DNA of 64,000 nucleotides from Candidatus Bathyarchaeota archaeon. Lineage in GTDB: Archaea; Thermoproteota; Bathyarchaeia; Bathyarchaeales; Bathycorpusculaceae. Below the pieces are notes generated by a model that was given only the letters and a program-made list of their open reading frames with translations, was not told where the DNA came from and searched no databases. The DNA lies in NCBI GenBank assembly GCA_963833575.1, contig CAWHXY010000006.1:160001-224000 (forward strand), given 5' to 3'. Both the position numbers and the translations under genes were made by a program. Below, one piece after another: positions 1-64,000 of the stretch. Numbering within the stretch: the first letter of the stretch is position 1; the number at the start of each line of letters is the position of its first letter.

Positions 1-208
1 TTTGAAGATAACTCGAATGTAACCTCGTAGTGGTTTCAAGAGAATTCACGATTATAACCTTGTACAAATTTTATATGTTAGAAATTTTTTTCTAACCATT
101 TTTGCATGAACTCAATATTTAATAGGTATGATTACCTTAAGTGAGTTGTAATAACTATACCGTTACTTGCGAACATTAAACCATAAGTAACAGGCGGAGT
201 TAAAGCTT

Positions 209-1393
209 GTGTTTTTGGATTCTCTTTTCAATTATATATGGCTAATATGGTTATTCGGTATCCCAATATATTACTCGTTGGCTTATGAGATAATAAGATA
301 CAGAAAAGTGATGGTTAAGAAAACATTTGTTCCTATTAATCCAAAAAGAATGATATTTCAGATAACAACGATAGGCAACATGGAAATTGTGCAGGATTCG
401 GTTGACAACATTAATCGCATTTGTAAAGAAGTTGGATATGAGAATTACAGAATAGATGTAGTTTCGGAAGTGGATGAAAGTTTTGAAGGCGCTGTTACTG
501 TAACTGTCCCTCAAAATTATTCAACCTTCAATCATGCCAAATACAAAGCTAGAGCATTACATTATGCAATAGAACGAAGAGAAGAAAAAGGAGAAAACAC
601 AAGTGACACATGGATATACCACCTTGACGACGAATCAATGATTACCAAGCAAGGGCTTTTGTCAATTCTAGATCATGCAGATAATAATCGAGAGCCAATA
701 GCAGAAGGACTAATTACTTACCCAAATAAAATTAACGTCGGAAGTAAACTGGTCAAGTATCTGGATGCGGTAAGACCAACATTTTGTTACACTTGCTGTG
801 CAATGTTAAAATCACAAGGAAAACCTGAATGGCTACATGGCTCAAACCTGCTTTTAAGAGCAGATATAGAAAAAAACATTGGCTGGGATTTTCCCGAAAC
901 CTGCGCGGAAGACAGCTTGTTTGGTTATGTAGCACACAAAAAATACGGTGGGATCTTTGGTTGGCACGGAGGCGTTCTCGAAGAACAATCACCATTCACA
1001 TTTAGCGACTTTATTAAGCAAAGACAAAGATGGATAAAAGGAACATTTGAAAATTTGAGTAGAATGGGAATATTGGAAAAGATGAAAACAACGTATAGAA
1101 TGGCAAGTTGGTTTCTTGGCTCGGTGAGTTTTTTTACACTAATACCCTCATTATTTATAAAACAGTGGTATCCTTCGTGTCTCGCCCCTTTCTTTGTTTT
1201 AGATACAATCATCCTGTTTGCCGTTTACCAAATAGGATTGGAAATGAACTTTAGTAAAGTGAGCAAGAAGCAAAAGATTTATGATCATATCAAAATTTTT
1301 GTAGTGTCTCCTATACTTTGGTTTCTAGAAGCAATTCCGATGATGTTGTATTTCTTTAAAAAAGCAACAAAGTTTTATGTCATTAAGAAATAG
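209..1393 (+). CDS. Membrane GT2-family glycosyltransferase (egghead/BRE-3-like beta-glycosyltransferase)
   Basis: N-terminal TM; KARAL, YHLDDES (DxD), AEDS and QRQRW (QxxRW) GT2 motifs; C-terminal TM helices. Confidence 0.8.
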   Translation: MFLDSLFNYIWLIWLFGIPIYYSLAYEIIRYRKVMVKKTFVPINPKRMIFQITTIGNMEIVQDSVDNINRICKEVGYENYRIDVVSEVDESFEGAVTVTVPQNYSTFNHAKYKARALHYAIERREEKGENTSDTWIYHLDDESMITKQGLLSILDHADNNREPIAEGLITYPNKINVGSKLVKYLDAVRPTFCYTCCAMLKSQGKPEWLHGSNLLLRADIEKNIGWDFPETCAEDSLFGYVAHKKYGGIFGWHGGVLEEQSPFTFSDFIKQRQRWIKGTFENLSRMGILEKMKTTYRMASWFLGSVSFFTLIPSLFIKQWYPSCLAPFFVLDTIILFAVYQIGLEMNFSKVSKKQKIYDHIKIFVVSPILWFLEAIPMMLYFFKKATKFYVIKK

Positions 1394-1527
1394 GCAGGAA
1401 AGAAAATGATGAGGGTCTGCGTATATCGCGAAAAAATGAAAACAATGGAACCGAGTTTGCAGTAGCAGTTCACAACCTATCGATATTAGTTTATTTTTAA
1501 TACTTAATATTCAATAAAGGCTTAACA

Positions 1528-2529
1528 ATGATTAGAAAAGTAAGCAAAAAAAAGAATATTCAAACTGTTCTAACAATTACATTAATTTCATTGATAATAA
1601 TAACCGCTGTTCTAATGAATTTTTTCTCACAATCAAGTTTTAGATTAAACATCGATGCAATCAGACAAATACCAAAACTATCAGCCCTTCCAATAAGTGT
1701 GATAGGAATCAATGAAACAAATATTTTGAATGAAACTAAACTTGACTATAACTCCTCTTCTGCACAACTTAACAAAAATTCTATTTCTTCAGACACCTCA
1801 AAATTCAACACAAATAATTATGACGGTTATTCTGTTCTTCAGCTAGCTATGATGCAACTCTATTTCTCATCTCCAAACACAAATCAAGGCCCTACAATTT
1901 GGTCAAACACCACTTTTCCAATAAACGTAACAGAATCCATTTCCTTAGAAAACTCCAACTTCACCACATATACTTATGGCGGTTATCCTGTCCTGCAGCC
2001 AAACAAAACCGAGTTCAATTTTTCATTTCCAAATAACACAAATCAAGGGCAATTAGCTGGATCGGATGCCCTTACCTTGAATACTTACGCTGTTCAAAAG
2101 ATAGGCTTTGACGCAACGTTCATAGCACCCAAAACTGGTGCACTTGGATTTGATGAGATGGCAATCTTTGCCACTTCAGACATTATAACCTATAAAGGAG
2201 TGGAATTTGGCATAAGAATGGACTTAAAAGATGGTTTTGTCTACGGATATATCCAAGAGCCAAATGGCAACTATGGAGATATTAGTTTTCAGATGGTGAA
2301 TCTCATGCCTAACGATGGAATAATACATCGTTATACCTTAATTGTGTATAGCTCAGGAGTCTATTTTTTCATTGATGGAATAGACCATGGTCACTTGAAT
2401 TTTCCAAGCAATAATGACTATTCCAATCTTACTTATTCTATTCTTGCAGTTGTTCATAGGTTTACGGATTATTGGGATTCCAACGGTGATATTATGATAG
2501 CAGGAAACTTTTCCCTTAATCAACAGTAA
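1528..2529 (+). CDS. Membrane-anchored secreted Asn/Ser/Thr-rich protein, possibly with a ConA-like beta-sandwich C-terminal domain
   Basis: Basic N-terminus then one TM; many N-x-S/T sequons; C-terminal beta-rich pattern (HRYTLIV..VYFFIDG); internal duplication. Confidence 0.55.
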   Translation: MIRKVSKKKNIQTVLTITLISLIIITAVLMNFFSQSSFRLNIDAIRQIPKLSALPISVIGINETNILNETKLDYNSSSAQLNKNSISSDTSKFNTNNYDGYSVLQLAMMQLYFSSPNTNQGPTIWSNTTFPINVTESISLENSNFTTYTYGGYPVLQPNKTEFNFSFPNNTNQGQLAGSDALTLNTYAVQKIGFDATFIAPKTGALGFDEMAIFATSDIITYKGVEFGIRMDLKDGFVYGYIQEPNGNYGDISFQMVNLMPNDGIIHRYTLIVYSSGVYFFIDGIDHGHLNFPSNNDYSNLTYSILAVVHRFTDYWDSNGDIMIAGNFSLNQQ

Positions 2530-2565
2530 GAAAGACCCCGACGTTAGATGTACCCTAAAAAAATT

Positions 2566-3837
2566 TTAGGGTAATTGCTCACTGTTTGAATTTTTCTTGA
2601 TAGGTAACATTTCAAAAACCAATTTCCAAGCGAAAACCTGCCATGCAGCCACAACAATAAACCTACCGATGAGTCTCCAAATTCGGATATGCTGATCGAG
2701 TTGCACTAAAGATGATATTATTGAGGGAGAAACAAGGAAAAACAATTGAGGGAACGATGTATTGAAGAAAGGAAAAACAAGAGGAATCATCGATAGAAAC
2801 ATGAAGTTGCGGAAATTCAACTTTTTGAATGATAACGCAATGACCGCGAGAGGTAATATCACATTTATGTTGGGTTCCGAGATCCATGAACGTGTTAGAA
2901 AGAAAACAAGGAGTAAGCCAACCGCTGCTTGCGCCGTCTCAACCAAGGATTTTGGCGGATTACGATAAATAAAGTAGTAGGCAATCAGCAACGCGGGAAT
3001 CCATAGATAACCCAAGAATTGGAGATTTGAAGGAAAGGTTGTCTTATTCCAAAGTAGTTCCACGAAACTAAAGATAGTCATACCCCCCGCCATTTTGAAA
3101 TAGGAGCTCACCTGGAAACCTGACGATGGCACCATCCAATGCAATAAGTAAAAAGGCACAAACCACAATGCTAACAAGACTAGAAAAGCAACAAACAGGT
3201 AAAGGGCGATTTTTTTGGCTTTTCTGGTCTGGTAGCAGACAAGTGGTAGACCAATTAGTGGAATAGAGATAGGTTTTAGGACTAAACTGATCGCTAGCAG
3301 TAATGAAGATTTTCCAACATTGCATTTGCTTAGAAAATAAATTGAAGCTACGCATAGTAGGGCGATTAGTGTGTCAAACTCTCCCCATGCCGTAGTCGTC
3401 AGTAGCGTAAAGGGATTGAATAGCAGAAAAAGCCATGCAGCTTTTGCCTTCTTTTCGGAGGCGCCTACCTGAAGCATTACAGTTTTGGTCACGTAGGCTA
3501 AGGCTATGTTGCTAGCGATTACTGGAATTTTTATGGCAAAGTTGTAGAGGAAAAGGTTTGGTATAATGTTGAATGTTAACCGGTAAATTAAACCCAAAAG
3601 CAAGGGCCATAGCGGAGGGTACCCTATGATGGGATTGATTCCTGTTAGGTCAGGGTTTGAAGAGAAGATCGTGATTAAATGCGGTTGATATGGATTCAAG
3701 CCTGCACTAACTAGATACCCGGTGTCGATGAATGATCTTTCATCGTAGTAATGCCCAAGAAAAATGGCTAAAGGCACCTGAACTGCAATGCTTATGATTA
3801 CTATTAGAATTTCTCGGTTAACGCGGGGTTTGAGCAT
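2566..3837 (-). CDS. GT-C fold polytopic glycosyltransferase (GT87/PIG-M-like)
   Basis: About 10 TM helices; HYYDE, GLNPY, GYPPLW, LLFNPF, WGEFD and LKP motifs; start placed at MLKPRV (ATG 3837). Confidence 0.7.
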   Translation of the reverse strand: MLKPRVNREILIVIISIAVQVPLAIFLGHYYDERSFIDTGYLVSAGLNPYQPHLITIFSSNPDLTGINPIIGYPPLWPLLLGLIYRLTFNIIPNLFLYNFAIKIPVIASNIALAYVTKTVMLQVGASEKKAKAAWLFLLFNPFTLLTTTAWGEFDTLIALLCVASIYFLSKCNVGKSSLLLAISLVLKPISIPLIGLPLVCYQTRKAKKIALYLFVAFLVLLALWFVPFYLLHWMVPSSGFQVSSYFKMAGGMTIFSFVELLWNKTTFPSNLQFLGYLWIPALLIAYYFIYRNPPKSLVETAQAAVGLLLVFFLTRSWISEPNINVILPLAVIALSFKKLNFRNFMFLSMIPLVFPFFNTSFPQLFFLVSPSIISSLVQLDQHIRIWRLIGRFIVVAAWQVFAWKLVFEMLPIKKNSNSEQLP

Positions 3838-4004
3838 AAAATTTTCCAAAAGCTTTTGATAACCAGGGATTAAATAGAGTTTAATCAAGCAAGCATATTT
3901 AAAATGCTCGAATGACAAAAATATGGACCTTTCAGTGCATACTTTGGTTTTTAGTTCAGAAATAGTCTTAAAGTTGTCTTTGTGATAGTATTTGCGAAGT
4001 TTGT

Positions 4005-5195
4005 ATGCCTACTAATTTGCCGCCTGAAGCAATGGATAAATGGGAGCTAGTTGAAGCTGCCCATACGCCTAAAGAAAAAATGGATGCCATGATTGAGTTC
4101 CTAAAGTATGTTCCACATCACAAAGGCACCATGAAACTTCGCGGCGAAATGAACAGGAAAATTGCGATGATCCGCGATGACTTGGAGAATAAGAAGCGGA
4201 AGGGCACGGGCAAGAGCAGCGGGGGACCCAAACTTTTCATTGAAAAAGGCGCTTCAGCTCAGGTAGCGTTGATCGGCATGACTAACGTGGGCAAAAGCTG
4301 CCTTATGTGCGCCACTACAAACTCAAAAGTGGCTGTAACCCCTACGCCGTTTAGCACCCATGAACCAGTACCGGGCATCATGAATTATTTGGATGTACAA
4401 TTTCAGATTGTAGAGGCACCCGCCGTAATGGAGGGCGCGGCGGAAGGGAAGGCAGGTGGGAACGTTACGCTTGGGTTAGCGCGGAATGCTGACGGCGTAA
4501 TTTTAATGCTGGATTTGTCCCGCGACCCCGTGGCTCAATTGGAGTTGATCTTGGGGGAGCTTGAAAAGACCCGTGTTTTGGTAAGTAAGCCCTGTGGGGG
4601 GCGTGTGGAAATCGAGCGCCGCCCTGCCGGTAATCGACTTAGAGTTATCATTGTGGGCAGACTCATCGACTGCAGTATGCGAGAAATCGAGGAACTTTTG
4701 AGAAGCTACAAAATCAACGACGCCATCGTACGCATAAACGGCGCCGTAACCCTAAACGACGTAGAAGATGCCATATACGAAAACACCATCTACAAACCAG
4801 CCGTAATCGTCGCTAACAAACTTGACCTGCCAGGCACAACGACGAACCTACGTCGTCTGAGGCAGCATGTCAACGGCAAACTACCCATCGTTCCCATGTC
4901 ATGCGAACGCAAACTTGGCATGCAAGAGCTGGGAAAAGCCATCTTTGAATCCCTCGGAATCATCAGAATCTACACTAAAGAGCCAGGCATGAGAGCACAC
5001 AGTGACCACCCATTCGCCCTCCGAAAAGGCGCCACAGTCAACGAACTTGCAAAAAACATCCACAAAGAACTTTTGATGAATTTCATGTTTGCCATGGTTT
5101 GGGCGAAACGATTGCCTTTCAGCCCAAAAAAAGTCGGGATGAACTTTATTTTAGATGATGGAGACATCGTCGAGATTCATGCCAGAATAGCCTAA
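4005..5195 (+). CDS. DRG/OBG-family GTPase with C-terminal TGS domain
   Basis: MPTNLPPEA N-terminus, HKGT, G1 GMTNVGKS, G4 ANKLD, TGS IRIYTKEPG...DGDIVEIH. Confidence 0.9.
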   Translation: MPTNLPPEAMDKWELVEAAHTPKEKMDAMIEFLKYVPHHKGTMKLRGEMNRKIAMIRDDLENKKRKGTGKSSGGPKLFIEKGASAQVALIGMTNVGKSCLMCATTNSKVAVTPTPFSTHEPVPGIMNYLDVQFQIVEAPAVMEGAAEGKAGGNVTLGLARNADGVILMLDLSRDPVAQLELILGELEKTRVLVSKPCGGRVEIERRPAGNRLRVIIVGRLIDCSMREIEELLRSYKINDAIVRINGAVTLNDVEDAIYENTIYKPAVIVANKLDLPGTTTNLRRLRQHVNGKLPIVPMSCERKLGMQELGKAIFESLGIIRIYTKEPGMRAHSDHPFALRKGATVNELAKNIHKELLMNFMFAMVWAKRLPFSPKKVGMNFILDDGDIVEIHARIA

Positions 5196-5262
5196 AATAA
5201 ATAGCAAACTAAAAATTTAGAAAAATAAAAAAATTTAAAATGAAAAGAAATTGTTGGGCAGT

Positions 5263-5850
5263 TTATCTGCTGGATTGGGCAACGCGTTCAATTTCGTTGC
5301 GTTTAGCTATTGCAACACTTTTTATGTCTTTGTTTGCTGCTAGCACGAGTTCATCGGCGAGGGTTTCTTGAATGCTGCGTGGGTTATTTTTGCTTGAGGC
5401 TCTGGCGCCTTCAGTTATGTGGCGTATGGCTAGGTCTATTCTGCGTTGTGGTGCAACGTCGACGGATAAGTGATAGACAACTCCACCGTAGCTGACTCTT
5501 GTGGTGTCTTCGCATGGAGAAGCATTTTCAACTGCTTTAACGAGTACTTCAATCGGGTTTTTGCCTGTGCGTAAGTTGATTATTTCGAATGTTTCCTTGA
5601 CAATGTTTGTTGCTTTGGCTTTTTTACCTGAGTTTTTGCCTGATCGCATTAGGCCGTTGATTAAGCGTTCGACTATGTTGACTTTGGCTTTTCGGAAGCG
5701 TTGGTGTTCGTGACGTCCCATACTGTGGGGTGCGACCATCGGGGTGAGGTTTAAGTAGCGTTGTAAACCGATGTCTACGACTACTATATCTTTGAAGGTC
5801 CATTTTTGGAAAAGTTTGATTTCTTGAGGTTGGGCTATTGTTTGTGACAT
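5263..5850 (-). CDS. rps7: 30S ribosomal protein uS7
   Basis: PHSMGRH..RF.KAKVNIVERL, NPIEVLVKAVEN, VDVAPQRRIDLA, ERVAQSSR. Confidence 0.97.
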   Translation of the reverse strand: MSQTIAQPQEIKLFQKWTFKDIVVVDIGLQRYLNLTPMVAPHSMGRHEHQRFRKAKVNIVERLINGLMRSGKNSGKKAKATNIVKETFEIINLRTGKNPIEVLVKAVENASPCEDTTRVSYGGVVYHLSVDVAPQRRIDLAIRHITEGARASSKNNPRSIQETLADELVLAANKDIKSVAIAKRNEIERVAQSSR

Positions 5851-5855
5851 ATTAA

Positions 5856-6296
5856 TTACCTTGCTGGTTTCTGTTTCCGTCCGTAAACAAGTTCGTTTAG
5901 GCTTACGCCATTAACCATAACAACTTTCCATCTGACGCCAGGAATGTCTCCCATAGCGCCGCCTCTGGTGCCGCCGATTCCTTCAACAACAACTTCGTCG
6001 TGTTCGTCAACCACGTTTAATGCGCCGTCTCCAGGTAGGAACGCGGTGATGGTTCTTCCGTTTTTGATAAGTTGTGTGCGGACACATTTGCGGATGGCGC
6101 TGTTGGGCTGTTTTGATTCAACGCCTACTTTTTCTAGAACGATACCCCGAGACTGGGGTGCACCCTGCATAGGGTCTACTTTTTCGTCTAGCATAAGCAT
6201 GCGCCTGTTAAAGTAACGATCGTGCCAACGGAAATTCTTCCGTTTCTTTGCTAGTTGCCTTGCGGCAAATTCGCCTCTTGGTGACTTGGAACCCAT
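5856..6296 (-). CDS. rps12: 30S ribosomal protein uS12
   Basis: [33 protein letters not shown]; start at [11 protein letters not shown]. Confidence 0.97.
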
Positions 6297-6705
6297 ACTT
6301 AAGATATTCCTTCTTTTGCACATCCATAGTCCAAACACTAATATTTAAACAAAACGAAACAAATCCGCCAAGTGAAGTAATAATTTGCTTTGTGATAAAT
6401 ATTGGAAAACCTACAACGTTCGCATACAAATATAATGGCAATTGTAGAAGAGATCGTTAGAACACACCCAAAGGAAATCATAAGTTTTGCAGTCACTCAA
6501 ATAGCTGTCAAATTTTTAGGGAATAAATTTGAATCTAATTGTAATGAAGTACATTGGGAACAAAAGTTTGATTTGTCGCTTTCCTTTTTGTGTTAGACCA
6601 TGCATTTTTCTTGCAGCGATATGATAAAGCAATTCAGCGGTCTGGTTTTGCAGTAAACCAAAAGTTATTACTACAAGATAAAAAATAGTAGATTGGTGAT
6701 TTAAA

Positions 6706-7131
6706 ATGGATTTTGATGAATATATAAAGTTTGCAAATGAAAACCCAATAGGATTCTTGGCAACAGTAGACGGTGAGCAACCACGAGTCAGAGGATTCCA
6801 ACTGTGGTATGCTGACAAGTCAGGACTATACTACAGCTCCGCCGCCAACAAAGACATCTGTAAACAGTTAAAAGGTAACCCGAAAGTTGAAGTATGTTTC
6901 TTTAACCCTAAAAGCAAAGAAATGCAGCAAATGAGGGTAACAGGCGCAGTTGAATTCATTAATGACATAGAAATGAAAAAGAAACTTCTTGACGCCAGAC
7001 CCTTCCTAAAGCAGGCAGGCCTAACACCAGAAAACCCAGGGCTAATACTCTTTAAAATCGTCAAATGTACAGCTCACTTCTGGACGTTTGCAACGAATAA
7101 TCAACCGAAAAAATTTGTTAGCTTCGTATAG
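6706..7131 (+). CDS. Pyridoxamine 5'-phosphate oxidase-like (FMN-binding split barrel) protein
   Basis: FLATVDGEQPRVR, KQLKGNPKVEVCF, QMRVTG.VEF. Confidence 0.85.
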   Translation: MDFDEYIKFANENPIGFLATVDGEQPRVRGFQLWYADKSGLYYSSAANKDICKQLKGNPKVEVCFFNPKSKEMQQMRVTGAVEFINDIEMKKKLLDARPFLKQAGLTPENPGLILFKIVKCTAHFWTFATNNQPKKFVSFV

Positions 7132-7371
7132 AAGCTATAACTATTCTTTTTCAATTTTTCGCCTATGATCGTCTTTCCGTAGGCGACGGCGACTCAGCTG
7201 GATAGCCTATCGGAAAAAAGTTACAATCTTGTGTGCTGTTCATTAAAAACTTATTTAGAAAATGACAATCATTGCAACCAATCTTTGAAAAAAAGCACTA
7301 TCAAAAATCTGTCAAAGGAAAAGCTTTTAGATTATGGAAGTGGATATCAAATCAACAAAAAGGCGATTTGA

Positions 7372-7473
7372 ATGGAAAAGAAATGCCCAGTTTGTAAAAA
7401 GAAGTATACTACGTTTGATGCTAAGTCAAAATATTGTAGCGATGCTTGCGCTAAAAAGGCTGGCAAAAGGTAA
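7372..7473 (+). CDS. 33-aa zinc-finger microprotein (below the ORF-track cutoff)
   Basis: Hand translation MEKKCPVCKKKYTTFDAKSKYCSDACAKKAGKR*; CPxC...YCSxxC; AGGCGA upstream. Confidence 0.65.
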   Translation: MEKKCPVCKKKYTTFDAKSKYCSDACAKKAGKR

Positions 7474-7647
7474 GCGCTTAGCTATACGGAAGCCAATCCA
7501 TTTCTGGAAGACATTTCCAAATGCATCGGTTAAGATAAAAGTCATTATCTTTTTTATTTTGGCCATGAGCTTTCGGAAAAAATGAATCTAAACTTTGCCT
7601 ATTCGCGGCATAAATAAATATACTAATCTTGACTGTATTATCATAGA

Positions 7648-8475
7648 ATGCAAGCTTTTAGACGGCACAAAAAAATAGTTGTAGTCGCTGCATTTTTAGC
7701 AGCAATAATAATTGTGTCAGCTTTCATTATTCACAACAATTCTAAACCTTCCTCACCAACCTCTTCACCTTCACCTACGCCAACACCAACGCAAATACCT
7801 ACACAACCCCCAAAAACATCGCCTACACCAACGACTTCACCTATTACTGCAACACCAACCCTTCAAGGCTTCATACCGCCTCCGGTTTTGACCCCACTTC
7901 CTACCGTTAACCCTACTCGTTATCCGGGAGAAATCACTCAATATCAAGGCATAGATTTGTCGCCAATAAACGCTGTCTACCAAAATGCAATTGTTGGAAC
8001 ACAAAACATAGACCAGACAACTTACCGCCTAACAGTCACTGGTTTAGTCAACAAGACGATGGACTACACGTACGATCAAGTTGTTAACAATCATCAAACG
8101 TACCCTAAAGTAGTGACGATTGTCTGCGTCGAAGGTTGGAGCGCTACTCTGCTCTGGGAAGGCATAAGCGTAAACGATCTTCTCAAGGAAGCAGGCATTA
8201 GCCCGCAGGCAACAGTCATTATCTTTCATGCCTCCGACGGATATACAACCGCCCTTCCAATGGATTACATTGTTCAAAACAAAATAATCATAGCATACAG
8301 GGTAAACAACGTAACGTTGACTCCTACGATAGGATGGCCATTCATGCTTGTGTGCCAAAACGAATATGGATATAAGTGGATAAAATGGATAACAGAAATT
8401 GAAGCATCAAATGACACAAACTATCTTGGATTTTGGGAAAGCCGAGGTTACCCTAATAATGCTACAATACGTTGA
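7648..8475 (+). CDS. Molybdopterin-dependent oxidoreductase (sulfite oxidase/MsrP-like) with signal anchor and Pro/Thr linker
   Basis: YRLTVTGLV, CVEGWS (Mo-ligand Cys), DGYTT, GWPF, YGYKWIKWI, GFWE.RGY. Confidence 0.85.
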   Translation: MQAFRRHKKIVVVAAFLAAIIIVSAFIIHNNSKPSSPTSSPSPTPTPTQIPTQPPKTSPTPTTSPITATPTLQGFIPPPVLTPLPTVNPTRYPGEITQYQGIDLSPINAVYQNAIVGTQNIDQTTYRLTVTGLVNKTMDYTYDQVVNNHQTYPKVVTIVCVEGWSATLLWEGISVNDLLKEAGISPQATVIIFHASDGYTTALPMDYIVQNKIIIAYRVNNVTLTPTIGWPFMLVCQNEYGYKWIKWITEIEASNDTNYLGFWESRGYPNNATIR

Positions 8476-8653
8476 GAATCGAATATCAACATGTCCAAAC
8501 TTTAGCTTAAAGAGCCAAATTAAATTAGACCAAGCAGTTATGCGGTAAATTGATAAATATTTTTCTTAAACATGACAGTTTTGAAAATTTTATTTTGATG
8601 TAGCTACGCAAGTTAAAAATAATTGTGGTGGCATAGTATTATTGTGGGAATTT

Positions 8654-8827
8654 ATGATGGATGAATATGTGAAGGGACCTGAACCCGACAGGTGGCATTG
8701 GATGAAAAACTGCAAGCAGTATCCCTGGGTCGCGATTCAAAGACGCACAAAAAGACCCACTTCTGACCTCTGCGACGAGTGCAGTGACTTAGAAACAATT
8801 GAACTACGAAAAATAACAGCGGCATAA
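8654..8827 (+). CDS. Small putative metal-binding protein (H-x4-C...CxxC)
   Basis: WHWMKNC...LCDEC pattern in a 57-aa ORF in otherwise intergenic space. Confidence 0.5.
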   Translation: MMDEYVKGPEPDRWHWMKNCKQYPWVAIQRRTKRPTSDLCDECSDLETIELRKITAA

Positions 8828-8897
8828 ATGAATGGATCCCTAAAATCTAAATTTAACGATGTAATGTAGCTTATGCTGTATACCAGATCGCCCGCAT

Positions 8898-10664
8898 TTA
8901 GAACAACGGCGGTTCTTGTGTGTTTGAAGACCTTAGGTTCAAGGGCAACTCAACCTTGATTGTTGTCCCGAGATTAACCTGGCTTTCAGCACTGATTTTT
9001 CCCTCATGTGCTTCAACGGCTCGCTTGCTAATAGCTAAGCCTAAACCCATACCCTTTGCTTTAGTTGTATACAAGGGCAACCAAAGCTTACTCAATGTTT
9101 CCTGAGTCATCCCTTCGCCAGTATCCTTAAAACTAAAAACCATCATCTCATCTTTTTGTTCGCATTTAATTGTTAGTATTCCACCTTTTGGCATGGCATC
9201 ATAAGCATTTTTTATTATGTTTGCAAAGGCTCGAGTCATTTTGCTTGAATCAATTTCGAACTTGGGATCTTCGCAGGTTTTATCTATTACTACAACATTT
9301 TCGGGTGCCAAACTGAAAGCTAAAGCATTATTCACTAATGACTTAGGTGTAACAGATTCTAGGTCAAGCCGTATTTCACTTGAGTAATCAATTAAATCGT
9401 TAACTATTTTATTAGAATAATTAATACTGCTGTCCATGCTTTCAAACATGACTTCATCTTTTTTATCCAGAACGTTGGCATATTTGGTTTTCAAATAGTA
9501 AGCTGCAACACCAATAGCGTTTAGGGGGTTCCGTAAATCATGCCCTAAGATTCCAGCTAGCTCACCAATTGAAGCAAGACGCTCTGACTTTATCACCTTT
9601 TGCTCCAACTCCTTCTGCTCTGTAACATCACGGATAACAAATGCCACTCCAACGTCATGACCTTTGTTGTCACAAACCACCGAACAAGACACAATACCCG
9701 TTCTCGGTAGGCCCGATTTTGAACGAAAAGTTATCGAATAATCTCTAAGCTCCCTCTGCTTACGAAGAAGAGCCATAAATTGAGAAGCTGAATAGCCCTT
9801 GCCAATAACACTAGCATCTTGAACAACATCAGTAATTGATTTTCCTAACACCTCGTCTTCCCTGCAGCCGGAAGTCAGCAAAAGAGCACGATTAACTTTA
9901 ACAATTATTCCTTCAAGGTTAACAAGTATGACAGATTCAAGCATTGTGGAAAAAATATTCTCAGCAGCTATCTCAGGTCTAAAACCGAATAATTTGTACT
10001 TCAACATGGCATAAACTACCAAAAAGCTTGTAAAACTGGCAGAGATTGCGCCTAAACCTGGAAAATCAATACCCATAATCGGAAACAAAGAATCTGTTAC
10101 TAAATCCAAGAATACTGGAATTGCAAAAGCAACAGCAACAAACACGGTTTGCTGCTTTCTTGTTTTGTCAATAATTCGATTATAATAACTAGCAAACAAA
10201 AACAGCACTAAAAGCATGGTAACTGCTGCCCAGAGGCCATCAATCCTCGAAATCCAAGAGTAGAGAGGTACAGTGTAGCTGTAACCCCAAGATTTCAAAA
10301 TGGGAGCCAAAGAAATCCAGTAAGTAGTCACATCAATCAACGAAAAAAGAAGCGGTGGAAAGTACAACGCCACATAGATTAGCTTGTTTTTTAACAAATC
10401 ACTCTCTGTGAAAGCAAGTGCAAAATGCAGTGTTAAAGCCATCAAGAACGGCCACAAGAAAATTTCTTTACCCCAAAAAGCTGCAGTTGAAGCGTTGGTT
10501 GATATGGTCAACATAAATTGACCGAAAGCCCAATACGCAGTACCAAACATAATTAACATGAAAAACCGATTTACCGTCGATTTTCTATTTATTAAATAAA
10601 CACTAACACCTAAAGGGATGCATAATGCGCTCGCAAACAAAGAGAGCAAAGCGTAAAGATTCAT
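8898..10664 (-). CDS. Sensor histidine kinase (7TM N-terminal domain, PAS, HisKA, HATPase)
   Basis: 7 TM helices; PAS (VN..L..SG); H-box GHDLRNPL; N-box NIIKNAYDAM; G1 DTGEGM; G2 TTKAKGMGLGL. Confidence 0.92.
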   Translation of the reverse strand: MNLYALLSLFASALCIPLGVSVYLINRKSTVNRFFMLIMFGTAYWAFGQFMLTISTNASTAAFWGKEIFLWPFLMALTLHFALAFTESDLLKNKLIYVALYFPPLLFSLIDVTTYWISLAPILKSWGYSYTVPLYSWISRIDGLWAAVTMLLVLFLFASYYNRIIDKTRKQQTVFVAVAFAIPVFLDLVTDSLFPIMGIDFPGLGAISASFTSFLVVYAMLKYKLFGFRPEIAAENIFSTMLESVILVNLEGIIVKVNRALLLTSGCREDEVLGKSITDVVQDASVIGKGYSASQFMALLRKQRELRDYSITFRSKSGLPRTGIVSCSVVCDNKGHDVGVAFVIRDVTEQKELEQKVIKSERLASIGELAGILGHDLRNPLNAIGVAAYYLKTKYANVLDKKDEVMFESMDSSINYSNKIVNDLIDYSSEIRLDLESVTPKSLVNNALAFSLAPENVVVIDKTCEDPKFEIDSSKMTRAFANIIKNAYDAMPKGGILTIKCEQKDEMMVFSFKDTGEGMTQETLSKLWLPLYTTKAKGMGLGLAISKRAVEAHEGKISAESQVNLGTTIKVELPLNLRSSNTQEPPLF

Positions 10665-10904
10665 CTATTTTTTCGCCAATCCAACCTTTCAACGATATAG
10701 CCAGTAAGACATTTCGATACGTTATATAGCCAATACAATCATCATTTTAAAAATAAAATAATATGTGCGAGCAATAAGGAATAACAATTTTCAAATCACA
10801 CTACAAAATAATCACTCTGAAAGAACATCAATCAGCATGCTTTTATTTGTGGGGCAAGAACTATCCCTTAACAAAATCCAACTCACAACGATGAAGGCAG
10901 ACGC

Positions 10905-12440
10905 ATGGTTGAGCTCAGAGCACAAGAACAACAATTACTCACCACCTTAGAATCATTAGGCGGAAAAGCTTCAGTAGACCAGTTAATTGATACTTGCGGA
11001 CTGCCAGATACTGCAGTTATGCGTATGGGGTTGACTCTTCAAGAAAAAAACCTCCTTGCAATACATGCCCAGCACCAAAATATCATCAAACTAACCCCTG
11101 AAGGAGAACAATACGCAAAAAAGGGTCTGCCAGAACGCAGTCTAATCCGCGCTGTAGCAGATCTAGGCGGAGCAGCTGACCTGCAAGCTGCGGCAAAACA
11201 AGCAGGAATCGAAGCTCAATTTATCCAAATCGCGCTTGGCTGGGCGATAAGAAAGAAATGGGCGCTTTACACCTCAAGCAACAACACTCTACGGATCAGC
11301 GAGTTACTATTGCATCAAGCATTTATTGAGGAAGGCTGCGACGAAACACTACTCAAATATCTAGGCGACAAGCATCAGCACCAAGCGGCAACCGAAGATT
11401 TAAGCCTAGAACTGAAAGAAGCGGCTGAGCAACTTAAAAAACGTAAGCTCGTAAACATCGAGCCTAAAACCGCACGTACGCTCCAAATCACTCTGGAGGG
11501 CAAGAAAGCAGCCGCCGAAGCCAAAGTAGCACCACAAGAAATCACCCAACTAACACCCGAACTCATAATCACCGGCAAATGGCACACTTCAAAACTGCAA
11601 AAATACAACATTGAAGCACCAGTAGCAAAAGCTTACCCAGGCAAAAAACATCCATATCTACAGTTTCTCGATGAAGTCCGAGAAAAACTCGTTAACCTTG
11701 GCTTCCAAGAGATGACAGGCACCGCCGTTGAAACCAGCTTCTTCAACTTTGATGCACTCTACGTACCTCAGGATCATCCAGCCCGTGAGGAAAGCGATAT
11801 CTACTATCTAAAGGACCCAAAATACGGAGACATAAGTAGTCACGCTCAAGCCGTAGAGCATGTTGCTGAAACGCATGAAAAAGGGTTGGAGACAGGTTCA
11901 ACCGGCTGGGGATACAAATACTCACTTTTAGCCGCCCAAAGATTGATTCTCCGCGGACATGGCACATGTCTCAGCGCACGAACATTGGAAAACAAAAACT
12001 TCCAAGTTCCAAGCAAACACTTCTCAATCGCACGTGTTTACCGTCCAGAAATAACCGACAAAACCCACCTATCCGAATTCAACCAAGTTGAAGGAATCAT
12101 TATAGACGAAAACTTAACGCTAAAAGACTTGTTAGGCGTGCTTGGTAAATTCGCCATTGAGATTGCTGGAGCAGATAAAGTTCGCTTCAAACCAGATTAT
12201 TTCCCATTTACAGAACCCAGTGTTGAACTCAGCGCTTACAAGGAAGGCTATGGCTGGGTAGAATTCGGCGGCTCAGGAATCTTCCGTCCAGAAGTCACCA
12301 TACCCCTTGGCGTAAAAGTACCCGTTATTGCTTGGGGACTAGGCGTCGACCGCCTCTTCATGATGCGTGCCGGCATAGAAGATATCAGAGATATTTTCAG
12401 CCAAGACCTTGATTGGCTACGCAAAAAACAGGTGACTTAA
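10905..12440 (+). CDS. pheS: Phenylalanyl-tRNA synthetase alpha subunit
   Basis: FNFDALYVPQDHPAR, THLSEFNQVEG, FPFTEPS, AWGLGVDRL. Confidence 0.97.
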   Translation: MVELRAQEQQLLTTLESLGGKASVDQLIDTCGLPDTAVMRMGLTLQEKNLLAIHAQHQNIIKLTPEGEQYAKKGLPERSLIRAVADLGGAADLQAAAKQAGIEAQFIQIALGWAIRKKWALYTSSNNTLRISELLLHQAFIEEGCDETLLKYLGDKHQHQAATEDLSLELKEAAEQLKKRKLVNIEPKTARTLQITLEGKKAAAEAKVAPQEITQLTPELIITGKWHTSKLQKYNIEAPVAKAYPGKKHPYLQFLDEVREKLVNLGFQEMTGTAVETSFFNFDALYVPQDHPAREESDIYYLKDPKYGDISSHAQAVEHVAETHEKGLETGSTGWGYKYSLLAAQRLILRGHGTCLSARTLENKNFQVPSKHFSIARVYRPEITDKTHLSEFNQVEGIIIDENLTLKDLLGVLGKFAIEIAGADKVRFKPDYFPFTEPSVELSAYKEGYGWVEFGGSGIFRPEVTIPLGVKVPVIAWGLGVDRLFMMRAGIEDIRDIFSQDLDWLRKKQVT

Positions 12441-14153
12441 ATGCCCACAATAGACATCGAATACCAAGAACTTGAACGTCTACTAAACTTAAAGTTTGAG
12501 GGCGACATGGCAAAACTCGACGACATTTTATCTATCATCAAAGGTGAAGTTAAACTCTACAACGAACGCGATGGCATAGCTAGCATAGAAATGAAAGACA
12601 CTAACCGCCCTGACCTCTGGAGCGTGGAAGGCCTAAGTAGGGCATTACGAGGCTACTTAAATCAAGAAAAAGGGCTAAAACAATATGCTTCAGGCAAGTC
12701 AATTGTCGAAGTGAACGTTAACGCGCAACTATATAATATTCGTCCTTTCATCTGTTGCTCCGTAATAAAAGACATTCATCTGACAGACAACACAATTAAA
12801 GGGATAATGCACCTGCAAGACAAACTGGACAAGACTTTTGGCAGAAACAGACAGAAAACTTCCATCGGAATTTACAATTTTGACCTAATTAAGCCACCAA
12901 TAGAGTACACTGCAGTTAAGCCGAAAGATGTACGTTTCATTCCCTTGGCATTTACAGAAAAGATGGATTTAGATGAGATTTTAGAAAAGCACCCAAAAGG
13001 CATTGAGTATGGCCACATAGTGAAAAAGAACTCCTTATACCCAATGTTGTTTGATTCTGAAGGCAAAGTCTTGTCTTTCCCCCCGATTATCAACTCAAAT
13101 GACTTAGGCAAAATCACTGAAGAATCAAGAAACTTACTGGTTGAAGTAACAGGTACTTTGCACAAAACTGTTCTAAATACTCTTAATCTGGTTACTGCCG
13201 CATTAATTGATCATGGTGGAAACCCCTACTCAGCAACTATACACTACCCGATAGGCTCAGAATACCAACAACAAACTGTTACAACACCAGATTTCAGCAA
13301 TCGATGCATGTCGTTAAGCGTTGAGGACACAAACAAGCTTCTCGGGCTCAAACTTTCAGCACATAAAATTTCTGAGTTGCTGTTAACGGCGGGCTTAGGA
13401 ATTGAAAAAATCAAAGCAGACAGTGTGGATGTGCTTGTTCCATGTTACCGCATAGACGTAACACATCAGGTTGATCTAATCGAGGATGTAGCAATTGCAT
13501 ATGGCTACAACAAAATTGAGCCGCTTTGGCGTGAACTAGCAACTGCGGGACGAGCAAAACCTGACCAACGGCTCATTAACATCGCAAGGGACTTGATGGT
13601 TGGGTTAGGATACCAAGAAATCCTAACATACACCCTCACGAACCCCGAAAGCCTCTTTGAAAAAATGAACAAACAAAAAACCCCCCTAGTTGAACTGGAC
13701 AACCCCAAAGTCGTCACCATGACATGCCTGCGCAACTGGCTACTACCAAGCCTCATGGAGTTCCTCAGCAACAACCAATCCGTAGAGTTTCCACAAAAGA
13801 TCTATGAACTCGGAAAAGTCACCTTGCCAGACGAGACAAAAGAAACCAAAACACGCGACGAAGAATGGCTAAGTGCTGCAACCGTACATGCAAACTCAAA
13901 CTTTACCGAAATAAAATCAGCCCTAGACGCATTCATGAGCAATTTTTGGGTTGATTGGCAAATAGAAGAAACCACTCATCCAAGCTACATTGAAGGCAGA
14001 GTCGGCAAAATAATCGTGGCTGGAATGGAAGTGGGCATTGTCGGCGAAATCAATCCCTTAGTGCTTGAAGCATGGAAACTTGAAAACCCTACTGCTGCAT
14101 TTGAAATTAACCTACAAAGAATTCTCGAAAACAAATTAAACAAAAAAGCATAG
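12441..14153 (+). CDS. pheT: Phenylalanyl-tRNA synthetase beta subunit
   Basis: NRPDLWSVEG, LSFPPIINS, R.D..H.VDLIEDVAIAYGY; abuts pheS. Confidence 0.97.
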   Translation: MPTIDIEYQELERLLNLKFEGDMAKLDDILSIIKGEVKLYNERDGIASIEMKDTNRPDLWSVEGLSRALRGYLNQEKGLKQYASGKSIVEVNVNAQLYNIRPFICCSVIKDIHLTDNTIKGIMHLQDKLDKTFGRNRQKTSIGIYNFDLIKPPIEYTAVKPKDVRFIPLAFTEKMDLDEILEKHPKGIEYGHIVKKNSLYPMLFDSEGKVLSFPPIINSNDLGKITEESRNLLVEVTGTLHKTVLNTLNLVTAALIDHGGNPYSATIHYPIGSEYQQQTVTTPDFSNRCMSLSVEDTNKLLGLKLSAHKISELLLTAGLGIEKIKADSVDVLVPCYRIDVTHQVDLIEDVAIAYGYNKIEPLWRELATAGRAKPDQRLINIARDLMVGLGYQEILTYTLTNPESLFEKMNKQKTPLVELDNPKVVTMTCLRNWLLPSLMEFLSNNQSVEFPQKIYELGKVTLPDETKETKTRDEEWLSAATVHANSNFTEIKSALDAFMSNFWVDWQIEETTHPSYIEGRVGKIIVAGMEVGIVGEINPLVLEAWKLENPTAAFEINLQRILENKLNKKA

Positions 14154-14180
14154 CCGCCTTTTAGCCGTACTCAATTGCAA

Positions 14181-14978
14181 CTAAAACCATGAAAGAGTCC
14201 CATTTTTTCTTGCCGTTTTAAGACACCACGCGTAAATGACATATCCTACGGGCACGATGATGGCACACATCAAAGCTAAGACCAAGAGGTTAGGCAGAAT
14301 CGAGGCAATAGTTGCGCCGGTAAACATGAACCTGATACATGTGAAGAAGTAATAGGGCGGAGTGATGTAGGCGATTATTTGCAATGCATATGGCAGGACT
14401 TGCACTGGGAAGAACACGTTGCCAAATAGACTTATCAATATGGTCATGAGCGCTGTGACGGGGTCGCCTTGTTTGGTTAAAATGAGTATGCCTGAGCCTA
14501 TCATGCTGATTCCGATGAAAGTGCCAATGCCTAAGGCTAACACAATCAGTGCACCAACCACATTAATGCTTAACACTACCCCGAAAACATACACACCGAT
14601 AAGAAGGTAAACCGCAACTACACCCGTGCTCCAGATAAAGCCCCAAATTGAACTACCGAGAATAAAGGTTGTCAAACGAGTCGGCGAAACCAAGACTTCT
14701 TCAAGCGCCCAAGGATTAATTGTTTTCTGAACCAGCGTCAAAGCCTGCCCAAGATAACTGTTAAAGGCTAACCCGATAAGCAGATAAGTCGTGTAGGACG
14801 TGTGGTTTATGTTAGTTACAGTTTGATTAACTGAGCTTTGCCCAAGATAAGCAAAAGTTAACGCTCCAAAAATAGCGGTGAAAACCAGAATAACTATGTT
14901 TGTTTTGTAGGTTGAGAAGCTTACTATGTCTCGCTTCATGAAGTACCAGATTTTCTCAAGCTCAGCTAACAGACCCAC
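14181..14978 (-). CDS. ABC-2 type exporter permease
   Basis: 6 TM; LEEVLVSP, FGNVFFPVQVLP, GTLSWF; follows ABC ATPase. Confidence 0.88.
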   Translation of the reverse strand: MGLLAELEKIWYFMKRDIVSFSTYKTNIVILVFTAIFGALTFAYLGQSSVNQTVTNINHTSYTTYLLIGLAFNSYLGQALTLVQKTINPWALEEVLVSPTRLTTFILGSSIWGFIWSTGVVAVYLLIGVYVFGVVLSINVVGALIVLALGIGTFIGISMIGSGILILTKQGDPVTALMTILISLFGNVFFPVQVLPYALQIIAYITPPYYFFTCIRFMFTGATIASILPNLLVLALMCAIIVPVGYVIYAWCLKTARKNGTLSWF

Positions 14979-14982
14979 GCAA

Positions 14983-15999
14983 TCATTCTCTCCGTGTTAA
15001 CTCAATAAATGCGTCTTCCAAGCTGGGTTCTTCGCGCTTGAAGTTGACAAATTTGATTTTTTGTTCAAAAAGGAAGTCAAAGATTGTTTGCAGTTGGTCA
15101 ACGTTTTGCAGTTGGACACATAAGCCTTTCTGGTTGGGCATTAGGTCTGGATCGGTTTTTTCGTTTATGCTGATTACGCCTTGGATTGAACGCATTTTGT
15201 CCACTTGAGCTGGCGTTATTTCTTCAAGTATTAGATAGATTAGTTCTTCTTTTTTGATTTTATCTCGCAAAGCGGCAGGGGTGTCGCAAGCAATGATTTT
15301 TCCTTGTTTAAGAATTCCAATTTTAGTGCAAATTTGCGCTGCTTCTTCAATGTAATGAGTTGTATATAGAACTGTTTTGCCTTTCTCCTGAACGGCAGTC
15401 TTTACAAAGTCCCGAATGTTACGTGAGGAAATTGCGTCTAAACCAGTTGTAGGTTCGTCAAGCATAATTATAGGCGGGTCTGCAAGCAACGTTCGGGCAA
15501 GAGCAAGTTTTCTTTTCATTCCACCAGAATACTTCTGATAGAGCTGTAAAGCGTTGTTTTCTAAACCCACCAGCCGCATTACTTCCATGATACGTTTTTG
15601 CCTTTTCTGCCTGGGCACATTGTAAATTGCAGCGAAAAATTCTAGATTTCTGTAACCGTTGAGACGCCAGAAAAAACCTCTTTCTCCAACGCTGAAAAGT
15701 GTGCCAAGAGAGCGTTTTACCTGCATTTGCTGCTTAACTACGTCGTAACCGTTGATTAATGCAGTTCCCTTATCAGGCGGAAGAAGAGTGCATAGCATTT
15801 TGACGAGGGTTGTTTTTCCCGCGCCGTTTGGCCCTAAAAGACCAAAAAGCTCGCCTCTCTTAATTTCAAAGTTAAGATTATCAATGGCATTTACGGAAAC
15901 TGTTTTGCGACTAAAAAATCCAGAGTCCGAGTTCTGAGATTTTGATTTGAATGTTTTCGTTAAGTTGATTGTTTGGATGGCGTTTTCAGTTTGCAACAT
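14983..15999 (-). CDS. ABC exporter ATP-binding subunit
   Basis: GPNGAGKTT, YSGGM, IMLDEPTTGLD, TTHY, EPSLEDAF. Confidence 0.95.
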   Translation of the reverse strand: MLQTENAIQTINLTKTFKSKSQNSDSGFFSRKTVSVNAIDNLNFEIKRGELFGLLGPNGAGKTTLVKMLCTLLPPDKGTALINGYDVVKQQMQVKRSLGTLFSVGERGFFWRLNGYRNLEFFAAIYNVPRQKRQKRIMEVMRLVGLENNALQLYQKYSGGMKRKLALARTLLADPPIIMLDEPTTGLDAISSRNIRDFVKTAVQEKGKTVLYTTHYIEEAAQICTKIGILKQGKIIACDTPAALRDKIKKEELIYLILEEITPAQVDKMRSIQGVISINEKTDPDLMPNQKGLCVQLQNVDQLQTIFDFLFEQKIKFVNFKREEPSLEDAFIELTRRE

Positions 16000-16090
16000 T
16001 AGTCCTCTTAATCCAAATTAGGCAAAAGCACTCAGTTATCATTTCAGGTAAGGTTAGCTATCAATTAAGCGTTTCTAAATAATGCACCAC

Positions 16091-17011
16091 TTAAAATCGA
16101 TGAATAAACGAGGTAAGTTGTTGGGCATTCTCGAATTTTTCCGTTAGTGGTACTTGCAAGTATGCGGCATACTTGTTGTAGTAGGGTGCGCCTTTTCTTG
16201 AGAATAAAGTTAAGACTTTTCCTTCATGATTAATTTTAAAACCTACATCGCTTGCTTCGTGCCCCCGAATCAAAATTTTGACTTGCAACCGTCTAAGAAC
16301 TTCCTCAGTCACTTTTTTGCCAAAAAGCTTTCCTATACTCCTTGGAGAAAAAGAGACGCCTGGCAACGCTTCAGCTGGATCGCTCCAAAGCAAATCTTCT
16401 AGCAAAGCTTCGTTTTGATTTTCTTGTGCTTCTGCGATGTCTTGAACACTACTTATTTCTGGAGATAAGCCGCCATGAACCATCAGATAGCAATTAGGCA
16501 CATACAACGCATTATATAGGCAAGTGTGAAATTCACGTATTTTCGCGTAAGTTGTTTGCCAATCTTCGCCAAACCTGCGTTGGAATTGATAAGGCAAATC
16601 ATGCGGTTCGCCCAGCAAATCTTGTGGTGCTTCATGGTTTCCCCTCAGCAGAACAACTTGTTTAGGATAAGTAAGCTTTAGCTTTAGAATAAAATAGTAG
16701 ATTTCTGTTGATTTTTCGCCTCTGTCGCCATAATCACCCAAAAAAATCATTGTTGCATCTTTAGCTTTCTCCATTTTCTTGAGAAAACAGCTTGTCTGAA
16801 GGATAGATGTGAGGCTTTCTAGATCTCCATGCAAGTCGCCAATTACTAATGCTTCGCCAATTGGTTCAAGCTTAACTAAATGATTTATTATTGTCAAATT
16901 GCCAATTTGGCCATCTTCTTTTTGCAACAAACAGGTGGCTTTTTCTATTATTTCGATGAAATCGCTTCTTTGGATGCTTAAGGCTTCTTCAACAAGTGAA
17001 GGCAAATCCAA
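16091..17011 (-). CDS. PPP-family Ser/Thr protein phosphatase
   Basis: GDLHG, GDYGDRG, LRGNHE, VHGG, DLLWSDP, IRGHE, TLFS. Confidence 0.92.
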   Translation of the reverse strand: MDLPSLVEEALSIQRSDFIEIIEKATCLLQKEDGQIGNLTIINHLVKLEPIGEALVIGDLHGDLESLTSILQTSCFLKKMEKAKDATMIFLGDYGDRGEKSTEIYYFILKLKLTYPKQVVLLRGNHEAPQDLLGEPHDLPYQFQRRFGEDWQTTYAKIREFHTCLYNALYVPNCYLMVHGGLSPEISSVQDIAEAQENQNEALLEDLLWSDPAEALPGVSFSPRSIGKLFGKKVTEEVLRRLQVKILIRGHEASDVGFKINHEGKVLTLFSRKGAPYYNKYAAYLQVPLTEKFENAQQLTSFIHRF

Positions 17012-17028
17012 AACTCAAACACCCAAGA

Positions 17029-18279
17029 CTATGGGATTTGAACTTTTATGTTGATTGAGTTGAGGATGTTTCTTTCAATTGTTCGCTTCATGTTGCTGAT
17101 TTTGTCCACAGTTTCAATGTATGCATTTTCTTTGACTGCTTCATGTGTTTCGATGCTTGTTTTTCTAGCTTTTAGCAACTCAACTTGGCTTTCAAACACT
17201 GAAATGTTGTGTTTTATTTCATCCATCTTTGAAGATTCCAATAACTGCTGTTTTATGTTTGCCATTTCCGTGCATCTTAATTGAAGTTTTGCAAGTGAAT
17301 TTTGCTTGAGTATTTCATTTATTGATTGTTGGGCTTTGCGTGCTTTATCTTGTTTGAGCTTTAGTTTGTCCTCTTCGATTAAGAGTTCAAGTTTTTGCAA
17401 AATTTCTTCAAGTACTGGAAAACCGTTTTTCTCGCTTGTAAGCGCCTCAAAAGGGTTCTCCAAGTACTGACTTACTTTTTGGAGTTCATCGGGAGTTACT
17501 CCTGCTCCGCCTCCTGAAGTGGCTAAGGCTTGCATTTTTATGAAGGGTTTTTGCAGGTGCCTGAGCGAATGTTTCAATTCAGCGGTTAGAGTGTCTATTT
17601 CTGCGTTTACCATATTGAGTTTGTCAATCGGTCCTTTAGTTTTTAGCTCATCAATTTTTTGTTCTAATTCAGCGATTTCTTTGTCGACTGGCAAACGCTC
17701 ATTTCTTAATTGTTCTTTTTCGTCTCCAATTGTTGCTATCTGTTTTTGAACGTTTTGAAGTTCATTTAGAAGCTGGAGAGATTCTTCCAAAGTTTTAGTT
17801 TTAACGTATTCTTTTGTGATGAAATCGTTGAGTGTTTGATGTGCAGCTTTAGCTCTTTCGTATATGGTCAGGAATTTTCTTCTGTCCATAATAAAGAATG
17901 GTGAAATTCTTGGAAACCAGTTTTTTATGTCTATTTCAGTTACTAAAAAGATTTTTTGGATTTCTTGAGCGTACCTGCTTAGGGTGTCGTAAGAAATTTC
18001 TTCTGGTGGGTTAAGTTTTTTGAGACGATCGAGGAACAGATGAGCAAGCTTGTTTAGGGCTCTGGCTCGATTGTAAACTTTCATGTTTCTTCTTTCGATT
18101 TCTTTTGTGCTGTTGTCCAACAGCATTTTGCTTACGTCGCCTATGCTTTGGATCGCCATGTTCATTTCATCTCTTAGTCTTTTAGCTTGAGCATGAACTG
18201 GCGAAAGGATTGAGCTGGTTTGGTCTTCAAGCCAACGTTTAACTTCGTTAGTTGATGAGAACTGGATTGCTTCAGTCAA
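17029..18279 (-). CDS. Long coiled-coil protein of unknown function
   Basis: E/K/L/Q-rich heptads throughout; no Walker motifs; 17 bp upstream of the phosphatase gene. Confidence 0.65.
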   Translation of the reverse strand: MTEAIQFSSTNEVKRWLEDQTSSILSPVHAQAKRLRDEMNMAIQSIGDVSKMLLDNSTKEIERRNMKVYNRARALNKLAHLFLDRLKKLNPPEEISYDTLSRYAQEIQKIFLVTEIDIKNWFPRISPFFIMDRRKFLTIYERAKAAHQTLNDFITKEYVKTKTLEESLQLLNELQNVQKQIATIGDEKEQLRNERLPVDKEIAELEQKIDELKTKGPIDKLNMVNAEIDTLTAELKHSLRHLQKPFIKMQALATSGGGAGVTPDELQKVSQYLENPFEALTSEKNGFPVLEEILQKLELLIEEDKLKLKQDKARKAQQSINEILKQNSLAKLQLRCTEMANIKQQLLESSKMDEIKHNISVFESQVELLKARKTSIETHEAVKENAYIETVDKISNMKRTIERNILNSINIKVQIP

Positions 18280-18419
18280 TGCGCTTCACTATACCCTATA
18301 TTTTATCTGGGTTATTTATCAATTTTAGCCTATATTTAACCCAATTTTGATTACCTTTTTTTGAGTAGCTACTCTTAAATAGCTAACGATGGCATTGAAC
18401 AAACGGACGTGCAAACCAA

Positions 18420-19031
18420 TTGAACACAAAAACACTAGCGCTAATCATAATCTTTGTAGCATTAACCACTGCACTAAACATTGCGGGACCAAAAATTCCA
18501 TTTCCGTTTGCACCATTCTTATATTACCAAATTTGGGAAATCCCCATTGTTGCAGCTTTCTTGACTATTGGGCCAAAAACCGGGTTAGCCGTCGCGGGGC
18601 TAAACACCTTGCTTCTCCTTATAGTATTCCCAGGAAATCTTCCAACTGGACCCTTCTATAATTTAATCGCCGAACTTGCAATGCTGATAGGAATCTACGC
18701 AGCCTACAAATTAGCCACCTATAGATGCCCGACTGAAAAAATAGGCTCCTTCCTGAAACAACATAAATTAGGGTTAAGCATCTCCGCAACTGCGCTCGGA
18801 GTCACCACGCGTGTCATAATAACAACAGTTGCGAATTATTCCTTGATAGCTCAACCCTCACCAATCGGCTTTGGCTCGTTCTTCTCATTTGGAGGACTAG
18901 GGGGTCAAGCAGGCGTAATTGCGTTTCTGCCTTTCAGTGTACTATTTAATGCTACGATAGCACTCTACACTATTCCTATTGGAGTCATCGTAGCAATAGC
19001 TATCAATTCAAACTTTAAACAGCTAACATAA
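18420..19031 (+). CDS. ECF transporter S component (substrate unknown)
   Basis: About 6 TM; PFAPFLYYQIWEIP, GP..G, R...T...NY pattern. Confidence 0.7.
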   Translation: MNTKTLALIIIFVALTTALNIAGPKIPFPFAPFLYYQIWEIPIVAAFLTIGPKTGLAVAGLNTLLLLIVFPGNLPTGPFYNLIAELAMLIGIYAAYKLATYRCPTEKIGSFLKQHKLGLSISATALGVTTRVIITTVANYSLIAQPSPIGFGSFFSFGGLGGQAGVIAFLPFSVLFNATIALYTIPIGVIVAIAINSNFKQLT

Positions 19032-19063
19032 AAAAAAGAAAAATAAAGCTAATTAAGTAAAAT

Positions 19064-20023
19064 TTAGAATCCTAAGGATCCAGCTAATACCTTAGGGTTA
19101 ATTTGTCCTGCGGTGAATGAGTTGCCGGTTTTAGCATTGTTTATGATTAGGGCTGCTGGAGCAAATAAGCCGTGGTCGATTTTGTAGAAGTCGCGGTCTG
19201 CTTCACGGAAAATCTGGAGGAAAGGTTTCCCATAGTCCTTTGAGGCTTTAGAAGGAGCTTGCTCTACAATCTTCTGCAGGCTTGCTTCGTCATCGTATTC
19301 GACAGTGCAGTATACAGTTCCGCCATATAGAATTGCATCGTTGGTGCGTGCCATTGCTACTTCAAAATCTTTGCCCATAGGCGGAATTGGAGCGTAACCT
19401 AATGCATATCGAATCACATTGGGGCTTAGCCCTAGTGTTCGTAGTTTGTGAATGCCAACTTCTACAACTCTGCCAGCAACTTGAGTTAAACCTGCGATGC
19501 TTGCGGTTGGAGCAACGGCGACAATCAGATTCTCGGCTTTGATGTTACTTGCAGTCGTTACTTTCTCAATAAGAGCGTCAGAAGGCAAAACATTGCTTTC
19601 TAAAGTAAGAACTGCCTTGTCACTTGCGTCTTTGTAGCCGATTTCTTCGAAAACATCTTTAGGCTTCAACGCCAGAGCACGAACGGGACCAGAGCCGATG
19701 GCTATTGAATCGCCATCTTTGATACGCCAGCCAGCAAACTGCGAACCCAAAGCGGCAATCGCAGGGTGATCTGTGCTAACGGTTATTGACGGGAAAGCTA
19801 CTTCTCCGTATGTTTTGAATCCTAGTTGGGCTTTTCCCGCTCCGCCCATGCATAATTCAGTGAGTTTTTTACCTGCTTGAAAACCGCCTGGAGCTTTTAC
19901 ACCTAAATCAATGATTATAGCTCCCGCAGTTGATTTTGAGATAGCTACGCCGTAAAATTCTTGGTTATCGATGAATTTTTGGGCTATTTTCCAAGCCATT
20001 TGGTTTACGCTTAAAGTCCCCAT
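19064..20023 (-). CDS. mch: Methenyl-tetrahydromethanopterin cyclohydrolase
   Basis: LSVN, ELCMGG, GSQFAGW, GSGP.RALA, APTASIAG..QV..RVVE, AMARTND.ILYGG, FYKID..LFAPA. Confidence 0.96.
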   Translation of the reverse strand: MGTLSVNQMAWKIAQKFIDNQEFYGVAISKSTAGAIIIDLGVKAPGGFQAGKKLTELCMGGAGKAQLGFKTYGEVAFPSITVSTDHPAIAALGSQFAGWRIKDGDSIAIGSGPVRALALKPKDVFEEIGYKDASDKAVLTLESNVLPSDALIEKVTTASNIKAENLIVAVAPTASIAGLTQVAGRVVEVGIHKLRTLGLSPNVIRYALGYAPIPPMGKDFEVAMARTNDAILYGGTVYCTVEYDDEASLQKIVEQAPSKASKDYGKPFLQIFREADRDFYKIDHGLFAPAALIINNAKTGNSFTAGQINPKVLAGSLGF

Positions 20024-20063
20024 GATTTGTCACTTCAAGTATGCGTATTCTTGATGGGCTTTT

Positions 20064-20600
20064 TCATATTAACTTAGCGCTGCTTGACTGCTTTAACTTG
20101 TGATAAGCACTCACTATTTTACTTTTAAGAAAACCAAGAACGGTAGGGGTAAAGATAGAAAGCGTAGCCAAAAGGAAGTTAAGTGGATAGACTGTGGGGT
20201 ACTCGAAAAGATTGCCGCCCCATGACCCGGCAATATTTAGCAGGCCACCTGACAACTGAAAAAGCGTCCAAATAGCAGTTTGCAGCCAAGCACCCTTAAG
20301 ACGAGCAACGTACTTTTCCCGTCCCTCGAGAGTCTTACCCTTGATACTGATAAAAAAGATTTCACCCGCAACTGCGCCTGCACCCCCAGGAAAAAAAGCA
20401 TTCACAAGAATTTTCTCAACTAAGTTACCGGGAATATAGTAGCCAATCCAGGGAGTTTGAAGCAAGCTTAGCACGGGTAGGATAACGTTGCCAGTTGCTA
20501 GCCGAATCGCAGCAGGGATAGCATAAATAATAGCGCAGGAGATCTCCCAAACCCAAAACCTCCTGTTTCTGAACAAATTTGATAAGGCTTTCGAATACAT
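20064..20600 (-). CDS. Hypothetical membrane protein
   Basis: 4-5 hydrophobic segments; co-oriented between citG-like and mch. Confidence 0.6.
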   Translation of the reverse strand: MYSKALSNLFRNRRFWVWEISCAIIYAIPAAIRLATGNVILPVLSLLQTPWIGYYIPGNLVEKILVNAFFPGGAGAVAGEIFFISIKGKTLEGREKYVARLKGAWLQTAIWTLFQLSGGLLNIAGSWGGNLFEYPTVYPLNFLLATLSIFTPTVLGFLKSKIVSAYHKLKQSSSAKLI

Positions 20601-20660
20601 AGACTTTTAGACTAACCTGAAATGTTTTAATTCTTTCCCAAACATGAGGCGTTAGCTTAT

Positions 20661-21608
20661 TTACGGTCTGTATCCGCAAAGAGTGCAGAGAGCCAGCGCT
20701 GAAGCTGTTAAGTCCGCAGTAGTTCCTGGATTGCACTTATTTTGGGTCGACCGCAGCTTCAAATCAAACTGCTTGAAGCTTTTTCTACCCTTTTCGGTTT
20801 CTAACCCGCCCAGCTCCAAAACAGCCTTAGCGTCGGATGACACTTTCCCTGCTTTTTCTTTGCCGACTTTCCGAGCTATGAAGGTGTCTGGGTGTTCTGA
20901 CAGGATTTTTAGGAAGGTGTGGACGACCGCCGTGTTTAACGGTTTACTTTTTAGTTGCTCAATCAAATATGGATACGCTAAGTCGAAAGTTATCGGATAA
21001 TTATTTGCCCATTCTGAACATATGTCGTCGTATGCTGCGGCTAATTTGAAAACATCAAATAACGTAATATTTTCTTTTATCAAGCGGTCTTTGGAGTGCG
21101 GGTCATTAACATCAAGATCAGGCGCTTCGTTGAGACCACTTGGGTTGGCGATGCCCACTGCTTCATACAGATGCACTGAATCCCACGCTGTGGTTGATTT
21201 AACTACCAGATCAATATTCTTACGCAAAAGAGAAAAATCCAAAGAATAATCGGGATCATTCGATGTCATGCCAGCGGCAACAGCAATAGGTACAAAAAGC
21301 ATTATGGTACCCAAAATCGTGTTTCCACCCCTTTGCCAAGCGTTAACATCACGAGAGCATGTTTTTATGAGCTGCCCCAACCCCACTTCGCTGACAGCAA
21401 GTTTATTTTCTGCAACTGAAACCCCGCGGTAAGCCGCCTTCTGAAAGGTTGGTCCTGAAGCAACAGCAGAAGCCAAGAAATGCTGGCAAATTGTTCCTTC
21501 AAAGCTCGAGGTCAAGTTAACATTGCCCGGTTTTTCCGCGCTAACCTCAAGCAGAATCGCCAACTCTAAACATTTAGAAATATGTTGAGCTTTCTCTTGG
21601 TTACTCAT
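20661..21608 (-). CDS. citG: CitG/MdcB-family triphosphoribosyl-dephospho-CoA synthase-like protein
   Basis: LEVSAEKPGNV, NTILG.I.L..P, PDTFIARK.G, NPGTTADL. Confidence 0.88.
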   Translation of the reverse strand: MSNQEKAQHISKCLELAILLEVSAEKPGNVNLTSSFEGTICQHFLASAVASGPTFQKAAYRGVSVAENKLAVSEVGLGQLIKTCSRDVNAWQRGGNTILGTIMLFVPIAVAAGMTSNDPDYSLDFSLLRKNIDLVVKSTTAWDSVHLYEAVGIANPSGLNEAPDLDVNDPHSKDRLIKENITLFDVFKLAAAYDDICSEWANNYPITFDLAYPYLIEQLKSKPLNTAVVHTFLKILSEHPDTFIARKVGKEKAGKVSSDAKAVLELGGLETEKGRKSFKQFDLKLRSTQNKCNPGTTADLTASALALCTLCGYRP

Positions 21609-21697
21609 TAGTACACCGACCTTAAGTGGAGCAAAAAAGGTTTATTAAAGTTATTAAAAACCTACAAGCAGACATACAACCAAACGGTGAAGATTTG

Positions 21698-22717
21698 ATG
21701 AGAGCACGTGAAGGCGATTTAATCAAGACAAAAAGCAACGTTGTTTTTGACGTAAAAGGATTAGTGCATCCAGCGGACAAGATTATTGCGTTTCCACGCT
21801 TCATACCCTCGTCAACCGGCACCAGGCAAGGCAAAGACGCAACATATGGCAAAGTCTACAGCCTCGGTGACAGATTCAAGTACCTGCAAGGAAACCACCC
21901 TGACCTAATAGTATTTGACCCTGTATTTGGAGAAACAATGTGTGAAGTCCCAGTTGCACAAGTGGCTGAGCACTACAAGCCTGAAGAAAAGCTTTGGGTG
22001 CTACGTACCTCAAAGGACCTGACAGTGTTAGAGGATAAAGCTTTGCTATTAGCTCAAACGCTGAAAGCAGAAGCAAACATTCCATGGAGCAACATTGGCA
22101 TTTCAGGCTCGATAATGGCTGAGTTAACAACAGAAAAATCCGACATAGACCCATTAGTCTACGGAATAGAGAACTGCCGAAAAGCCTACGCTGCCCTGCA
22201 AAAGCTGCTAATAAAAGAGGATTCAGGCTTCAACCCATACACACAAACGGAATTGCGGGAGCTATTCGACTTCCGTTCGAAAGACACCCAGATGAGCTTC
22301 GAAGACTTCGTTTTAGTCGAAAGCCGCAAGGCATTTCAAGGCAAGTTCATGGGTACCGACTATTTCATCCGTTTCGTGAAAGACTGGAAGGAAATAAGCG
22401 AGCAGTATGGCGACGTGTGCTTCAAAAACAATGGCTACGCCAAAGTAACAGCCAAAATAGCTGACAGCACAGACTCACTTTTAACGCCGTGCACTTACAA
22501 GTTGAAAGAAGTCTATGTTGTTGAAGGACCCAAGTTGCAGCCAATACAGGAGATTGTTTCGTTCCGCGGAAGGTTCTGTGAACAAGCGGCAAACGGCGAA
22601 GATATTGAGGCACAAGGCAAAGTTGAATTGGTAACCAACAAAAAAAGCAGCGACGAATACTACCGTTTGATACTGGGTAATAAGCCGTCGGATTACATGG
22701 TTCTTTCACACATTTAG
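21698..22717 (+). CDS. Pol-beta-superfamily nucleotidyltransferase (COG1665-like), paralog 1
   Basis: FDVKG..HP, GISGS, SDID, SFRGRF.EQA..GE..EA.GK.E; GGTGA RBS before ATG 21698. Confidence 0.78.
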   Translation: MRAREGDLIKTKSNVVFDVKGLVHPADKIIAFPRFIPSSTGTRQGKDATYGKVYSLGDRFKYLQGNHPDLIVFDPVFGETMCEVPVAQVAEHYKPEEKLWVLRTSKDLTVLEDKALLLAQTLKAEANIPWSNIGISGSIMAELTTEKSDIDPLVYGIENCRKAYAALQKLLIKEDSGFNPYTQTELRELFDFRSKDTQMSFEDFVLVESRKAFQGKFMGTDYFIRFVKDWKEISEQYGDVCFKNNGYAKVTAKIADSTDSLLTPCTYKLKEVYVVEGPKLQPIQEIVSFRGRFCEQAANGEDIEAQGKVELVTNKKSSDEYYRLILGNKPSDYMVLSHI

Positions 22718-23784
22718 TGTAGCACTTTCAAGACTTGCTCATAATATCGGGGGCAATAAGTCAGCGTAACCTGATAGAAGATTTCAGTTGACGAGGTCAC
22801 TTCTTCCAAGTTGCCCTCAACAATAACTTCCTCATCCTTTTGCGCCTGTTGACGGAATTCTTCCATAAAAGAGAACACACGCCTTGCCTCAAGGCCTTCC
22901 TTTGGCCCACTCATGACCTCCAGAGGCTCGATACCGTAAATTGACGGAATAAACGACGACTCATCGTCGGCTATTATTCGAGCTTTAAGTTTAACCCAGC
23001 CCCTCCGCGTTATGCAAGTCCGCGGGTTATACTCAGATTGAATTTCGTTCCAAGCCTTCACGGGCTCAAACTCCGCTTTTATCGTCCTGCCGCTGGCTTT
23101 ATCATCATATAAACCGTAGATTTGTTTTCGGCGTTGATGCCAAATGAAGTCTGGGACGGTAAAGTTTACGAATCGCCAATCTTTTCCTGCCATCGCTTGA
23201 TTTGACTGGAACTCGTTATGCAAACCTGACTGCTTATCTGCGTATAAGGCTTGAAGTGTTTCTCGCATTTTTGCGTTTTCGGGTTTACCGTAAACTATGA
23301 AGTCGATGTCTGAAAACTTTGGATGATAAAAGCCATGGAGCATAGAGCCGAAGACGCCAAAGTTCTCTGTATTTAAGCCTGAATTGCTAAGCGAAATCAT
23401 TAGAACACGCTCCATTGCCGCTAGCAACTCGTCTGTTGGTCCAGCCTTAAGCAAGAGCGTTAGTCGCTCTTCAGGTTTTCTTGCTTCAGCGACAGCGTTA
23501 TCTTTAACGCCGACGAGATTTAGCCCAAGCATTTCATGAAAAATAAGGTATTGAGGATATTTTTTTGCGACTAACTTCATGCCTTCGTCGTTATAGAATT
23601 TGTAATAGAGTTCTTTTTTGCCTGTTCTTGGCGCTCGCGGGTCATTTGATTTGAAAATGTTGCTTGATGCATATTCAGCGTCGCATATGTATGCGCTTGA
23701 TGGATGGGAGTAGCCGAAGACACGGAAGATTAAACCTTCGCTTGTTTCTACGGCATCGCGATCGCGTAGCTTCAAGTTGGCCAA
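22714..23784 (-). CDS. Pol-beta-superfamily nucleotidyltransferase (COG1665-like), paralog 2
   Basis: [37 protein letters not shown]. Confidence 0.78.
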
Positions 23785-24803
23785 ACGTATTCTTCCTCAG
23801 ACGTTGCTGTTCCAACGACAACTTGATAGAATACTTCATTTGAACTCGTTGACTCGACCCTTTCGAGTTTGCCTGCGACTTTGATTTCGCTTCCTGCCCT
23901 TGCAATGTTTCGGTAGCAACCGATATTTGATACAACCTGAACGGGAATCTTGTCCAAATCAAGTTCTGATTGGTCATCTTGGGGTTTGTAACCTGATATT
24001 TTGTAAATTGCTGGGCGATACATGGTTTCCGTGTCTTCGCAAACTGTGGCAAAGAACCGGACGGCGTCAAGCGGTACGTAATTGTAAGCTCCATATTTTT
24101 CTTTGACTTGCTCGGGCCTCTTAGTTGCGTTATACATGAAGATTTTGCCCATATATTTTCCTTGAAATTTTCTGGCTGCTTCCAAGCGGTTACCAATTAT
24201 GTAGCTTAGTTTGGCAGTGTTAACCAGCCTTGCTATGGCTTCTTCTACTAAGCGGAAATTTTCTGTGCCGTAAATAACAAAATCTATATCCGATTCTGGC
24301 GCATGCATGTTTAAGGCAATGGAACCATGAACTCCAAAGTCTTCTAAGGGAACATTTGATTCTTTGGAAATTAAACAAATAAGATCCAGTGCCATTTGCT
24401 GAAGTTTGTCGCGTTTTGGCAAGTTTTGCAGCCATACCAAGCGGTCTTTAGGTACAAACACCTGCTCTATTCGGTCAAGAGGTGCAGTGATAAGTTCCTT
24501 ATTTCGGTAGGAGTCATAATAGAGGTAATCTGGAAAATTTGTGCGGAAGGCTTCAATAAAGGTCTGGTAATTTTTTGCTGTATAGAGCTTTTCTGCCCTG
24601 AAAAGCTGGTTCTCTCCAAACTTCCACGTTCGCTCCAACATTTCAACGTTAAAGAGCTCTTTGAATTTCGCTGGGATATATTTTAGGAAAGCGAATACTC
24701 GATCGTCTGGATGCTCATACCCAAAAGTATTGAGTATGAAACTATCTTTAGTAACAAAGGTGTCTCCATCCATTGGAACCCAAATATCTTCCGCCGTACA
24801 CAT
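23772..24803 (-). CDS. Pol-beta-superfamily nucleotidyltransferase (COG1665-like), paralog 3
   Basis: [37 protein letters not shown]; overlaps paralog 2. Confidence 0.78.
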
Positions 24804-25046
24804 GCACCGCGTTTTAAAATAAATTGAAGATTAAAAAAGCTATTGCACCAAGGGATTCTGAAAATGATCAGTAATATTTTTGGACCAAATTTCTTGCTTC
24901 AGCATACTCTTGTTTGGAGCTGTCTGATTTTTCTTTGGTTAATTCGCTTTTCTGCTAAGAAAACATATATGACAAAACAGGGTTTCTGTTAACTAAACTG
25001 GTGAAGCAAGACGGCTATACCTAACACTGAAGAAAACAACAATGAA

Positions 25047-26153
25047 ATGGTTGTTACGCCATGGGAAGTAAAAGGCAAAGTAGACTACGATCGCCTGATC
25101 CGAGAATTCGGCACCCAACCATTGACACCTCAACTGCTTGAACGAGTAGAAAAACACACAGACAAACTACACTTACAACTGGAAAGAAAAATATTCTTCA
25201 GCCATCGAGACTTAGACACCGTCTTAGATCTTTGTGAAAAAGGTGTAAAATTCGTTCTTTACACAGGAAGAGGACCTTCAGGACCAGTTCACATTGGACA
25301 CTTGGTGCCCTGGATATTCACACTTCACATTCAACAAAAATTCAACACTAGGCTTTACTTCCAAATTACAGACGACGAAAAATACCTAATAAGCGATGAC
25401 GCTGACCTCAAAAAAACAAGCAAATATGCCTATGAAAACGCCTTAGACCTAATTGCTTTAGGTTTTAAACCAGAAAATACCTTCATCATTTACGATACCA
25501 AAGACATCGATCTACTTTATGACATCACACTCGAAGTAGCCAAGCGAATAACTTATAGCACCGCACGTAGCAGCTTTGGCTTTCAAGACAGCACCAACAT
25601 AGGTTGGGTTTTCTGGCCAGCCATTCAAGCCGCACCATGCTTTATTCACAAAAAACTCACTGGCGAAAACGTCCCAGCACTTATCCCAGCCGCCATCGAC
25701 CAAGACCCATACTGGCGAGTAACTCGAGACGTGGCACAAAAACTCGGCTACTACAAACCCGCCCAAATCCATTGCCGCTTCTTGCCAGGCTTGGGCGCAG
25801 GAGGAAAAATGAGCGCCTCTATGCCCGAAACCAGCATATTTACTATTGACCCGCCAGATGTGGTGAAAAAGAAAATTTGGAACGCTTTCACAGGTGGAAA
25901 AGGCACTGCTGCCGAGCAACGGAAAACAGGAGCTGACCCAACGATCTGCAGTATTTTCCAATATTACTTCTTCCTCTTCGAAGAAGAAAGCAGCAAACTT
26001 GCTGAACGCGAACGCAAGTGTCGAGGCGGCGAAATGCTTTGCGGTGAGTGCAAGAAAGACATTGCGGAAAAACTTAACAAGTTTCTAGAACAACACAGAG
26101 AACGCAGAGAAAAAGCGAAAGACGTTATCGAACAATATCATATAAAACGATAG
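25047..26153 (+). CDS. trpS: Tryptophanyl-tRNA synthetase
   Basis: VTPWEV, YTGRGPS, HIGH, IDQDPY, KMSAS. Confidence 0.97.
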   Translation: MVVTPWEVKGKVDYDRLIREFGTQPLTPQLLERVEKHTDKLHLQLERKIFFSHRDLDTVLDLCEKGVKFVLYTGRGPSGPVHIGHLVPWIFTLHIQQKFNTRLYFQITDDEKYLISDDADLKKTSKYAYENALDLIALGFKPENTFIIYDTKDIDLLYDITLEVAKRITYSTARSSFGFQDSTNIGWVFWPAIQAAPCFIHKKLTGENVPALIPAAIDQDPYWRVTRDVAQKLGYYKPAQIHCRFLPGLGAGGKMSASMPETSIFTIDPPDVVKKKIWNAFTGGKGTAAEQRKTGADPTICSIFQYYFFLFEEESSKLAERERKCRGGEMLCGECKKDIAEKLNKFLEQHRERREKAKDVIEQYHIKR

Positions 26154-26248
26154 ACAGTATAAGAAATTTTTTTAAACTAATATGCTTAAAAATCGGTCAA
26201 AGAAAGAGAAATAAGCCAAAGTGACACCACAAATATGGATTAGAATAG

Positions 26249-26809
26249 GTGATTTATGTGTCAGCAAAAACCCAAATCAACATAACTACAGCTACAAGGC
26301 TACTTCATCCGATGCACACTGTCCTTATTTCGTGTGTTGGAAAAGCAGGTAAACCCAACATTACAACCTGTGCTTGGGTTATGCCAACCTCAATGAATCC
26401 GCCGCTTGTAGCAATCAGCCTTGCGCCCACTCGTCACTCCCGTCTGCTAATTGAAGAGTCAGGGGAATTCATAGTTAACATTCCAACAATGGAAATACTT
26501 CAGGCAGTTTATGCGTGCGGCTCGTTAACGGGGCGAAGCTTTGACAAATTCAAAAAAACAAATTTAACACCCATGCCGGCCAAAAAAGTTAAAGCGCCAG
26601 CAATCCGCGAATGCATAGCTCATTTAGAATGCGCCGTAGAAAGTAAATGCGCTACAGGCGACCACACCATTTTTGTGGGTAAGATCCTTGAAGCCTACGC
26701 TGACATGGGCGTTTTCACGGAAAGTTATGATTTAAAAAAGGCCCGAATGTTATATCATGTAGGCGGCAACAATTTTGCATTGCTAGATCCCAAACTCTAC
26801 AAATCCTGA
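26249..26809 (+). CDS. Flavin reductase-like FMN-binding protein
   Basis: PN....AW..P.S..PP, GEF.VNIP, DKF, P.I.EC..HLEC, GDHTIFVG. Confidence 0.9.
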   Translation: MIYVSAKTQINITTATRLLHPMHTVLISCVGKAGKPNITTCAWVMPTSMNPPLVAISLAPTRHSRLLIEESGEFIVNIPTMEILQAVYACGSLTGRSFDKFKKTNLTPMPAKKVKAPAIRECIAHLECAVESKCATGDHTIFVGKILEAYADMGVFTESYDLKKARMLYHVGGNNFALLDPKLYKS

Positions 26810-26911
26810 GTACCTGATTAATGCTTGATATGTAATGGGATTAAAGCTGCTTTCCAAAGTTGATATCGGAATAGCTGTTGAACGGATCGGTTGGGGACGA
26901 AAATTAACAGG

Positions 26912-27448
26912 TTAATTAACCGGTAAGGTTATAGTTTGTGTGTTGCTCCAAGCACTTCTTCCAGTCTCATTAAAAACGCTGAATTCTGGAAGCCTCCAGC
27001 ATGGGGGGTTTTGTGATGTTAATTTTGTGTAAAATCCATCAATTCCCAACACTTGAATATCAACTTGTCCACTGGTAGTGATGTTACCTATCCAAATGCT
27101 CCAGCCGCCGGGGTCTGGATTAACCTTGCCAAGACCAAATTTTACAATTGTATTATCCGTAGTCGAAGGGGCTAGGTTTGGAGTCAGGAGGCCAGTTGTC
27201 CACCCCTGTGAGTGGTCTTTTATGCGAATGTTATAATATAGTTTAACCACGCTTTCATTTACAACTGCGTAGACTGAGGGGTTTGGATTCTTGATCACGA
27301 CGTCGACAAACTTTATTTCCACATGAAAAGTTCCAGTCGCATTCACTACGTCATGGGACCGATCCTCTATCTTCAAAGTGAACTCTGGAACAGAAGGGCT
27401 AATTTGTGTTTGCGCAGTTCTAATCAGGAAGAAACTCGATGTCAACAT
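26912..27448 (-). CDS. Secreted beta-sandwich (FN3/Ig-like) protein, lineage-expanded family
   Basis: PSVPEFTL, LYYNIR.KDH, GQVDIQV, SAWSNTQTIT shared with 27602..28429. Confidence 0.6.
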   Translation of the reverse strand: MLTSSFFLIRTAQTQISPSVPEFTLKIEDRSHDVVNATGTFHVEIKFVDVVIKNPNPSVYAVVNESVVKLYYNIRIKDHSQGWTTGLLTPNLAPSTTDNTIVKFGLGKVNPDPGGWSIWIGNITTSGQVDIQVLGIDGFYTKLTSQNPPCWRLPEFSVFNETGRSAWSNTQTITLPVN

Positions 27449-27601
27449 GACGAAAATAAGTAACAGGCTAACTTTGGTTCGCGTGCCAACTATTCAATTA
27501 ATGTTTAGATAAAAGCTTCTTGGTCAAGAAAGTTTGACTTAGAGTCAGTCAAGAAATCTTTACTGGAAGCTTTTTACCCCGATTGGGGTCGAGAATAAGG
27601 T

Positions 27602-28429
27602 ATGAAGCATAGCAAGACTTGTGCAATACTGATAATTCTCATATTATCCTTCTCAATGATATTGTTAGTTTTTAATCCAGGCGTTTTGGCGGATTCTAAC
27701 CCGTCTGTGCCACAATTCACCTTGCAGTATGTCGACCATTCGTATGATATTCCTCCGACTTACGGAACAGACCCTTACACTGGGAACACTATTATGAAAA
27801 CTTACGGTAGCCACGTTGATAACCGAACGATTGATGTTACGATTATGAATCAGCCGTTCACACCGTACAAGGACTCAAGTAACAATACTATCCAATTATA
27901 TTATAATGTTCGTTCTAAGGGGCACTTTGAAGAGTGGAATGGGGATTCTGACTTTGGCAGTCACAGCGTGCGCGGTCTTCAGGCTTCCAGTTCAACTTAT
28001 ACGGTGATATCATTTGACATTCAATACTGGGGTGTAAGTGCAGGTGGTCAAATCGATTTTCAAGTAGAAGCGATTACAGGTTATGCCTACTATGATGCTT
28101 CAGCTTGTGGTACGAACTATCAGACAACAGTCGGGAACAGCGGATGGAGCAGTACACAAACAATAACAATCGGCAACCCAGCCAATGTATCCTCTACGAC
28201 ACCGCCTATATCAACGCCAAACCTTCCAACTTTCAATCCGTACAATCCAACCGTAACACCTTCGCCTTCACAAAACTCAACTTCAACCCCGATCCTGCCA
28301 GGTGCACAAACGGGTGGATTGTTTGGTTTTGACTGGGTGCAGACGGCTTTAATAGCTATGGCTATCGTGATTGTCGTTTTGGTGGTTGCCTTAGTTGCTG
28401 TTACGTGGCGTAAATCAGCCACCGAATAG
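27602..28429 (+). CDS. Secreted surface protein with P/S/T linker and C-terminal TM anchor
   Basis: Signal peptide; PSVPQFTL, LYYNVR.KGH, GQIDFQV, SGWSSTQTIT; C-terminal TM followed by RK. Confidence 0.7.
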   Translation: MKHSKTCAILIILILSFSMILLVFNPGVLADSNPSVPQFTLQYVDHSYDIPPTYGTDPYTGNTIMKTYGSHVDNRTIDVTIMNQPFTPYKDSSNNTIQLYYNVRSKGHFEEWNGDSDFGSHSVRGLQASSSTYTVISFDIQYWGVSAGGQIDFQVEAITGYAYYDASACGTNYQTTVGNSGWSSTQTITIGNPANVSSTTPPISTPNLPTFNPYNPTVTPSPSQNSTSTPILPGAQTGGLFGFDWVQTALIAMAIVIVVLVVALVAVTWRKSATE

Positions 28430-28597
28430 ATTGCTGCTCAAAATAAAGTGGTTGACCCCTGCGTTCTTTCAACCCACCAAAGGATAGAAACGCTGAAAGA
28501 AGCCATAAATTGCTTTTGCAGTAAATTTACGGAAAGCTGTGGTTATGCATTTAAGCAAGTAGGGTGTAATCCAAATTTGTATAGTCAGTGATTTGCT

Positions 28598-29500
28598 ATG
28601 TCGTACGACAAAGAAGAACTAGAGAAATTCCGTTTATCTGGAAAAATTCTTCGGGAAACAAGAGAGGAAATGAGAACTCAAGTCAAAGAAAACATGCCAA
28701 TTATCAATGTTTGTGAAAAAGTTGAAAGATTAATCCGCTCTAAAGGAGGCAAACCAGCTTTCCCATGCAACGTGAGCATCAACGAAGTAGCTGCACACTA
28801 CACCTCACCACCAGGAGATGTATCAAAGATACCTGAAGGGTGCACTGTTAAAGTTGACTTAGGTGTCCATGTCGACGGCTACGTGACCGATACCGCATTC
28901 ACAGTAAGTTTTAATTCTGAGGGCAGAAGCATGACAAATACTGCTGAACTGGCTCTAAAGACAGCTCTTGAGAATATCCACGGCGACATGGCGCTTGGTA
29001 AGATCGGTAGCTTAATCGAGACAACAATAAAGAACCGCGGGTTCAAACCTATTTCAAATCTGTGTGGGCATTCGGTTGGAAGATATTTAATTCATGCGGG
29101 ATTATCCATCCCAAACGTCTCACAAGTGTCAATTTCTAAAGTGAAAACTGGTGAAGTTTATGCAATAGAGCCGTTTGTTACTTTACCTGAAGCGGTCGGT
29201 CGAGTTGATGATAGCCCCCAAATAACCATTTACCGCTTACTTAAAACAAAATCTGTAAAAAGCGAATCTGCCAAGAAACTACTCAAGTACATAGAGGCTA
29301 ATTTCAGAACTCTGCCATTCGCTGAACGATGGCTAATCGGCGTGGTACCTAACGAACAACACAAAATAGCTTTTAAAGAGCTGCTTGCATCAAAAGCCGT
29401 TATGGGTTATCCAGTGTTTGTTGAAGTAAGCAAAAAACCCGTTGCTCAAGCTGAGCATACGGTGCTCCTAAAGGATGATGGTTGTGAAGTCTTAACTTAG
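28598..29500 (+). CDS. map: Type 2 methionine aminopeptidase
   Basis: AFPCNVSINEVAAHY, KVDLGVHVDGY..DTA, NLCGH, AIEPF, QAEHT. Confidence 0.96.
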   Translation: MSYDKEELEKFRLSGKILRETREEMRTQVKENMPIINVCEKVERLIRSKGGKPAFPCNVSINEVAAHYTSPPGDVSKIPEGCTVKVDLGVHVDGYVTDTAFTVSFNSEGRSMTNTAELALKTALENIHGDMALGKIGSLIETTIKNRGFKPISNLCGHSVGRYLIHAGLSIPNVSQVSISKVKTGEVYAIEPFVTLPEAVGRVDDSPQITIYRLLKTKSVKSESAKKLLKYIEANFRTLPFAERWLIGVVPNEQHKIAFKELLASKAVMGYPVFVEVSKKPVAQAEHTVLLKDDGCEVLT

Positions 29501-29931
29501 ACATTATAGGTTTTTTCTTTATCTTTTACTTCTTTGTATATTGCAGTAACCATCTGTCTTGTGTTAGGACATTTTTGGCATGGAACATCAAGTTCTTTGT
29601 AGACGTAATCGCCGCGTTGGAATTCGCGTTGGGTTTTTGAGCCGCACTTGCATTCGATTGTGGTCATTACTTTAGGGGTTTCAATTTTCATTTGTGCTAC
29701 TTGCCTCCTTGATTGGAATAATGTGAACACTGACATTACCAAAGCGACCGCGCCAACGATTCCAAAGAATCCTGCGGTGAGCTGGTTGGTTGAGTTGCCA
29801 GGATTGTCAGCTACCGTGACTCCTGCTATTATTATGGCTACTATTCCAAGAGCTGCTACAATTAAAACAATGAGAGTGAGGTAAGTTGAGATCCGTTTGG
29901 TTGCTGAAGTTTGATTTTGGTTTTGTGTCAT
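29497..29931 (-). CDS. Membrane protein with C-terminal zinc ribbon
   Basis: 2 TM then ECKCG..REF.RGDYV..CQKC..IY. Confidence 0.7.
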   Translation of the reverse strand: MTQNQNQTSATKRISTYLTLIVLIVAALGIVAIIIAGVTVADNPGNSTNQLTAGFFGIVGAVALVMSVFTLFQSRRQVAQMKIETPKVMTTIECKCGSKTQREFQRGDYVYKELDVPCQKCPNTRQMVTAIYKEVKDKEKTYNV

Positions 29932-29944
29932 TGCTTTATCCTCC

Positions 29945-31123
29945 TTATTGTCCTACTCCGATGGAGTTGCCGACTCCAACGATGATGATCTTGTCTCCTT
30001 CTTTGGTTCGCTCTAAGACGACGTTTTTGAGACGTTCAATTACTGGGTCAACTGCATCGTTGATTTCTTTTCGCATTGGTGAAACTGCGTCGCCGATATC
30101 TTCTTTGATGATTACAGCGTTAATTGGAATCTTGTACTTTGTCAGTTTGTCTTCAATCTTAAACTGGTCAACACCTGGTCCACCGATTGCTGCGCCAATA
30201 CCTTCTGCTACTTCGCCGACCTTTTCGCCTTCTAATTTTAAGCCTGCGTCAATCATGATAACCATGCCGATTTTGCCTTCGTTTTCTTCAATGACTGCTT
30301 CAACTGCATCTCCTGGTTTGCCAACATTGCCGCCTGGGCCTTCAGCTTTTATGATTAAAGCTGTGCGTCCTTCAAATGGCACTGTCGCCATAACGCAGTC
30401 TTTGGGTAGTTTTCGGATTTCATAGCCGTGCATTAGTTTTGCAGCGACTAATGGTCCCGCGCCATCTCCGATTGGTTGGCCATATGCAAACGCTTTAAGG
30501 GCGCTTGAGTAGGCTTCTGCTTCTTTCATAACCATTGGCAGAATCATTTGAATCTGCATTATTACGTAGAGACTCAGGGTCTTCTTGCCTTGAATGTAGT
30601 AGTGACGTATGACTTTGTAGATGAAGTTTAACGCCATGGCAGCTTCCAATGTGTTTTCTAAATTGTTCACTTGGACATCATCGCACTGTGGCGCCATCAA
30701 TTTGACTTCGTCTTTCAATCGAGCGTCTCTTACATCGAGGATGTGATCGAGTTTGTAGACTATGCCGGCTGGATCCATGCTTTGTGGCCCAATAGTGAAG
30801 TATTCTAAGTAGCGGTCAACACGAGTAGAAGGATCAACTGCGGGTTTGCCAATTTCTTTTATGGCATCTATAGCGTTTTTGCGTCCTTCTTCTTTGATGT
30901 ACTTTAATTTATGAAGCGAGTTTTCTACTTCTCGAATCATAACGTACATTTGGATTCTCTGACCATAGAAAATCAAAACTATGAAGAACACGTAAGTAAG
31001 CAGGCTTAATACCTGAGTAATTGCATCGCCCCCAGTTCCTAAAAGCTGTGCTTTCGATACGAACGGAGCGGTCACTAAAGACAATATCTGGGTAAATGCG
31101 TTGCTTCCTGGAATAATATTCAA
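29945..31123 (-). CDS. DUF1512-family protein
   Basis: DPAGIV.K, PIGDGAGPLVA, KAEGPGG.VG.PG, IDA.LKLEGE..G.VAEG.GAAIGG.G, GVGNSIGV. Confidence 0.85.
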   Translation of the reverse strand: MNIIPGSNAFTQILSLVTAPFVSKAQLLGTGGDAITQVLSLLTYVFFIVLIFYGQRIQMYVMIREVENSLHKLKYIKEEGRKNAIDAIKEIGKPAVDPSTRVDRYLEYFTIGPQSMDPAGIVYKLDHILDVRDARLKDEVKLMAPQCDDVQVNNLENTLEAAMALNFIYKVIRHYYIQGKKTLSLYVIMQIQMILPMVMKEAEAYSSALKAFAYGQPIGDGAGPLVAAKLMHGYEIRKLPKDCVMATVPFEGRTALIIKAEGPGGNVGKPGDAVEAVIEENEGKIGMVIMIDAGLKLEGEKVGEVAEGIGAAIGGPGVDQFKIEDKLTKYKIPINAVIIKEDIGDAVSPMRKEINDAVDPVIERLKNVVLERTKEGDKIIIVGVGNSIGVGQ

Positions 31124-31214
31124 TTTCTACACCACTTCTCAAAAAACTATTAAATGTCAGTTATAAAGCTATGCCATATCTACCCAAGTTTTAAGCTGAA
31201 ATAAATAAAAGAGG

Positions 31215-31333
31215 GCTGCCAGCTTTCCCAGGTTCACGTGGCCTAAGACCACACTACAGCTGGAAACGGAACACGGTTTAACTTCTGAGTTCGGTATGGG
31301 ATCAGGTGGAACCCGTGCCCTATGACCGGCAAA
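31215..31333 (-). rRNA. rrf: 5S rRNA (stand-alone)
   Basis: Minus strand TTGCCGGTCATAG...CCACCTGATCCCATACCGAACTCAGAAGTTAA...CTGGCAGC; helix I GCCGG/CTGGC; T-rich tract downstream; ends approximate. Confidence 0.95.
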
Positions 31334-31439
31334 CCCAGCAATACTGATTAACGTTCCTAAATAAACCCTTCGTTTTTTTATAAAAAAACTGTTGAAGAAA
31401 TCAAGAATGTTGATGATAAGCAACTTCAAGGACACTTTT

Positions 31440-32441
31440 TTAATTTGTTTTAGCGTCTAAATACATCTGCGCGCAACAATATGAGGAAAAAGAAACTTCA
31501 AAACCTGCACTTTGAGCATATTTAACTGCTTCTTCACTGGGAAAAGCTATGGCTTCAACCCCAGCTTTTAACGCCAAAACATCTGTTTCCCCACGGTTTG
31601 CGCCTTTGGGACGCATGCAACCCAAAACCAAAGGAGTTTCAGGAAACATATTACGAGCTATCATGGCGACTTTGGCTATGTCTATTGGTTTGGGTGGCCG
31701 TGTTTTCGCCATGGTTGTTCCATGGATAGGCATGAACGCGATTATTACTATTGCTGAGGGCTTAATTGTCTTCATCATGTTAAGCGCTTTTAGTTCGCCG
31801 TCTAGTCTGCCCTCATTTAATCCTACAATAACATGGGGCACAAAATTCAGGCCTGCAGCATCAATGGCTTTTAATGATTTTGAGTAATCTTCTGGGGTTA
31901 CAGTAAGGTTGTAAATCTTCTTTATTGTTTCACCTGAACCTATGACGTCAATCAAGACTGCATCAACTCCAGCATCCTTAAGCGAAACAGCAGTTTCCAA
32001 ACTAATTATCCCTGAATGAACAAACAAGGTCAATCCAAGTTCATGCTTAATTCTTTTAAATGTTTGAACGAATCCATCAAGAGGCACTGAGCCATCAGGC
32101 AAACATCCTCCACTGACAAGGCAGCCTAGAGCCCCACCTTGTTTAAGCTTTAAGCATAAATCGAAAAGTTCTTTTTCTGATAACACAGGGTGCATAGTTT
32201 GCAGTACTTTGCCCCCACAATGCTTACAGTTCAGGGTGCAAGATGTTCCAGTTATAGAAATTGTCGGAAAATCCGTTGTTGATGAACAGAAATATTTTGT
32301 TTTGTAATAAGTAAAGCTTGGGGCATAGAAATGGATTTTCTTAGGTTTCAGTGCTAACTCCGCTTTCTCTAATAGGTTTAAAACCTCTTTTTGATTTAGT
32401 TTCCAAATTTCTTCTGGAGAGAGCTGAAACATTCTTTTCAA
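31440..32441 (-). CDS. lipS1: Radical SAM protein, archaeal lipoyl synthase LipS1-type
   Basis: CTLNCKHC, LVSGG, PHV.VGL, plus the LGCMRP and C-terminal CC motifs described for LipS1. Confidence 0.72.
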   Translation of the reverse strand: MKRMFQLSPEEIWKLNQKEVLNLLEKAELALKPKKIHFYAPSFTYYKTKYFCSSTTDFPTISITGTSCTLNCKHCGGKVLQTMHPVLSEKELFDLCLKLKQGGALGCLVSGGCLPDGSVPLDGFVQTFKRIKHELGLTLFVHSGIISLETAVSLKDAGVDAVLIDVIGSGETIKKIYNLTVTPEDYSKSLKAIDAAGLNFVPHVIVGLNEGRLDGELKALNMMKTIKPSAIVIIAFMPIHGTTMAKTRPPKPIDIAKVAMIARNMFPETPLVLGCMRPKGANRGETDVLALKAGVEAIAFPSEEAVKYAQSAGFEVSFSSYCCAQMYLDAKTN

Positions 32442-32662
32442 TGTAAGAATTAACTGTGTGGCTTATGAGTTTAGCGCAAACACAGTTTGCTAGCGGATTT
32501 TCCAGCGCGCTTTCGATAGTTGAATCAGCACATTCACATCCAAGCTATATAAGCGCTTCAAGCAAGGTAGCGATTATTTTTCCGACATATTTTTTATTAA
32601 GGAAATATAATAATTACAACTCAGAGCTTGAACATTTTTTGACGATACTTTCAGGATAGATT

Positions 32663-33619
32663 ATGAACCGAAAAGACCTTTTTCAATTATTCAAGACGTC
32701 ATTCAAAGATTGGCGAGAAGATAACGTTACATTGCGAGCAGCGGCGTTAACATTCTTCATAATTCTACCCCTGCCATCATTGCTGCTTATAGTGGCTGCA
32801 ATTTATGCTATGTTTGTTGGTCAAACTTATGCTGCACAACAGGTGATTCAACAGATTACTTCTTTGGCCGGACCTGCTGTTGCGGGACTATTCAATGAGC
32901 TGCTTGCAAGCTCATCGTCACCCTTCACCTCTCTCTGGGGAGCTCTCACTTTGGTAGTTTTTTCAGTAGCGGGGGCAATAGGCACATTTGCCGTCTTACG
33001 TGACATAATGGATGTAATATGGGAAGTTAAATCTCCTCTTAGAAAACCGAATTTTTCAATAAGAGTTAAACAAAGAATTGGGCCGTTTATCGTCGTTTCT
33101 GGGCTTGGATTGATTGTAATAGCTTGGACAGGAATAGCAACCCTTCTGTTTAGTGCGATAAGGTTATATTCAATAAATGGAACGTTAACGTTTGTTGCCG
33201 TCGAGATAGCTCAAGTTCTGCTGTCGTTTTGTTTGGCAACACTACTTTTTGCGCTGATTTACAAAGTAATTCCAGAAGTAAGAGTTCATTGGATAGACGT
33301 AATCTTGCCTGCGGTAGTTACAGGCATTGCCTTTACCGTCGCGAATTATTTCTTAGGCATTTACATTCGAATCTTCACAGTGACCACAATAATTGGTGCT
33401 GCAGGCTCACTGATTATTATTTTATTATGGATTTTTATTTTAAATCAAATTGTTTTATTTGGCGCTGAGATCTCTAAGGTTTACGCTACAACAATTGGTC
33501 CTCATCCAAAACAACATTTGCCCGGTAGAGTGGAAAAGATACTTACAGCTTTAGATGAAGCAGAAGAAAAAATAGAAGAAGCAACAGGAAAAAACGTCGA
33601 CACCCACGGAGAAAACTAA
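32663..33619 (+). CDS. YihY/BrkB-family membrane protein
   Basis: AAALTFF..LPLP, LIYK..P, GAAGSLII.LLW, LFGAE. Confidence 0.9.
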   Translation: MNRKDLFQLFKTSFKDWREDNVTLRAAALTFFIILPLPSLLLIVAAIYAMFVGQTYAAQQVIQQITSLAGPAVAGLFNELLASSSSPFTSLWGALTLVVFSVAGAIGTFAVLRDIMDVIWEVKSPLRKPNFSIRVKQRIGPFIVVSGLGLIVIAWTGIATLLFSAIRLYSINGTLTFVAVEIAQVLLSFCLATLLFALIYKVIPEVRVHWIDVILPAVVTGIAFTVANYFLGIYIRIFTVTTIIGAAGSLIIILLWIFILNQIVLFGAEISKVYATTIGPHPKQHLPGRVEKILTALDEAEEKIEEATGKNVDTHGEN

Positions 33620-33748
33620 ATCAACTCTTAGAATGCTCATAATCCGGTCCTTAGACCTTTTGCTAAATTAATTTATGCATTGCTACCAAGATTTCAGGAT
33701 TTTTACAGGAGCGATTGCCGTTTAGGAAGTATTTTTCCTGACGTATGC

Positions 33749-34171
33749 TTACCATCTGAGAACTAATTTGATTACGCCTAGTGCTATTCCCATAGATACT
33801 ACACCGCTAATTATTGTTCCCACGATCAATGGAGGATAAAATTTTTTGGACTGAATACATAGCAGACGGCCAATAATTGCTACCTGTATTGGTGAGAGCA
33901 AAAACATCCCAAATATTATGCCTATCCAAGCATATTTGTTAATGATTCTTTGACCTCTAGCTGTTCTTTTTTCGAGCCAACTTCTGAAGCCTTTCTTCCA
34001 TTCAAGTAGTCTTTCAACAACTAATATGGAAGCAAAAACCGTTAACATATTTATTGTGAGAGTCGATGCAAAAACCAATATAGGGTTGAATCCGACGGCG
34101 ACTCCATAAAGCATGCCTCCTAGGCATTCAAAGACGATAGATATGAGAATGTAGATAAAGATCTCGTACAT
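33749..34171 (-). CDS. Small membrane protein (putative small multidrug export family)
   Basis: 4 TM; FE..GG..YG, INKY.WIG. Confidence 0.55.
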   Translation of the reverse strand: MYEIFIYILISIVFECLGGMLYGVAVGFNPILVFASTLTINMLTVFASILVVERLLEWKKGFRSWLEKRTARGQRIINKYAWIGIIFGMFLLSPIQVAIIGRLLCIQSKKFYPPLIVGTIISGVVSMGIALGVIKLVLRW

Positions 34172-34230
34172 TCATCCACCACTTCGTAGAGCAATAATCC
34201 CAATAACGGGAGTACATGGTTATTTTGAGG

Positions 34231-34308
34231 TGGTGGGCCGAGCCGGATTTGAACTGGCGACCTTTCGATTATCAGTCGAACGCTCCAGCCGTGCTGAGCT
34301 ACCGGCCC
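34231..34308 (-). tRNA. tRNA-Ile(GAT), CCA encoded, no intron
   Basis: GGGCCGG TA GCTCAGCACGGCTGGAGC G TTCGA CT-GAT-AA TCGAA AGGTC GCCAG TTCAAAT CCGGC TCGGCCC A CCA. Confidence 0.95.
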
Positions 34309-34324
34309 ACCTTGTGAAGCACAG

Positions 34325-34355
34325 AACTTAATATAATGTTAGTTTATAAGAATTG
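34325..34355. promoter_or_regulatory. Divergent TATA-like boxes between the two tRNAs
   Basis: TTAATATAA and TTTATAAG in the 95-bp spacer. Confidence 0.5.
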
Positions 34356-34403
34356 TCATAAATCTTTTAATGCTACACCATTATTGCTTGTTTTGTTAAG
34401 AGT

Positions 34404-34482
34404 GGGCTCGTAGCCTAGCACGGATTAAGGTGTCGGCCTTCGGAGCCGGAGATCGTGGGTTCAAATCCCACCGGGCCCGCCA
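34404..34482 (+). tRNA. tRNA-Arg(TCG), CCA encoded, no intron
   Basis: GGGCTCG TA GCCTAGCACGGATTAAGGT G TCGGC CT-TCG-GA GCCGG AGATC GTGGG TTCAAAT CCCAC CGGGCCC G CCA. Confidence 0.96.
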
Positions 34483-34649
34483 CATAAATTTTTGCCTCCT
34501 TGCCTCAAAGTCCTAAACCACAAATGCAACTCTAAAATTGCGACTCTTAGCCACCCGACTACGACATTGATCACAGCTTTTGTGACAATTGCAAACGACG
34601 CACACAACGTTAAGTCTCAATTTCTAGAAAAGACACTAAGCGACACTAC

Positions 34650-35357
34650 ATGAAGACTACAAACGTAATCGTTTTCCTCTTTGTAATAGTCTTATTAGTA
34701 ATTTCTGGAAATGCTGCGATGGTTCAAACACAATCTTCACAAACACAAATCCTTACCCATGATTTTGGCGATAACGCCGAAATCAATTCGGCAGACACGA
34801 ACGTTTTTGCCTATGATGTAAGTCAAAGTTTGGAAAATGAACCAAATGGCGGATGGGTAAGCGACAACATTTACCAAGTAAACTGGACTATACGGCTCGA
34901 CTATATTAACCAAGATATCATTAATGGCAGCAGTTACATTCTCTTCTTTTTGCCCTCACCTTTAGATACGAATTCCAACGTCGCGACACAAGCTATTACA
35001 AATCAAACGCAACTGAACCTTACTCAGAAAACTGGAACATTATGCGTAACGTTCAAACCCGAGAATATCACAGGCTACTTCTTTAGTCTCAATCTCCGAT
35101 TTGCAGTCTACATTAACGGCGTAATTGCAACGAATCATTTGAGAACCGATGCTTCTCAAAACGCAGGATTTTCAACCGAGATATCTCAAAACACAGAATT
35201 CTCACCCAATACATTAAGTAATGAAAACTCATTGGAAGTAGCACAAGCCCCAGAGATTCCATCGTTAGCGGTTGTAACAACGCTGTTGATTGCAGTCTTT
35301 GTGATCAGTTTAGTACTGTTGATGGTAAGAAAACGTATTGCAAACCACCCAACCTGA
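34650..35357 (+). CDS. Secreted surface protein with PEF-CTERM-like sorting signal
   Basis: Signal peptide; C-terminal APEIP, TM helix, RKR. Confidence 0.65.
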   Translation: MKTTNVIVFLFVIVLLVISGNAAMVQTQSSQTQILTHDFGDNAEINSADTNVFAYDVSQSLENEPNGGWVSDNIYQVNWTIRLDYINQDIINGSSYILFFLPSPLDTNSNVATQAITNQTQLNLTQKTGTLCVTFKPENITGYFFSLNLRFAVYINGVIATNHLRTDASQNAGFSTEISQNTEFSPNTLSNENSLEVAQAPEIPSLAVVTTLLIAVFVISLVLLMVRKRIANHPT

Positions 35358-35370
35358 CAATCTTGTTTGC

Positions 35371-35778
35371 TCATTTATTGAGCAAAGAAATAATGAAACT
35401 TTGTATTTCCTCAAGACGAGATTGAAGGCTATCCAGAGCTGTTTTACCCGAATCTCCCAAAGCGTAAAATCTGGTTTTTTTATCTGGAATTACCTTAATG
35501 TATCCTCTCCGTTCTAGTTTGTAGAGAATAGAATATAGGGTGCCAGGGCTCATTCGAATATCATATTTTTTGAGGAAGAAATCTATTATATCCGGAGCAC
35601 TTAGAGCTTCCTTTCTAGTCAATTCTTCCAGAATCGCAATATCTGAGAATGCCTTAAGGAGCTTCCGTTTTTCTTCCAACACGAATTTATTGTCAAAAAC
35701 TGGATCAACTGTTGAATTTTCCAAAAAACTAGTTGGCTCATCGCTAAGGTGGATTCTATCTACCATTCCCACACACAC
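35371..35778 (-). CDS. PadR-family wHTH regulator
   Basis: D.AIL..L, SPGTLYSILYKLERRGYI, FYAL...G. Confidence 0.85.
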   Translation of the reverse strand: MCVGMVDRIHLSDEPTSFLENSTVDPVFDNKFVLEEKRKLLKAFSDIAILEELTRKEALSAPDIIDFFLKKYDIRMSPGTLYSILYKLERRGYIKVIPDKKTRFYALGDSGKTALDSLQSRLEEIQSFIISLLNK

Positions 35779-35928
35779 TCGAAGCTCAATTGTTATTCTT
35801 CAGATTTAAAACTATCGCTTGCACTATATTCGGCAAAGCTTTAATTCAGAATTCGTTTATAGGAAACATCTTGAGGGTGTGTGCGTGCGTTTACTAACAT
35901 GTAACTTTAGGTTGGGAGGGGTGAGGGA

Positions 35929-37404
35929 ATGAATCAAGACTTTGTTATGAAATTAATCAGGTATCCGCCAGTTGGAAAATTGGCGTTGAACATGATGAAA
36001 AACAACGCCCTCAAACCATTTCTTATTTCATCCAAAGTTATTGCTGAGAAACAAGAAAAAATATTAAGAAAGAAGTTTCGAATTTTAGAACATACAGAAA
36101 TTGGAAGAAAACTCGGCGTAAAAGAGGGAGGAAAGCTAGAAGCACTTCCAGTTACAGATTATGAGTTTTATGCGCCTTTCTTCAACAATCCTTCTTCGAA
36201 CTCTCTAATGTATCCATTGAATGAATACGAACGAACAAGAACCAGCGGCACATCGGGAAAAGAGAAGTGGTTTTTGATACCGAGAAGCTATATCTACAAA
36301 TCAATAATTGAGACTGCTATACAAGTCCAACTTTTCTCTACTCATGATGGTGATAAAATTAGGTTGGATTATGGCGATACGATTTATATTAACACTGCTC
36401 CAAGGCCATTTTTAGGGGGAGTAATGGTTTCAGTGGCTTCTGGCAAAAAAGAAAAACCACCATTATTCAATGTGGTGCCTAATTTTAATATTTCATTTGA
36501 GGATAAAGTAAAATATTTTACTAATAATTGTGACCAAATAGATGTTGCTGTTACTCAAGCGTCCATACTTGTATCTCAAATAATGCCTGCTGCAAAAAAG
36601 GCTGTAAATCTGAAAGGATTATTTTGTCCAGACACTACTATTGCTGAGTCGTACTTTGATGAAATACAAAAATTCACTGGAGTCACGCCTAGAACTGCTT
36701 ATGGCTCGACTGAAACATTACATTGTTCAATCCCATCAGTGCAACATCCGCTGGGTTTCTTTCTAGACTGGAGACGAGGCTTTTTTGAGTTTAAATCTTT
36801 GAAACATGAAGAAGAAAAAGAAATAGTGGGCATTGATCAAGTAAAAGTTGGCGAAGTTTACCGAGTAATATTTACAAATCTTGAAGCGGATTTAACCCGT
36901 TATAACACGTCAAATTCGTTCAAATGTATTGCCACTGGAGATGATATTCTTGGCATTGATTACCCCATTTTCAAGTTCCATTCAAGATTAGATAAAACAA
37001 TTTCTCTGCACAACTTTACAAGGATAAATGAAAATGAACTCACAACAGCTTTGAAGGAAAGCAAAATACAGTGTGTCGAATTTGTAGCCAAGAGTGAAAT
37101 AACCGAAGGATTAGAATACCTGACACTTTATTTGGAGACCACAGATTGTCAAAATAAAGAAGATATTTCAAAAGCAATCCATAAAAGCCTTTATCAAATG
37201 GACGAGGCTTACAAGGATCTAGTCGATTTTTACCATTATTCTCCAATAAAAGTGGTTCTCTTACCTGAAGGTACTTTCGGAAAATACTTGACGCTAAAAG
37301 CTGCAACAGTTTCAAAAGTTGGAAGGATTGAGATGCCTGATGAAGAAATTAATAAGCTGATTCAAATAGCCAAAAGTAAGGACAACACATGGCAATCGAC
37401 CTAA
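35929..37404 (+). CDS. GH3-family acyl-adenylate/acyl-amido synthetase
   Basis: LPVTDYE.Y, RTSGTSGKEKW..IP (motif I), AYGSTE (motif II), FFEF, VKVGEVYRVIFT...LTRY (motif III region), F.SR. Confidence 0.82.
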   Translation: MNQDFVMKLIRYPPVGKLALNMMKNNALKPFLISSKVIAEKQEKILRKKFRILEHTEIGRKLGVKEGGKLEALPVTDYEFYAPFFNNPSSNSLMYPLNEYERTRTSGTSGKEKWFLIPRSYIYKSIIETAIQVQLFSTHDGDKIRLDYGDTIYINTAPRPFLGGVMVSVASGKKEKPPLFNVVPNFNISFEDKVKYFTNNCDQIDVAVTQASILVSQIMPAAKKAVNLKGLFCPDTTIAESYFDEIQKFTGVTPRTAYGSTETLHCSIPSVQHPLGFFLDWRRGFFEFKSLKHEEEKEIVGIDQVKVGEVYRVIFTNLEADLTRYNTSNSFKCIATGDDILGIDYPIFKFHSRLDKTISLHNFTRINENELTTALKESKIQCVEFVAKSEITEGLEYLTLYLETTDCQNKEDISKAIHKSLYQMDEAYKDLVDFYHYSPIKVVLLPEGTFGKYLTLKAATVSKVGRIEMPDEEINKLIQIAKSKDNTWQST

Positions 37405-38552
37405 ATCTCTTAGCAGAGACGGCTAATTCGCTGGTCACTATAACCTGCGGTCTATTGCTGATATATCTTATTCAACGTGGAAAACTGCAGCATAATCGAT
37501 TTTATTACAGTTGGTCCGCAGGTTTTATTTTGTATGGAGTTTACATTTTTTTGAGGCCCTTATCCGCAAATGTTTTGATCGATATTCCTATGGTAATTGC
37601 ATTTCTCATTTTCATTCCATTTTCAATGTTCACATTGAATTCTCAGAAAAATGTAACCGCGCTAATTTTTGCTGCTACAATGCTTATCGTTATTTTGTTT
37701 GTGCCTTTTTCATATTTTGGTTATCTTAAGGAGAGTGTGTCTTTTTGGATTATCTCGTCTGTACTTTTTTACTTACCCGTTACTATTGTTATAGCAACGC
37801 ATAGAAAAATTTTTGGAAGTAGTGTAGATAAGTTTTTGATAGGCTGGGTTTCGCTATTTCTTGTAAACATCTTCTTTCCACTAGGAAACTGGATAACGAA
37901 TGCTCTTGCAATTGGGTGTAAACTTTTTTTGTTCATGGGGCTATTGGATTACGATTTTGCCATAGCTACAGAAAAAATCCGAAAAGGACTAGCGCCAAGT
38001 AGCCTGTCCCCAATTTCTGGGAATTGCGCTAAGGATGAAGGTGGCTTCGAACTCGTGCTGCTTAAACCCAGGGCAGAAGCTCCTTTGCCAATTGTGTCAA
38101 AATGGCTAGTTGATCACGTTGAGAAAAACATAAGTGGAAATGTTGAAACGACAGTTCTAATCTTGCAAGATGTTCTTCCCTATAATGTTGTACGGTCAAT
38201 CGTTTGGAGCAAGCCAAATCTTATTCGCGTTCTCTTCTTTTCTGATGGAGTTTCTTCAAGCAATCAAGAATTCAAAACTCTAAAATTTGGCGTAACTGAA
38301 ATAGGTGCAACCATCAATGAGGTAGCAAAATCAGAATCTAAAGCTAACCAATGCGGCGAAATAATCATAGTGGACCTTTCAATTATGATTTATAAGTTTG
38401 GAGTTAACCAAGTTTATGACTTATTATTGAACAAAATGGGAATTTTAAGATCCAATGGAACTAAATTGATAGCTCTTTTTCACCCACAGGCGCATGAAGA
38501 TCGTGTGACAGCTCTTTTCAAAACAATTGCCAATCGCATAACGAACTTGTAA
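37389..38552 (+). CDS. Multi-TM (about 7) sensor fused to a DUF835-like (inactive KaiC/RecA-fold) domain
   Basis: About 7 hydrophobic helices, then IIIVDLS.MIY.FG...VY..L....LR......IAL.HP..H; no Walker A; overlaps the GH3 stop. Confidence 0.62.
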   Translation: MAIDLNLLAETANSLVTITCGLLLIYLIQRGKLQHNRFYYSWSAGFILYGVYIFLRPLSANVLIDIPMVIAFLIFIPFSMFTLNSQKNVTALIFAATMLIVILFVPFSYFGYLKESVSFWIISSVLFYLPVTIVIATHRKIFGSSVDKFLIGWVSLFLVNIFFPLGNWITNALAIGCKLFLFMGLLDYDFAIATEKIRKGLAPSSLSPISGNCAKDEGGFELVLLKPRAEAPLPIVSKWLVDHVEKNISGNVETTVLILQDVLPYNVVRSIVWSKPNLIRVLFFSDGVSSSNQEFKTLKFGVTEIGATINEVAKSESKANQCGEIIIVDLSIMIYKFGVNQVYDLLLNKMGILRSNGTKLIALFHPQAHEDRVTALFKTIANRITNL

Positions 38553-38686
38553 AAAGAACAAAGCCACAACTTAGATGCTATCTTAAGATAAAGAATTGCA
38601 AAGGTTCTGGAGACATTTTTAGCTGTAGATTAGCTACAAATTTGATAAACTTCTTCAGAAAAACTTACCAACGAAGGACGAGCTTG

Positions 38687-39412
38687 TTAAATTCTGATGG
38701 TTTCTGATGCGAATACTCTTAGTCCATTCTCTGTAATTTCATATTTTCGCGGTTGGTCGTCATGGGCTGTTCCTCTCATTTTTTCTACTCTGATTGTTTT
38801 AGTGACCAGAAAGTTCCGTAGTGTCTGTGCCATGATGATAACGCCGTCAGCTAGGTATTCTTCCACGTAGAAGTCATCTTCTGAGGGTGAGGAAGATTCA
38901 GAGGTTATCACTGAGGTGCACTTTAGTTTTCGTAGCGATTTTATTAATTCGAGGATTTCAAGTCTTTTGTCAGTTGGAAACCGCTGATGAATTATTGCGC
39001 TTGTAATAGGGTCAACAACTAGTCTTGTTGCTCCAAAACTTTCTGCTTCAATTACTATTTGATTAACGATTTGAGAGATCACTGGTTTGGGCGAGTTATA
39101 ATTGCTTTTAATTTCCTCACTGAATTTGAAGACCAATGGGCTGCCATCAATTAATTTGAGCATATTCTTTTTTTCCAGTTTCTCCAAATCTAAGCCTACA
39201 CTCGCTGCAGCCATTCTAATTGAGTCAATAGGTTCTTCAAGCGTTAGGTAGATACCTTTCTCCCCTTTTTTTGCACCTTCAGCAATAAATTGAAGAGAAA
39301 AAATAGTTTTCCCAGTTCCTGGTCCACCGCGAACTAAGATTATCTTGTTTTCGAGAAAACCTCCACCAAGCATCTCGTCTAAACCCGTTACGCCGGTCGA
39401 TATTCGAATCAT
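38687..39412 (-). CDS. Single-domain KaiC/RAD55-like ATPase
   Basis: RISTGV.GLDEMLGGG, GGPGTGKT, YLTLEE, RLVVDP, EEYLADGVI, VEKMRGT.HD. Confidence 0.93.
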   Translation of the reverse strand: MIRISTGVTGLDEMLGGGFLENKIILVRGGPGTGKTIFSLQFIAEGAKKGEKGIYLTLEEPIDSIRMAAASVGLDLEKLEKKNMLKLIDGSPLVFKFSEEIKSNYNSPKPVISQIVNQIVIEAESFGATRLVVDPITSAIIHQRFPTDKRLEILELIKSLRKLKCTSVITSESSSPSEDDFYVEEYLADGVIIMAQTLRNFLVTKTIRVEKMRGTAHDDQPRKYEITENGLRVFASETIRI

Positions 39413-39676
39413 CTTTTATCGCTTAAACTACTTAGATGTTTGTTATATATTTATTAATGAAGCAAACTAAGAAGTTTTCATCTCCGCACGAATTCCATCG
39501 CTAAATTGGATATTTTCAAATTTAATAGATAACTACACAAATGTCTTCCATTAAGCATACAAAGACAAATTTCTTAGAAATATTATGAATGATTGTGCCA
39601 TATTTTTGTTGGCAACCTTGCACGGTGACAAAGCTTTTATGCTGTTTGAAACAAAACAATTACAGAGGTTTTTAAA

Positions 39677-40240
39677 ATGTCGTTGGAGTCAGGAAAAAAT
39701 TTGGGCGGTATTGGATCAATATTTTTGGTAATTCCGGTGCCATTTCTAAGCATTGTAGGCATAATACTTGTTCTGATAGGCATGAAAAATTTGTCACAGG
39801 CATATAATGACGAAAGTATCTGGAAGAACACAATTTACGCAGTAGTCTTTGGAATCATAGGAATAGTCGGTGCAGGGTTGGCGCTTTTCTCAGTGTTTTT
39901 CGGATCGATTATTTCTGGCGCAACTTTAGGAGCAGGAGGAGGCTTAGCAGGATTTTTTGTAGGACTTATAGTATTTCTCTTTGTTGCTTTCATATTCTAC
40001 ATACTTGAAGCCATCTATATTCGAAAAGCATTTGATTCCCTCGCAAACAAATCAGGAGTCGGGCTATTCAGAACTGGAGGATTGCTGCTGCTCATCGGTG
40101 CGGTTCTTACAATCGTCTTAGTTGGTTTATTCTTGATCTTCATTGCCTGGATACTGATACTTGTCGCATTCTTCCAAATACCAGTAAATCCAACTTCACC
40201 GCAGACCCAGATGCCTTCGCCACCACCAACAATGACCTAA
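39677..40240 (+). CDS. DUF996-family membrane protein
   Basis: K.LGGIGSI, IVG.ILVL, F.T.G.L..IGA.L.I.LVG..L..IA.IL..VAFF. Confidence 0.85.
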   Translation: MSLESGKNLGGIGSIFLVIPVPFLSIVGIILVLIGMKNLSQAYNDESIWKNTIYAVVFGIIGIVGAGLALFSVFFGSIISGATLGAGGGLAGFFVGLIVFLFVAFIFYILEAIYIRKAFDSLANKSGVGLFRTGGLLLLIGAVLTIVLVGLFLIFIAWILILVAFFQIPVNPTSPQTQMPSPPPTMT

Positions 40241-40485
40241 ACCCCTTTTTTCCTTTTTAAATAGCGGTAATGGCTATTTGTCATTAGAATTGGATAATGT
40301 TTGTTGAGGCTCTGGAAAAAATTTTTCTTTAAGAGAAAAGAATGCAATGAAATTAGCTATAACTACATTATTTGGTAAACGGATGTCATGCTTTTCAAAT
40401 GTGTCTTTCTCTGGTTAGTGCTTAACAAGAATGATTCAACACTGTTATATTTTGCGAGCTTACTAGAAAGTATAGGCGACAGTTT

Positions 40486-40929
40486 TTGAAAAAAGAATTG
40501 ACAAGTAGTATTGACGTAAATGGCTCGCCCGCCGAAATCTGGTCGGTGCTTACAGATTTTGCAAATTTTCCCATCTGGAATCCTTTTATGCGGTGGATAA
40601 AAGGTGACTTAAGGAAAGGGGCAAAACTTGAAGTGCGGATTCAACCTTCAGGGGCAAGAGGAACAACCTTCAAACCGACAATTCTCACTGTTGATCCGCC
40701 CAAGGAGTTGCGGTGGATCGGGCATCTTTGGACAAGTGGTCTCTTTGACGGAGAACATATCTTAAATATTGAACCCATCGGAAAAAATAAGGTTCGTTTC
40801 TACCAAAAAGAAATCTTTAATGGGCTTTTTGTCAGGGTTCTTGCAAAAAGTCTAGACAAGGATACCCTAAGGGGATTTAACGAAATGAATGAAGCCTTAA
40901 AAGAACAAGTTGAAAAGAGCCATAACTGA
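40486..40929 (+). CDS. SRPBCC/START-fold (polyketide cyclase-like) protein
   Basis: IW.VLTDF..FP.WNPF, ELRW.G, LFDGEH, F..MN.ALK. Confidence 0.88.
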   Translation: MKKELTSSIDVNGSPAEIWSVLTDFANFPIWNPFMRWIKGDLRKGAKLEVRIQPSGARGTTFKPTILTVDPPKELRWIGHLWTSGLFDGEHILNIEPIGKNKVRFYQKEIFNGLFVRVLAKSLDKDTLRGFNEMNEALKEQVEKSHN

Positions 40930-41080
40930 TAACTTTTTGACAGTAGTGAGCTTATGTTTTCATCGAGGAAAAGCAGAATATTTAGCCGGAAACAATGCGC
41001 TCAATTAGGTGACATAGTCAATTATTGTTAGTACAGTCGGCCTTTGAACTGGCTGTCTATTTTTTTTGTTTTCGACACAA

Positions 41081-41488
41081 TCAGCAGAATGTCAAAGTCG
41101 AATGTTCTCTGCGAAGTGATGAACTCGTCGAGATCATATGGGCTGTTTGTGTTGGGATTTTATTGTCGTTTGACATACTTTTAACGATAAAGTTTAGTGA
41201 GTTTTCGGTGAAGTTCAAGACATTTTTACCTTCGTTAGTGAGCGTGTACATTTTTCGTGGTCTTTCTGCATTCATGTTCCAAATGCTCTTTACGTAGCCT
41301 TTTTTCTCAAGTAATCCTAGCAGGGGGTAAACGGTACTGGGTCCGAAGTAGACACCGAAGCCTTTGCGGATTTTTGTGATAATCTGGTATCCGTGCATGG
41401 ATTCTTTGTCGAGATATTGAAGAACAATCAGGTCTAAGAGGCCTTTAGTGAGTTTTGTTTGAGTTTCTTTTTGGTAATTATTGTTCAT
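41081..41488 (-). CDS. PadR-family wHTH regulator
   Basis: KGLLDLIVL, MHGYQII, GPSTVYPLL..LE.KGY, RPRK.Y.LT..G. Confidence 0.93.
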   Translation of the reverse strand: MNNNYQKETQTKLTKGLLDLIVLQYLDKESMHGYQIITKIRKGFGVYFGPSTVYPLLGLLEKKGYVKSIWNMNAERPRKMYTLTNEGKNVLNFTENSLNFIVKSMSNDNKIPTQTAHMISTSSSLRREHSTLTFC

Positions 41489-41850
41489 TTTCTATATTTT
41501 TCCCCTGGTTTTGTTGTTGAAATGTGCAATGTTTTCTTCCAAGACACATTTCTTATGTCTTCATAGTACGTAAACTGACACATAAACCCTCGCACATAAC
41601 GCAAGCATATAAAAACTACACAGAACCCACTACTGTCGAACACAAAAACAGGTCAATACGTAAAATTTCTCCAAAAAAACAAAATATTTAGGTTAAGAGA
41701 AGCTGTACAACGAATCAACAGAAAAATGAGTTGGACACCAAGTTTACCAGAACCCTCACTATACAACCTCAGACGAAACCTCATAACTTGTTTCTTTACT
41801 GTATTCCAAAGCACTTAGTTTAGGCTTTATAATGAAGCAAGCTTAGTAAA

Positions 41851-42180
41851 GTGTGTGGGAAAACAGAATTGGAATATTTAATTCTCTTAATTTCAATTCT
41901 TCTAACATGCATAATCTTAAACCTGGTATTCAAACTTCAACTCTTCGAATCATCAAAACAAGCAGTGATTGTGCTTGTTTCTCTTTTTGTAATTGGAACA
42001 GTTTTAGACAGCTTCGCAGTTTTGAGAGGATATTGGAGCTACAATGAAAACGCAAACTTTTTTGTAGGGATAAAAATCGGTGTATTGCCGATTGAAGAAT
42101 ATCTCTTCATGATAGTTATTCCCTATCTAACACTAACCGTCTTTGGATTAATAAAAAAGACAAGCGCAGTTCATCAATAA
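41851..42180 (+). CDS. Lycopene cyclase domain (CrtYc/Yd-type) membrane protein
   Basis: EYL..L, D..A...GYWSY, GI.IG.LPIEEYLF..V.PY. Confidence 0.72.
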   Translation: MCGKTELEYLILLISILLTCIILNLVFKLQLFESSKQAVIVLVSLFVIGTVLDSFAVLRGYWSYNENANFFVGIKIGVLPIEEYLFMIVIPYLTLTVFGLIKKTSAVHQ

Positions 42181-42189
42181 AAAAACAGA

Positions 42190-44490
42190 TTAGAATACTG
42201 AAAGGCTTTTTTGTTTTTGTTCTCGAACTGACTTGCAGATAGAATCCGTTGTATATCCTTCAAAGTTGAGCAAATTTGCCGCTGCCGAGTAAAGAAGCAT
42301 GAGGTATTTTTCGGTGTCAGGCTTTACGCCTTTCTCAATTAGTTGAGCTGCTTTGACTCGTCGTTCATGCCGCTTATCTTTGGAATGCGTAAAAAGGAAT
42401 CTTACGCTGTTTCCCGCATGTACTTCCGCCCCCTCTTTGATCAGTTGCTCTGCTGCGATAACCTGGCTGACATGCTGACGGTATCGCTCCGGCTTTCTTG
42501 ACATACGCTTAGTAATAATTAGGTCCTCAACAGGCACTTCACCATCCAGTAGTTTCTGTCGATAAGTTCTCACAATCTCCAGAGCAAGAGGAATTTTCTT
42601 GCGCAACTCAGCAGTGTTGTTCGCCGTAGCCAATGTGTTAATCATTTCTGTTTGAGCATCAAACACAAATCGCGGTGTGTCTCTTCGTCTGATTTCTAAG
42701 CCGCGTACCTTGATTTTGCCATCTTCCATTACTCCATAGTAGCGGTTCAGCACACCTACGCGTGGATGAGTTTTCGAAGGTAAGAAAACGATCCATTTGT
42801 AGCGACCTTCAAAGTTAATGGGTATCCCTGATTGCGCAGTTATTATTTGGCATAGATTTTCATAGTCTTCTAGGCTGGCATCTGGTTTTTTGAGCCAAAG
42901 CGAATCGACAATGCCGTGAATAACTTCAAACCCTCGCTCCTCTGCGGTATGCGATGCCTTCAGCAGGGCTTCTCTGCCAAAAGCGCAGACCCCAATGTGG
43001 CCATCTACTGTTCCGAATTTGGCGTTTTTGTAACCTAAATAGCCAAAGCAAGTGACCAGGATCCATTTGAGAGCAGTTTGCCGGTTATCGTAAACTTCTC
43101 TGAGATGAGGATCAGAGGCTTCTTTTTTCATTCTCTTATAATGGAGACGTTTGTCTACCACGAATCTTAGAGTTTTAGGAACAATGCCAGTGCGTTTAGT
43201 GCATATATGATAGTTGAGTTCCGGGATGCGTATATATGAGTCTGGACAGCATTTGCAAAGAACAGTTTCTGCGGATATGTTGTTGTTTGCCATTATGCTG
43301 GGATACATGCTGCTGAAGTCTACTTCGCCGACATAATCATGAGCGCCCACAATGGGTTCATAGACGAATCCGCCGCGGTCGCCAACTAGGAGATCATATG
43401 CGGATTTGAAGGCTTCAGGGATGCTTTTGTTTCGTGGAATAAGCACGTCATCTTTTATGGCTTGATAGAATGGTAGCGAGGACATGCTTGAGCCTATGGA
43501 GTTTCTTGCTGCAGTGTGAAGTGGTACTCGGCATGTTCTTGTGATTTCAATCAATCCGTCGAACCCTGCTTCAGATAAAACAAAGGTGTTGCTCTGGTCG
43601 ATGTGGATTCTTCCGTAAAGCCTAATGGGTCCAGCTTTGTAGAAAGTTCGTCCATAGGAAAAAAATGTTTTACCTGAAGGCGTTTTTGAAGAAAATGGCG
43701 TACCATCTCTGCTCAAAGTAAATTTGTCAATAATGTTGTTTATCGTTGCTCGTTCTGTTAGGTAAGGAAAAAGGTGCGAGTCCCCGCCGGAAGTCACCAA
43801 GAAGTCTGGATCAAGTTCTCGGACCACTTTAACGAGTTGCTGTAGTTTCTCTAACTCGTCGCCGGAATCGATTGGTATTTCGTTTTGGTCTTGGCTTAAC
43901 CGAATTGTACCTATGGGATCTTTGAAGTTGGCAATTTTGTTTTTCTTAGCAATTTCAACCTTTAATTTCATTATTCGCAAGGGAGGAATAGCATAATCGG
44001 TGCTGGCTACCGAATCGAGCAGAGTGTATTGGAGACCTGTTTTTTCTACCTTAACTTCCAAAAGTGCCAAGGGAAAGATGTCGTGGCTGAAAAAGTAGTC
44101 GCGGTCTCCTCTCAAGTCGCAATTAGAAACCTGATAACGCAGGTAATCCCCCATCTTTAGGATGATGTTTGTTAGGCTCTGGATTCTTCTACAGTCTCTA
44201 AGTACAAGCTCCAGAACTTTGGTTTTCTCTGAATCTGTAGGCTGAGCATACTTGTAAGCAAAACTCCATTTTGCAATGTCTGAGTTGTTGTAGAGTTTGC
44301 CAATTAGGGGGTCAATATTTTCTTGTTTTGATGAAACATAGATTTTGGGTTGGAACTTATCAATTAAACGTATCCTTTGACCTGCTTCGCTTATAATCCA
44401 GACTGCGATTTCACCTTCGTTTGAAGGGTAAGCATCAAGTATCCAGCCCTTAATTTTGCAAGGACTACTGACTGAGAGCAAAGAAAACAC
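42190..44490 (-). CDS. polB2: Family B DNA polymerase, PolB2 type (degenerate exonuclease and motifs B/C)
   Basis: GWILDAY, DRGG, DFSSMYPSI, KWILVTCFGYLG, HGIVDSLW, NRYYG, KVRGLE.RRRD. Confidence 0.88.
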   Translation of the reverse strand: MFSLLSVSSPCKIKGWILDAYPSNEGEIAVWIISEAGQRIRLIDKFQPKIYVSSKQENIDPLIGKLYNNSDIAKWSFAYKYAQPTDSEKTKVLELVLRDCRRIQSLTNIILKMGDYLRYQVSNCDLRGDRDYFFSHDIFPLALLEVKVEKTGLQYTLLDSVASTDYAIPPLRIMKLKVEIAKKNKIANFKDPIGTIRLSQDQNEIPIDSGDELEKLQQLVKVVRELDPDFLVTSGGDSHLFPYLTERATINNIIDKFTLSRDGTPFSSKTPSGKTFFSYGRTFYKAGPIRLYGRIHIDQSNTFVLSEAGFDGLIEITRTCRVPLHTAARNSIGSSMSSLPFYQAIKDDVLIPRNKSIPEAFKSAYDLLVGDRGGFVYEPIVGAHDYVGEVDFSSMYPSIMANNNISAETVLCKCCPDSYIRIPELNYHICTKRTGIVPKTLRFVVDKRLHYKRMKKEASDPHLREVYDNRQTALKWILVTCFGYLGYKNAKFGTVDGHIGVCAFGREALLKASHTAEERGFEVIHGIVDSLWLKKPDASLEDYENLCQIITAQSGIPINFEGRYKWIVFLPSKTHPRVGVLNRYYGVMEDGKIKVRGLEIRRRDTPRFVFDAQTEMINTLATANNTAELRKKIPLALEIVRTYRQKLLDGEVPVEDLIITKRMSRKPERYRQHVSQVIAAEQLIKEGAEVHAGNSVRFLFTHSKDKRHERRVKAAQLIEKGVKPDTEKYLMLLYSAAANLLNFEGYTTDSICKSVREQKQKSLSVF

Positions 44491-44746
44491 CTGTAGGGAC
44501 TTCCGCTTATTCTGGAAATCCTTTAAAAGAAATTCGTCTAAACGACTCCTGAGCTCAGTGGAGAGTAAGGTGAAAATAAAAATACTTAAGCCTTAAAAAA
44601 TCTTACCGGACCTGCTTCTTACGTGTTAAATCTTATTTCTCAGCACATGAAAATAAAAATCACTTGAACTAAAAGTCTCTTTGCAAATCTGCAAAGTCCA
44701 CTTCACAAAAAACATTAAGTTATCAAGGCGAATATATTCCGTGTTG

Positions 44747-44929
44747 ATGGGTTTGCCAAAATCTCGTATGGTTAGAAGGCAGTCCTCAAACGGTGAGATT
44801 CACTTTATCATCCCAGACGATAAGTTTGATGCGACTAAGGAAACAATAGAAGACTTTGATGATCTTCAAATAAGAATAATTATGAAACAGGAAGCTTCCA
44901 AACCACTTTTGCTATTACGTACAGAGTGA
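44747..44929 (+). CDS. Small hypothetical protein
   Basis: 60-aa ORF MGLPKSRMVRR..., divergent from polB2. Confidence 0.4.
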   Translation: MGLPKSRMVRRQSSNGEIHFIIPDDKFDATKETIEDFDDLQIRIIMKQEASKPLLLLRTE

Positions 44930-45085
44930 AGGCGTCTCATCTGGAATTTTAACCGTTTGGTTACAAATGGCTATGCAAATATTTTTCTAAAATGTTGCTT
45001 TCCATGGTTTTTAACTCTTTTTTCGCAAATTTTATATCTACCTGCTTAGCTCTAACAACAAGAGGTAGTGTGGGGGAGAAATGAC

Positions 45086-46036
45086 ATGGTAGATATACTC
45101 TTAGTTTTCGCAATAATAGTACCATTAATAGTTTTAATATACGCGTTTTTTTCAACAATTCGAATTGTGAGACCAACTGAAAAAGGATTAGTTGAACGGT
45201 TGGGCAAATACCGCAGATTTGTTGAAGGAGGCGTCACATTCCTTTTCCCATTTATTGATCGCATCATAAAAGTCAACATCACCGAGCGCATGACGCCTGT
45301 ACAACGCCAAGATGTCATAACAAGAGATAAAGTGTTCATGGGCGTAGACGCCGTCGTATTCTACAGAATCAAACAAGACGAAATATCAGTGAAAGCTTCT
45401 CAGTACAACGTGGCAAACTTTTCAGCGCAAATAGACACTTTGGCACGAACAGTGCTAAGAGACATCATAGGCGGCATGGACATGAGCGTAGCTAACACAT
45501 CTAGACCCATAATTAACACCAGCCTCAAAACAGCCCTCGACGAACAGACAGAGAAATGGGGAATCGAAATCGTCAGAGCGGAAATCAAAGACCTAGAACC
45601 CCCAAAAGAACTAATCATATCCATGGAATCCGTGCTCAAAGCAGATAACGACAGACAAGCAGCTGAGAAAACTGCTATAGCTCAAGCAACCCTGGCAAGC
45701 GGACAAAAAAATGCTGCGATTCAAGTCGCCGAAGGACAAAAGCAAGCCGCGATCCTACAAGCAGAAGGCCAGAAAACAGCAACCATCGCCATAGCCGAAG
45801 GAGATGCACAAGCAACCAAACTAAGAAACGAAGCCTTAACAACCTACTTCAAAGACAGCGCCATCGTGTTTAAGCAACTGGATACAATCACATCCTCATT
45901 ACAAAACAACACAAAGATCATTGTCCCCGAAGGCAAAGCCATATCATTAATCCTAAACGAACAAGAAAACCTATCCAAAGCAACCATCATCCCAATAACA
46001 CAGCCAGCACAACAAAAAAGCAGCAAACAAATGTAG
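45086..46036 (+). CDS. SPFH/stomatin-family membrane protein
   Basis: TM; GLVERLGKY, PFID, QDVIT.D, LR.IIG, WGI...R.EI; AEG.K.A coiled-coil repeats. Confidence 0.93.
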   Translation: MVDILLVFAIIVPLIVLIYAFFSTIRIVRPTEKGLVERLGKYRRFVEGGVTFLFPFIDRIIKVNITERMTPVQRQDVITRDKVFMGVDAVVFYRIKQDEISVKASQYNVANFSAQIDTLARTVLRDIIGGMDMSVANTSRPIINTSLKTALDEQTEKWGIEIVRAEIKDLEPPKELIISMESVLKADNDRQAAEKTAIAQATLASGQKNAAIQVAEGQKQAAILQAEGQKTATIAIAEGDAQATKLRNEALTTYFKDSAIVFKQLDTITSSLQNNTKIIVPEGKAISLILNEQENLSKATIIPITQPAQQKSSKQM

Positions 46037-46183
46037 CGAACTGGCAAATAAGCTCTAATTAAGAGGCAGGCACCTTTTTGGCGCTAAATCATTTCTTTTG
46101 TGAACTCAAACTGTGATGGCGTTCTGCAGTCACAAATCTGTATTAGCTACTTTGACTTTTTTGAAGTAGAGTTTCTGATTATT

Positions 46184-47089
46184 ATGCAAGTTCAACCCCT
46201 TGAGAAGAATACAGATTATTTTAAAATGTCCGATGGATTCAACCTTTTTTACAGAAGATGGTCGACCACTGAACAAGCGGATCGAGTAGTTATTTTTCTT
46301 CACGGAATCGAAGTTCATTCCGGAGCATTTAGTTTTATGGGACCTGAGTTGGCAAATAGTAACTGTGAAGTATATGGTTTCGATCGACGAGGCTTTGGAA
46401 ATTCAAAAGAACAGGATTTCCCAAGAGGCGATGTCAAAAGTTTTGAACGGCATTTAGAAGACATTAATGAAGTCGTGGAAGCTGTACGCAAAAACCATCC
46501 TGGAAAGAAAGTGTTCATATTTGGCCATAGCATCGGATGCACCTATGCCCTTTGGTACGCCGTGCATTATCCTCAGCAAATTGATGGACTAATTCTTGCT
46601 TCGAATCCTCTGAAAACGGGTTTTAAAGTTCCAACCCAAGACACAGTCAAGCTTGTCTTCTCGCCGATAATTGAGCATCATTCAATGTATGATTTGATTG
46701 ATAAATGGCCGCAAGCCTTCAGGGAAGGGGAAGAGTACAAGTTGATCTCGGAAGATGAGCTTTGCACTAAAGTTTTCGGCTTAGGCTTTCTTTTTGAGCT
46801 CCAAACTAGATTAGCAAATAAAATGGGTCACTACGCGTCAAAAATTGATAAACCTACACTTTTGATCCACGGCGATGCTGACATTATTGCACTTCCCGAA
46901 AGCGCAAACAAACTCATGGAAAAACTTGCCTCAAACGACAAAGCCGTCCAGATGTTTCCAGGTGCAGATCACTGGCTCTACCAGAGCATTATTCCAAAGA
47001 TGAGTTCAAAATACACCTTAGAGCAGAGAAAACAAGTTTCCAATATAGTTAAGAATTGGCTTGAAAAGCAGGCAATGCCTGTGCTATGA
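46184..47089 (+). CDS. Alpha/beta hydrolase (lysophospholipase/monoglyceride lipase-like)
   Basis: HG, D.RGFG.S, GHSIG nucleophile elbow, HG.AD, H in GADH. Confidence 0.9.
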   Translation: MQVQPLEKNTDYFKMSDGFNLFYRRWSTTEQADRVVIFLHGIEVHSGAFSFMGPELANSNCEVYGFDRRGFGNSKEQDFPRGDVKSFERHLEDINEVVEAVRKNHPGKKVFIFGHSIGCTYALWYAVHYPQQIDGLILASNPLKTGFKVPTQDTVKLVFSPIIEHHSMYDLIDKWPQAFREGEEYKLISEDELCTKVFGLGFLFELQTRLANKMGHYASKIDKPTLLIHGDADIIALPESANKLMEKLASNDKAVQMFPGADHWLYQSIIPKMSSKYTLEQRKQVSNIVKNWLEKQAMPVL

Positions 47090-47181
47090 CACCTGGCGAA
47101 ACAGCTTCCGCTTAAAAAAATACAGAAAAATAAAAAAGGGTTAAAAACAAAATCTTATCAAAAACATTTTATTTTCTTTTT

Positions 47182-47307
47182 TTATAACCCATCTACTAGA
47201 TGGGCTGTTCCGTCTGGACAATAAACGCAGTTACCTTTCTCAACGACAAGGTAACGTCTATTGCACGTTTTCATTTGCGAGCATCCGTCGCAATCTCTTG
47301 ACAACAT
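47182..47307 (-). CDS. 41-aa Cys-rich microprotein
   Basis: Hand translation MLSRDCDGCSQMKTCNRRYLVVEKGNCVYCPDGTAHLVDGL*; GGAGG upstream. Confidence 0.65.
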   Translation of the reverse strand: MLSRDCDGCSQMKTCNRRYLVVEKGNCVYCPDGTAHLVDGL

Positions 47308-47537
47308 CCTTTTCTTATCCTCCTACATGTTATTGTAATTTTTTATCGGGCAAGCAGCGCATGTTTGCTGAACTGGCGACCTACCGATTCGCAATGTGCC
47401 TACGCACTGATAAAACTGGGTATAGATGAAGAAGTCGCTCTTAAAGGTTATCATGTTTCTGAAGATTACAATGCTAGCCTGTTAATCGTGGTTTTTGCGC
47501 AAGAGTCTTAAGTTTTGTTGCTGATTGGTGTTTTTGG

Positions 47538-47596
47538 ATGATGAGCACTAGAGTCACAGAGCTTATGCAGTGATAATGGCTCGACGGGCGAACTGA
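47538..47596 (+). ncRNA. Box C/D sRNA, predicted guide for 16S rRNA Cm1402
   Basis: Box C ATGATGA (47538), D' CAGA (47557), C' GTGATAA (47570), D CTGA (47593); D guide CGACGGGCG complementary to conserved 16S CGCCCGUCG. Confidence 0.78.
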
Positions 47597-47728
47597 CAAA
47601 ACAAAGCTTATGAACAATCATAAGCACAACAGAACTGAGAGGGTAACCTCAATGTTGCTACTGCGCGAGTAGCGATAGGTATTATTCGACGATTTACTAT
47701 TTTATAAAGTGAAGAAACGGGTTTTTAA

Positions 47729-47848
47729 ATGGTTAAGGATAACGATCCTGACTCTAACGAAAAAATTATAGATGAAGAAAAAGCCAAAGAACTTTGGCTA
47801 AAAGCAATCAAAAAGAAGAAAACCACAAAAAGAAAACGGCTTTCATAG
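47729..47848 (+). CDS. 39-aa microprotein with basic C-terminus
   Basis: MVKDNDPDSNEKIIDEEKAKELWLKAIKKKKTTKRKRLS*; TTTATAAA about 28 nt upstream. Confidence 0.4.
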   Translation: MVKDNDPDSNEKIIDEEKAKELWLKAIKKKKTTKRKRLS

Positions 47849-48033
47849 ATTTGATAAGTGAAGTGTTCAAGTCATACATTACCCAATAGACAATAATGGC
47901 TCTGCACACTTTTTGGTTTGATTTTTCGGGCGAACTGACACTTCCTATCGGAAAACTTATCAGTGAAGCAGACATGAAAAACTAAGCTAAACACTAACTA
48001 ACAGCGCGCAATGGGAATCGAGGTGAATATGAA

Positions 48034-48315
48034 ATGGTTGAAATGAAAGTCGATGCTTCAGAACTTAAAGGTGACGAAAGCAACTTAATCGAGAAGCTAG
48101 CAGATTTCCTCAAAGAGAAAACAGGCGGAGACGTTACAACAGACTCAAAAACCGTAACGGTAAAAGGTGAAGGCGAAGCCCTATCAAAGAAATACGTACG
48201 CATAATTATTAAAAAATTCCTGCACAAACACCAGTTGACAGAAACTTTCAAAGTTATCGGTCAAGAAGAAGCGTTAAAAGTTAAAGAAAGAAAACTCTAT
48301 GATGAAGAAGATTAA
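48034..48315 (+). CDS. rpl22e: Ribosomal protein eL22 (L22e)-like
   Basis: LADFLKEK, SKKYVR.IIKKFLHK..L...F.VI, acidic tail, all similar to eukaryotic eL22; GAGGTGA RBS. Confidence 0.75.
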   Translation: MVEMKVDASELKGDESNLIEKLADFLKEKTGGDVTTDSKTVTVKGEGEALSKKYVRIIIKKFLHKHQLTETFKVIGQEEALKVKERKLYDEED

Positions 48316-48451
48316 CAACTTTTCCCCAAAATTTAACTAATTTTTATTTTTCAAAAATCTATTTTGCTGTCCACTCTCTGGACACTCTGTTCCAAAGCTT
48401 AGCATTAAATCAAAAAACTCTAACTCTACGCTATACACAGGTGAGTTAAGG

Positions 48452-48625
48452 TTGAGCAGCAAAAACATAGCCATCAGCGCAGTCATCTTAGTTTCAATAA
48501 TAACCTTCATAACCCTGCTGGGGCAAACCTACATCGCTCTTCAAAGCGTAAACCCAATAGCAATTATTGCAGCCATAACGGTAGCCTTCATAGGAATTAT
48601 CTGGTTCAAGAAAACAACAAATTAA
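48452..48625 (+). CDS. 57-aa two-TM small membrane protein
   Basis: TTG start after GGTGAG; MSSKNIAISAVILVSIITFITLLG...FIGIIWFKKTTN*. Confidence 0.55.
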   Translation: MSSKNIAISAVILVSIITFITLLGQTYIALQSVNPIAIIAAITVAFIGIIWFKKTTN

Positions 48626-48647
48626 AAAAAAGAAAACAAAAAATGTT

Positions 48648-51104
48648 CTATTTGCGTTTCAGCATATTTTCTAGAATAGGCTTAAGCTTAGCGTTTTCAG
48701 CCTGGATTTTCTCTTTGCCGAGCTCTTTTCTTTGGGCATCGATTTCTTTGATGACTTCGGCGTAGTGTATGCCTTCTGCGGCTGAAACGTATTCTACTCG
48801 AAACCGTTCTGGACTCATTCCTAGTTTTGTTAGCATGCCTTTGAGGGCGTCGGTTCGTGCTTTCATCTTGTAGTTTCCGTTGATGTAGTGGCAATCGTAG
48901 GGTAAGTGGCATGCACCGACCAAAACCATTCCTGCGCCAAGTCGAAGTGCTTCAAGGACGAATTCTCTTGCAACTCTGCCGCTACACATGACGCGGATGG
49001 CTCGAACGCTGGCTGGGTAGTCGAATCGGCTGATGCCTGCCAGGTCTGCGCCTGCGTAGCTGCACCAGTTGCAAAGAATTGCTAGGATTTTGTCTTCAGG
49101 CTTATCCTCAAGAGCAGCGCGGATTTGAGCCAGTATTTGGGCGTCAGTAAAGTGCATCTGAGTAATTGCGTGTTGTGGACATTCGGCAACGCATGTTCCG
49201 CAGCCATGACAGTTTGCTGTAGTGATGAATGCTGCTTTGCCTGGTTCAGCTTTGATGGCGCCGTAGGGGCATTTGTCAACGCAGACACCGCATTTTGCAG
49301 TTTTGTTTCTGCATTTGGTTTCGTCAACTATTGAGATGATTGGTTCAATCTTCCATTTCTGCTTGCTGATAACTGTGGCTGCGCGTGCTGCGGCGCCGCT
49401 TCCTTGCGAAACGCTGTAGGGAATATCTTTTAAGCCTTGGCAGGCACCTGCGTAGAAAACGCCGTCGGTTGGGGCATCCATGGGTTTAAGTTTGGGATGG
49501 GACTCCATGAAAAAGCCGTCTGAGCCCCTCGACAGATTGAGGATGCGTGCTATGTCTGCAGAACCTTTTTTGGGTATGGCTGCAGTTGCCAGCACGACCA
49601 TATCTGCATCTACTTCAATTGGGACTCCAAGGATTGAATCTTCAGAGTGAACCGTTAAATTATGAGTTTTTGGGTCCTCGTCTATGCGACTTACCCGACC
49701 GCGAATGAAGTTTACACCTCGTTCCCGGGCGCGGTCATAGAATTCTTCGTAGCCTTTGCCTGGACTGCGAATGTCCATGTAGAAAACGTAGACTTCTATA
49801 TCTTCCTTGTACTTTTCCTTAAGCTGAACAACATGTTTGAGGGTGTACATACAGCAGAAGTTGCTGCAGTAGGGGTACTTGCTTTTGTCCCGGCTGCCAA
49901 CACATTGGATGAAGGCGATTCTGTGAGGTTTTTTACCGTCTGATTGCCGGATCACTTTGCCGCCTGTTGGACCAGCAGCCAATATGAGTCTTTCAAACTC
50001 CATGCTGGTGATAACGTTGGGGTATTTTCCGTAGCCTAACAGTGGCATGTCGTAGGGTAAGTAAACGTCAAAGCCTGTGGAAACAATAATTGCGCCAACA
50101 TCAAATTGTACTTCTTCAGGTTTCTGGTTGAAATCGATAGCTTGACGCGCACCGCATACCTCGGTGCATTTGAAGCATTCGATGCAATAATCCTTGTTAA
50201 TAGAATAAATAAGTGGTACAGTCTGGTCAAAGGGCACTGAAATTGCTTTGCGTGTGCCAAGGTTCATGTCCCACTCGTTGGGGTACTCGATTGGGCAAGC
50301 GTCTTTGCATTCTCCGCAGCCCGTGCATTTTTCGGGAATGACATATCGCGGGTTCTTTTTGATTGTTACTTTGAAGTTGCCGATGTATCCGTCAACTTTT
50401 ACAAGTTCCGAGTTAGCGAAAATTGTTATGTTTGGGTGGCGTCCGCAATCGACCATTTTAGGTCCTTCAATACATATGCTGCAATCTAATGTGGGGAACG
50501 TCTTGTCAAGTGCTGCCATATGCCCACCGATGCTCTGCGAGTTTTCAAGCATGTAGACTTTGTAGCCCATTTCAGCGAGGTCTAGAGCCGCGTTCATTCC
50601 TGCGATGCCGCCGCCGATGATTAATGCTTTGTTGGTGACTGGCACTTCGATTGTTTGAAGTTGCTGCATTAACCGGACTTTTGCCACCGCCATACGCACG
50701 GAATCTTTGGCGCGTTCCGTTGCAGCTGCTGGATCATTCTGGTGGCACCATGAAGCGAACTCGCGGATGTTAGCCATTTCGTAGAGAAACGGGTTTAATC
50801 CTGCTTCGGAGACTGTGCGTCTGAAGGTGGGTTCATGCATTCGGGGTGAACAAGCAGCGATGACCACACGGTTAAGTTTTTGTTCACGTATGGCTTTGCG
50901 TATTTCTTCTTGCCCCGGGTCAGCACATGTATAACGATTCTCCTTAACGAACACAACATCTGGAATGGTCTTGGCGTATTCAGAGACTGCCTTAACGTCT
51001 ACTGTGCCTGCAATGTTTAAGCCACAGTGACAAACGAAAACGCCAACTCGCAACTCTTCAGGTTTTGCGCTTTCAGTTGGGCTACAACAAGAGGGAGTAC
51101 TCAT
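48648..51104 (-). CDS. hdrA: Heterodisulfide reductase subunit A fused to C-terminal MvhD
   Basis: CHCGLNIA, AACSP..HE.TF, GGGIAG, TFPTLDCSICI, inserted ferredoxins, QCVGSRD..YCS.FCC; MvhD CNWCSYAGAD, VMCSGRV, CH...DCHY. Confidence 0.95.
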   Translation of the reverse strand: MSTPSCCSPTESAKPEELRVGVFVCHCGLNIAGTVDVKAVSEYAKTIPDVVFVKENRYTCADPGQEEIRKAIREQKLNRVVIAACSPRMHEPTFRRTVSEAGLNPFLYEMANIREFASWCHQNDPAAATERAKDSVRMAVAKVRLMQQLQTIEVPVTNKALIIGGGIAGMNAALDLAEMGYKVYMLENSQSIGGHMAALDKTFPTLDCSICIEGPKMVDCGRHPNITIFANSELVKVDGYIGNFKVTIKKNPRYVIPEKCTGCGECKDACPIEYPNEWDMNLGTRKAISVPFDQTVPLIYSINKDYCIECFKCTEVCGARQAIDFNQKPEEVQFDVGAIIVSTGFDVYLPYDMPLLGYGKYPNVITSMEFERLILAAGPTGGKVIRQSDGKKPHRIAFIQCVGSRDKSKYPYCSNFCCMYTLKHVVQLKEKYKEDIEVYVFYMDIRSPGKGYEEFYDRARERGVNFIRGRVSRIDEDPKTHNLTVHSEDSILGVPIEVDADMVVLATAAIPKKGSADIARILNLSRGSDGFFMESHPKLKPMDAPTDGVFYAGACQGLKDIPYSVSQGSGAAARAATVISKQKWKIEPIISIVDETKCRNKTAKCGVCVDKCPYGAIKAEPGKAAFITTANCHGCGTCVAECPQHAITQMHFTDAQILAQIRAALEDKPEDKILAILCNWCSYAGADLAGISRFDYPASVRAIRVMCSGRVAREFVLEALRLGAGMVLVGACHLPYDCHYINGNYKMKARTDALKGMLTKLGMSPERFRVEYVSAAEGIHYAEVIKEIDAQRKELGKEKIQAENAKLKPILENMLKRK

Positions 51105-52048
51105 TTCATCGAATCCTTTCCAATTTCATGTGCGACGAATCTTCTGTTAACTGCATCTCGTCTGTTCTCGTCAGCTTGAGTTTTTAATTCTTTTAACGCA
51201 TCGACTGGCGAAGTTATTCGTTCTAACGCTTTATTCCAAGTTCCTGAGTGTATGGGAGTATGTTGGACTTTTGTGCGTTTAACCATTAATGCTTCGTCTA
51301 CTGGGCAAACGTTTTTGCATGCGCCACAATAGGTGCAGAATAATTCGTTAACGTGAACTTTCTTGTCCTCACCAAGCGTTAATGCTCCTGGAATGGGGCA
51401 AACATCAAGGCAGTCTTTGCATCCGACGGGGCACTTCTCCTGATCAATGTTGATTTTTCCTTCAAAGGCTTTTGTAACTTTTAATGCGCCTGGACTACAT
51501 TTAAATTCACAAACTCTGCAAGTTGGGCAATAATCCTTTTGGATATCTAAGTTAACTTGAACGCGCTGTTTGGCGCTTGGAGATAAAGCTGCTATGTCTT
51601 CGACAGGGGAACCGTCAAAGCCAACTCTTGAAATTTTGATGAGCGATAACGGGCAGGCATTTTCGCATTCTACACACTCTTTCTGACATAAGTGAGTGTT
51701 CACTTTTATATCGCGGATCAGTTGCGGATAACTTTCCTTCTCCAAAATGGAGAGGTCATGTGTATTATTCAAGGTAACTTTTATCGCTCCATAAGGACAG
51801 GTAACATCACAGATTCCACAAAAAGTGCATTTAGCTAAGTCAACGTCCACTTTGGCTTTCTTAGCTTTCTGCCCTTCAATTTTAGGTTGCTTTTTGGTCG
51901 CAATGGCTTCTTTGGGGCATGCCAAACGGCATATTTGGCAACCAACACAACGGTTCTTATCAATAGTTAATTTGTAGTTTTTAACCTGCAAGACCCACTC
52001 TAAAGTCTGGGCATCTGCCGTATCCTTCTTTACGGTTTGTAACGGCAT
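51101..52048 (-). CDS. Polyferredoxin (six predicted [4Fe-4S], FwdF-like)
   Basis: Six CxxCxxCxxxC(P)-type motifs; 4-bp overlap with hdrA. Confidence 0.85.
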   Translation of the reverse strand: MPLQTVKKDTADAQTLEWVLQVKNYKLTIDKNRCVGCQICRLACPKEAIATKKQPKIEGQKAKKAKVDVDLAKCTFCGICDVTCPYGAIKVTLNNTHDLSILEKESYPQLIRDIKVNTHLCQKECVECENACPLSLIKISRVGFDGSPVEDIAALSPSAKQRVQVNLDIQKDYCPTCRVCEFKCSPGALKVTKAFEGKINIDQEKCPVGCKDCLDVCPIPGALTLGEDKKVHVNELFCTYCGACKNVCPVDEALMVKRTKVQHTPIHSGTWNKALERITSPVDALKELKTQADENRRDAVNRRFVAHEIGKDSMK

Positions 52049-52261
52049 TTATTTTATCACCAAGAGGTCATTACATGCAGGATACAAATTATTCCAACGC
52101 CTAAAGGTTAGAAGATTTGAATACAGAGCTTTTGATATAAATATTACTTGAACAAATCTGCAATCCAATATGAAATAGACAACAAATAAAGAACACCGAG
52201 AATAATGCTTGGCTTTGCAACATTTAAATTCTACTTTAGCATAAGTTTTGAAGGGATTATT

Positions 52262-53443
52262 ATGTCAACCCAAATTTTTGCAAAAGATGTTTATTCAAAA
52301 GATTATAACGCTGTTGAAGCAAATGATACGTTGTCTCGATGTTTAGACGCATTCGAAAAAGGGAAGCCTCCAGTTTTAGCTGTTTTAGACGAAAAAGGCA
52401 AATACTTAGGCATGATATCAAGACGCACGATCTTAAGGTCAAGACTTGACCCAACCACTACCAAAGTCAAAACTTTGATGAAGACTGCTCCGCCGGTTAC
52501 CTTTGATTGTTCCGTAGGTAAAATGGCTAAGTTGATGATTGAAAGTGAAAGTAGGCAGCTTCCAGTTTTTGAAAAGAACAAGATAGTTGGGTTTGTCACT
52601 GATGAGGACATAATTCATGCGGCCGTGCTTGATGAATGGGGAAAAACTCCAATTGAGAAAATCATGACCAAAGCACCATACACTCTTGAATCAAACCGAT
52701 CAGTTGGAGCTGTTCTAAGCTTAATGAGAGAACGAGGTATCTCACATGTTCCAATAATGGACGAAGGCAAACTTGTTGGCATAATTACCATTCAAGATAT
52801 TTTGGAGAATATTTATTGGCCGCAAAGACGTCAGACAACCGGAGATATAGTTGGAGAGAAAATTGAGACATTAAGCGTTCCTGCTAAAGGCATCATGGCA
52901 AGACCAGCTATCACGGTTGAAGCAACAACGAACTTGCGAACTGCTGAGAAGCTTATGCATGATCGAGATGTTTCTTCTCTAGCTATAGTTACAAGCGAGC
53001 GTTTAGTAGGCATTATTACAAAGCTTGATTTTCTTGAGCCACTTTCGCAGTTAGAGGTTGCAGAAAAGAAGTTATCCGTACAGTTCGGAGTTAAAGACTT
53101 GGAAATTAGCCCAGACCAGCAAGGATTCATGATGGATGAATTCGATTCCTTCACACACAAATACCAAGAAGCATTCCAACTAGGAACACTCTTTGTCTAC
53201 ATGAAAAGCCAAGGAAATACAAGCTTAAGAGGAACGCCGCTAGTTCACTGCCGACTGCAGTTTCGAACAGCTAAAGGAACATTCTTTGCTGCCAGCGAAG
53301 GCTGGGGCGTCGAACCCACCTTCAGAGTAGCACTTGACAGACTGGAACGCAGACTGCTCAGAAGCAAAGAACTCCTAGCATACAACCCCAAATACGCAAA
53401 AGATTACATGCGAAAGATCGGGTTGCCCCAAGAAGAAAGCTAA
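52262..53443 (+). CDS. 4xCBS plus C-terminal HPF/RaiA-like domain protein (Hib-type archaeal ribosome hibernation factor)
   Basis: Four CBS repeats (LPV, G.VT..DI, VPI.D.GKLVGIIT..DI, GIIT..D); C-terminal CRLQFRT..G.F.A..EGW......ALDRLERRL. Confidence 0.75.
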   Translation: MSTQIFAKDVYSKDYNAVEANDTLSRCLDAFEKGKPPVLAVLDEKGKYLGMISRRTILRSRLDPTTTKVKTLMKTAPPVTFDCSVGKMAKLMIESESRQLPVFEKNKIVGFVTDEDIIHAAVLDEWGKTPIEKIMTKAPYTLESNRSVGAVLSLMRERGISHVPIMDEGKLVGIITIQDILENIYWPQRRQTTGDIVGEKIETLSVPAKGIMARPAITVEATTNLRTAEKLMHDRDVSSLAIVTSERLVGIITKLDFLEPLSQLEVAEKKLSVQFGVKDLEISPDQQGFMMDEFDSFTHKYQEAFQLGTLFVYMKSQGNTSLRGTPLVHCRLQFRTAKGTFFAASEGWGVEPTFRVALDRLERRLLRSKELLAYNPKYAKDYMRKIGLPQEES

Positions 53444-53734
53444 GCTTTCTTTTCTTGTGTTTTAGATCCCTTTGAAAAGCCTATTTACTGTAGCCAATAG
53501 ATTTTCTTCTAAAAAACATTCTACGCTACATTGCATGTATAGGAAATTCGCTTTGGTAAGCAAGATTTCCGCTCGACAGTTACTGACTTGGTCTACGGCT
53601 AAGTTATACCCCTATTAATTAACTCGGGAATCGGTGGTAACTTCTTCCGCTATTTTATGTCTACAGGGAACTAAAAGGTAAGAAAATTTGGAAACATTTT
53701 TTACTTACTTTTGATACTACTTTTTTGTGAGAAA

Positions 53735-53965
53735 TTGCCTGAATGTGTAACAGTCTCCACAAAAATTCCCAAGCAACTCAAAGAAAAAATGAGAAACCTC
53801 AAAATCAAACCATCCAGAATAGTACGAAAAGCTATCGAAGATGAAATAAAAAGAAAAGAAGCAGAACAACTTAGAGAAGAAATTGACAAATTAAAGCCCA
53901 TACTCGAGAAAGTAAGCATAGAAGACATAGTTAAAAGCATAAGAGAAGACAGAGAAAGCAGATGA
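53735..53965 (+). CDS. vapB: VapB-type RHH antitoxin
   Basis: VTVSTKIP..LKEK....I..S..VRKAIE.E; VKSIREDRESR; ATGA overlap with the toxin. Confidence 0.85.
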   Translation: MPECVTVSTKIPKQLKEKMRNLKIKPSRIVRKAIEDEIKRKEAEQLREEIDKLKPILEKVSIEDIVKSIREDRESR

Positions 53966-54354
53966 AGTACCTATTTGACTCTTCAGCCATATTTAGAGCT
54001 ATCAAAGAAAACAAAATCGACCTTTTAGTTGGTAACTATACGTTAGAAATAGCAAGGTATGAGCTGGGAAATATTGTTTGGAAAAACTATTTCTTGCAAG
54101 CCAAAATCTCAAAAGACGAAGCAAAAATGATCTTAGAAGCAATAAAGCACACGCTAAAGATAATAGAAGTGATACCGATAGAGGGCAATGAAGAAGAAAT
54201 ACTGGAGGCGGCTATACAATTGAAAACTACATTTTACGACGCCTCATACGTTCAAATAGCCAGACTTAAAGAGCTGCAACTAATAACCGAGGACCTACAT
54301 CTAATCAAAAAAGCAATACCAGCCATTAAAGCATCAGTACTAAATGATATTTGA
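53962..54354 (+). CDS. vapC: VapC PIN-domain toxin
   Basis: YLFDSSA, YELGN.VWK, TFYDASY, LITED. Confidence 0.92.
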   Translation: MKYLFDSSAIFRAIKENKIDLLVGNYTLEIARYELGNIVWKNYFLQAKISKDEAKMILEAIKHTLKIIEVIPIEGNEEEILEAAIQLKTTFYDASYVQIARLKELQLITEDLHLIKKAIPAIKASVLNDI

Positions 54355-54466
54355 AAATAAAATCGTAAATTTTCTCGCAATTTCTTTAGATAAAAAGCAA
54401 GCAATTTTCGCTATGCCAAGTTTGAGCTTATTGATTAACTCTGAAGTCGATGTTTGGGCTTGCGGT

Positions 54467-54745
54467 CTAAGCTGGTTCAACCATTATCTCTAACGGATAG
54501 CCGAATAGACAGGTGTCTTCGTCTTCTATTAGAGCTAGAATCAGCTTTGGAACTGTTAGGCGTCCGTCTTTATGCATTTTTCCATAGTAGAACTGCCATC
54601 CTTTGTGGAGCCCAAGAAAATTGACTCCTATCTTTAGTGCTTGGTTGCTTTCCAGTTTGAAACGCCATCGAACCAACTTGGGGATCTGTACATTATTTCT
54701 GTTTTGAAGAGTGGCGGTGAAAGTTACTTTTTCAGTTAAAGGCAT
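54467..54745 (-). CDS. Tandem AbrB/MazE-like swapped-hairpin DNA-binding protein
   Basis: NNVQIPK.VR and DGRLTVPK half-domains; start at MPLTEK; TATA-like CTTAAGTA about 25-30 nt upstream. Confidence 0.65.
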   Translation of the reverse strand: MPLTEKVTFTATLQNRNNVQIPKLVRWRFKLESNQALKIGVNFLGLHKGWQFYYGKMHKDGRLTVPKLILALIEDEDTCLFGYPLEIMVEPA

Positions 54746-54782
54746 ACTCTTTTGCTTGTGCAACCTGTTACTTAAGAATTTA

Positions 54783-54875
54783 GAACGGGAACGGGAACGG
54801 GAACGGGAACGGGAACGGGAACGGGAACGGGAACGGGAACGGGAACGGGAACGGGAACGGGAACGGGAACGGGAA
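54783..54875 (+). repeat. Perfect hexanucleotide microsatellite (GAACGG)15
   Basis: 15 exact copies from 54783 to 54872, plus GAA. Confidence 0.97.
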
Positions 54876-54955
54876 AACACGTAGAACAACGGGCAGACAC
54901 GCAGAAACACTTGCAAACACGCAGAACAACGGGAAAACACTCAACCTGCAAACAT
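54876..54955 (+). repeat. Degenerate direct repeats AACACG(T/C)AGAACAACGGG adjoining the microsatellite
   Basis: Two near-identical 18-mers plus partial ACACGCAGAA/AAACAC copies. Confidence 0.65.
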
Positions 54956-54997
54956 TTCAAAGCCTAAAGCAAAAAAGCAACTTAACACAAAGAACAA

Positions 54998-55040
54998 AAA
55001 TGGACCAGCAGGTGGTGGTTTTTCGGGCAGGTGGTCTATT
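54998..55040 (-). terminator. Imperfect inverted repeat downstream of pyrK, possible terminator
   Basis: AAATGGACCA...TGGTCTATTT, followed on the minus strand by T-rich sequence. Confidence 0.35.
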
Positions 55041-55073
55041 TCCTGTTGAAACAGCGACATGGGTGCGTCTTGT

Positions 55074-55892
55074 TTAGATAGGGATTCTTGAGCCGTCAAA
55101 GCCTAATTTGGAAATGCCCAGTTCGTCTTTGACTTCGCGTAGTTGTGCTGCATTGAAAACGGGGCCGTCTCTGCAGACGCGGTATTTGCCGATGACGCAG
55201 CTTCCGCATAAGCCTATGCCGCACCGCATTAGACGTTCAAGGCTTGCTTCTAGAGGCAGTTTACGTTGTTCGGTTAGTTCAAAGATCTTTTTCACCATGA
55301 CTTCGGGACCGCAGGTGTAGATCATGTCGAATTTTTCTTTTTCTAAAAGTTTGCTCAAAGGCTCTGTGACTAGGCATTGTAATCCGTAGGTGCCGTCGTC
55401 GGTTGTGGTTACCAAATTTTTCTCTGCACAGATACCGTTTAGCTCTCGAATGAATAGGAGTTCGTTTTTGGTTTTGGCGCCCTCAACAAATGATAGCCGC
55501 TCTGTTTTAGCCGAAAGCTGCTTTGCAAGGAAAAGAAGTGGCGCTGTTCCTGTGCCTCCGCTTATCAAGAGGACTCGGCCTCTGCTTTCAGTAAAACTGT
55601 TGCCGAAGGGTCCACGTACGCCAACTGTTGCGCCTGCCTTCATGCTGTGTAAATGTCGGGTTGCGTCGCCAACTTGTTTCACTGAGACGGAAACTAACCC
55701 GTTGCTGGTGTCCATTATGCTCAGGGGGATTTCATCTATGCCGGGTATCCAAAGCATTAAGAATTGTCCGGGTTTAGCTTTTGCGCATAGTCTGTCGGTT
55801 AGAATGAATGTTTTTACTGTGGGGCTCTCGGATCTGATTTGCACAATTTCTGTTGTTCTGAGCGTGTTAACAGTGGTGAGCGAGGTTGACAA
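55074..55892 (-). CDS. pyrK: Dihydroorotate dehydrogenase electron transfer subunit
   Basis: PGQF.M.W, P.SI, RGPFGN.F, GGTG.APL, CGPE.M, MRCGIGLCGSC, VC.DGPVF. Confidence 0.95.
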   Translation of the reverse strand: MSTSLTTVNTLRTTEIVQIRSESPTVKTFILTDRLCAKAKPGQFLMLWIPGIDEIPLSIMDTSNGLVSVSVKQVGDATRHLHSMKAGATVGVRGPFGNSFTESRGRVLLISGGTGTAPLLFLAKQLSAKTERLSFVEGAKTKNELLFIRELNGICAEKNLVTTTDDGTYGLQCLVTEPLSKLLEKEKFDMIYTCGPEVMVKKIFELTEQRKLPLEASLERLMRCGIGLCGSCVIGKYRVCRDGPVFNAAQLREVKDELGISKLGFDGSRIPI

Positions 55893-56790
55893 TTTCTTTT
55901 ACACTCCTGAAATGTTTTTTTCTCAAATAACTTTCGACACCTCTAGTTATCGCTTGGAAAACATCAATATTCTCCAAAGCAAGGGCTGTGCCTACTTGCA
56001 CCGCTGAAGCCCCAGCCAACAAAAACTCAACAGCGTCCCGCCAATCGACGATTCCGCCACACCCTATTATGGGCACGTCTGGCAGTTCTTCGCGGATATC
56101 ATATACACAACGGAGGGCTACCGGCTTCATTGCTGGACCTGACAGACCGCCTTTGACGTTGCTTAAAACTGGCAACATTGTTTCAGAATCAATTGCCATC
56201 GCTTTAAGAGTATTGACAGCAGTTAGCACATCTGCCCCGGCTCTAGCAGCAGCCCTAGCAGTTACTGCGATATCAGCAACATTAGGCGACAACTTCACTA
56301 TTACAGGCTTGCCCACTACCGCTTTAACTTTTCCAACCACTTCAGCCAGCAATTTGGGGTCTTGACCTATTTCTGCACCAGTAAACTGAACATGCGGACA
56401 AGAAACGTTAAGCTCCACAGCGTCAGCACCGGCATCAACCGCTTTTTTCGCAACCAGAGCATATTCATCCGCTGAATAGCCAAACACACTTACAATAACT
56501 GGAACACGCAGAACAGTTTTACAAAATTTTATTTCTTGAGCATACAAATCAATACCCGGATTCGGCAACCCCATAGCGTTAATTAAACTAGCTTCAGCCT
56601 GAACCACGGTCGGGTTCGGGTAGCCAACTCTAGGTTGTAAGCAAATAGATTTTGTGACCACGGCTCCTGCGCCACCTTTGGCTACCCTATTTAGGGACTC
56701 AGCTGAATAACCCAAAACGCCTGAAGCAAGCATAGTTGGGTTTTCCAATTTCAAACCTGCCAAATTCGTACTTAACGAACTAATTTCCAA
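55867..56790 (-). CDS. pyrD: Dihydroorotate dehydrogenase type 1B catalytic subunit
   Basis: NP.MLASG, VTKS, NAMGLPNPG, ELNVSCPH, VKLSPN, GGLSGP..KP, GASAVQVGT. Confidence 0.96.
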   Translation of the reverse strand: MEISSLSTNLAGLKLENPTMLASGVLGYSAESLNRVAKGGAGAVVTKSICLQPRVGYPNPTVVQAEASLINAMGLPNPGIDLYAQEIKFCKTVLRVPVIVSVFGYSADEYALVAKKAVDAGADAVELNVSCPHVQFTGAEIGQDPKLLAEVVGKVKAVVGKPVIVKLSPNVADIAVTARAAARAGADVLTAVNTLKAMAIDSETMLPVLSNVKGGLSGPAMKPVALRCVYDIREELPDVPIIGCGGIVDWRDAVEFLLAGASAVQVGTALALENIDVFQAITRGVESYLRKKHFRSVKEIVNLAHHC

Positions 56791-56924
56791 ATCTTGTTCT
56801 CACCGCTCAATCTTGTTAATTATTTTAACAAGTCAAGGTTCTTTAGACCAAATTTCTGACCTAAAACCATTTTAGTTTAGCTAATTCCAACTATAAATGT
56901 TTACTTATAACCTACTGGAAAGTC

Positions 56925-57127
56925 TTTTATATCCGCGCGATGTAAAAAATTACACAGCTTTGAAAAAAAGTCCAGATGGCTAAATGATGCATTGGAGTAA
57001 ATACCTAATGAAATCCAATAGCGCATGGTTAAGGTGAGCAACCTATAACATATTTCATAACGAAACAGTTTTTTCTTTTGACAAAAATAGCCATCCAGAT
57101 AACTTTGAACTAACGAGGTAACAAATA
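56925..57127 (+). promoter_or_regulatory. TATA box and long structured 5' leader of the pterin operon
   Basis: TTTTATAT near 56925; GATGGCTA/TAGCCATC long-range stem enclosing two hairpins and a U-tract. Confidence 0.45.
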
Positions 57128-57892
57128 TTGAAAGACGTCCAAAATGAAAAGCCTGAAAACGAAATTGAATTAAACAAAGTTGGAGTAGAAGGGCTAAGAA
57201 AATACGTCATAGTTAAAAGTCCAACAAAAAACTATCATACAATCGTAACAATCAACAGCTACATAAAATTGCCCTCCAACCTCCGCGGAGTACACATGAG
57301 CAGGTTTGCGGAGTCAATAGAAGAAATCCCCGAAGAAACAACTTCAATCGAGGACTTAGCTGAAAAAATCTCTAAAACCTCCCTTGCAAAACACCGCTTC
57401 GACTGCTGCACCAAAGTGTTCTGCGAATTTCCATTTGAAAGAACCAGACCCAACGGCGAAAAAGAAAATGCAATAGCCCAAATGTCCGCAAGATACTCAA
57501 CTGCAACCAAAAGAAAAACTCTCTGCATTTCACTTAACGGGGCACTTGCTTGTCCATGTTCAAAAGAAATGTGTAATGGCTTAACGCATAATCAGCGGGG
57601 AAATTTGAGCATAGATATTGACGTTTCAAAAGGCGAAGTTGAACTCTCAGACATCATCAGTACTTGTAGCGAGAGTTTTAGTTCGCCAACATTTTCAATC
57701 TTGAAGAGACCTGAAGAAAAAAAACTTGTTGAGCAAATGCACGAAAACGCCAGATTCGTTGAAGATGTTGTTAGGAAATGTGTCCAGTCACTAAGAGAAA
57801 AATACCCCAATAGGTATTGCAGCGTGAAATGTTCCAGTTATGAATCTATCCACGACCATAATGCCTACTCAGAATGGCGAGGAACACTCTAA
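57128..57892 (+). CDS. mptA: GTP cyclohydrolase MptA/FolE2 family
   Basis: DVQ, RGVHMSRF, ACPCS, THNQRG, LKRPEEK, NARFVEDVVR, ESIH.HNA. Confidence 0.92.
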   Translation: MKDVQNEKPENEIELNKVGVEGLRKYVIVKSPTKNYHTIVTINSYIKLPSNLRGVHMSRFAESIEEIPEETTSIEDLAEKISKTSLAKHRFDCCTKVFCEFPFERTRPNGEKENAIAQMSARYSTATKRKTLCISLNGALACPCSKEMCNGLTHNQRGNLSIDIDVSKGEVELSDIISTCSESFSSPTFSILKRPEEKKLVEQMHENARFVEDVVRKCVQSLREKYPNRYCSVKCSSYESIHDHNAYSEWRGTL

Positions 57893-57907
57893 ACGGATAT
57901 GCGTTAA

Positions 57908-58270
57908 ATGTACAGGCTAAAGGTAGAATCTGATTTCGATGCAGCCCACAAAATAGATGGGTACCAAGGCAAATGTGCTCGACTTCATGGTCACACCTAC
58001 AAAGTCGAAGCCTTCTTTCTAACAAAACAGCTAGATTCAATCGGCGTTTCAGTTGACCTTAGAACCCTAAAAGAAAAGTTGATCAAAATAACTGAACAGT
58101 TTGACCACAGGTATCTAAATGATTTTGCAGAATTAGGCAATCCGACTACTGAAAACCTTTCCCACCACATTTTTCTACGCTTAAAAGATAACTTACCAAA
58201 CGGAACGACTCTGGAGAGGGTAAGGGTTTGGGAAACTCCGAAAAGCTGGTGTGAATATTTTGAAACCTAA
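57908..58270 (+). CDS. queD: 6-carboxy-5,6,7,8-tetrahydropterin synthase (PTPS-I type)
   Basis: FDAAH, CARLHGHTY (CxxxHGH), DH..LND, NPTTEN, VWETP. Confidence 0.92.
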   Translation: MYRLKVESDFDAAHKIDGYQGKCARLHGHTYKVEAFFLTKQLDSIGVSVDLRTLKEKLIKITEQFDHRYLNDFAELGNPTTENLSHHIFLRLKDNLPNGTTLERVRVWETPKSWCEYFET

Positions 58271-58319
58271 AGCCATAAAACAAATGGCCAGTCAATAAAT
58301 GTGGGAGAGGAAACTTGTA

Positions 58320-58676
58320 ATGTCGGACAAGGTCTTTGTTAAGAATCTAGTTGTTCCATGCAAAGTCGGGGTTACTAAAGAGGAAAAGTCGAAAAAACAA
58401 AATATTATCGTTGATATTGAGGTTTTTTGCGATTTAAGCCATGCTGGAGCCACGGATGTTATAAGCAAAAGTATAAGTTACTCTGAAATACAAGAAAAAG
58501 TAATTAACGCCGCTGCAAACAGAGAATTCAACCTTTTAGAAAGCTTTGCCGAGAATCTGGCATCGTTGATCTTGCAGAGTTCTGTCGCTTCCAGAGTTGT
58601 GGTAACTGTTAAGAAAGAAAAATACGGGAAAGAGCCAATAATGGGAATTGAAATTGCAAGGGACCGACATGGTTGA
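58320..58676 (+). CDS. folB: Dihydroneopterin aldolase, bacterial type
   Basis: GV..EE....Q....D, D....ISY, NLLE..AE, V.V.K. Confidence 0.88.
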   Translation: MSDKVFVKNLVVPCKVGVTKEEKSKKQNIIVDIEVFCDLSHAGATDVISKSISYSEIQEKVINAAANREFNLLESFAENLASLILQSSVASRVVVTVKKEKYGKEPIMGIEIARDRHG

Positions 58677-59205
58677 AGCGTACATTGCTTTAGGCTCCAA
58701 CATAGGCGATCGAGAGGCAAATATAAAAAAAGCATTTGACGCATTAAAAGAACGAATTAAGATTGTTAAAGCATCTTTGCTTTATGAAACTAAACCTATG
58801 TATATAGAGGACCAAGGATGGTTTCTAAACTGCACCGCTAAAGTTGAGACAGATTTAACTCCTAAAGAGCTTTTGAAGTTTTTGAAGAGCATAGAACAAA
58901 AATTAGGCCGCAAAACCGTAAAACGAAACGGTCCCAGAATCATAGATTTAGACATTCTCTTCTACGGAGACCAAATTCTTAAAGAAAACGATTTACAGGT
59001 ACCTCACCCAAAAATTGAGGAAAGACCGTTCGTTCTCGTTCCTTTAGCCGAAATCGCACCTAACCTCATTCACCCAGTAAACAAAAAAACCATTGCTGAA
59101 ATGCTCTCTGAATTGGATTATGACAAATCAGAAATCAACCCAAAAACCAAAACAATGATTAACCAAAAAAAAAGTGGAATGACAAGACATGAAAGTTTAC
59201 GTTAA
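58669..59205 (+). CDS. folK: 6-hydroxymethyl-7,8-dihydropterin pyrophosphokinase, bacterial type
   Basis: YIALGSNIGDR, YET.P, FLN, IE..LGR, GPRIIDLDIL, PHP...R.FVLVPL. Confidence 0.95.
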   Translation: MVEAYIALGSNIGDREANIKKAFDALKERIKIVKASLLYETKPMYIEDQGWFLNCTAKVETDLTPKELLKFLKSIEQKLGRKTVKRNGPRIIDLDILFYGDQILKENDLQVPHPKIEERPFVLVPLAEIAPNLIHPVNKKTIAEMLSELDYDKSEINPKTKTMINQKKSGMTRHESLR

Positions 59206-60145
59206 GACCCCAGCTAGATTACATTTGGGACTTGTGGATTTGAACGGCGATTTAGGGCGAATTTTTGGAGGTTTAGGGGTAGGCATTGATCATCCAAATG
59301 TAATTTTGGAAGCAAAAGAAAGCCAAACGTTAACGGTTGGAGGCGAAAAAGCTGAGTTAACGCAGAAACTTACTATCGCATTTCTGCAGGCGTATGGAAT
59401 AAAAGAGAAAGTTGCAGTTGATGTTAAGCAGGTGATTCCGGAGCATGTTGGGCTTGGCTCAGGTACCCAGCTGGGTTTAGCTGTTGCCGTTTCACTTTCT
59501 CGGTTGTTTGATGTGAAGGGTTCAATTCACGAATTTGCAGTAGTTATGGGTAGAACGAGTCAGTCTGGAGTGGGCACGGCAGTGTTCGAACACGGCGGAT
59601 TGGTAGTGGATGCTGGAAAAAACACGCATGACCCATCCAAGAAGGAAATACCGCTAATTTGCCGTCAACCCTTCCCAGATGAGTGGCGCTTCGTTGTAGC
59701 AATTCCAAACGTAAAAAAGGGTTTGGCAAACGAAACAGAGGCTTCAGCGTTTAAGCAACTTCCACCCATGCCTACGTCAGAGGTTGGCAAAATCTGTCGA
59801 TTAACGATGATGAAGCTCCTGCCAGCTATCCCAGAAAAAGACCTAAAAAATTTCGGCGAAGCATTAACTGAGATCCAACGTATTGTGGGCGACAGCTTTG
59901 CAGAGGCTCAGGGAGGCAGATACTCAAGTTCCACAGCCACCCAGTGTATTGAGTTCATGCTTGAAAACGGCGTTTACGGTTCAGGGCAAAGTTCGTGGGG
60001 ACCAACGGTTTATGGTGTAGTTAAAAAAGAGGAAGCCAAAGAAATCCAATTGAAAACTCAAGCTTTTCTTAACCAGAGTGTTGGTGGAAATGTTTTTGTT
60101 GCCAAAGGTAATAGTCGGGGAGCAATTATCAAAGTTATCAATTAA
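59189..60145 (+). CDS. mptG: Beta-ribofuranosylaminobenzene 5'-phosphate synthase (GHMP fold), paralog 1
   Basis: TPARLHLGL.DL.G..GR..GG.G, PEHVGLGSGTQL, SGVG...F..GG..VD.G, GQSSWGPT. Confidence 0.88.
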   Translation: MKVYVKTPARLHLGLVDLNGDLGRIFGGLGVGIDHPNVILEAKESQTLTVGGEKAELTQKLTIAFLQAYGIKEKVAVDVKQVIPEHVGLGSGTQLGLAVAVSLSRLFDVKGSIHEFAVVMGRTSQSGVGTAVFEHGGLVVDAGKNTHDPSKKEIPLICRQPFPDEWRFVVAIPNVKKGLANETEASAFKQLPPMPTSEVGKICRLTMMKLLPAIPEKDLKNFGEALTEIQRIVGDSFAEAQGGRYSSSTATQCIEFMLENGVYGSGQSSWGPTVYGVVKKEEAKEIQLKTQAFLNQSVGGNVFVAKGNSRGAIIKVIN

Positions 60146-60201
60146 GAGTTGAACGAAAAACTTATAATTCTGCTTGGCTGCATCACCGTGCAGTGGACAG
60201 A

Positions 60202-61164
60202 ATGCAAGAAACTAAAAAAGTTACGGTAACTGCACCGGCTCATCTTCACACGGGCAATTTTGACATGACAGGAGATCTTGGAAGACTCTATGGAACTGTT
60301 GGTTTCGCAGTTGACAGGCTTCTTGAGATTGAAGTCACCAAAACTAACGACGTTAAGTCTGAAGATGAGGCGGCTTATCTTTTCGCGAGTCGTTTTGTCG
60401 ATGCCTTCGACTTGGCTGGGGCTGAGGTTAAGGTTAAAAAGAGCATTCCAAAATTTGTGGGAATGGGGTACCATACAACTTTAGCGCTGTCAATAGGTTC
60501 TGCATTAGCAAAATTGTACGACTTGAAGTTAACCACTGAGCAAATTGCTTTGACAATGCAGAGAGGAGCAATAACTAGCCTAGGTGTTCATGCCTTCAAG
60601 GTAGGCGGGTTTATCGTTGAAGGGGGTTTCAGAGTTGATCAGAGAGAAAAAATGATTCCTCCACTTATCTTCCGTCAGCCGGTTCCAAGCAACTGGCTCT
60701 TTGTCATAGCCATAGCCGCTGAACCTCAAGAAAAAATCGTTAAAATGCGGGAAAACGAAGATCACATTCTTAGAAACCTCAAATTGATGCCAAAAGAAAC
60801 CTCAGATATGCTCTCAAGAATTGTGCTCGTTAAAATAATTCCGTCAATAATCGAGAATGATCTCAAATCGTTTGGCGAAGGCTTAACAGCTTTTAACTCG
60901 GAATTGGGCAAGTTTTGGAATGAATACCAATGTGGCAGAACGTACTGTCATCCAGTAGTTGAAGAGGCAATAAAAATTATTCTACGCAGAAGCACATGTG
61001 CATGTCAAACCTCGTGGGGACCGACAATCTACGGTATAGTCGATGGAAAAAATCAAGCTGAAACCTTAACTAAGGAACTTAAGGAGTATTTAGCCAAAAA
61101 CGGTGGGGGAGAGGTCTTCTACACCAAAGCTAATAATGTTGGAGCGGTGATTGGAGGCAAGTAA
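60202..61164 (+). CDS. Beta-RFAP synthase-like GHMP protein, divergent paralog 2
   Basis: APAHLHTG, GR.YG, PKFVGMGYHTT, F..GGFIVEGG, QTSWGPT, ANN.GA. Confidence 0.78.
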   Translation: MQETKKVTVTAPAHLHTGNFDMTGDLGRLYGTVGFAVDRLLEIEVTKTNDVKSEDEAAYLFASRFVDAFDLAGAEVKVKKSIPKFVGMGYHTTLALSIGSALAKLYDLKLTTEQIALTMQRGAITSLGVHAFKVGGFIVEGGFRVDQREKMIPPLIFRQPVPSNWLFVIAIAAEPQEKIVKMRENEDHILRNLKLMPKETSDMLSRIVLVKIIPSIIENDLKSFGEGLTAFNSELGKFWNEYQCGRTYCHPVVEEAIKIILRRSTCACQTSWGPTIYGIVDGKNQAETLTKELKEYLAKNGGGEVFYTKANNVGAVIGGK

Positions 61165-61167
61165 TCC

Positions 61168-62319
61168 TTGGTTAAAGCCATAGGTATTGATTCTGGAACA
61201 AAAACTATGGACATTTTCGGTTTCGACGACAAAGACGGCAGCATAATAATTGACGTAGCCATTCCAAGAGATCAGATTACAGAAGGATCCAAACTTGTAC
61301 TCGAAAAACTAAGAGATGTACAAAATCGCGTTGGAAAAATAGATGCCATTGTTGGTCCATCTGGTTATGGTATGCAGCTTAAGAGGGCTCAAGAAGCTAC
61401 TGATGAGGAAATTGCTGAGGCAACCTTTGTAACAGAAGCTGACGTTAAAAGGCGACTGCGAATCATTGGTCTGCGAGAGCTTATGGCCTGGCTAAGGAAC
61501 GCTGACGATTTAAACACTTACTTTACACAGAGCGTCATTCACCTGAAGACGGTGCCGAGATATAGAAAAGTTAACAAAATAGACATGGGAACTTCAGACA
61601 AAGTTTTAAGCGTGGTTTTAGCTGTCAAGGACCAAGCTGAAAGACGGCAAATTCCATACAGCCAAACCTCATTCATTCTTCTTGAAGTCGGATTCGGCTA
61701 TACATCTGCAATGGCAGTCCAAAACGGAGAAATCGTTGACGCAATGGCTGGTACTGCTGGTTTTCCATCGTTTCTCGGAATGGGCTTTCTTGACTCAGAA
61801 GTAGCCTACGCCTTAGCTAACGCTACTAAGGACTTTTCAAAACAGCTCCTCTTCGCTGGCGGAGTAGCTTCATTTGCAGGGATTGATCCCTCTAAGCCTT
61901 TGGAAGAATTTGTCAAGAATGCAAAAACTGACCCGCAAATCAAAGAAGGCTATAAGCTGATGCTGGAATCAATAACTAAAGATGTTTCCTCGCTCCTTCC
62001 ATCGGTTAAACCTAAAGAAATAATACTTAGTGGGAGATTCACGCGGATTCCAGAGTTTCTAGCAGCTATGAAGGAAGAGCTTTCGCGTTTCTTTGCTGGA
62101 ACTGGCTTGAAAATTGACATTTCAGTGCTTGAGGGAAAAGCAGCTGTAACTAAGCAAGCGGCTGAAGGCGCGGCGGTATTCGCCAACGGATTGGCAGGCG
62201 GCAAATACAAACAACTAGTTGATACTATGAGGCTTAGAGAAAGCGAAGGAACTGTGTTCAGCAATCTTTGTCTTGGCAAGGATATCGCTGAAGGATTAAA
62301 AGTGTTTAAAAAGTTATGA
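61168..62319 (+). CDS. DUF1464-family ASKHA-fold (butyrate kinase-like) protein
   Basis: GIDSGTK, GPSGYG, VIHL.TVP..RK.NKIDMGT.DK, E.GFGY, IILSGR, K.AAEGAA..A.GLAGG. Confidence 0.8.
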   Translation: MVKAIGIDSGTKTMDIFGFDDKDGSIIIDVAIPRDQITEGSKLVLEKLRDVQNRVGKIDAIVGPSGYGMQLKRAQEATDEEIAEATFVTEADVKRRLRIIGLRELMAWLRNADDLNTYFTQSVIHLKTVPRYRKVNKIDMGTSDKVLSVVLAVKDQAERRQIPYSQTSFILLEVGFGYTSAMAVQNGEIVDAMAGTAGFPSFLGMGFLDSEVAYALANATKDFSKQLLFAGGVASFAGIDPSKPLEEFVKNAKTDPQIKEGYKLMLESITKDVSSLLPSVKPKEIILSGRFTRIPEFLAAMKEELSRFFAGTGLKIDISVLEGKAAVTKQAAEGAAVFANGLAGGKYKQLVDTMRLRESEGTVFSNLCLGKDIAEGLKVFKKL

Positions 62320-62330
62320 GCTTTCTCTGA

Positions 62331-63893
62331 TTATTCTTTGAACATTGGTTTATCTTGGATGTATTCCTTGCCTGTTCTCAATGCAATTTCGGCTTTTGTC
62401 AACTCGCTTCCTAAGTAAGCGGAATGATCCATCCTCGAAATTAAACCCAACTCGATAATCTTCCTGTATATGCCGTCGGCAGTTTTGCCCTTAACAATTA
62501 ATGTGGGGACTTCTAAATCCGTTAACGTTAAATGGATAGCTACAATGCTTTGCTTTTCCCGGTCAACAAAAATTCTAAAAGATCCCTGCTTATCAATTTC
62601 CGCAGATCCCTCATTGTTCTTGATTGTCAAAATATGCGTACTTTCCTCAAGTTTTTTGTTGTATTTCTCTTCTCGGTTCCTCTTGTCCTTCAAAATAAGC
62701 AGATCTATCCCAAGGTCTTTGGGAAAAGATCCCCGCTTTTTTGCCAAAAACATCATTTTTGATGCAGCAACCTCTTCTTTGATGCTTCCTTGTGCCTTGT
62801 CACTTTTCTGTGTAGCCAACATCATATCTGCGCCGATTTCTGAGCAGAGCCGTGCAAGCAAAGCGTTGACACCTACAGAATCCGCATCCATAAGTTCAGT
62901 AACATTAGAAACCCCAACGAAAAGCGGAACATCTGGATTTCTCTGTGCAAATTGTCGGAAAGCAAGAAATGATCCTAAAACGTCTAAGGGGTCAAGAATC
63001 AAGTCAGCAAAAACATTCTCTGTGCCAAATCTCTTGGCTTTAGCAATTACTTGTTCTAGCAGTTGCACGCGTTCCTCGGGTTTCTTTGGGAAGCATCCTT
63101 CACGTTGGTTACTGGGGATTGCTACCACGGCAACATTGCTTGGAAGAGGTGCTATTGCCTCTATGTTTCCAGCGTCAACACTAAGTATCAATTCGGCACC
63201 GGCAGAAACAGCTGCTTTAATTTCCTCTGGATCAAGCGAATCAATACTAATAGGAACCGACACTACATCTTTTACTGCGGCAACAATCCGCTTGGCGTCT
63301 TTTGGCCTGCTTTCACCAGCAACCATTCCAACATCAATAACGTCCGCACCAAGGGCAACATACTTCTTAGCTAACCGCTGAATCTCTCTGTTACTCAGCA
63401 AAGCGGCATCAACTATTTCAGCCAACACACGCATGGGAAAATCTTTTCCAACAGCTAAATTTTTAATTTCCATGTTCCCTGGTTCTTTCAGGAGGGTTTC
63501 TTTGTTTTCTTCAACTTTCAATATTTCCTCAAGAGCCTTCTTCTGAAGTTTTTCTCTGAGTAATTCGCATGCAGGCACAACTGTTGAAAGCGTCACTTCA
63601 CCAAGCATTTCGAGAACAGTTGGTAAGTCAGCAGCATATTGCGGACCCTTAAACGCTGGAATGCCAGTGGTTTTGAAGATAACTGACGTATCGCCTCGAA
63701 CTAGCCCTGGAACAAGAATTAAATCAAAATCGTTCACTTTCGCTTGCTTTAAAGATTGACTAATTGTTTGAGGCGTCAAAAAAGCCGCCACTGGAACATT
63801 CAGCACCATAACTTTGGTTTCAATTTGGCTCTGAATGGCGTAATATTCAACGGTTTCTTGTGCAAGTAAACCAGTGATTAACAGCACCTTCAC
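62331..63893 (-). CDS. Archaeal dihydropteroate synthase-like protein with C-terminal DUF4346-like domain
   Basis: KVLLITG.LA, VAAF.TP, MRVLAEIVDA, GAD.IDVG, SIDS, DLILDP, GVSNVTELMDADS.G.N, PKDLG.DLL.LK.K, H.AYLG.EL.KA..AL..G..Y.QD; GTG start overlaps the upstream stop. Confidence 0.88.
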   Translation of the reverse strand: MKVLLITGLLAQETVEYYAIQSQIETKVMVLNVPVAAFLTPQTISQSLKQAKVNDFDLILVPGLVRGDTSVIFKTTGIPAFKGPQYAADLPTVLEMLGEVTLSTVVPACELLREKLQKKALEEILKVEENKETLLKEPGNMEIKNLAVGKDFPMRVLAEIVDAALLSNREIQRLAKKYVALGADVIDVGMVAGESRPKDAKRIVAAVKDVVSVPISIDSLDPEEIKAAVSAGAELILSVDAGNIEAIAPLPSNVAVVAIPSNQREGCFPKKPEERVQLLEQVIAKAKRFGTENVFADLILDPLDVLGSFLAFRQFAQRNPDVPLFVGVSNVTELMDADSVGVNALLARLCSEIGADMMLATQKSDKAQGSIKEEVAASKMMFLAKKRGSFPKDLGIDLLILKDKRNREEKYNKKLEESTHILTIKNNEGSAEIDKQGSFRIFVDREKQSIVAIHLTLTDLEVPTLIVKGKTADGIYRKIIELGLISRMDHSAYLGSELTKAEIALRTGKEYIQDKPMFKE

Positions 63894-64000
63894 TGCCGTT
63901 GCCTCCACACATCTACTCGCCGAATCAAATCAGCCATAACCAGCGAATAAGGTGAGTTTGGAGCAACCCTATTTACCACTTTATTGCAGTCGTCAATCAT
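63890..64000 (-). CDS. C-terminal fragment of an upstream gene (possibly DUF447-like), cut by the window edge
   Basis: Open frame ...IDDCNKVVNRVAPNSPYSLVMADLIRRVDVWRQRQ* ending in a GTGA overlap with the DHPS-like gene. Confidence 0.45.
   Translation of the reverse strand: MIDDCNKVVNRVAPNSPYSLVMADLIRRVDVWRQRQ

Follow-up and report, generated by a model that had tools for sequence, protein, structure and literature searches.

A CitG-like gene and MJ1086-family nucleotidyltransferases next to mch in Bathyarchaeia as candidates for methanopterin side-chain assembly

Gene organization around mch

The analyzed DNA (the window) is a 64-kb stretch of the genome of a soil archaeon of the Bathyarchaeia, 2.75 Mb in size and 94% complete. 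It carries the following features (NTase, nucleotidyltransferase).

18420..19031, + strand: 203-aa membrane protein resembling an ECF-type S component, convergent with mch
19064..20023, - strand: mch, methenyl-tetrahydromethanopterin cyclohydrolase (PF02289, E 6.8e-116; TIGR03120, 371.8 bits vs cut-off 228.8)
20064..20600, - strand: hydrophobic membrane protein, 178 aa, about three hydrophobic segments
20661..21608, - strand: CitG-like protein, 315 aa (PF01874, E 3.6e-68)
21609..21697, no strand: putative divergent promoter region of 89 bp between the CitG-like gene and NTase-A, read directly from the sequence
21698..22717, + strand: NTase-A, 339 aa, MJ1086 family, clade A (alignments, AF2 model)
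22714..23784, - strand: NTase-B, 356 aa, clade B (PF01909, E 2.9e-5; tree)
23772..24803, - strand: NTase-C, 343 aa, clade C (PF01909, E 7.9e-5; tree)
57128..63908, - strand: pterin/methanopterin early-pathway cluster (Pfam), about 33 kb from the NTases

As an earlier note on this DNA had described, mch, the small membrane gene and the CitG-like gene lie on one strand, and the first of three motif-bearing NTase genes diverges from the CitG-like gene. NTase-A starts with the ATG at 21698, leaving a gap of exactly 89 bp to the CitG-like start. The BRE/TATA-like word of the AAAAAGGTTTATTAA type was found again in 36-41 of 58 orthologous CitG/NTase-A intergenic regions. The ends of NTase-B and NTase-A overlap by 4 bp, and the end of NTase-C overlaps the start of NTase-B on the same strand by 13 bp. 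The early-pathway cluster comprises MptA/FolE2, PTPS, FolB, HPPK, MptG, an MptG paralogue, DUF1464 and a DHPS-like gene; TIGR00144 gave 224.7 and 137 bits in it (cut-off 113.5). The 178-aa protein had no Pfam match even at E <= 5, and it is present in 19 of 80 Bathyarchaeia loci.

The CitG-like protein

The CitG-like protein scored 230.7 bits against PF01874 (cut-off 27), with positions 2-283 of the 284 model positions covered, and it matched PDB entry 3h9p at E 8.6e-15. Its scores against the NCBIfam equivalog models were all below the cut-offs (NF002315, 55.2 vs 280; TIGR03132, 43.4 vs 282.35; TIGR03125, 37 vs 272.3), and these alignments were confined to the C-terminal third. Judged by its sequence, it is a member of the triphosphoribosyl-dephospho-CoA synthase superfamily (EC 2.4.2.52 in CitG and MdcB), although neither CitG nor MdcB is its orthologue. 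The gene is present as a single copy. At E <= 0.01, no match to PF06857 (citrate-lyase/malonate-decarboxylase ACP), PF03802 (CitX) or PF10620 (MdcG) was obtained anywhere in this 94% complete genome.

The NTases belong to the MJ1086 family

NTase-B and NTase-C share 28% and 26% identity with NTase-A, and all three carry the invariant motif G..GS...SDID..YG. By these alignments they are true paralogues and old copies, and they are the only MJ1086-family NTases in the genome, while copy number across genomes ranges from 1 to 6. A search with NTase-B returned 2031 homologues at E <= 1e-3, the nearest being 73-100% identical and named Bathyarchaeia. The sequence P0238 matched the three-paralogue profile at E 3.4e-56 over profile positions 5-344, and its 90% cluster includes M. 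jannaschii MJ1086 (UniProt Q58486). By this profile comparison the window NTases are full-length homologues of the MJ1086 family; the label COG1665 is that of the earlier note. MJ1086 shares the Pol-beta motif of the window NTases; in the tree it groups with Methanococcus voltae and a Methanobacteriota MAG in a small clade set apart.

Across 55 family sequences, G134, G137, S138, D149 and D151 were invariant, and PF01909 was matched by 52 of the 55. The family shows both the motif and the palm fold of the Pol-beta superfamily. The earlier label "MdcG-like", by contrast, is not supported: at E <= 1 the Pfam models for MdcG and CitX matched none of the 55 members, the matches being to generic Pol-beta models only. 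MTPAP-like_central gave weak matches in 22 of the 55 (best E 3.2e-4); an OB fold follows the palm.

In the AF2 model of NTase-A (pLDDT 96.8), residues 107-230 form the Pol-beta palm and residues 242-339 the OB fold. The palm was closest to Pol X (3au2; Z 8.1, rmsd 2.8 over 88 residues), TUT7 (Z 7.7) and Trf4 (Z 7.3), the OB fold resembled SSB, RPA and MCM (Z 6.2-7.5), and the small N-terminal Sm/SH3-like (Sm/KOW-like) barrel reached Z values of at most 4.5. MdcG and CitX were absent among the PDB matches listed. A combination of barrel, palm and OB fold is typical of nucleic-acid enzymes.

Co-occurrence with methanopterin markers

The earlier note had proposed phylogenetic profiling of CitG, NTase and mch, and such profiling revealed co-occurrence. 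Among 251 genomes of the window's phylum, which are akin to one another so that the counts overstate independence, 113 had both NTase and CitG, 10 had NTase alone, 3 had CitG alone and 125 had neither. When NTase was compared with the presence of MptG or mch in the same 251 genomes, both were found in 119, NTase only in 4, a marker only in 6 and neither in 122. NTase was present in 89 of the 90 MptG-positive genomes, and 66 NTase-positive genomes had no mch, all but 4 of which carry MptG.

MptG is missing from 34 of the 123 NTase-positive genomes. In all five NTase-positive, MptG-negative genomes tested, MptA, the DHPS-like marker and DUF1464 were missing as well; a de novo pathway in such genomes therefore cannot include the module. 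The early pathway is also missing in 35 of 62 mch-positive genomes, most of which retain CitG and the NTases. This retention suggests that the module serves salvage in genomes without the early pathway. Neither gene strictly depends on its partner, as two f3 genomes contain 4-5 NTases and no CitG, and in two f8 genomes CitG lies next to mch while NTases are missing.

Conserved neighbourhoods and a gene fusion

The NTase-A orthologue had 1.5 kb or more of upstream sequence in 73 Bathyarchaeia species loci. In 66 of these, CitG was found no further than 2 kb away, in every case on the other strand, and the gap had a median of 97 bp. This divergent arrangement is far from chance. In 64 of 70 loci, NTase-B and NTase-C came after NTase-A. 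Positions of both CitG and NTase were listed for 60 genomes; the two lie no more than 5 kb apart in 28 of these, including 20 with a distance of at most 300 bp. The 28 pairs come from 10 GTDB families, of which 6 lie outside the class of the window. The NTase adjoining CitG belonged to clade A in all seven loci examined.

In four loci of other lineages (L089, L090, L091 and L092) the family's genes lie within methanopterin biosynthesis clusters. L089 reads HMPTM radical-SAM, NTase, NTase, CitG and DUF447, divergent from MptA, MptE, MptD and a flavoprotein gene, and L092 reads NTase, NTase, CitG, DUF447, MptE, flavoprotein, DUF1464, PTPS, MptG and DHPS-like. The stop and start codons of CitG and NTase overlap in L090, and NTase is the last gene of an mtd-fwd-mch-NTase series in L091. 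Moreover, HPPK (PF01288, E 3e-40) is fused to a clade-A NTase in one 505-aa protein.

Around the euryarchaeal MJ1086 clade the picture differs. The family is represented there by one gene per locus, and in 80 metagenome loci a custom HMM found no CitG-like ORF up to 8 kb away; likewise, PF01874 was matched by none of 140 neighbour ORFs. Placement in a methanopterin cluster was not found in 18 annotated euryarchaeal loci. The neighbours are DUF366, Sua5 (within 3 kb in 14 of 79 loci), PTPS (21 of 79) and a QueE-like radical-SAM gene (17 of 79). The earlier note held that an absent CitG-NTase linkage in other genomes would speak against its proposal. In Bathyarchaeia and other lineages the linkage is real and conserved (113 of 123 genomes for co-occurrence), and only around the MJ1086 clade does that objection stand.

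Comparison with CitG-containing systems

CitG with CitX and MdcB with MdcG likewise pair a PF01874 enzyme, often encoded adjacently, with a Pol-beta-fold NTase, and the MJ1086 clade is the exception to this partnership in the archaeal family. The logic proposed here would be shared as well, in that a 5''-triphosphoribosyl compound is made from ATP and then passed on to a hydroxyl, pyrophosphate being released. However, this genome was found to lack the ACP, lyase, CitX and MdcG, the archaeal CitG-like protein scores far under the equivalog cut-offs, and the archaeal NTases possess an extra N-terminal barrel and C-terminal OB fold. The proposed archaeal acceptor would be a small molecule rather than a protein, with up to six NTase paralogues.

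Orf7 of the "archaeal-like" H4MPT gene islands of methylotrophic bacteria is a CitG-like gene, and these islands thus show the same clustering with mch. An mch-orf5-orf7 island is described in Methylosinus trichosporium (PMC3615186), and orf5 is the glutamate ligase MyfB (PMC8141765). The window has the familyless 178-aa membrane protein in place of orf5 between mch and CitG and adds three NTases, whereas the passages on the islands in these two papers name no NTase of the MJ1086 family.

A possible route to the methanopterin side chain

The CitG-like protein and the NTases are candidates for steps that build or rebuild the methanopterin side chain. Starting from the observed gene identities, fold, co-occurrence, adjacency and HPPK fusion, we infer substrates, products and step order as follows. 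With ATP as ribosyl donor, the CitG-like protein would displace adenine, and the aminophenyl-ribitol of the cofactor would receive, at its terminal hydroxyl, a 5''-triphosphoribosyl unit in alpha linkage. For the clade-A NTase, this triphosphate would then take the place of an NTP: hydroxyglutarate, through its 2-hydroxyl, or a different acceptor would attack the alpha-phosphate while pyrophosphate leaves, and a ribose-5-phosphodiester as in methanopterin would result. The B and C (or Cs) paralogues might be subunits of the same enzyme or adders of lineage-specific tail groups. An inverting attack on ATP yields an alpha-ribosyl linkage, and a triphosphate yields a phosphodiester, both as in methanopterin.

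We hold with moderate confidence that the two families form a module which, by this two-step mechanism, assembles or reassembles the side chain of a C1 cofactor of the tetrahydromethanopterin type. Cell-extract work reportedly pointed to PRPP rather than ATP as the source of the second ribose, which counts against this mechanism. The barrel/palm/OB fold, the lack of MdcG/CitX matches and the absent euryarchaeal CitG linkage also speak against the methanopterin reading, as do the genomes with one partner alone and those that keep the module but lack the early pathway. In the paper library searched, no publication turned up on CitG together with methanopterin, on COG1665 or on MJ1086. CofC/CofD (F420) and CobU/CobS (cobamide) are conceptual analogues, which join a nucleotide-activated or phosphate-activated unit to a cofactor core via a phosphodiester, although their folds and families are unrelated. 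Organisms that salvage only the cobamide core retain the tail module.

Alternative explanations

The same cofactor might be served by other chemistry, with the NTases adenylylating or guanylylating a phosphorylated intermediate or acid (as CofC does for F420) or adding other tail groups, and with the CitG-like protein at a separate step. The phyletic and neighbourhood evidence is equal for both readings, and the occurrence of either gene alone in f3 and f8, the copy number of 1 to 6, and M20 peptidase genes fused or adjacent to NTase (L088 and 6 of 79 metagenome loci) or GT3 phosphorylase-like genes beside it (L092 and 11 of 79) would fit this chemistry. Nevertheless, the clade-A NTase lies directly next to CitG in all seven loci, with the overlapping codons of L090, and consecutive steps are therefore favoured; we regard this other chemistry as possible but rather unlikely.

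A role of the NTases in tailing, repairing or modifying RNA or tRNA, with nothing but synteny and shared phylogeny linking them to CitG and the methanopterin genes, is improbable in our estimate. The OB-fold C-terminus, the Sm/KOW-like barrel and the palms nearest to TUTases, Trf4 and Pol X argue for such a role, as do Sua5, PTPS and the QueE-like gene in MJ1086-clade loci and an NYN-domain gene upstream of NTase in the M. jannaschii-like L096. However, t6A, archaeosine and similar tRNA modifications are near-universal in archaea. A family that was not found in the 122 genomes also lacking MptG and mch is thus not what a role in such modifications leads one to expect. The HPPK fusion and the methanopterin-operon placement in several families point away from RNA as well, and, apart from the weak MTPAP-like_central matches, Pfam scans of the window genes and the 55 members gave no sign of a PAP/OAS-type substrate-binding domain.

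Attachment of a phosphoribosyl-dephospho-CoA-type prosthetic group to an unrecognised protein of C1 metabolism, by canonical CitG/CitX logic, is decidedly improbable. Membership in the CitG superfamily and a Pol-beta NTase as partner suit it, and the OB and barrel domains could dock a protein. The protein acceptor also suggested in the earlier note has no support from the genome, in which no ACP of the known type (PF06857) was found. In addition, no conserved small carrier-like gene was seen in 80 Bathyarchaeia loci with the queries used, the CitG/MdcB equivalog scores lie far under the cut-offs, and the phyletic link goes to the biosynthetic MptG even in the 66 mch-less genomes.

The earlier note had named methanopterin and methanofuran analogues alike as C1 carriers; the phyletic pattern, the neighbourhoods and the HPPK-NTase fusion favour the former, and methanofuran is not known to contain ribose. 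A module for another cofactor (methanofuran or F420) or for a non-cofactor function is hardly probable: the methylotroph "H4MPT-linked" orf5, orfY and orf17 proved to be methylofuran-synthesis genes (PMC8141765), and NTase closes the mtd-fwd-mch operon in L091, but nearly all of the 66 mch-less genomes carry MptG, and HPPK, the fusion partner, is a pterin enzyme.

An S-component-like neighbour of mch

The 203-aa protein convergent with mch may import a cofactor or a precursor, and whether it is part of the CitG-NTase module is uncertain. The Pfam search matched no family; the protein weakly resembles RibU, the S component for riboflavin (3p5n, E 4.4e-4), and about 5-6 hydrophobic segments were seen. 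Its orthologues directly adjoin mch in at least 10 genomes, and an ECF_trnsprt gene lies upstream of CitG-NTase in L093.

Results

The genome is 2.75 Mb in size and 94% complete, and its closest protein relatives are named Candidatus Bathyarchaeia. The layout described in the earlier note, with mch, a membrane gene and a CitG-like gene in one orientation beside three nucleotidyltransferase (NTase) genes, was confirmed for every gene. The features are as follows.

16091-17011, minus strand: calcineurin-like metallophosphoesterase, travels with the cluster
17029-18279, minus strand: 416-aa protein of no family, travels with the cluster
18420-19031, plus strand: ECF S-component-like gene, convergent with mch; RibU similarity weak
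19064-20023, minus strand: mch (PF02289, E 6.8e-116; TIGR03120 above cut-off)
20064-20600, minus strand: hydrophobic protein of 178 aa and no family, by family search and hydrophobicity
20661-21608, minus strand: CitG-like gene (PF01874, E 3.6e-68)
21698-22717, plus strand: NTase-A
22714-23784, minus strand: NTase-B, nucleotidyltransferase paralogue
23772-24803, minus strand: NTase-C, nucleotidyltransferase paralogue
57128-63908, mixed strands: compact early pterin/methanopterin cluster with MptA/FolE2, PTPS, FolB, HPPK, MptG, an MptG paralogue, DUF1464 and a DHPS-like gene

The divergent gap between the CitG-like gene and NTase-A is exactly 89 bp as claimed, counted from the ATG at 21698, and the Pol-beta motif G..GS...SDID..YG is indeed common to the three NTases, which are 26-28% identical. 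All three MJ1086-family NTases of the genome lie in the window, together with its single CitG-like gene. The early cluster is complete and located about 33 kb from the NTases within the window; its second MptG-like GHMP gene exceeds the cut-off with 137 bits, and its convergent DHPS-like gene contains the domains Pterin_bind, DUF4346 and DUF6513. The CitG-like protein scores 37-55 bits on the CitG/MdcB models (cut-offs about 272-280) and, on sequence grounds, is orthologous to neither CitG nor MdcB. No match to a citrate-lyase or malonate-decarboxylase ACP, CitX or MdcG was found in the 94%-complete genome. Elsewhere in the window (48648-52048, minus strand), an 818-aa HdrA-like/MvhD (FlpD) fusion rich in Fe-S motifs precedes a polyferredoxin. 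As predicted proteins, they fit an electron-bifurcating module of Wood-Ljungdahl-type metabolism.

A profile of the three paralogues retrieved 1368 cluster representatives at E <= 0.001 from 1.84 billion proteins. In a FastTree phylogeny of 136 full-length rows, clades A (76 rows), B (12 rows) and C (14 rows) include NTase-A, NTase-B and NTase-C, respectively; Cs (30 rows) is the sister clade of C, and a 4-row clade holds M. jannaschii MJ1086, Methanococcus voltae and a Methanobacteriota MAG. Judged by this tree, several of the clades are old. Vulcanisaeta, Baldrarchaeia and a Euryarchaeota MAG contribute further named members. Residues H24, G134, G137, S138, D149, D151, G156, P264, G307 and E310 are invariant in 55 diverse sequences, and 52 of these match Pfam PF01909. 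By Pfam, the family is Pol-beta only in a generic sense. The description of the NTases as MdcG-like is not supported, as none of the 55 members matched the Pfam models of MdcG or CitX at E <= 1.

A sequence search found no solved structure related to the family. The AlphaFold2 model of NTase-A, built from the 55-sequence alignment, reached a pLDDT of 96.8 and a pTM of 0.92. Its Pol-beta palm (residues 107-230) is nearest to Pol X 3au2 (Z 8.1), TUT7 (7.7), CutA (7.3), Trf4 (7.3) and MenT1 (6.5), while the OB fold (residues 242-339) resembles the MCM N-terminal domain, SSB, RPA and editosome proteins (Z 6.2-7.5). The N-terminal 106 residues modelled alone (pLDDT 93.3) gave a weak likeness to small Sm/KOW/SH3-like barrels (Z <= 4.5). 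These Z scores are middling, and neither the full model nor the N-terminal domain had a Foldseek match in the PDB at E <= 0.001.

The neighbourhood was then compared in the best 80 loci from a clade-A alignment search, each with one NTase-A orthologue per species genome. They are labelled Bathyarchaeia/Bathyarchaeota (76), Crenarchaeota or Thermoproteota (2) and bacterial MAGs (2). The two bacterial contigs, from Acidoferrum (L011) and Limnocylindrales (L031), are probably mis-binned archaeal DNA, because their NTases share 84% and 80% identity with the Bathyarchaeia gene. In 66 of the 73 Bathyarchaeia loci with enough flank, CitG lies next to NTase-A on its upstream side and in divergent orientation (median gap 97 bp), and NTase-B and NTase-C come after NTase-A in 64 of 70. 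A BRE/TATA-like word occurs in 36-41 of 58 shared CitG/NTase-A intergenic regions. Among the best 80 loci, mch was present in 40, the 416-aa gene in 25, the ECF-like gene in 20, the 178-aa gene in 19 and the metallophosphoesterase in 16. To our knowledge, a phosphatase step is among the methanopterin reactions without an assigned enzyme.

The pairing extends to other lineages. Among the 150 listed of 302 NTase matches, 60 genomes had positions for both genes, and in 28 of them CitG and NTase are at most 5 kb apart; these 28 represent 10 GTDB families, of which 6 do not belong to the class of the window. Eight close-pair loci were annotated. Locus L089 reads HMPTM radical-SAM, NTase, NTase, CitG and DUF447, divergent to MptA, MptE, MptD and a flavoprotein, and L092 reads NTase, NTase, CitG, DUF447, MptE, flavoprotein, DUF1464, PTPS, MptG and DHPS-like. 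CitG overlaps the NTase start by 4 bp in L090, with an HMPTM gene near; the NTase is the last gene after mtd-fwd-mch in L091; and L093 has the order ECF S component, CitG, NTase. The NTase touching CitG belongs to clade A in 7/7 loci, and the second copy to Cs.

A glycosyltransferase-family-3 (GT3) gene, AMP/thymidine phosphorylase-like, adjoins the NTase in the Bathyarchaeia locus L092 (5504-7090, minus strand), and euryarchaeal examples occur near the NTase at L145:8962-10476 and L160:8936-10450 (both plus strand); it may be a ribosyl-handling partner. A fusion of HPPK and NTase (P0196, 505 aa) was found on 2 contigs. Its HPPK part (E 3e-40) is 48% identical to the HPPK of the window, and its NTase part belongs to clade A. 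A search for fusions with a length of at least 616 aa found none, which is weak evidence. In L088 (1850-4159, plus strand), a Cs-clade NTase and an M20 peptidase share one reading frame of 769 aa; this frame is weak evidence, since a relative with 97.6% identity stands alone at 352 aa, and the fusion could be an artefact of the assembly or of a stop codon.

Four markers were searched for in one common set of 251 genomes from the phylum. NTase (profile) was detected in 123, CitG (PF01874) in 116, MptG (TIGR00144, E <= 1e-10) in 90 and mch (PF02289) in 62.

Co-occurrence of markers in 251 genomes
NTase and CitG: both 113; NTase only 10; CitG only 3; neither 125
NTase and MptG: both 89; NTase only 34; MptG only 1; neither 127
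NTase and (MptG or mch): both 119; NTase only 4; marker only 6; neither 122

These counts overstate independence because the sampled genomes are related; the pattern nevertheless recurs across dozens of families. All four markers are missing from whole families (0/34, 0/17, 0/22 and 0/19 genomes), and the named controls M. jannaschii, H. volcanii, S. acidocaldarius and M. acetivorans carry both CitG and MptG. In this profiling, of the kind suggested in the earlier note, 119 of the 123 NTase-positive genomes carry MptG or mch, and 113 carry CitG. Two families disagree. Both sampled genomes of family f3 have 4-5 NTases and no CitG, while family f8 has CitG directly beside mch (G183:C8:44347-46323 and G240:C12:25140-27157) and no MJ1086-family NTase was found in either of these genomes (98% and 94% complete, respectively).

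MptG is missing in 35 of the 62 mch-positive genomes; among these 35, the NTase persists in 30 and CitG in 27. Five of five MptG-less mch genomes tested (92-100% complete) showed no MptG above cut-off, PF14251 (DHPS-like), DUF1464 or MptA/FolE2. Hence, the module of CitG-like gene and MJ1086-family NTases is kept where de novo synthesis looks impossible. From gene content, auxotrophy for the methanopterin core seems to be widespread in mch-bearing Thermoproteota.

The linkage of CitG and NTase holds in Bathyarchaeia and in other families but not in the MJ1086 clade, for which 80 metagenome loci were sampled and the NTase ORF was recovered in 79, never more than one per locus. None of the 80 had a CitG-like ORF by our own HMM, which was built from 8 Thermoproteota sequences and had no euryarchaeal positive control, and PF01874 matched none of 140 neighbour ORFs across 18 of these loci. 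Neighbours within 3 kb were DUF366 (26/79), PTPS (21/79), QueE-like radical-SAM (17/79), Sua5 (14/79), GT3 phosphorylase-like (11/79) and M20 peptidase (6/79, e.g. L151), though many of these loci are not independent because synteny is common to them.

Discussion

CitG lets a sugar hydroxyl displace the adenine of ATP, giving an alpha-linked 5''-triphosphoribosyl product, and with CitX or MdcG a serine hydroxyl attacks the alpha-phosphate and pyrophosphate leaves. The methanopterin tail is a ribitol-5-O-alpha-ribofuranosyl-5''-phosphate esterified to the 2-hydroxyl of hydroxyglutarate. Because steps of these two types on a small molecule would yield both the alpha linkage and the phosphodiester, we propose that the module builds or rebuilds the side chain of methanopterin-type cofactors, the CitG-like protein acting before the NTase; we give this proposal an even chance. 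The CitG-like protein would act on the aminophenyl-ribitol intermediate, and the clade-A NTase would take its product as an NTP analogue with hydroxyglutarate as the acceptor, while the B and C/Cs paralogues might be subunits or adders of further tail groups. In the published pathway, PRPP is reportedly the donor and hydroxyglutarate addition is said to be ATP-dependent. Bacteria with dephospho-H4MPT would need the CitG-like step alone, and so may the f8 genomes. Two papers name dephospho-H4MPT as the cofactor of Methylobacterium extorquens (PMC6193120) and describe an mch-orf5-orf7 island in Methylosinus trichosporium (PMC3615186).

A less likely but still live alternative is that MJ1086-family NTases act on RNA or tRNA. 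The QueD/QueE-like and Sua5 neighbours of the MJ1086 clade are tRNA-modification genes, and the modelled set of barrel, Pol-beta palm and OB fold in NTase-A is of a type common in nucleic-acid enzymes, which counts against the cofactor reading. The earlier interpretation, a ribosyl-nucleotide moiety built or transferred for C1 carriers or a protein acceptor, is supported in part, and the observation itself stands.

Our searches found no paper on MJ1086-family NTases or on CitG in methanopterin synthesis, and no enzyme assigned to the ribose-phosphate-hydroxyglutarate tail; a 2011 inventory puts the missing part of methanopterin synthesis at an "estimated 7 unknown proteins" (PMC3087415). If side-chain assembly by the module is true, concrete and expressible candidates are named for the tail steps, with MJ1086 as a handle in a model methanogen. 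CitG/CitX chemistry would reach beyond the prosthetic groups of proteins to a free cofactor, inhibitors of methanogenesis would gain new targets, and metabolic reconstructions would improve for Bathyarchaeia, Asgard and other uncultured archaea.

Retention of the module without the early pathway suggests a role in salvage or re-tailing. If the module does assemble side chains, the genomes concerned would suggest cofactor cross-feeding, a point relevant to the resistance of these archaea to cultivation. It is possible, though unlikely, that the module is a device by which an imported core or degraded cofactor regains its ribose-phosphate-hydroxyacid tail, methanopterin being a traded public good. 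Lacking MptG, MptA, the DHPS-like enzyme and DUF1464, more than half of the sampled mch genomes of the phylum would then have no route to the pterin-aminophenyl-ribitol core, and uptake might proceed via the ECF-type S component beside mch. Re-tailing would be analogous to the rebuilding of the nucleotide loop by cobamide salvagers. Methanopterin would then be vitamin-like and traded in anoxic soils and sediments, a doubtful prospect at present.

The ECF S component was rejected as a salvage marker: orthologues occur in MptG-positive, MptG-negative and two NTase-less genomes, so its distribution does not track MptG loss and lends salvage no specific support. The convergent arrangement of the S-component gene and mch is conserved in at least 10 genomes, which come from three families, and the two genes are tens of bp apart.

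Follow-up and report, generated by a model that had tools for sequence, protein, structure and literature searches.

Gene organization and genomic setting

The window analyzed here is a 64,000-nt stretch of DNA from a Candidatus Bathyarchaeota archaeon (GCA_963833575.1 CAWHXY010000006.1:160001-224000), in which positions 35371-39412 hold a set of four genes encoding a PadR-family regulator, a GH3-family ligase, a membrane protein with seven predicted transmembrane helices (7TM), and a KaiC-like ATPase. An earlier note on this DNA had described these four open reading frames (ORFs); all were found with the positions and strands it gave, and the stop of GH3 (37404) and start of the 7TM gene (37389) yield the 16-bp overlap that it had reported. 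The features are as follows:

34231..34482, no strand: tRNA-Ile and tRNA-Arg pair (ARAGORN and Rfam); context, outside the module; marks the synteny breakpoint just upstream of the module
35371..35778, - strand: winged-helix regulator of the PadR family, 135 aa, starting at GTG; divergent from GH3
35779..35928, no strand: divergent intergenic region, 150 bp; presumed shared promoter and operator
35929..37404, + strand: predicted short GH3-family acyl-acid amido synthetase, 491 aa; Pfam GH3_M, PDB profile matches, motifs I and II
37389..38552, + strand: membrane protein, full ORF, 387 aa; no Pfam match
37389..37985, + strand: predicted 7TM receptor-fold domain, residues 1-199; AlphaFold2 (AF2) model, fold matches
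38025..38552, + strand: predicted RecA-fold domain on the cytoplasmic side, lacking Walker A, residues 213-387; fold matches, hhalign to DUF835(-like) proteins
38687..39412, - strand: KaiC-like ATPase with a single domain, 241 aa; converges on the 7TM gene; PF06745

In five genomes of the same genus, similarity to the window extends as far as the tRNA pair and is absent across 34.5-40.3 kb. The module is patchy within its genus and sited just past a synteny break at the tRNA pair, in a stretch of lower GC; the patchiness and the break at the tRNA pair fit horizontal transfer. No integrase gene was found in the 64-kb window. The module is self-contained, appears to move between genomes, and has so far been seen only in Bathyarchaeia. 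A recombinase-like gene lies near the copy of the module in one other genome (G005).

Conservation of the gene set

The linkage extends well beyond the genome in which it was noticed: neighborhood comparison finds GH3, 7TM, and KaiC genes adjacent across Bathyarchaeia. Among 24 species-level genome loci, GH3 and 7TM are adjacent in 21 and KaiC is adjacent in 17, with most of the misses falling at contig ends; at 9 metagenome loci, the 7TM gene is adjacent in 8 and KaiC in 8. The arrangement goes beyond chance, most of the related loci found having all three core genes side by side. At least five gene orders occur in the Bathyarchaeia loci: GH3>7TM><KaiC (the window type), KaiC>GH3><7TM, 7TM>GH3><KaiC, (PadR>)KaiC>GH3>7TM, and a split form, RecA-domain ORF>GH3>7TM ORF. 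The split form is seen in genome G268, where GH3 is flanked by the two halves of the membrane protein, the 7TM ORF stands separately beside GH3, and no KaiC gene is nearby. Every pairing of the core genes is found as an operon in at least one lineage, the stop codon of one gene frequently overlapping the start codon of the next. Where KaiC is not adjacent (L025, L028, L031, and both G268 loci), a partner-type KaiC is encoded elsewhere in the genome.

The genes also co-occur. Among 401 genomes drawn from the class, 46 carry the 7TM gene and 42 carry this GH3, and all 42 of the latter are among the 46; of the four genomes with 7TM only, two are cut by contig ends, and the other two (G067 and G090) have no GH3 nearby. 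Across 21 loci, GH3 and 7TM co-diverge with r = 0.972, compared with 0.801 for GH3 and KaiC and 0.829 for 7TM and KaiC, and members of family f24 carry several paralogous GH3/7TM pairs per genome. Beyond the core three, no gene family is common to all arrangement types; thus, GH3 would be the only enzymatic output of the module. We regard it as very probable that these genes form a real, functionally linked module.

The GH3-family ligase

The ligase scores above the Pfam cut-off for GH3_M (27.1 bits vs. 23.6) and just below it for the GH3 N-domain PF03321 (22.3 bits vs. 23.6); among 76 relatives, most match PF23571 and some match PF23572 or PF03321. Searched against the PDB, the family profile matches plant GH3 structures in 10 of 10 cases, the best being JAR1 (E 4.2e-10). 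Definitions of the GH3 nucleotide-binding motifs (I, SSGTSxGxxK-like; II, YGSSE-like) were taken from PMC12493201. Motif I (TSGTSGKEK, residues 105-113) and motif II (YGSTE, residues 258-262) are conserved in 38 family members, in which T105, S106, T108, T261, and E262 are invariant. For motif III (…YRLGD), the HMM alignment places the JAR1 Asp in a variable column (N330 in the window protein), and an invariant G-D (D338) follows eight residues downstream of that column. The gene is predicted to encode a short, ATP-dependent acyl-acid amido synthetase of the GH3 family.

With plant JAR1, GH3.12/PBS3, and IAA-amido synthetases and with bacterial OlsH it shares the GH3_M match, motifs I and II, and profile matches exclusively to GH3 proteins. 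It differs from the plant enzymes in being about 100 residues shorter (491 aa vs. 575-620), and from known GH3 enzymes in its sub-threshold N-domain and in having no Asp at the aligned motif III column. Its setting differs too: plant GH3 enzymes belong to a hormone pathway and OlsH to a lipid operon (OlsH-OlsI), whereas the window GH3 is set in a receptor/ATPase module. According to PMC12493201, OlsH makes N-acyl amino acids, accepts lysine or ornithine amines, and starts aminolipid synthesis, sharing its operon with a partner enzyme.

The membrane protein

AF2 models of the 387-aa protein, which matches nothing in Pfam, give seven transmembrane helices followed by an alpha/beta domain at residues 213-387, bearing out the earlier count of about seven. 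In the model of the 7TM domain (pLDDT 81.4, seven helices), the bundle aligns with microbial rhodopsins, GPCRs, and PAQR proteins at Z 10-14 over 184-198 of 205 residues, values that may mirror just a common helix arrangement. Matches to rhodopsins reach Z 11-13.7 with TM-scores of 0.5-0.6; GPCRs and PAQR proteins score nearly as high, the latter including the amidases ACER3 (Z 12.6) and AdipoR2 (Z 12.0), and the PAQR His/Asp metal site is absent from the window protein. The predicted topology, with the N-terminus outside and the C-terminus inside, agrees with loop K+R counts under the positive-inside rule. Across 20 sequences spanning all clades, eight residues never vary (N13, T17, W42, G152, W153, K178, G184, and F190); K178 lies in the middle of TM7. 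The models thus predict a domain that is receptor-like in fold. We do not assign it to the microbial rhodopsins: the GPCR and PAQR scores are nearly equal, and conservation in the domain is lowest in helix 3, where rhodopsins have key residues. The family is small, with 108 representatives among 1.84 billion proteins.

For residues 213-387, fold comparison gives VIA Z 13.9 to RecA (5jrj), 13.6 to FlaH (4yds), and 12.7 to KaiC (7dy1_B), and an alignment to Rho as well; RecA, FlaH, Rho, and KaiC all fall at Z 12-14, and the match to a RecA/KaiC fold holds at the superfamily level only. The family alignment contains no Walker A motif (GxxxxGK[ST]), and the description of this domain as an inactive one of RecA/KaiC type therefore stands. 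The finding thereby survives two of the three refuting conditions set in the earlier note, a linkage confined to this genome and a C-terminal domain of some other fold. Its further identification with DUF835 holds in part. At no E up to 10 does Pfam DUF835 (PF05763) match the protein of the window; of 18 family members a single one matches, at E 0.15, and scanning the window's genome in six frames with DUF835 found nothing. By hhalign, however, the domain (residues 215-379, 153 columns) aligns with six DUF835(-like) proteins of related genomes, three above and three below the Pfam cut-off, at a probability of 89.5% (E 2e-6). No sequence similarity to the partner KaiC was detectable by hhalign (probability 1.1%). 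The domain is a distant homolog of DUF835, of the "inactivated KaiC" type; in Galperin et al. (2018; PMC5847659), DUF835 is listed as a KaiC domain that has been inactivated and is found in fusions with REC and PAS domains. ESM Atlas neighbors include HisKA_7TM+DUF835 clusters, which we record as a lead only.

The KaiC-like ATPase and the PadR-family regulator

The convergent KaiC-like gene, previously called intact, does retain all catalytic motifs: the protein scores 201 bits against PF06745, and Walker A (GGPGTGKT), E59-E60, D134, and R213 are invariant in 17 orthologs. It is dedicated to the module, as the only strong KaiC-family gene in its genome: it scores 200.6 bits, and the runners-up reach 38.3 and 35.8. 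With the archaeal single-domain KaiC-like ATPases (FlaH/ArlH, PH0284, and the Haloferax Cir proteins) it shares a single RecA-like domain of ~240 aa, Walker A and B, paired catalytic Glu, and an Arg finger; unlike these, it lies outside an archaellum locus and travels with the module. It falls under every NCBIfam equivalog cut-off (KaiC_arch_3, 142.6 vs. 249.45; ArlH, 37.8 vs. 215). A cyanobacterial circadian KaiC was considered and rejected, the protein having a single domain in 241 aa rather than two KaiC domains in tandem, and scores far below the respective cut-offs (PRK09302, 151.8 vs. 408; TIGR02655, 113 vs. 546).

The PadR assignment is marginal (PF03551, 28.6 bits vs. a cut-off of 27; profile positions 20-74 of 75). 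The gene is present and divergent here, as the earlier note had it, but its membership in the set does not generalize: PadR is linked to the module in 6 of 34 loci (at L020, L033, L056, L058, and L060 the gene immediately upstream is of the PadR family), and only in the sub-clade to which the window belongs does it add a fourth gene to the set. The window's genome encodes 14 PadR paralogs, and at 4 loci a winged-helix gene other than PadR lies near the module. The 150-bp region at 35779-35928, a presumed shared promoter and operator, contains A/T-rich TATA-like stretches and a purine-rich run just before the GH3 ATG. It is 89% identical to the corresponding region of L056, a 93%-related locus, and a search for palindromes found a single short one.

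Proposed function

Our favored overall reading, to which we give a probability of roughly 0.4, is a ligand-coupled KaiC-type signaling unit in which GH3 would make or remove the ligand of the receptor. For its parts, we lean toward the 7TM/pseudo-ATPase protein and KaiC acting as a signaling pair; for GH3, we favor the role of a ligand-removing output enzyme, though with low confidence, and consider service as a signal synthase unlikely. The 7TM bundle would bind a hydrophobic carboxylic acid, or the amino acid conjugate of one, in an intramembrane pocket containing the invariant K178, and the pseudo-ATPase domain would relay ligand occupancy to KaiC, after the DUF835/KaiC scheme that Makarova and colleagues reportedly proposed for archaea. 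GH3 would act on the same compound, conjugating the sensed acid (perhaps aromatic or phenolic) to an amino acid and so inactivating or marking it, and the presence of the acid would lead PadR to lift its repression of the GH3-7TM operon. Such an output role would resemble the feedback of plant GH3 enzymes on auxin. Both aromatic acids as the substrate class and the direction of the relation between GH3 and the receptor are guesses, drawn from the known roles of the PadR and plant GH3 families. Several readings fit these data besides a synthase-receptor logic, and one in which GH3 is the output enzyme of a detoxification or homeostasis loop fits at least as well.

That synthase-receptor logic underlies the circuit suggested in the earlier note, in which an N-acyl (or aryl-acyl) amino acid made by GH3 would leave the cell and be sensed from outside by the 7TM domain, KaiC would transduce the signal, and PadR would close a quorum-sensing or hormone-like loop. 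The tight linkage and co-divergence of the GH3 and 7TM genes are like those of cognate synthase-receptor pairs, and the paralogous pairs of f24, a patchiness that fits horizontal transfer, and the N-acyl amino acid chemistry of OlsH all agree with such an autoinducer; however, neither an exporter (two clades have MFS genes nearby, but these are unrelated) nor a DNA-binding output is conserved, given the few loci with PadR or the other winged-helix gene, and we consider it unlikely. A machine for biosynthesis and export strikes us as less plausible still: here GH3 would act as OlsH does in making ornithine lipids and form a lipid or conjugate with an amide linkage, the 7TM protein would be the membrane acceptor, a flippase, or a second enzyme, and KaiC docked on the pseudo-ATPase domain would supply power. 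The OlsH operon, the free-standing 7TM ORF beside GH3 in G268 with KaiC not nearby, and the fold matches to PAQR amidases speak for it, against which the 7TM protein has no PAQR His/Asp metal site, its invariant positions being instead N13, T17, W42, W153, and K178, and a seven-helix bundle with a DUF835-like tail serves as a sensor architecture in other archaea.

Two further readings are very improbable. In one, GH3 adenylates an acid and transfers it to K178 of TM7 or to a lysine of KaiC, the acyl group being a fixed ligand or an adaptation mark. An invariant lysine in mid-TM7 of a rhodopsin-like bundle, the very tight GH3-7TM co-divergence, the position of GH3 between both halves of the split protein in G268, and the acceptance of lysine or ornithine amines by OlsH, and also by the GH3 relative IaaL, are in its favor, but a soluble ligase must then reach a membrane-buried lysine. 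We also know of no GH3 enzyme that modifies a protein, which counts against this covalent loading. The other reading, antiviral defense or another conflict system, is prompted by the patchy distribution and the siting in a variable region, and would also accommodate the tRNA-adjacent synteny break, the lower-GC stretch, and the recombinase-like gene near the G005 copy; yet none of the four proteins has a meaningful PADLOC match (the best, at 2.3e-4, is to a P-loop stretch), the conserved neighbors include no gene for a nuclease, toxin, or other effector, and the window is devoid of an integrase.

Relation to known systems

The closest known systems are those of which Makarova, Galperin and Koonin are said to have written in mBio in 2017, in which DUF835 (iKaiC) membrane sensors are paired with KaiC-like ATPases as proposed archaeal signaling hubs. 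The window module shares with them a multi-transmembrane N-terminal sensor region joined to a cytoplasmic, inactivated RecA/KaiC-fold domain, and an active single-domain KaiC-like ATPase encoded alongside. It differs in that its 7TM protein fails PF05763 and forms a small family of its own, and in that this type of 7TM protein is almost always linked to a GH3 ligase. Our literature search found no description of a GH3 link to DUF835-like/KaiC genes, a point on which the 2017 paper and its supplements may bear. Bacterial quorum sensing has synthase-receptor pairs of the LuxI/LuxR type, and photoactive yellow protein (PYP) with its coumarate ligase and proteorhodopsin with retinal genes form cassettes of a chromophore enzyme and a receptor. 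The likeness of the present module to these, none of which is homologous to it, is in logic only: a small-molecule enzyme is encoded beside, and inherited with, a presumed binding protein.

Dozens of related genomes share this pairing of an enzyme that joins acids and amino acids with a receptor-like membrane protein and a KaiC-type ATPase, which points to a hitherto undescribed type of system for sensing small molecules. A transferable, hormone-like circuit, in which GH3 would produce an acyl-amino-acid signal that the rhodopsin/GPCR-like 7TM protein reads through its intramembrane lysine and reports to a dedicated KaiC, is an improbable form of such a system, and a bolder variant would have the ligase load the acid covalently onto the TM7 lysine. 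If true, the hormone-like circuit would be the first synthase-receptor signaling pair in Bathyarchaeia, a large uncultured archaeal group, and would share its chemistry with the JA-Ile and auxin conjugates of plants.

Composition and Conservation of the Module

Three co-inherited genes make up the core. They encode a ligase whose nucleotide motifs are intact, a receptor-fold membrane protein ending in a dead RecA-fold domain, and a KaiC-type ATPase that is live and dedicated to the module. In the window, ORF listing and Pfam searches recovered these three core genes together with an upstream PadR gene, confirming the four-gene set observed in the earlier note:

35371–35778, minus strand: PadR, 135 aa; Pfam PadR 28.6 bits against a cut-off of 27, marginal
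35929–37404, plus strand: GH3-like protein, 491 aa; Pfam GH3_M 27.1 bits (cut-off 23.6)
37389–38552, plus strand: 7TM membrane protein, 387 aa; without a Pfam match
38687–39412, minus strand: KaiC-like ATPase, 241 aa; Pfam KaiC (PF06745) 201 bits

The GH3 and 7TM ORFs overlap by 16 nt, and the 7TM and KaiC ORFs are convergent, with stop codons 134 nt apart. The earlier note interpreted this set as an archaeal small-molecule signaling system (synthase, receptor, transducer, and regulator), a view that is supported in part.

The linkage clearly extends beyond one genome; its restriction to this genome was among the circumstances that the earlier note named as refuting its proposal. A scan of one genome per species, with ORFs searched using the family profiles, yielded 24 loci with a short-type GH3, nearly all titled Bathyarchaeia or Bathyarchaeota and one with a bacterial bin name (taxon labels of related loci are those of their record titles). 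The 7TM gene adjoins GH3 in 21 of these 24 loci; in two of the exceptions (L020 and L033) the contig ends inside GH3, and in the third (L037) the contig begins within GH3, and the 4 kb downstream contain neither partner. KaiC adjoins in 17 of the 24. Contig ends limit the view at L021, L030, L033, and L037; at L025, L028, and L031 KaiC is genuinely missing from the neighborhood, and these genomes encode a partner-type KaiC elsewhere. Among nine metagenome loci (GH3 identity 47–93%), 7TM is adjacent in eight and KaiC in eight. In a draw of 401 genomes of class Bathyarchaeia (cut-offs E ≤ 1e-5 for 7TM and E ≤ 1e-40 for GH3), the 7TM protein is encoded by 46 genomes and GH3 by 42, all 42 of which are within the 46. 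Two of the four 7TM-only genomes are cut by contig ends, and the other two (G067 and G090) have no GH3 nearby.

Gene order varies: GH3>7TM><KaiC, KaiC>GH3><7TM, 7TM>GH3><KaiC, and (PadR>)KaiC>GH3>7TM were all seen. Two loci of genome G268 (L038 4021–6621 and L039 5232–7884) encode a split membrane protein, in the order RecA-domain ORF > GH3 > 7TM ORF, all overlapping; these have no KaiC within ~4 kb, and KaiC-like genes occur elsewhere in the genome. Over 21 complete loci, pairwise distances correlate at r = 0.972 (GH3–7TM), 0.801 (GH3–KaiC), and 0.829 (7TM–KaiC); these values serve as description and no more, since the sequences are related and so not independent. No fused forms longer than 682 aa were found, which is weak evidence. 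Beyond the three core genes, no further gene family recurs between the arrangement types. Other neighbors reflect only clade-specific synteny with housekeeping genes (ProRS, metallo-beta-lactamase-fold proteins, MFS, ferredoxin-like, and M19 dipeptidase). MFS genes occur near two clades but are not related to each other.

GH3-Like Ligase

GH3 enzymes join an acid to an amino acid to form an amide. In the PDB, a profile of 38 members of the GH3-like family matched plant GH3 enzymes exclusively (10 of 10 matches; JAR1, E 4.2e-10), and the N-domain match of the window protein (22.3 bits) is slightly below the Pfam cut-off of 23.6. Relatives of ~480 aa number 76 among 5.8 billion protein clusters, two of them named GH3 by their source. 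Nucleotide motifs I (TSGTSGKEK, residues 105–113) and II (YGSTE, 258–262), as defined for GH3 in PMC12493201, are conserved in the family. At motif III, the column aligned to the JAR1 Asp is variable (Asn in the window protein), and an invariant G-D (D338) is situated eight residues past it. We infer that the window GH3 is a working adenylating ligase. Two related genomes (L003 and L005) encode distant GH3 paralogues of greater length that have no adjoining 7TM gene; thus, 7TM linkage is specific to the short subfamily. OlsH, a prokaryotic GH3 that makes N-acyl ornithine for a membrane lipid, is described in PMC12493201, and no other characterized prokaryotic GH3 was found in the literature searched.

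7TM Membrane Protein

The 7TM protein belongs to a small family, with 16 matches among 5.8 billion clusters; when 1.84 billion proteins were searched with a profile, 108 representatives emerged, each either sharing the ~380-aa build or being a fragment of such a protein. AlphaFold2, run with the family alignment, predicts seven TM helices and an amphipathic helix in the N-terminal part (pLDDT 79.4 for the full protein; 81.4 for residues 1–205 alone), and the K+R counts of its loops indicate an external N-terminus and an internal C-terminus. Structural alignments cover 184–198 of the 205 bundle residues in several fold groups:

Structural look-alikes of the 7TM bundle
Microbial rhodopsins: Z 11–13.7
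Designed GPCR-like folds: Z 13.9
PAQR proteins: ACER3, Z 12.6; AdipoR2, Z 12.0
GPCRs: Z 10–11

Because Z values of this size for helical bundles may reflect only a common arrangement, the modeled bundle is assigned no more narrowly than to a receptor-like 7TM fold. Membership of the rhodopsins was not adopted, given that GPCRs and PAQR proteins match nearly as well. Residues invariant across all clades are N13 and T17 (TM1), W42 (TM2), G152 and W153 (TM6), K178 and G184 (TM7), and F190; the never-varying mid-TM7 lysine, K178, is the most striking single feature of the protein.

The C-terminal domain (residues 213–387) aligns to RecA (Z 13.9, rmsd 2.9 over 137 residues), FlaH (Z 13.6 over 150), Rho, and KaiC (Z 12.7 over 154), and the family alignment contains no P-loop motif. 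The RecA/KaiC-type fold proposed for this domain is therefore borne out. By sequence, the domain has no detectable likeness to the partner KaiC (hhalign of the families, probability 1.1%), so that the label “KaiC-like” rests on fold and on homology to DUF835 rather than on similarity to KaiC. Galperin et al. (2018; PMC5847659) list DUF835 as a KaiC domain that has been inactivated and that occurs in fusions with REC and PAS domains. The C-terminal domain fails against the Pfam DUF835 model; the 7TM family does align with six DUF835 or DUF835-like proteins of related genomes, three above the Pfam cut-off and three below (hhalign probability 89.5%, E 2e-6, 153 columns). The DUF835 label given in the earlier note thus holds as distant homology, but not as Pfam membership. 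ESM Atlas look-alikes of the domain include DUF835 and HisKA_7TM+DUF835 clusters, which we treat as a lead only. Weak matches to Pfam DUF7504, a family of unknown function, were seen in 7 of the 18 members of the 7TM family alignment (best E 0.0011); this may be a further inactivated RecA-fold family akin to the C-terminal domain.

KaiC-Like ATPase

Walker A (GGPGTGKT), E59–E60, D134, and R213 show no variation among 17 orthologues of the module ATPase, in keeping with the intact KaiC-like ATPase recognized initially. It is a generic single-domain archaeal KaiC-like ATPase that scores below every NCBIfam equivalog cut-off, and is neither a clock KaiC nor ArlH. It is the sole strong KaiC-family gene of the window's own genome, scoring 200.6 bits where the second and third best reach 38.3 and 35.8, and therefore belongs to the module rather than serving as a general hub in this organism. 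A complex prediction for the C-terminal domain (residues 205–387) with KaiC, using the family alignment of each, scored 0.00, which argues neither for nor against binding.

PadR and the Intergenic Region

A PadR-family gene is directly upstream of the module in 6 of 34 loci, counting the window together with 24 genome and nine metagenome loci: divergent from GH3 in the window, L033, L056, and L060, and at the head of a PadR>KaiC>GH3 row in L020 and L058. A single adjacency would mean little, because the window's genome encodes 14 PadR paralogues; because the upstream position recurs, PadR qualifies as a real but clade-limited fourth part, and the regulator initially assigned to the module stands to that extent. 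At four further loci, the small winged-helix gene nearby is of another kind (weak Pfam match). The PadR–GH3 intergenic region contains no operator-like inverted repeat beyond a 9-nt A/T palindrome, and its sole close relative, at 89% identity, is too similar for footprinting. Downstream of KaiC (39677–41488) are genes for a DUF996 membrane protein, an SRPBCC/START-like (Polyketide_cyc2) ligand-binding protein, and a second PadR with a stronger Pfam score (60.5 bits); these are not conserved beside the module at other loci.

Proposed Function

Archaeal KaiC-like ATPases and inactivated DUF835 partners have been proposed, by genomics alone, as major signaling hubs, and a sensor/ATPase pair of this kind was reportedly put forward by Makarova, Galperin, and Koonin in 2017. 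We know of no ligand or output for any membrane-bound member. The module described here shares the sensor/ATPase unit, but differs in its near-obligate GH3 partner. The combination of GH3, 7TM/DUF835-like protein, and KaiC was not found in the literature searched, where “GH3” matches mostly denote glycoside hydrolase family 3; within that literature, the GH3 partner is a new part.

We propose that, near K178, the 7TM bundle would bind a hydrophobic acid or a conjugate of that acid, that the RecA-fold tail would couple to KaiC, and that GH3 would act on the same compound as is bound by the bundle. We lean toward GH3 as the output enzyme, conjugating the sensed acid. This is favored because the module is portable as three genes without another conserved output, and because PadR proteins, to which the added regulator belongs, are known for responses to phenolic acids. 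The same facts fit the synthase–receptor arrangement of the earlier note, which we consider unlikely. Less likely still are a biosynthetic and export role, covalent receptor loading, and defense; PADLOC models gave nothing meaningful for a defense-system identity.

If the module turns out to be a loop that conjugates or detoxifies plant-derived acids, it would be relevant to the handling of lignin-derived compounds by these archaea. GH3 gives the sensor/ATPase pair a chemical handle, in that its substrate would point directly to the receptor ligand, and the hub hypothesis could thereby be tested using three proteins that are soluble or can be expressed. A first assigned role for archaeal GH3 enzymes would follow, and cell–cell or environment sensing could be revealed in Bathyarchaeia, an abundant group with scarcely any cultures.

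Distribution and Genomic Setting

The module is patchily distributed. The 7TM gene occurs in two same-genus genomes and one same-order genome among 40 relatives, and in the class draw the module is present in 1 of 103 genomes of the window's family vs. 37 of 71 in family f24. The module follows these RNA genes in the window:

31214–31333, minus strand: lone 5S rRNA gene, upstream of the module
34231–34308, minus strand: tRNA-Ile(GAT), divergent from the next and immediately upstream of the module
34404–34482, plus strand: tRNA-Arg(TCG)

Five same-genus genomes match the window as far as the tRNA pair; none of the five matches 34.5–40.3 kb, and their DNA polymerase flank is far away. GC content is 0.36–0.38 over 36–42 kb and ~0.42 elsewhere. 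Neither an integrase in the window nor an att-like direct repeat of the tRNA genes was found. By its sequence context, 34500–40300 looks like an acquired island, and horizontal acquisition of the module is likely.

Two related copies are eroded. At L012 (G034:C13, 8276–11583), GH3, 7TM, and KaiC are interrupted by stops or split; at L011 (G005:C12, 8715–13875), in the same genus, 7TM and KaiC are intact and GH3 is reduced to a 70-residue remnant. A tyrosine-recombinase-like ORF and a masked (N) stretch are ~3 kb from the L011 copy.

In two genomes that belong to different families, a REC-PAS-histidine-kinase gene adjoins the module (L013, G023, 9675–12677; L012, G034, 13670–15976), which may be chance, PAS proteins being common. 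The locus titled Krumholzibacteriaceae bacterium (L024) is syntenic over ~10 kb with Bathyarchaeia loci and is probably a mis-binned contig. In genome G067 (L042, 2549–6659), a stand-alone 7TM/RecA-fold protein, with no GH3 or KaiC nearby, adjoins genes for a TackOD1 output-domain protein and a family-2 glycosyltransferase.
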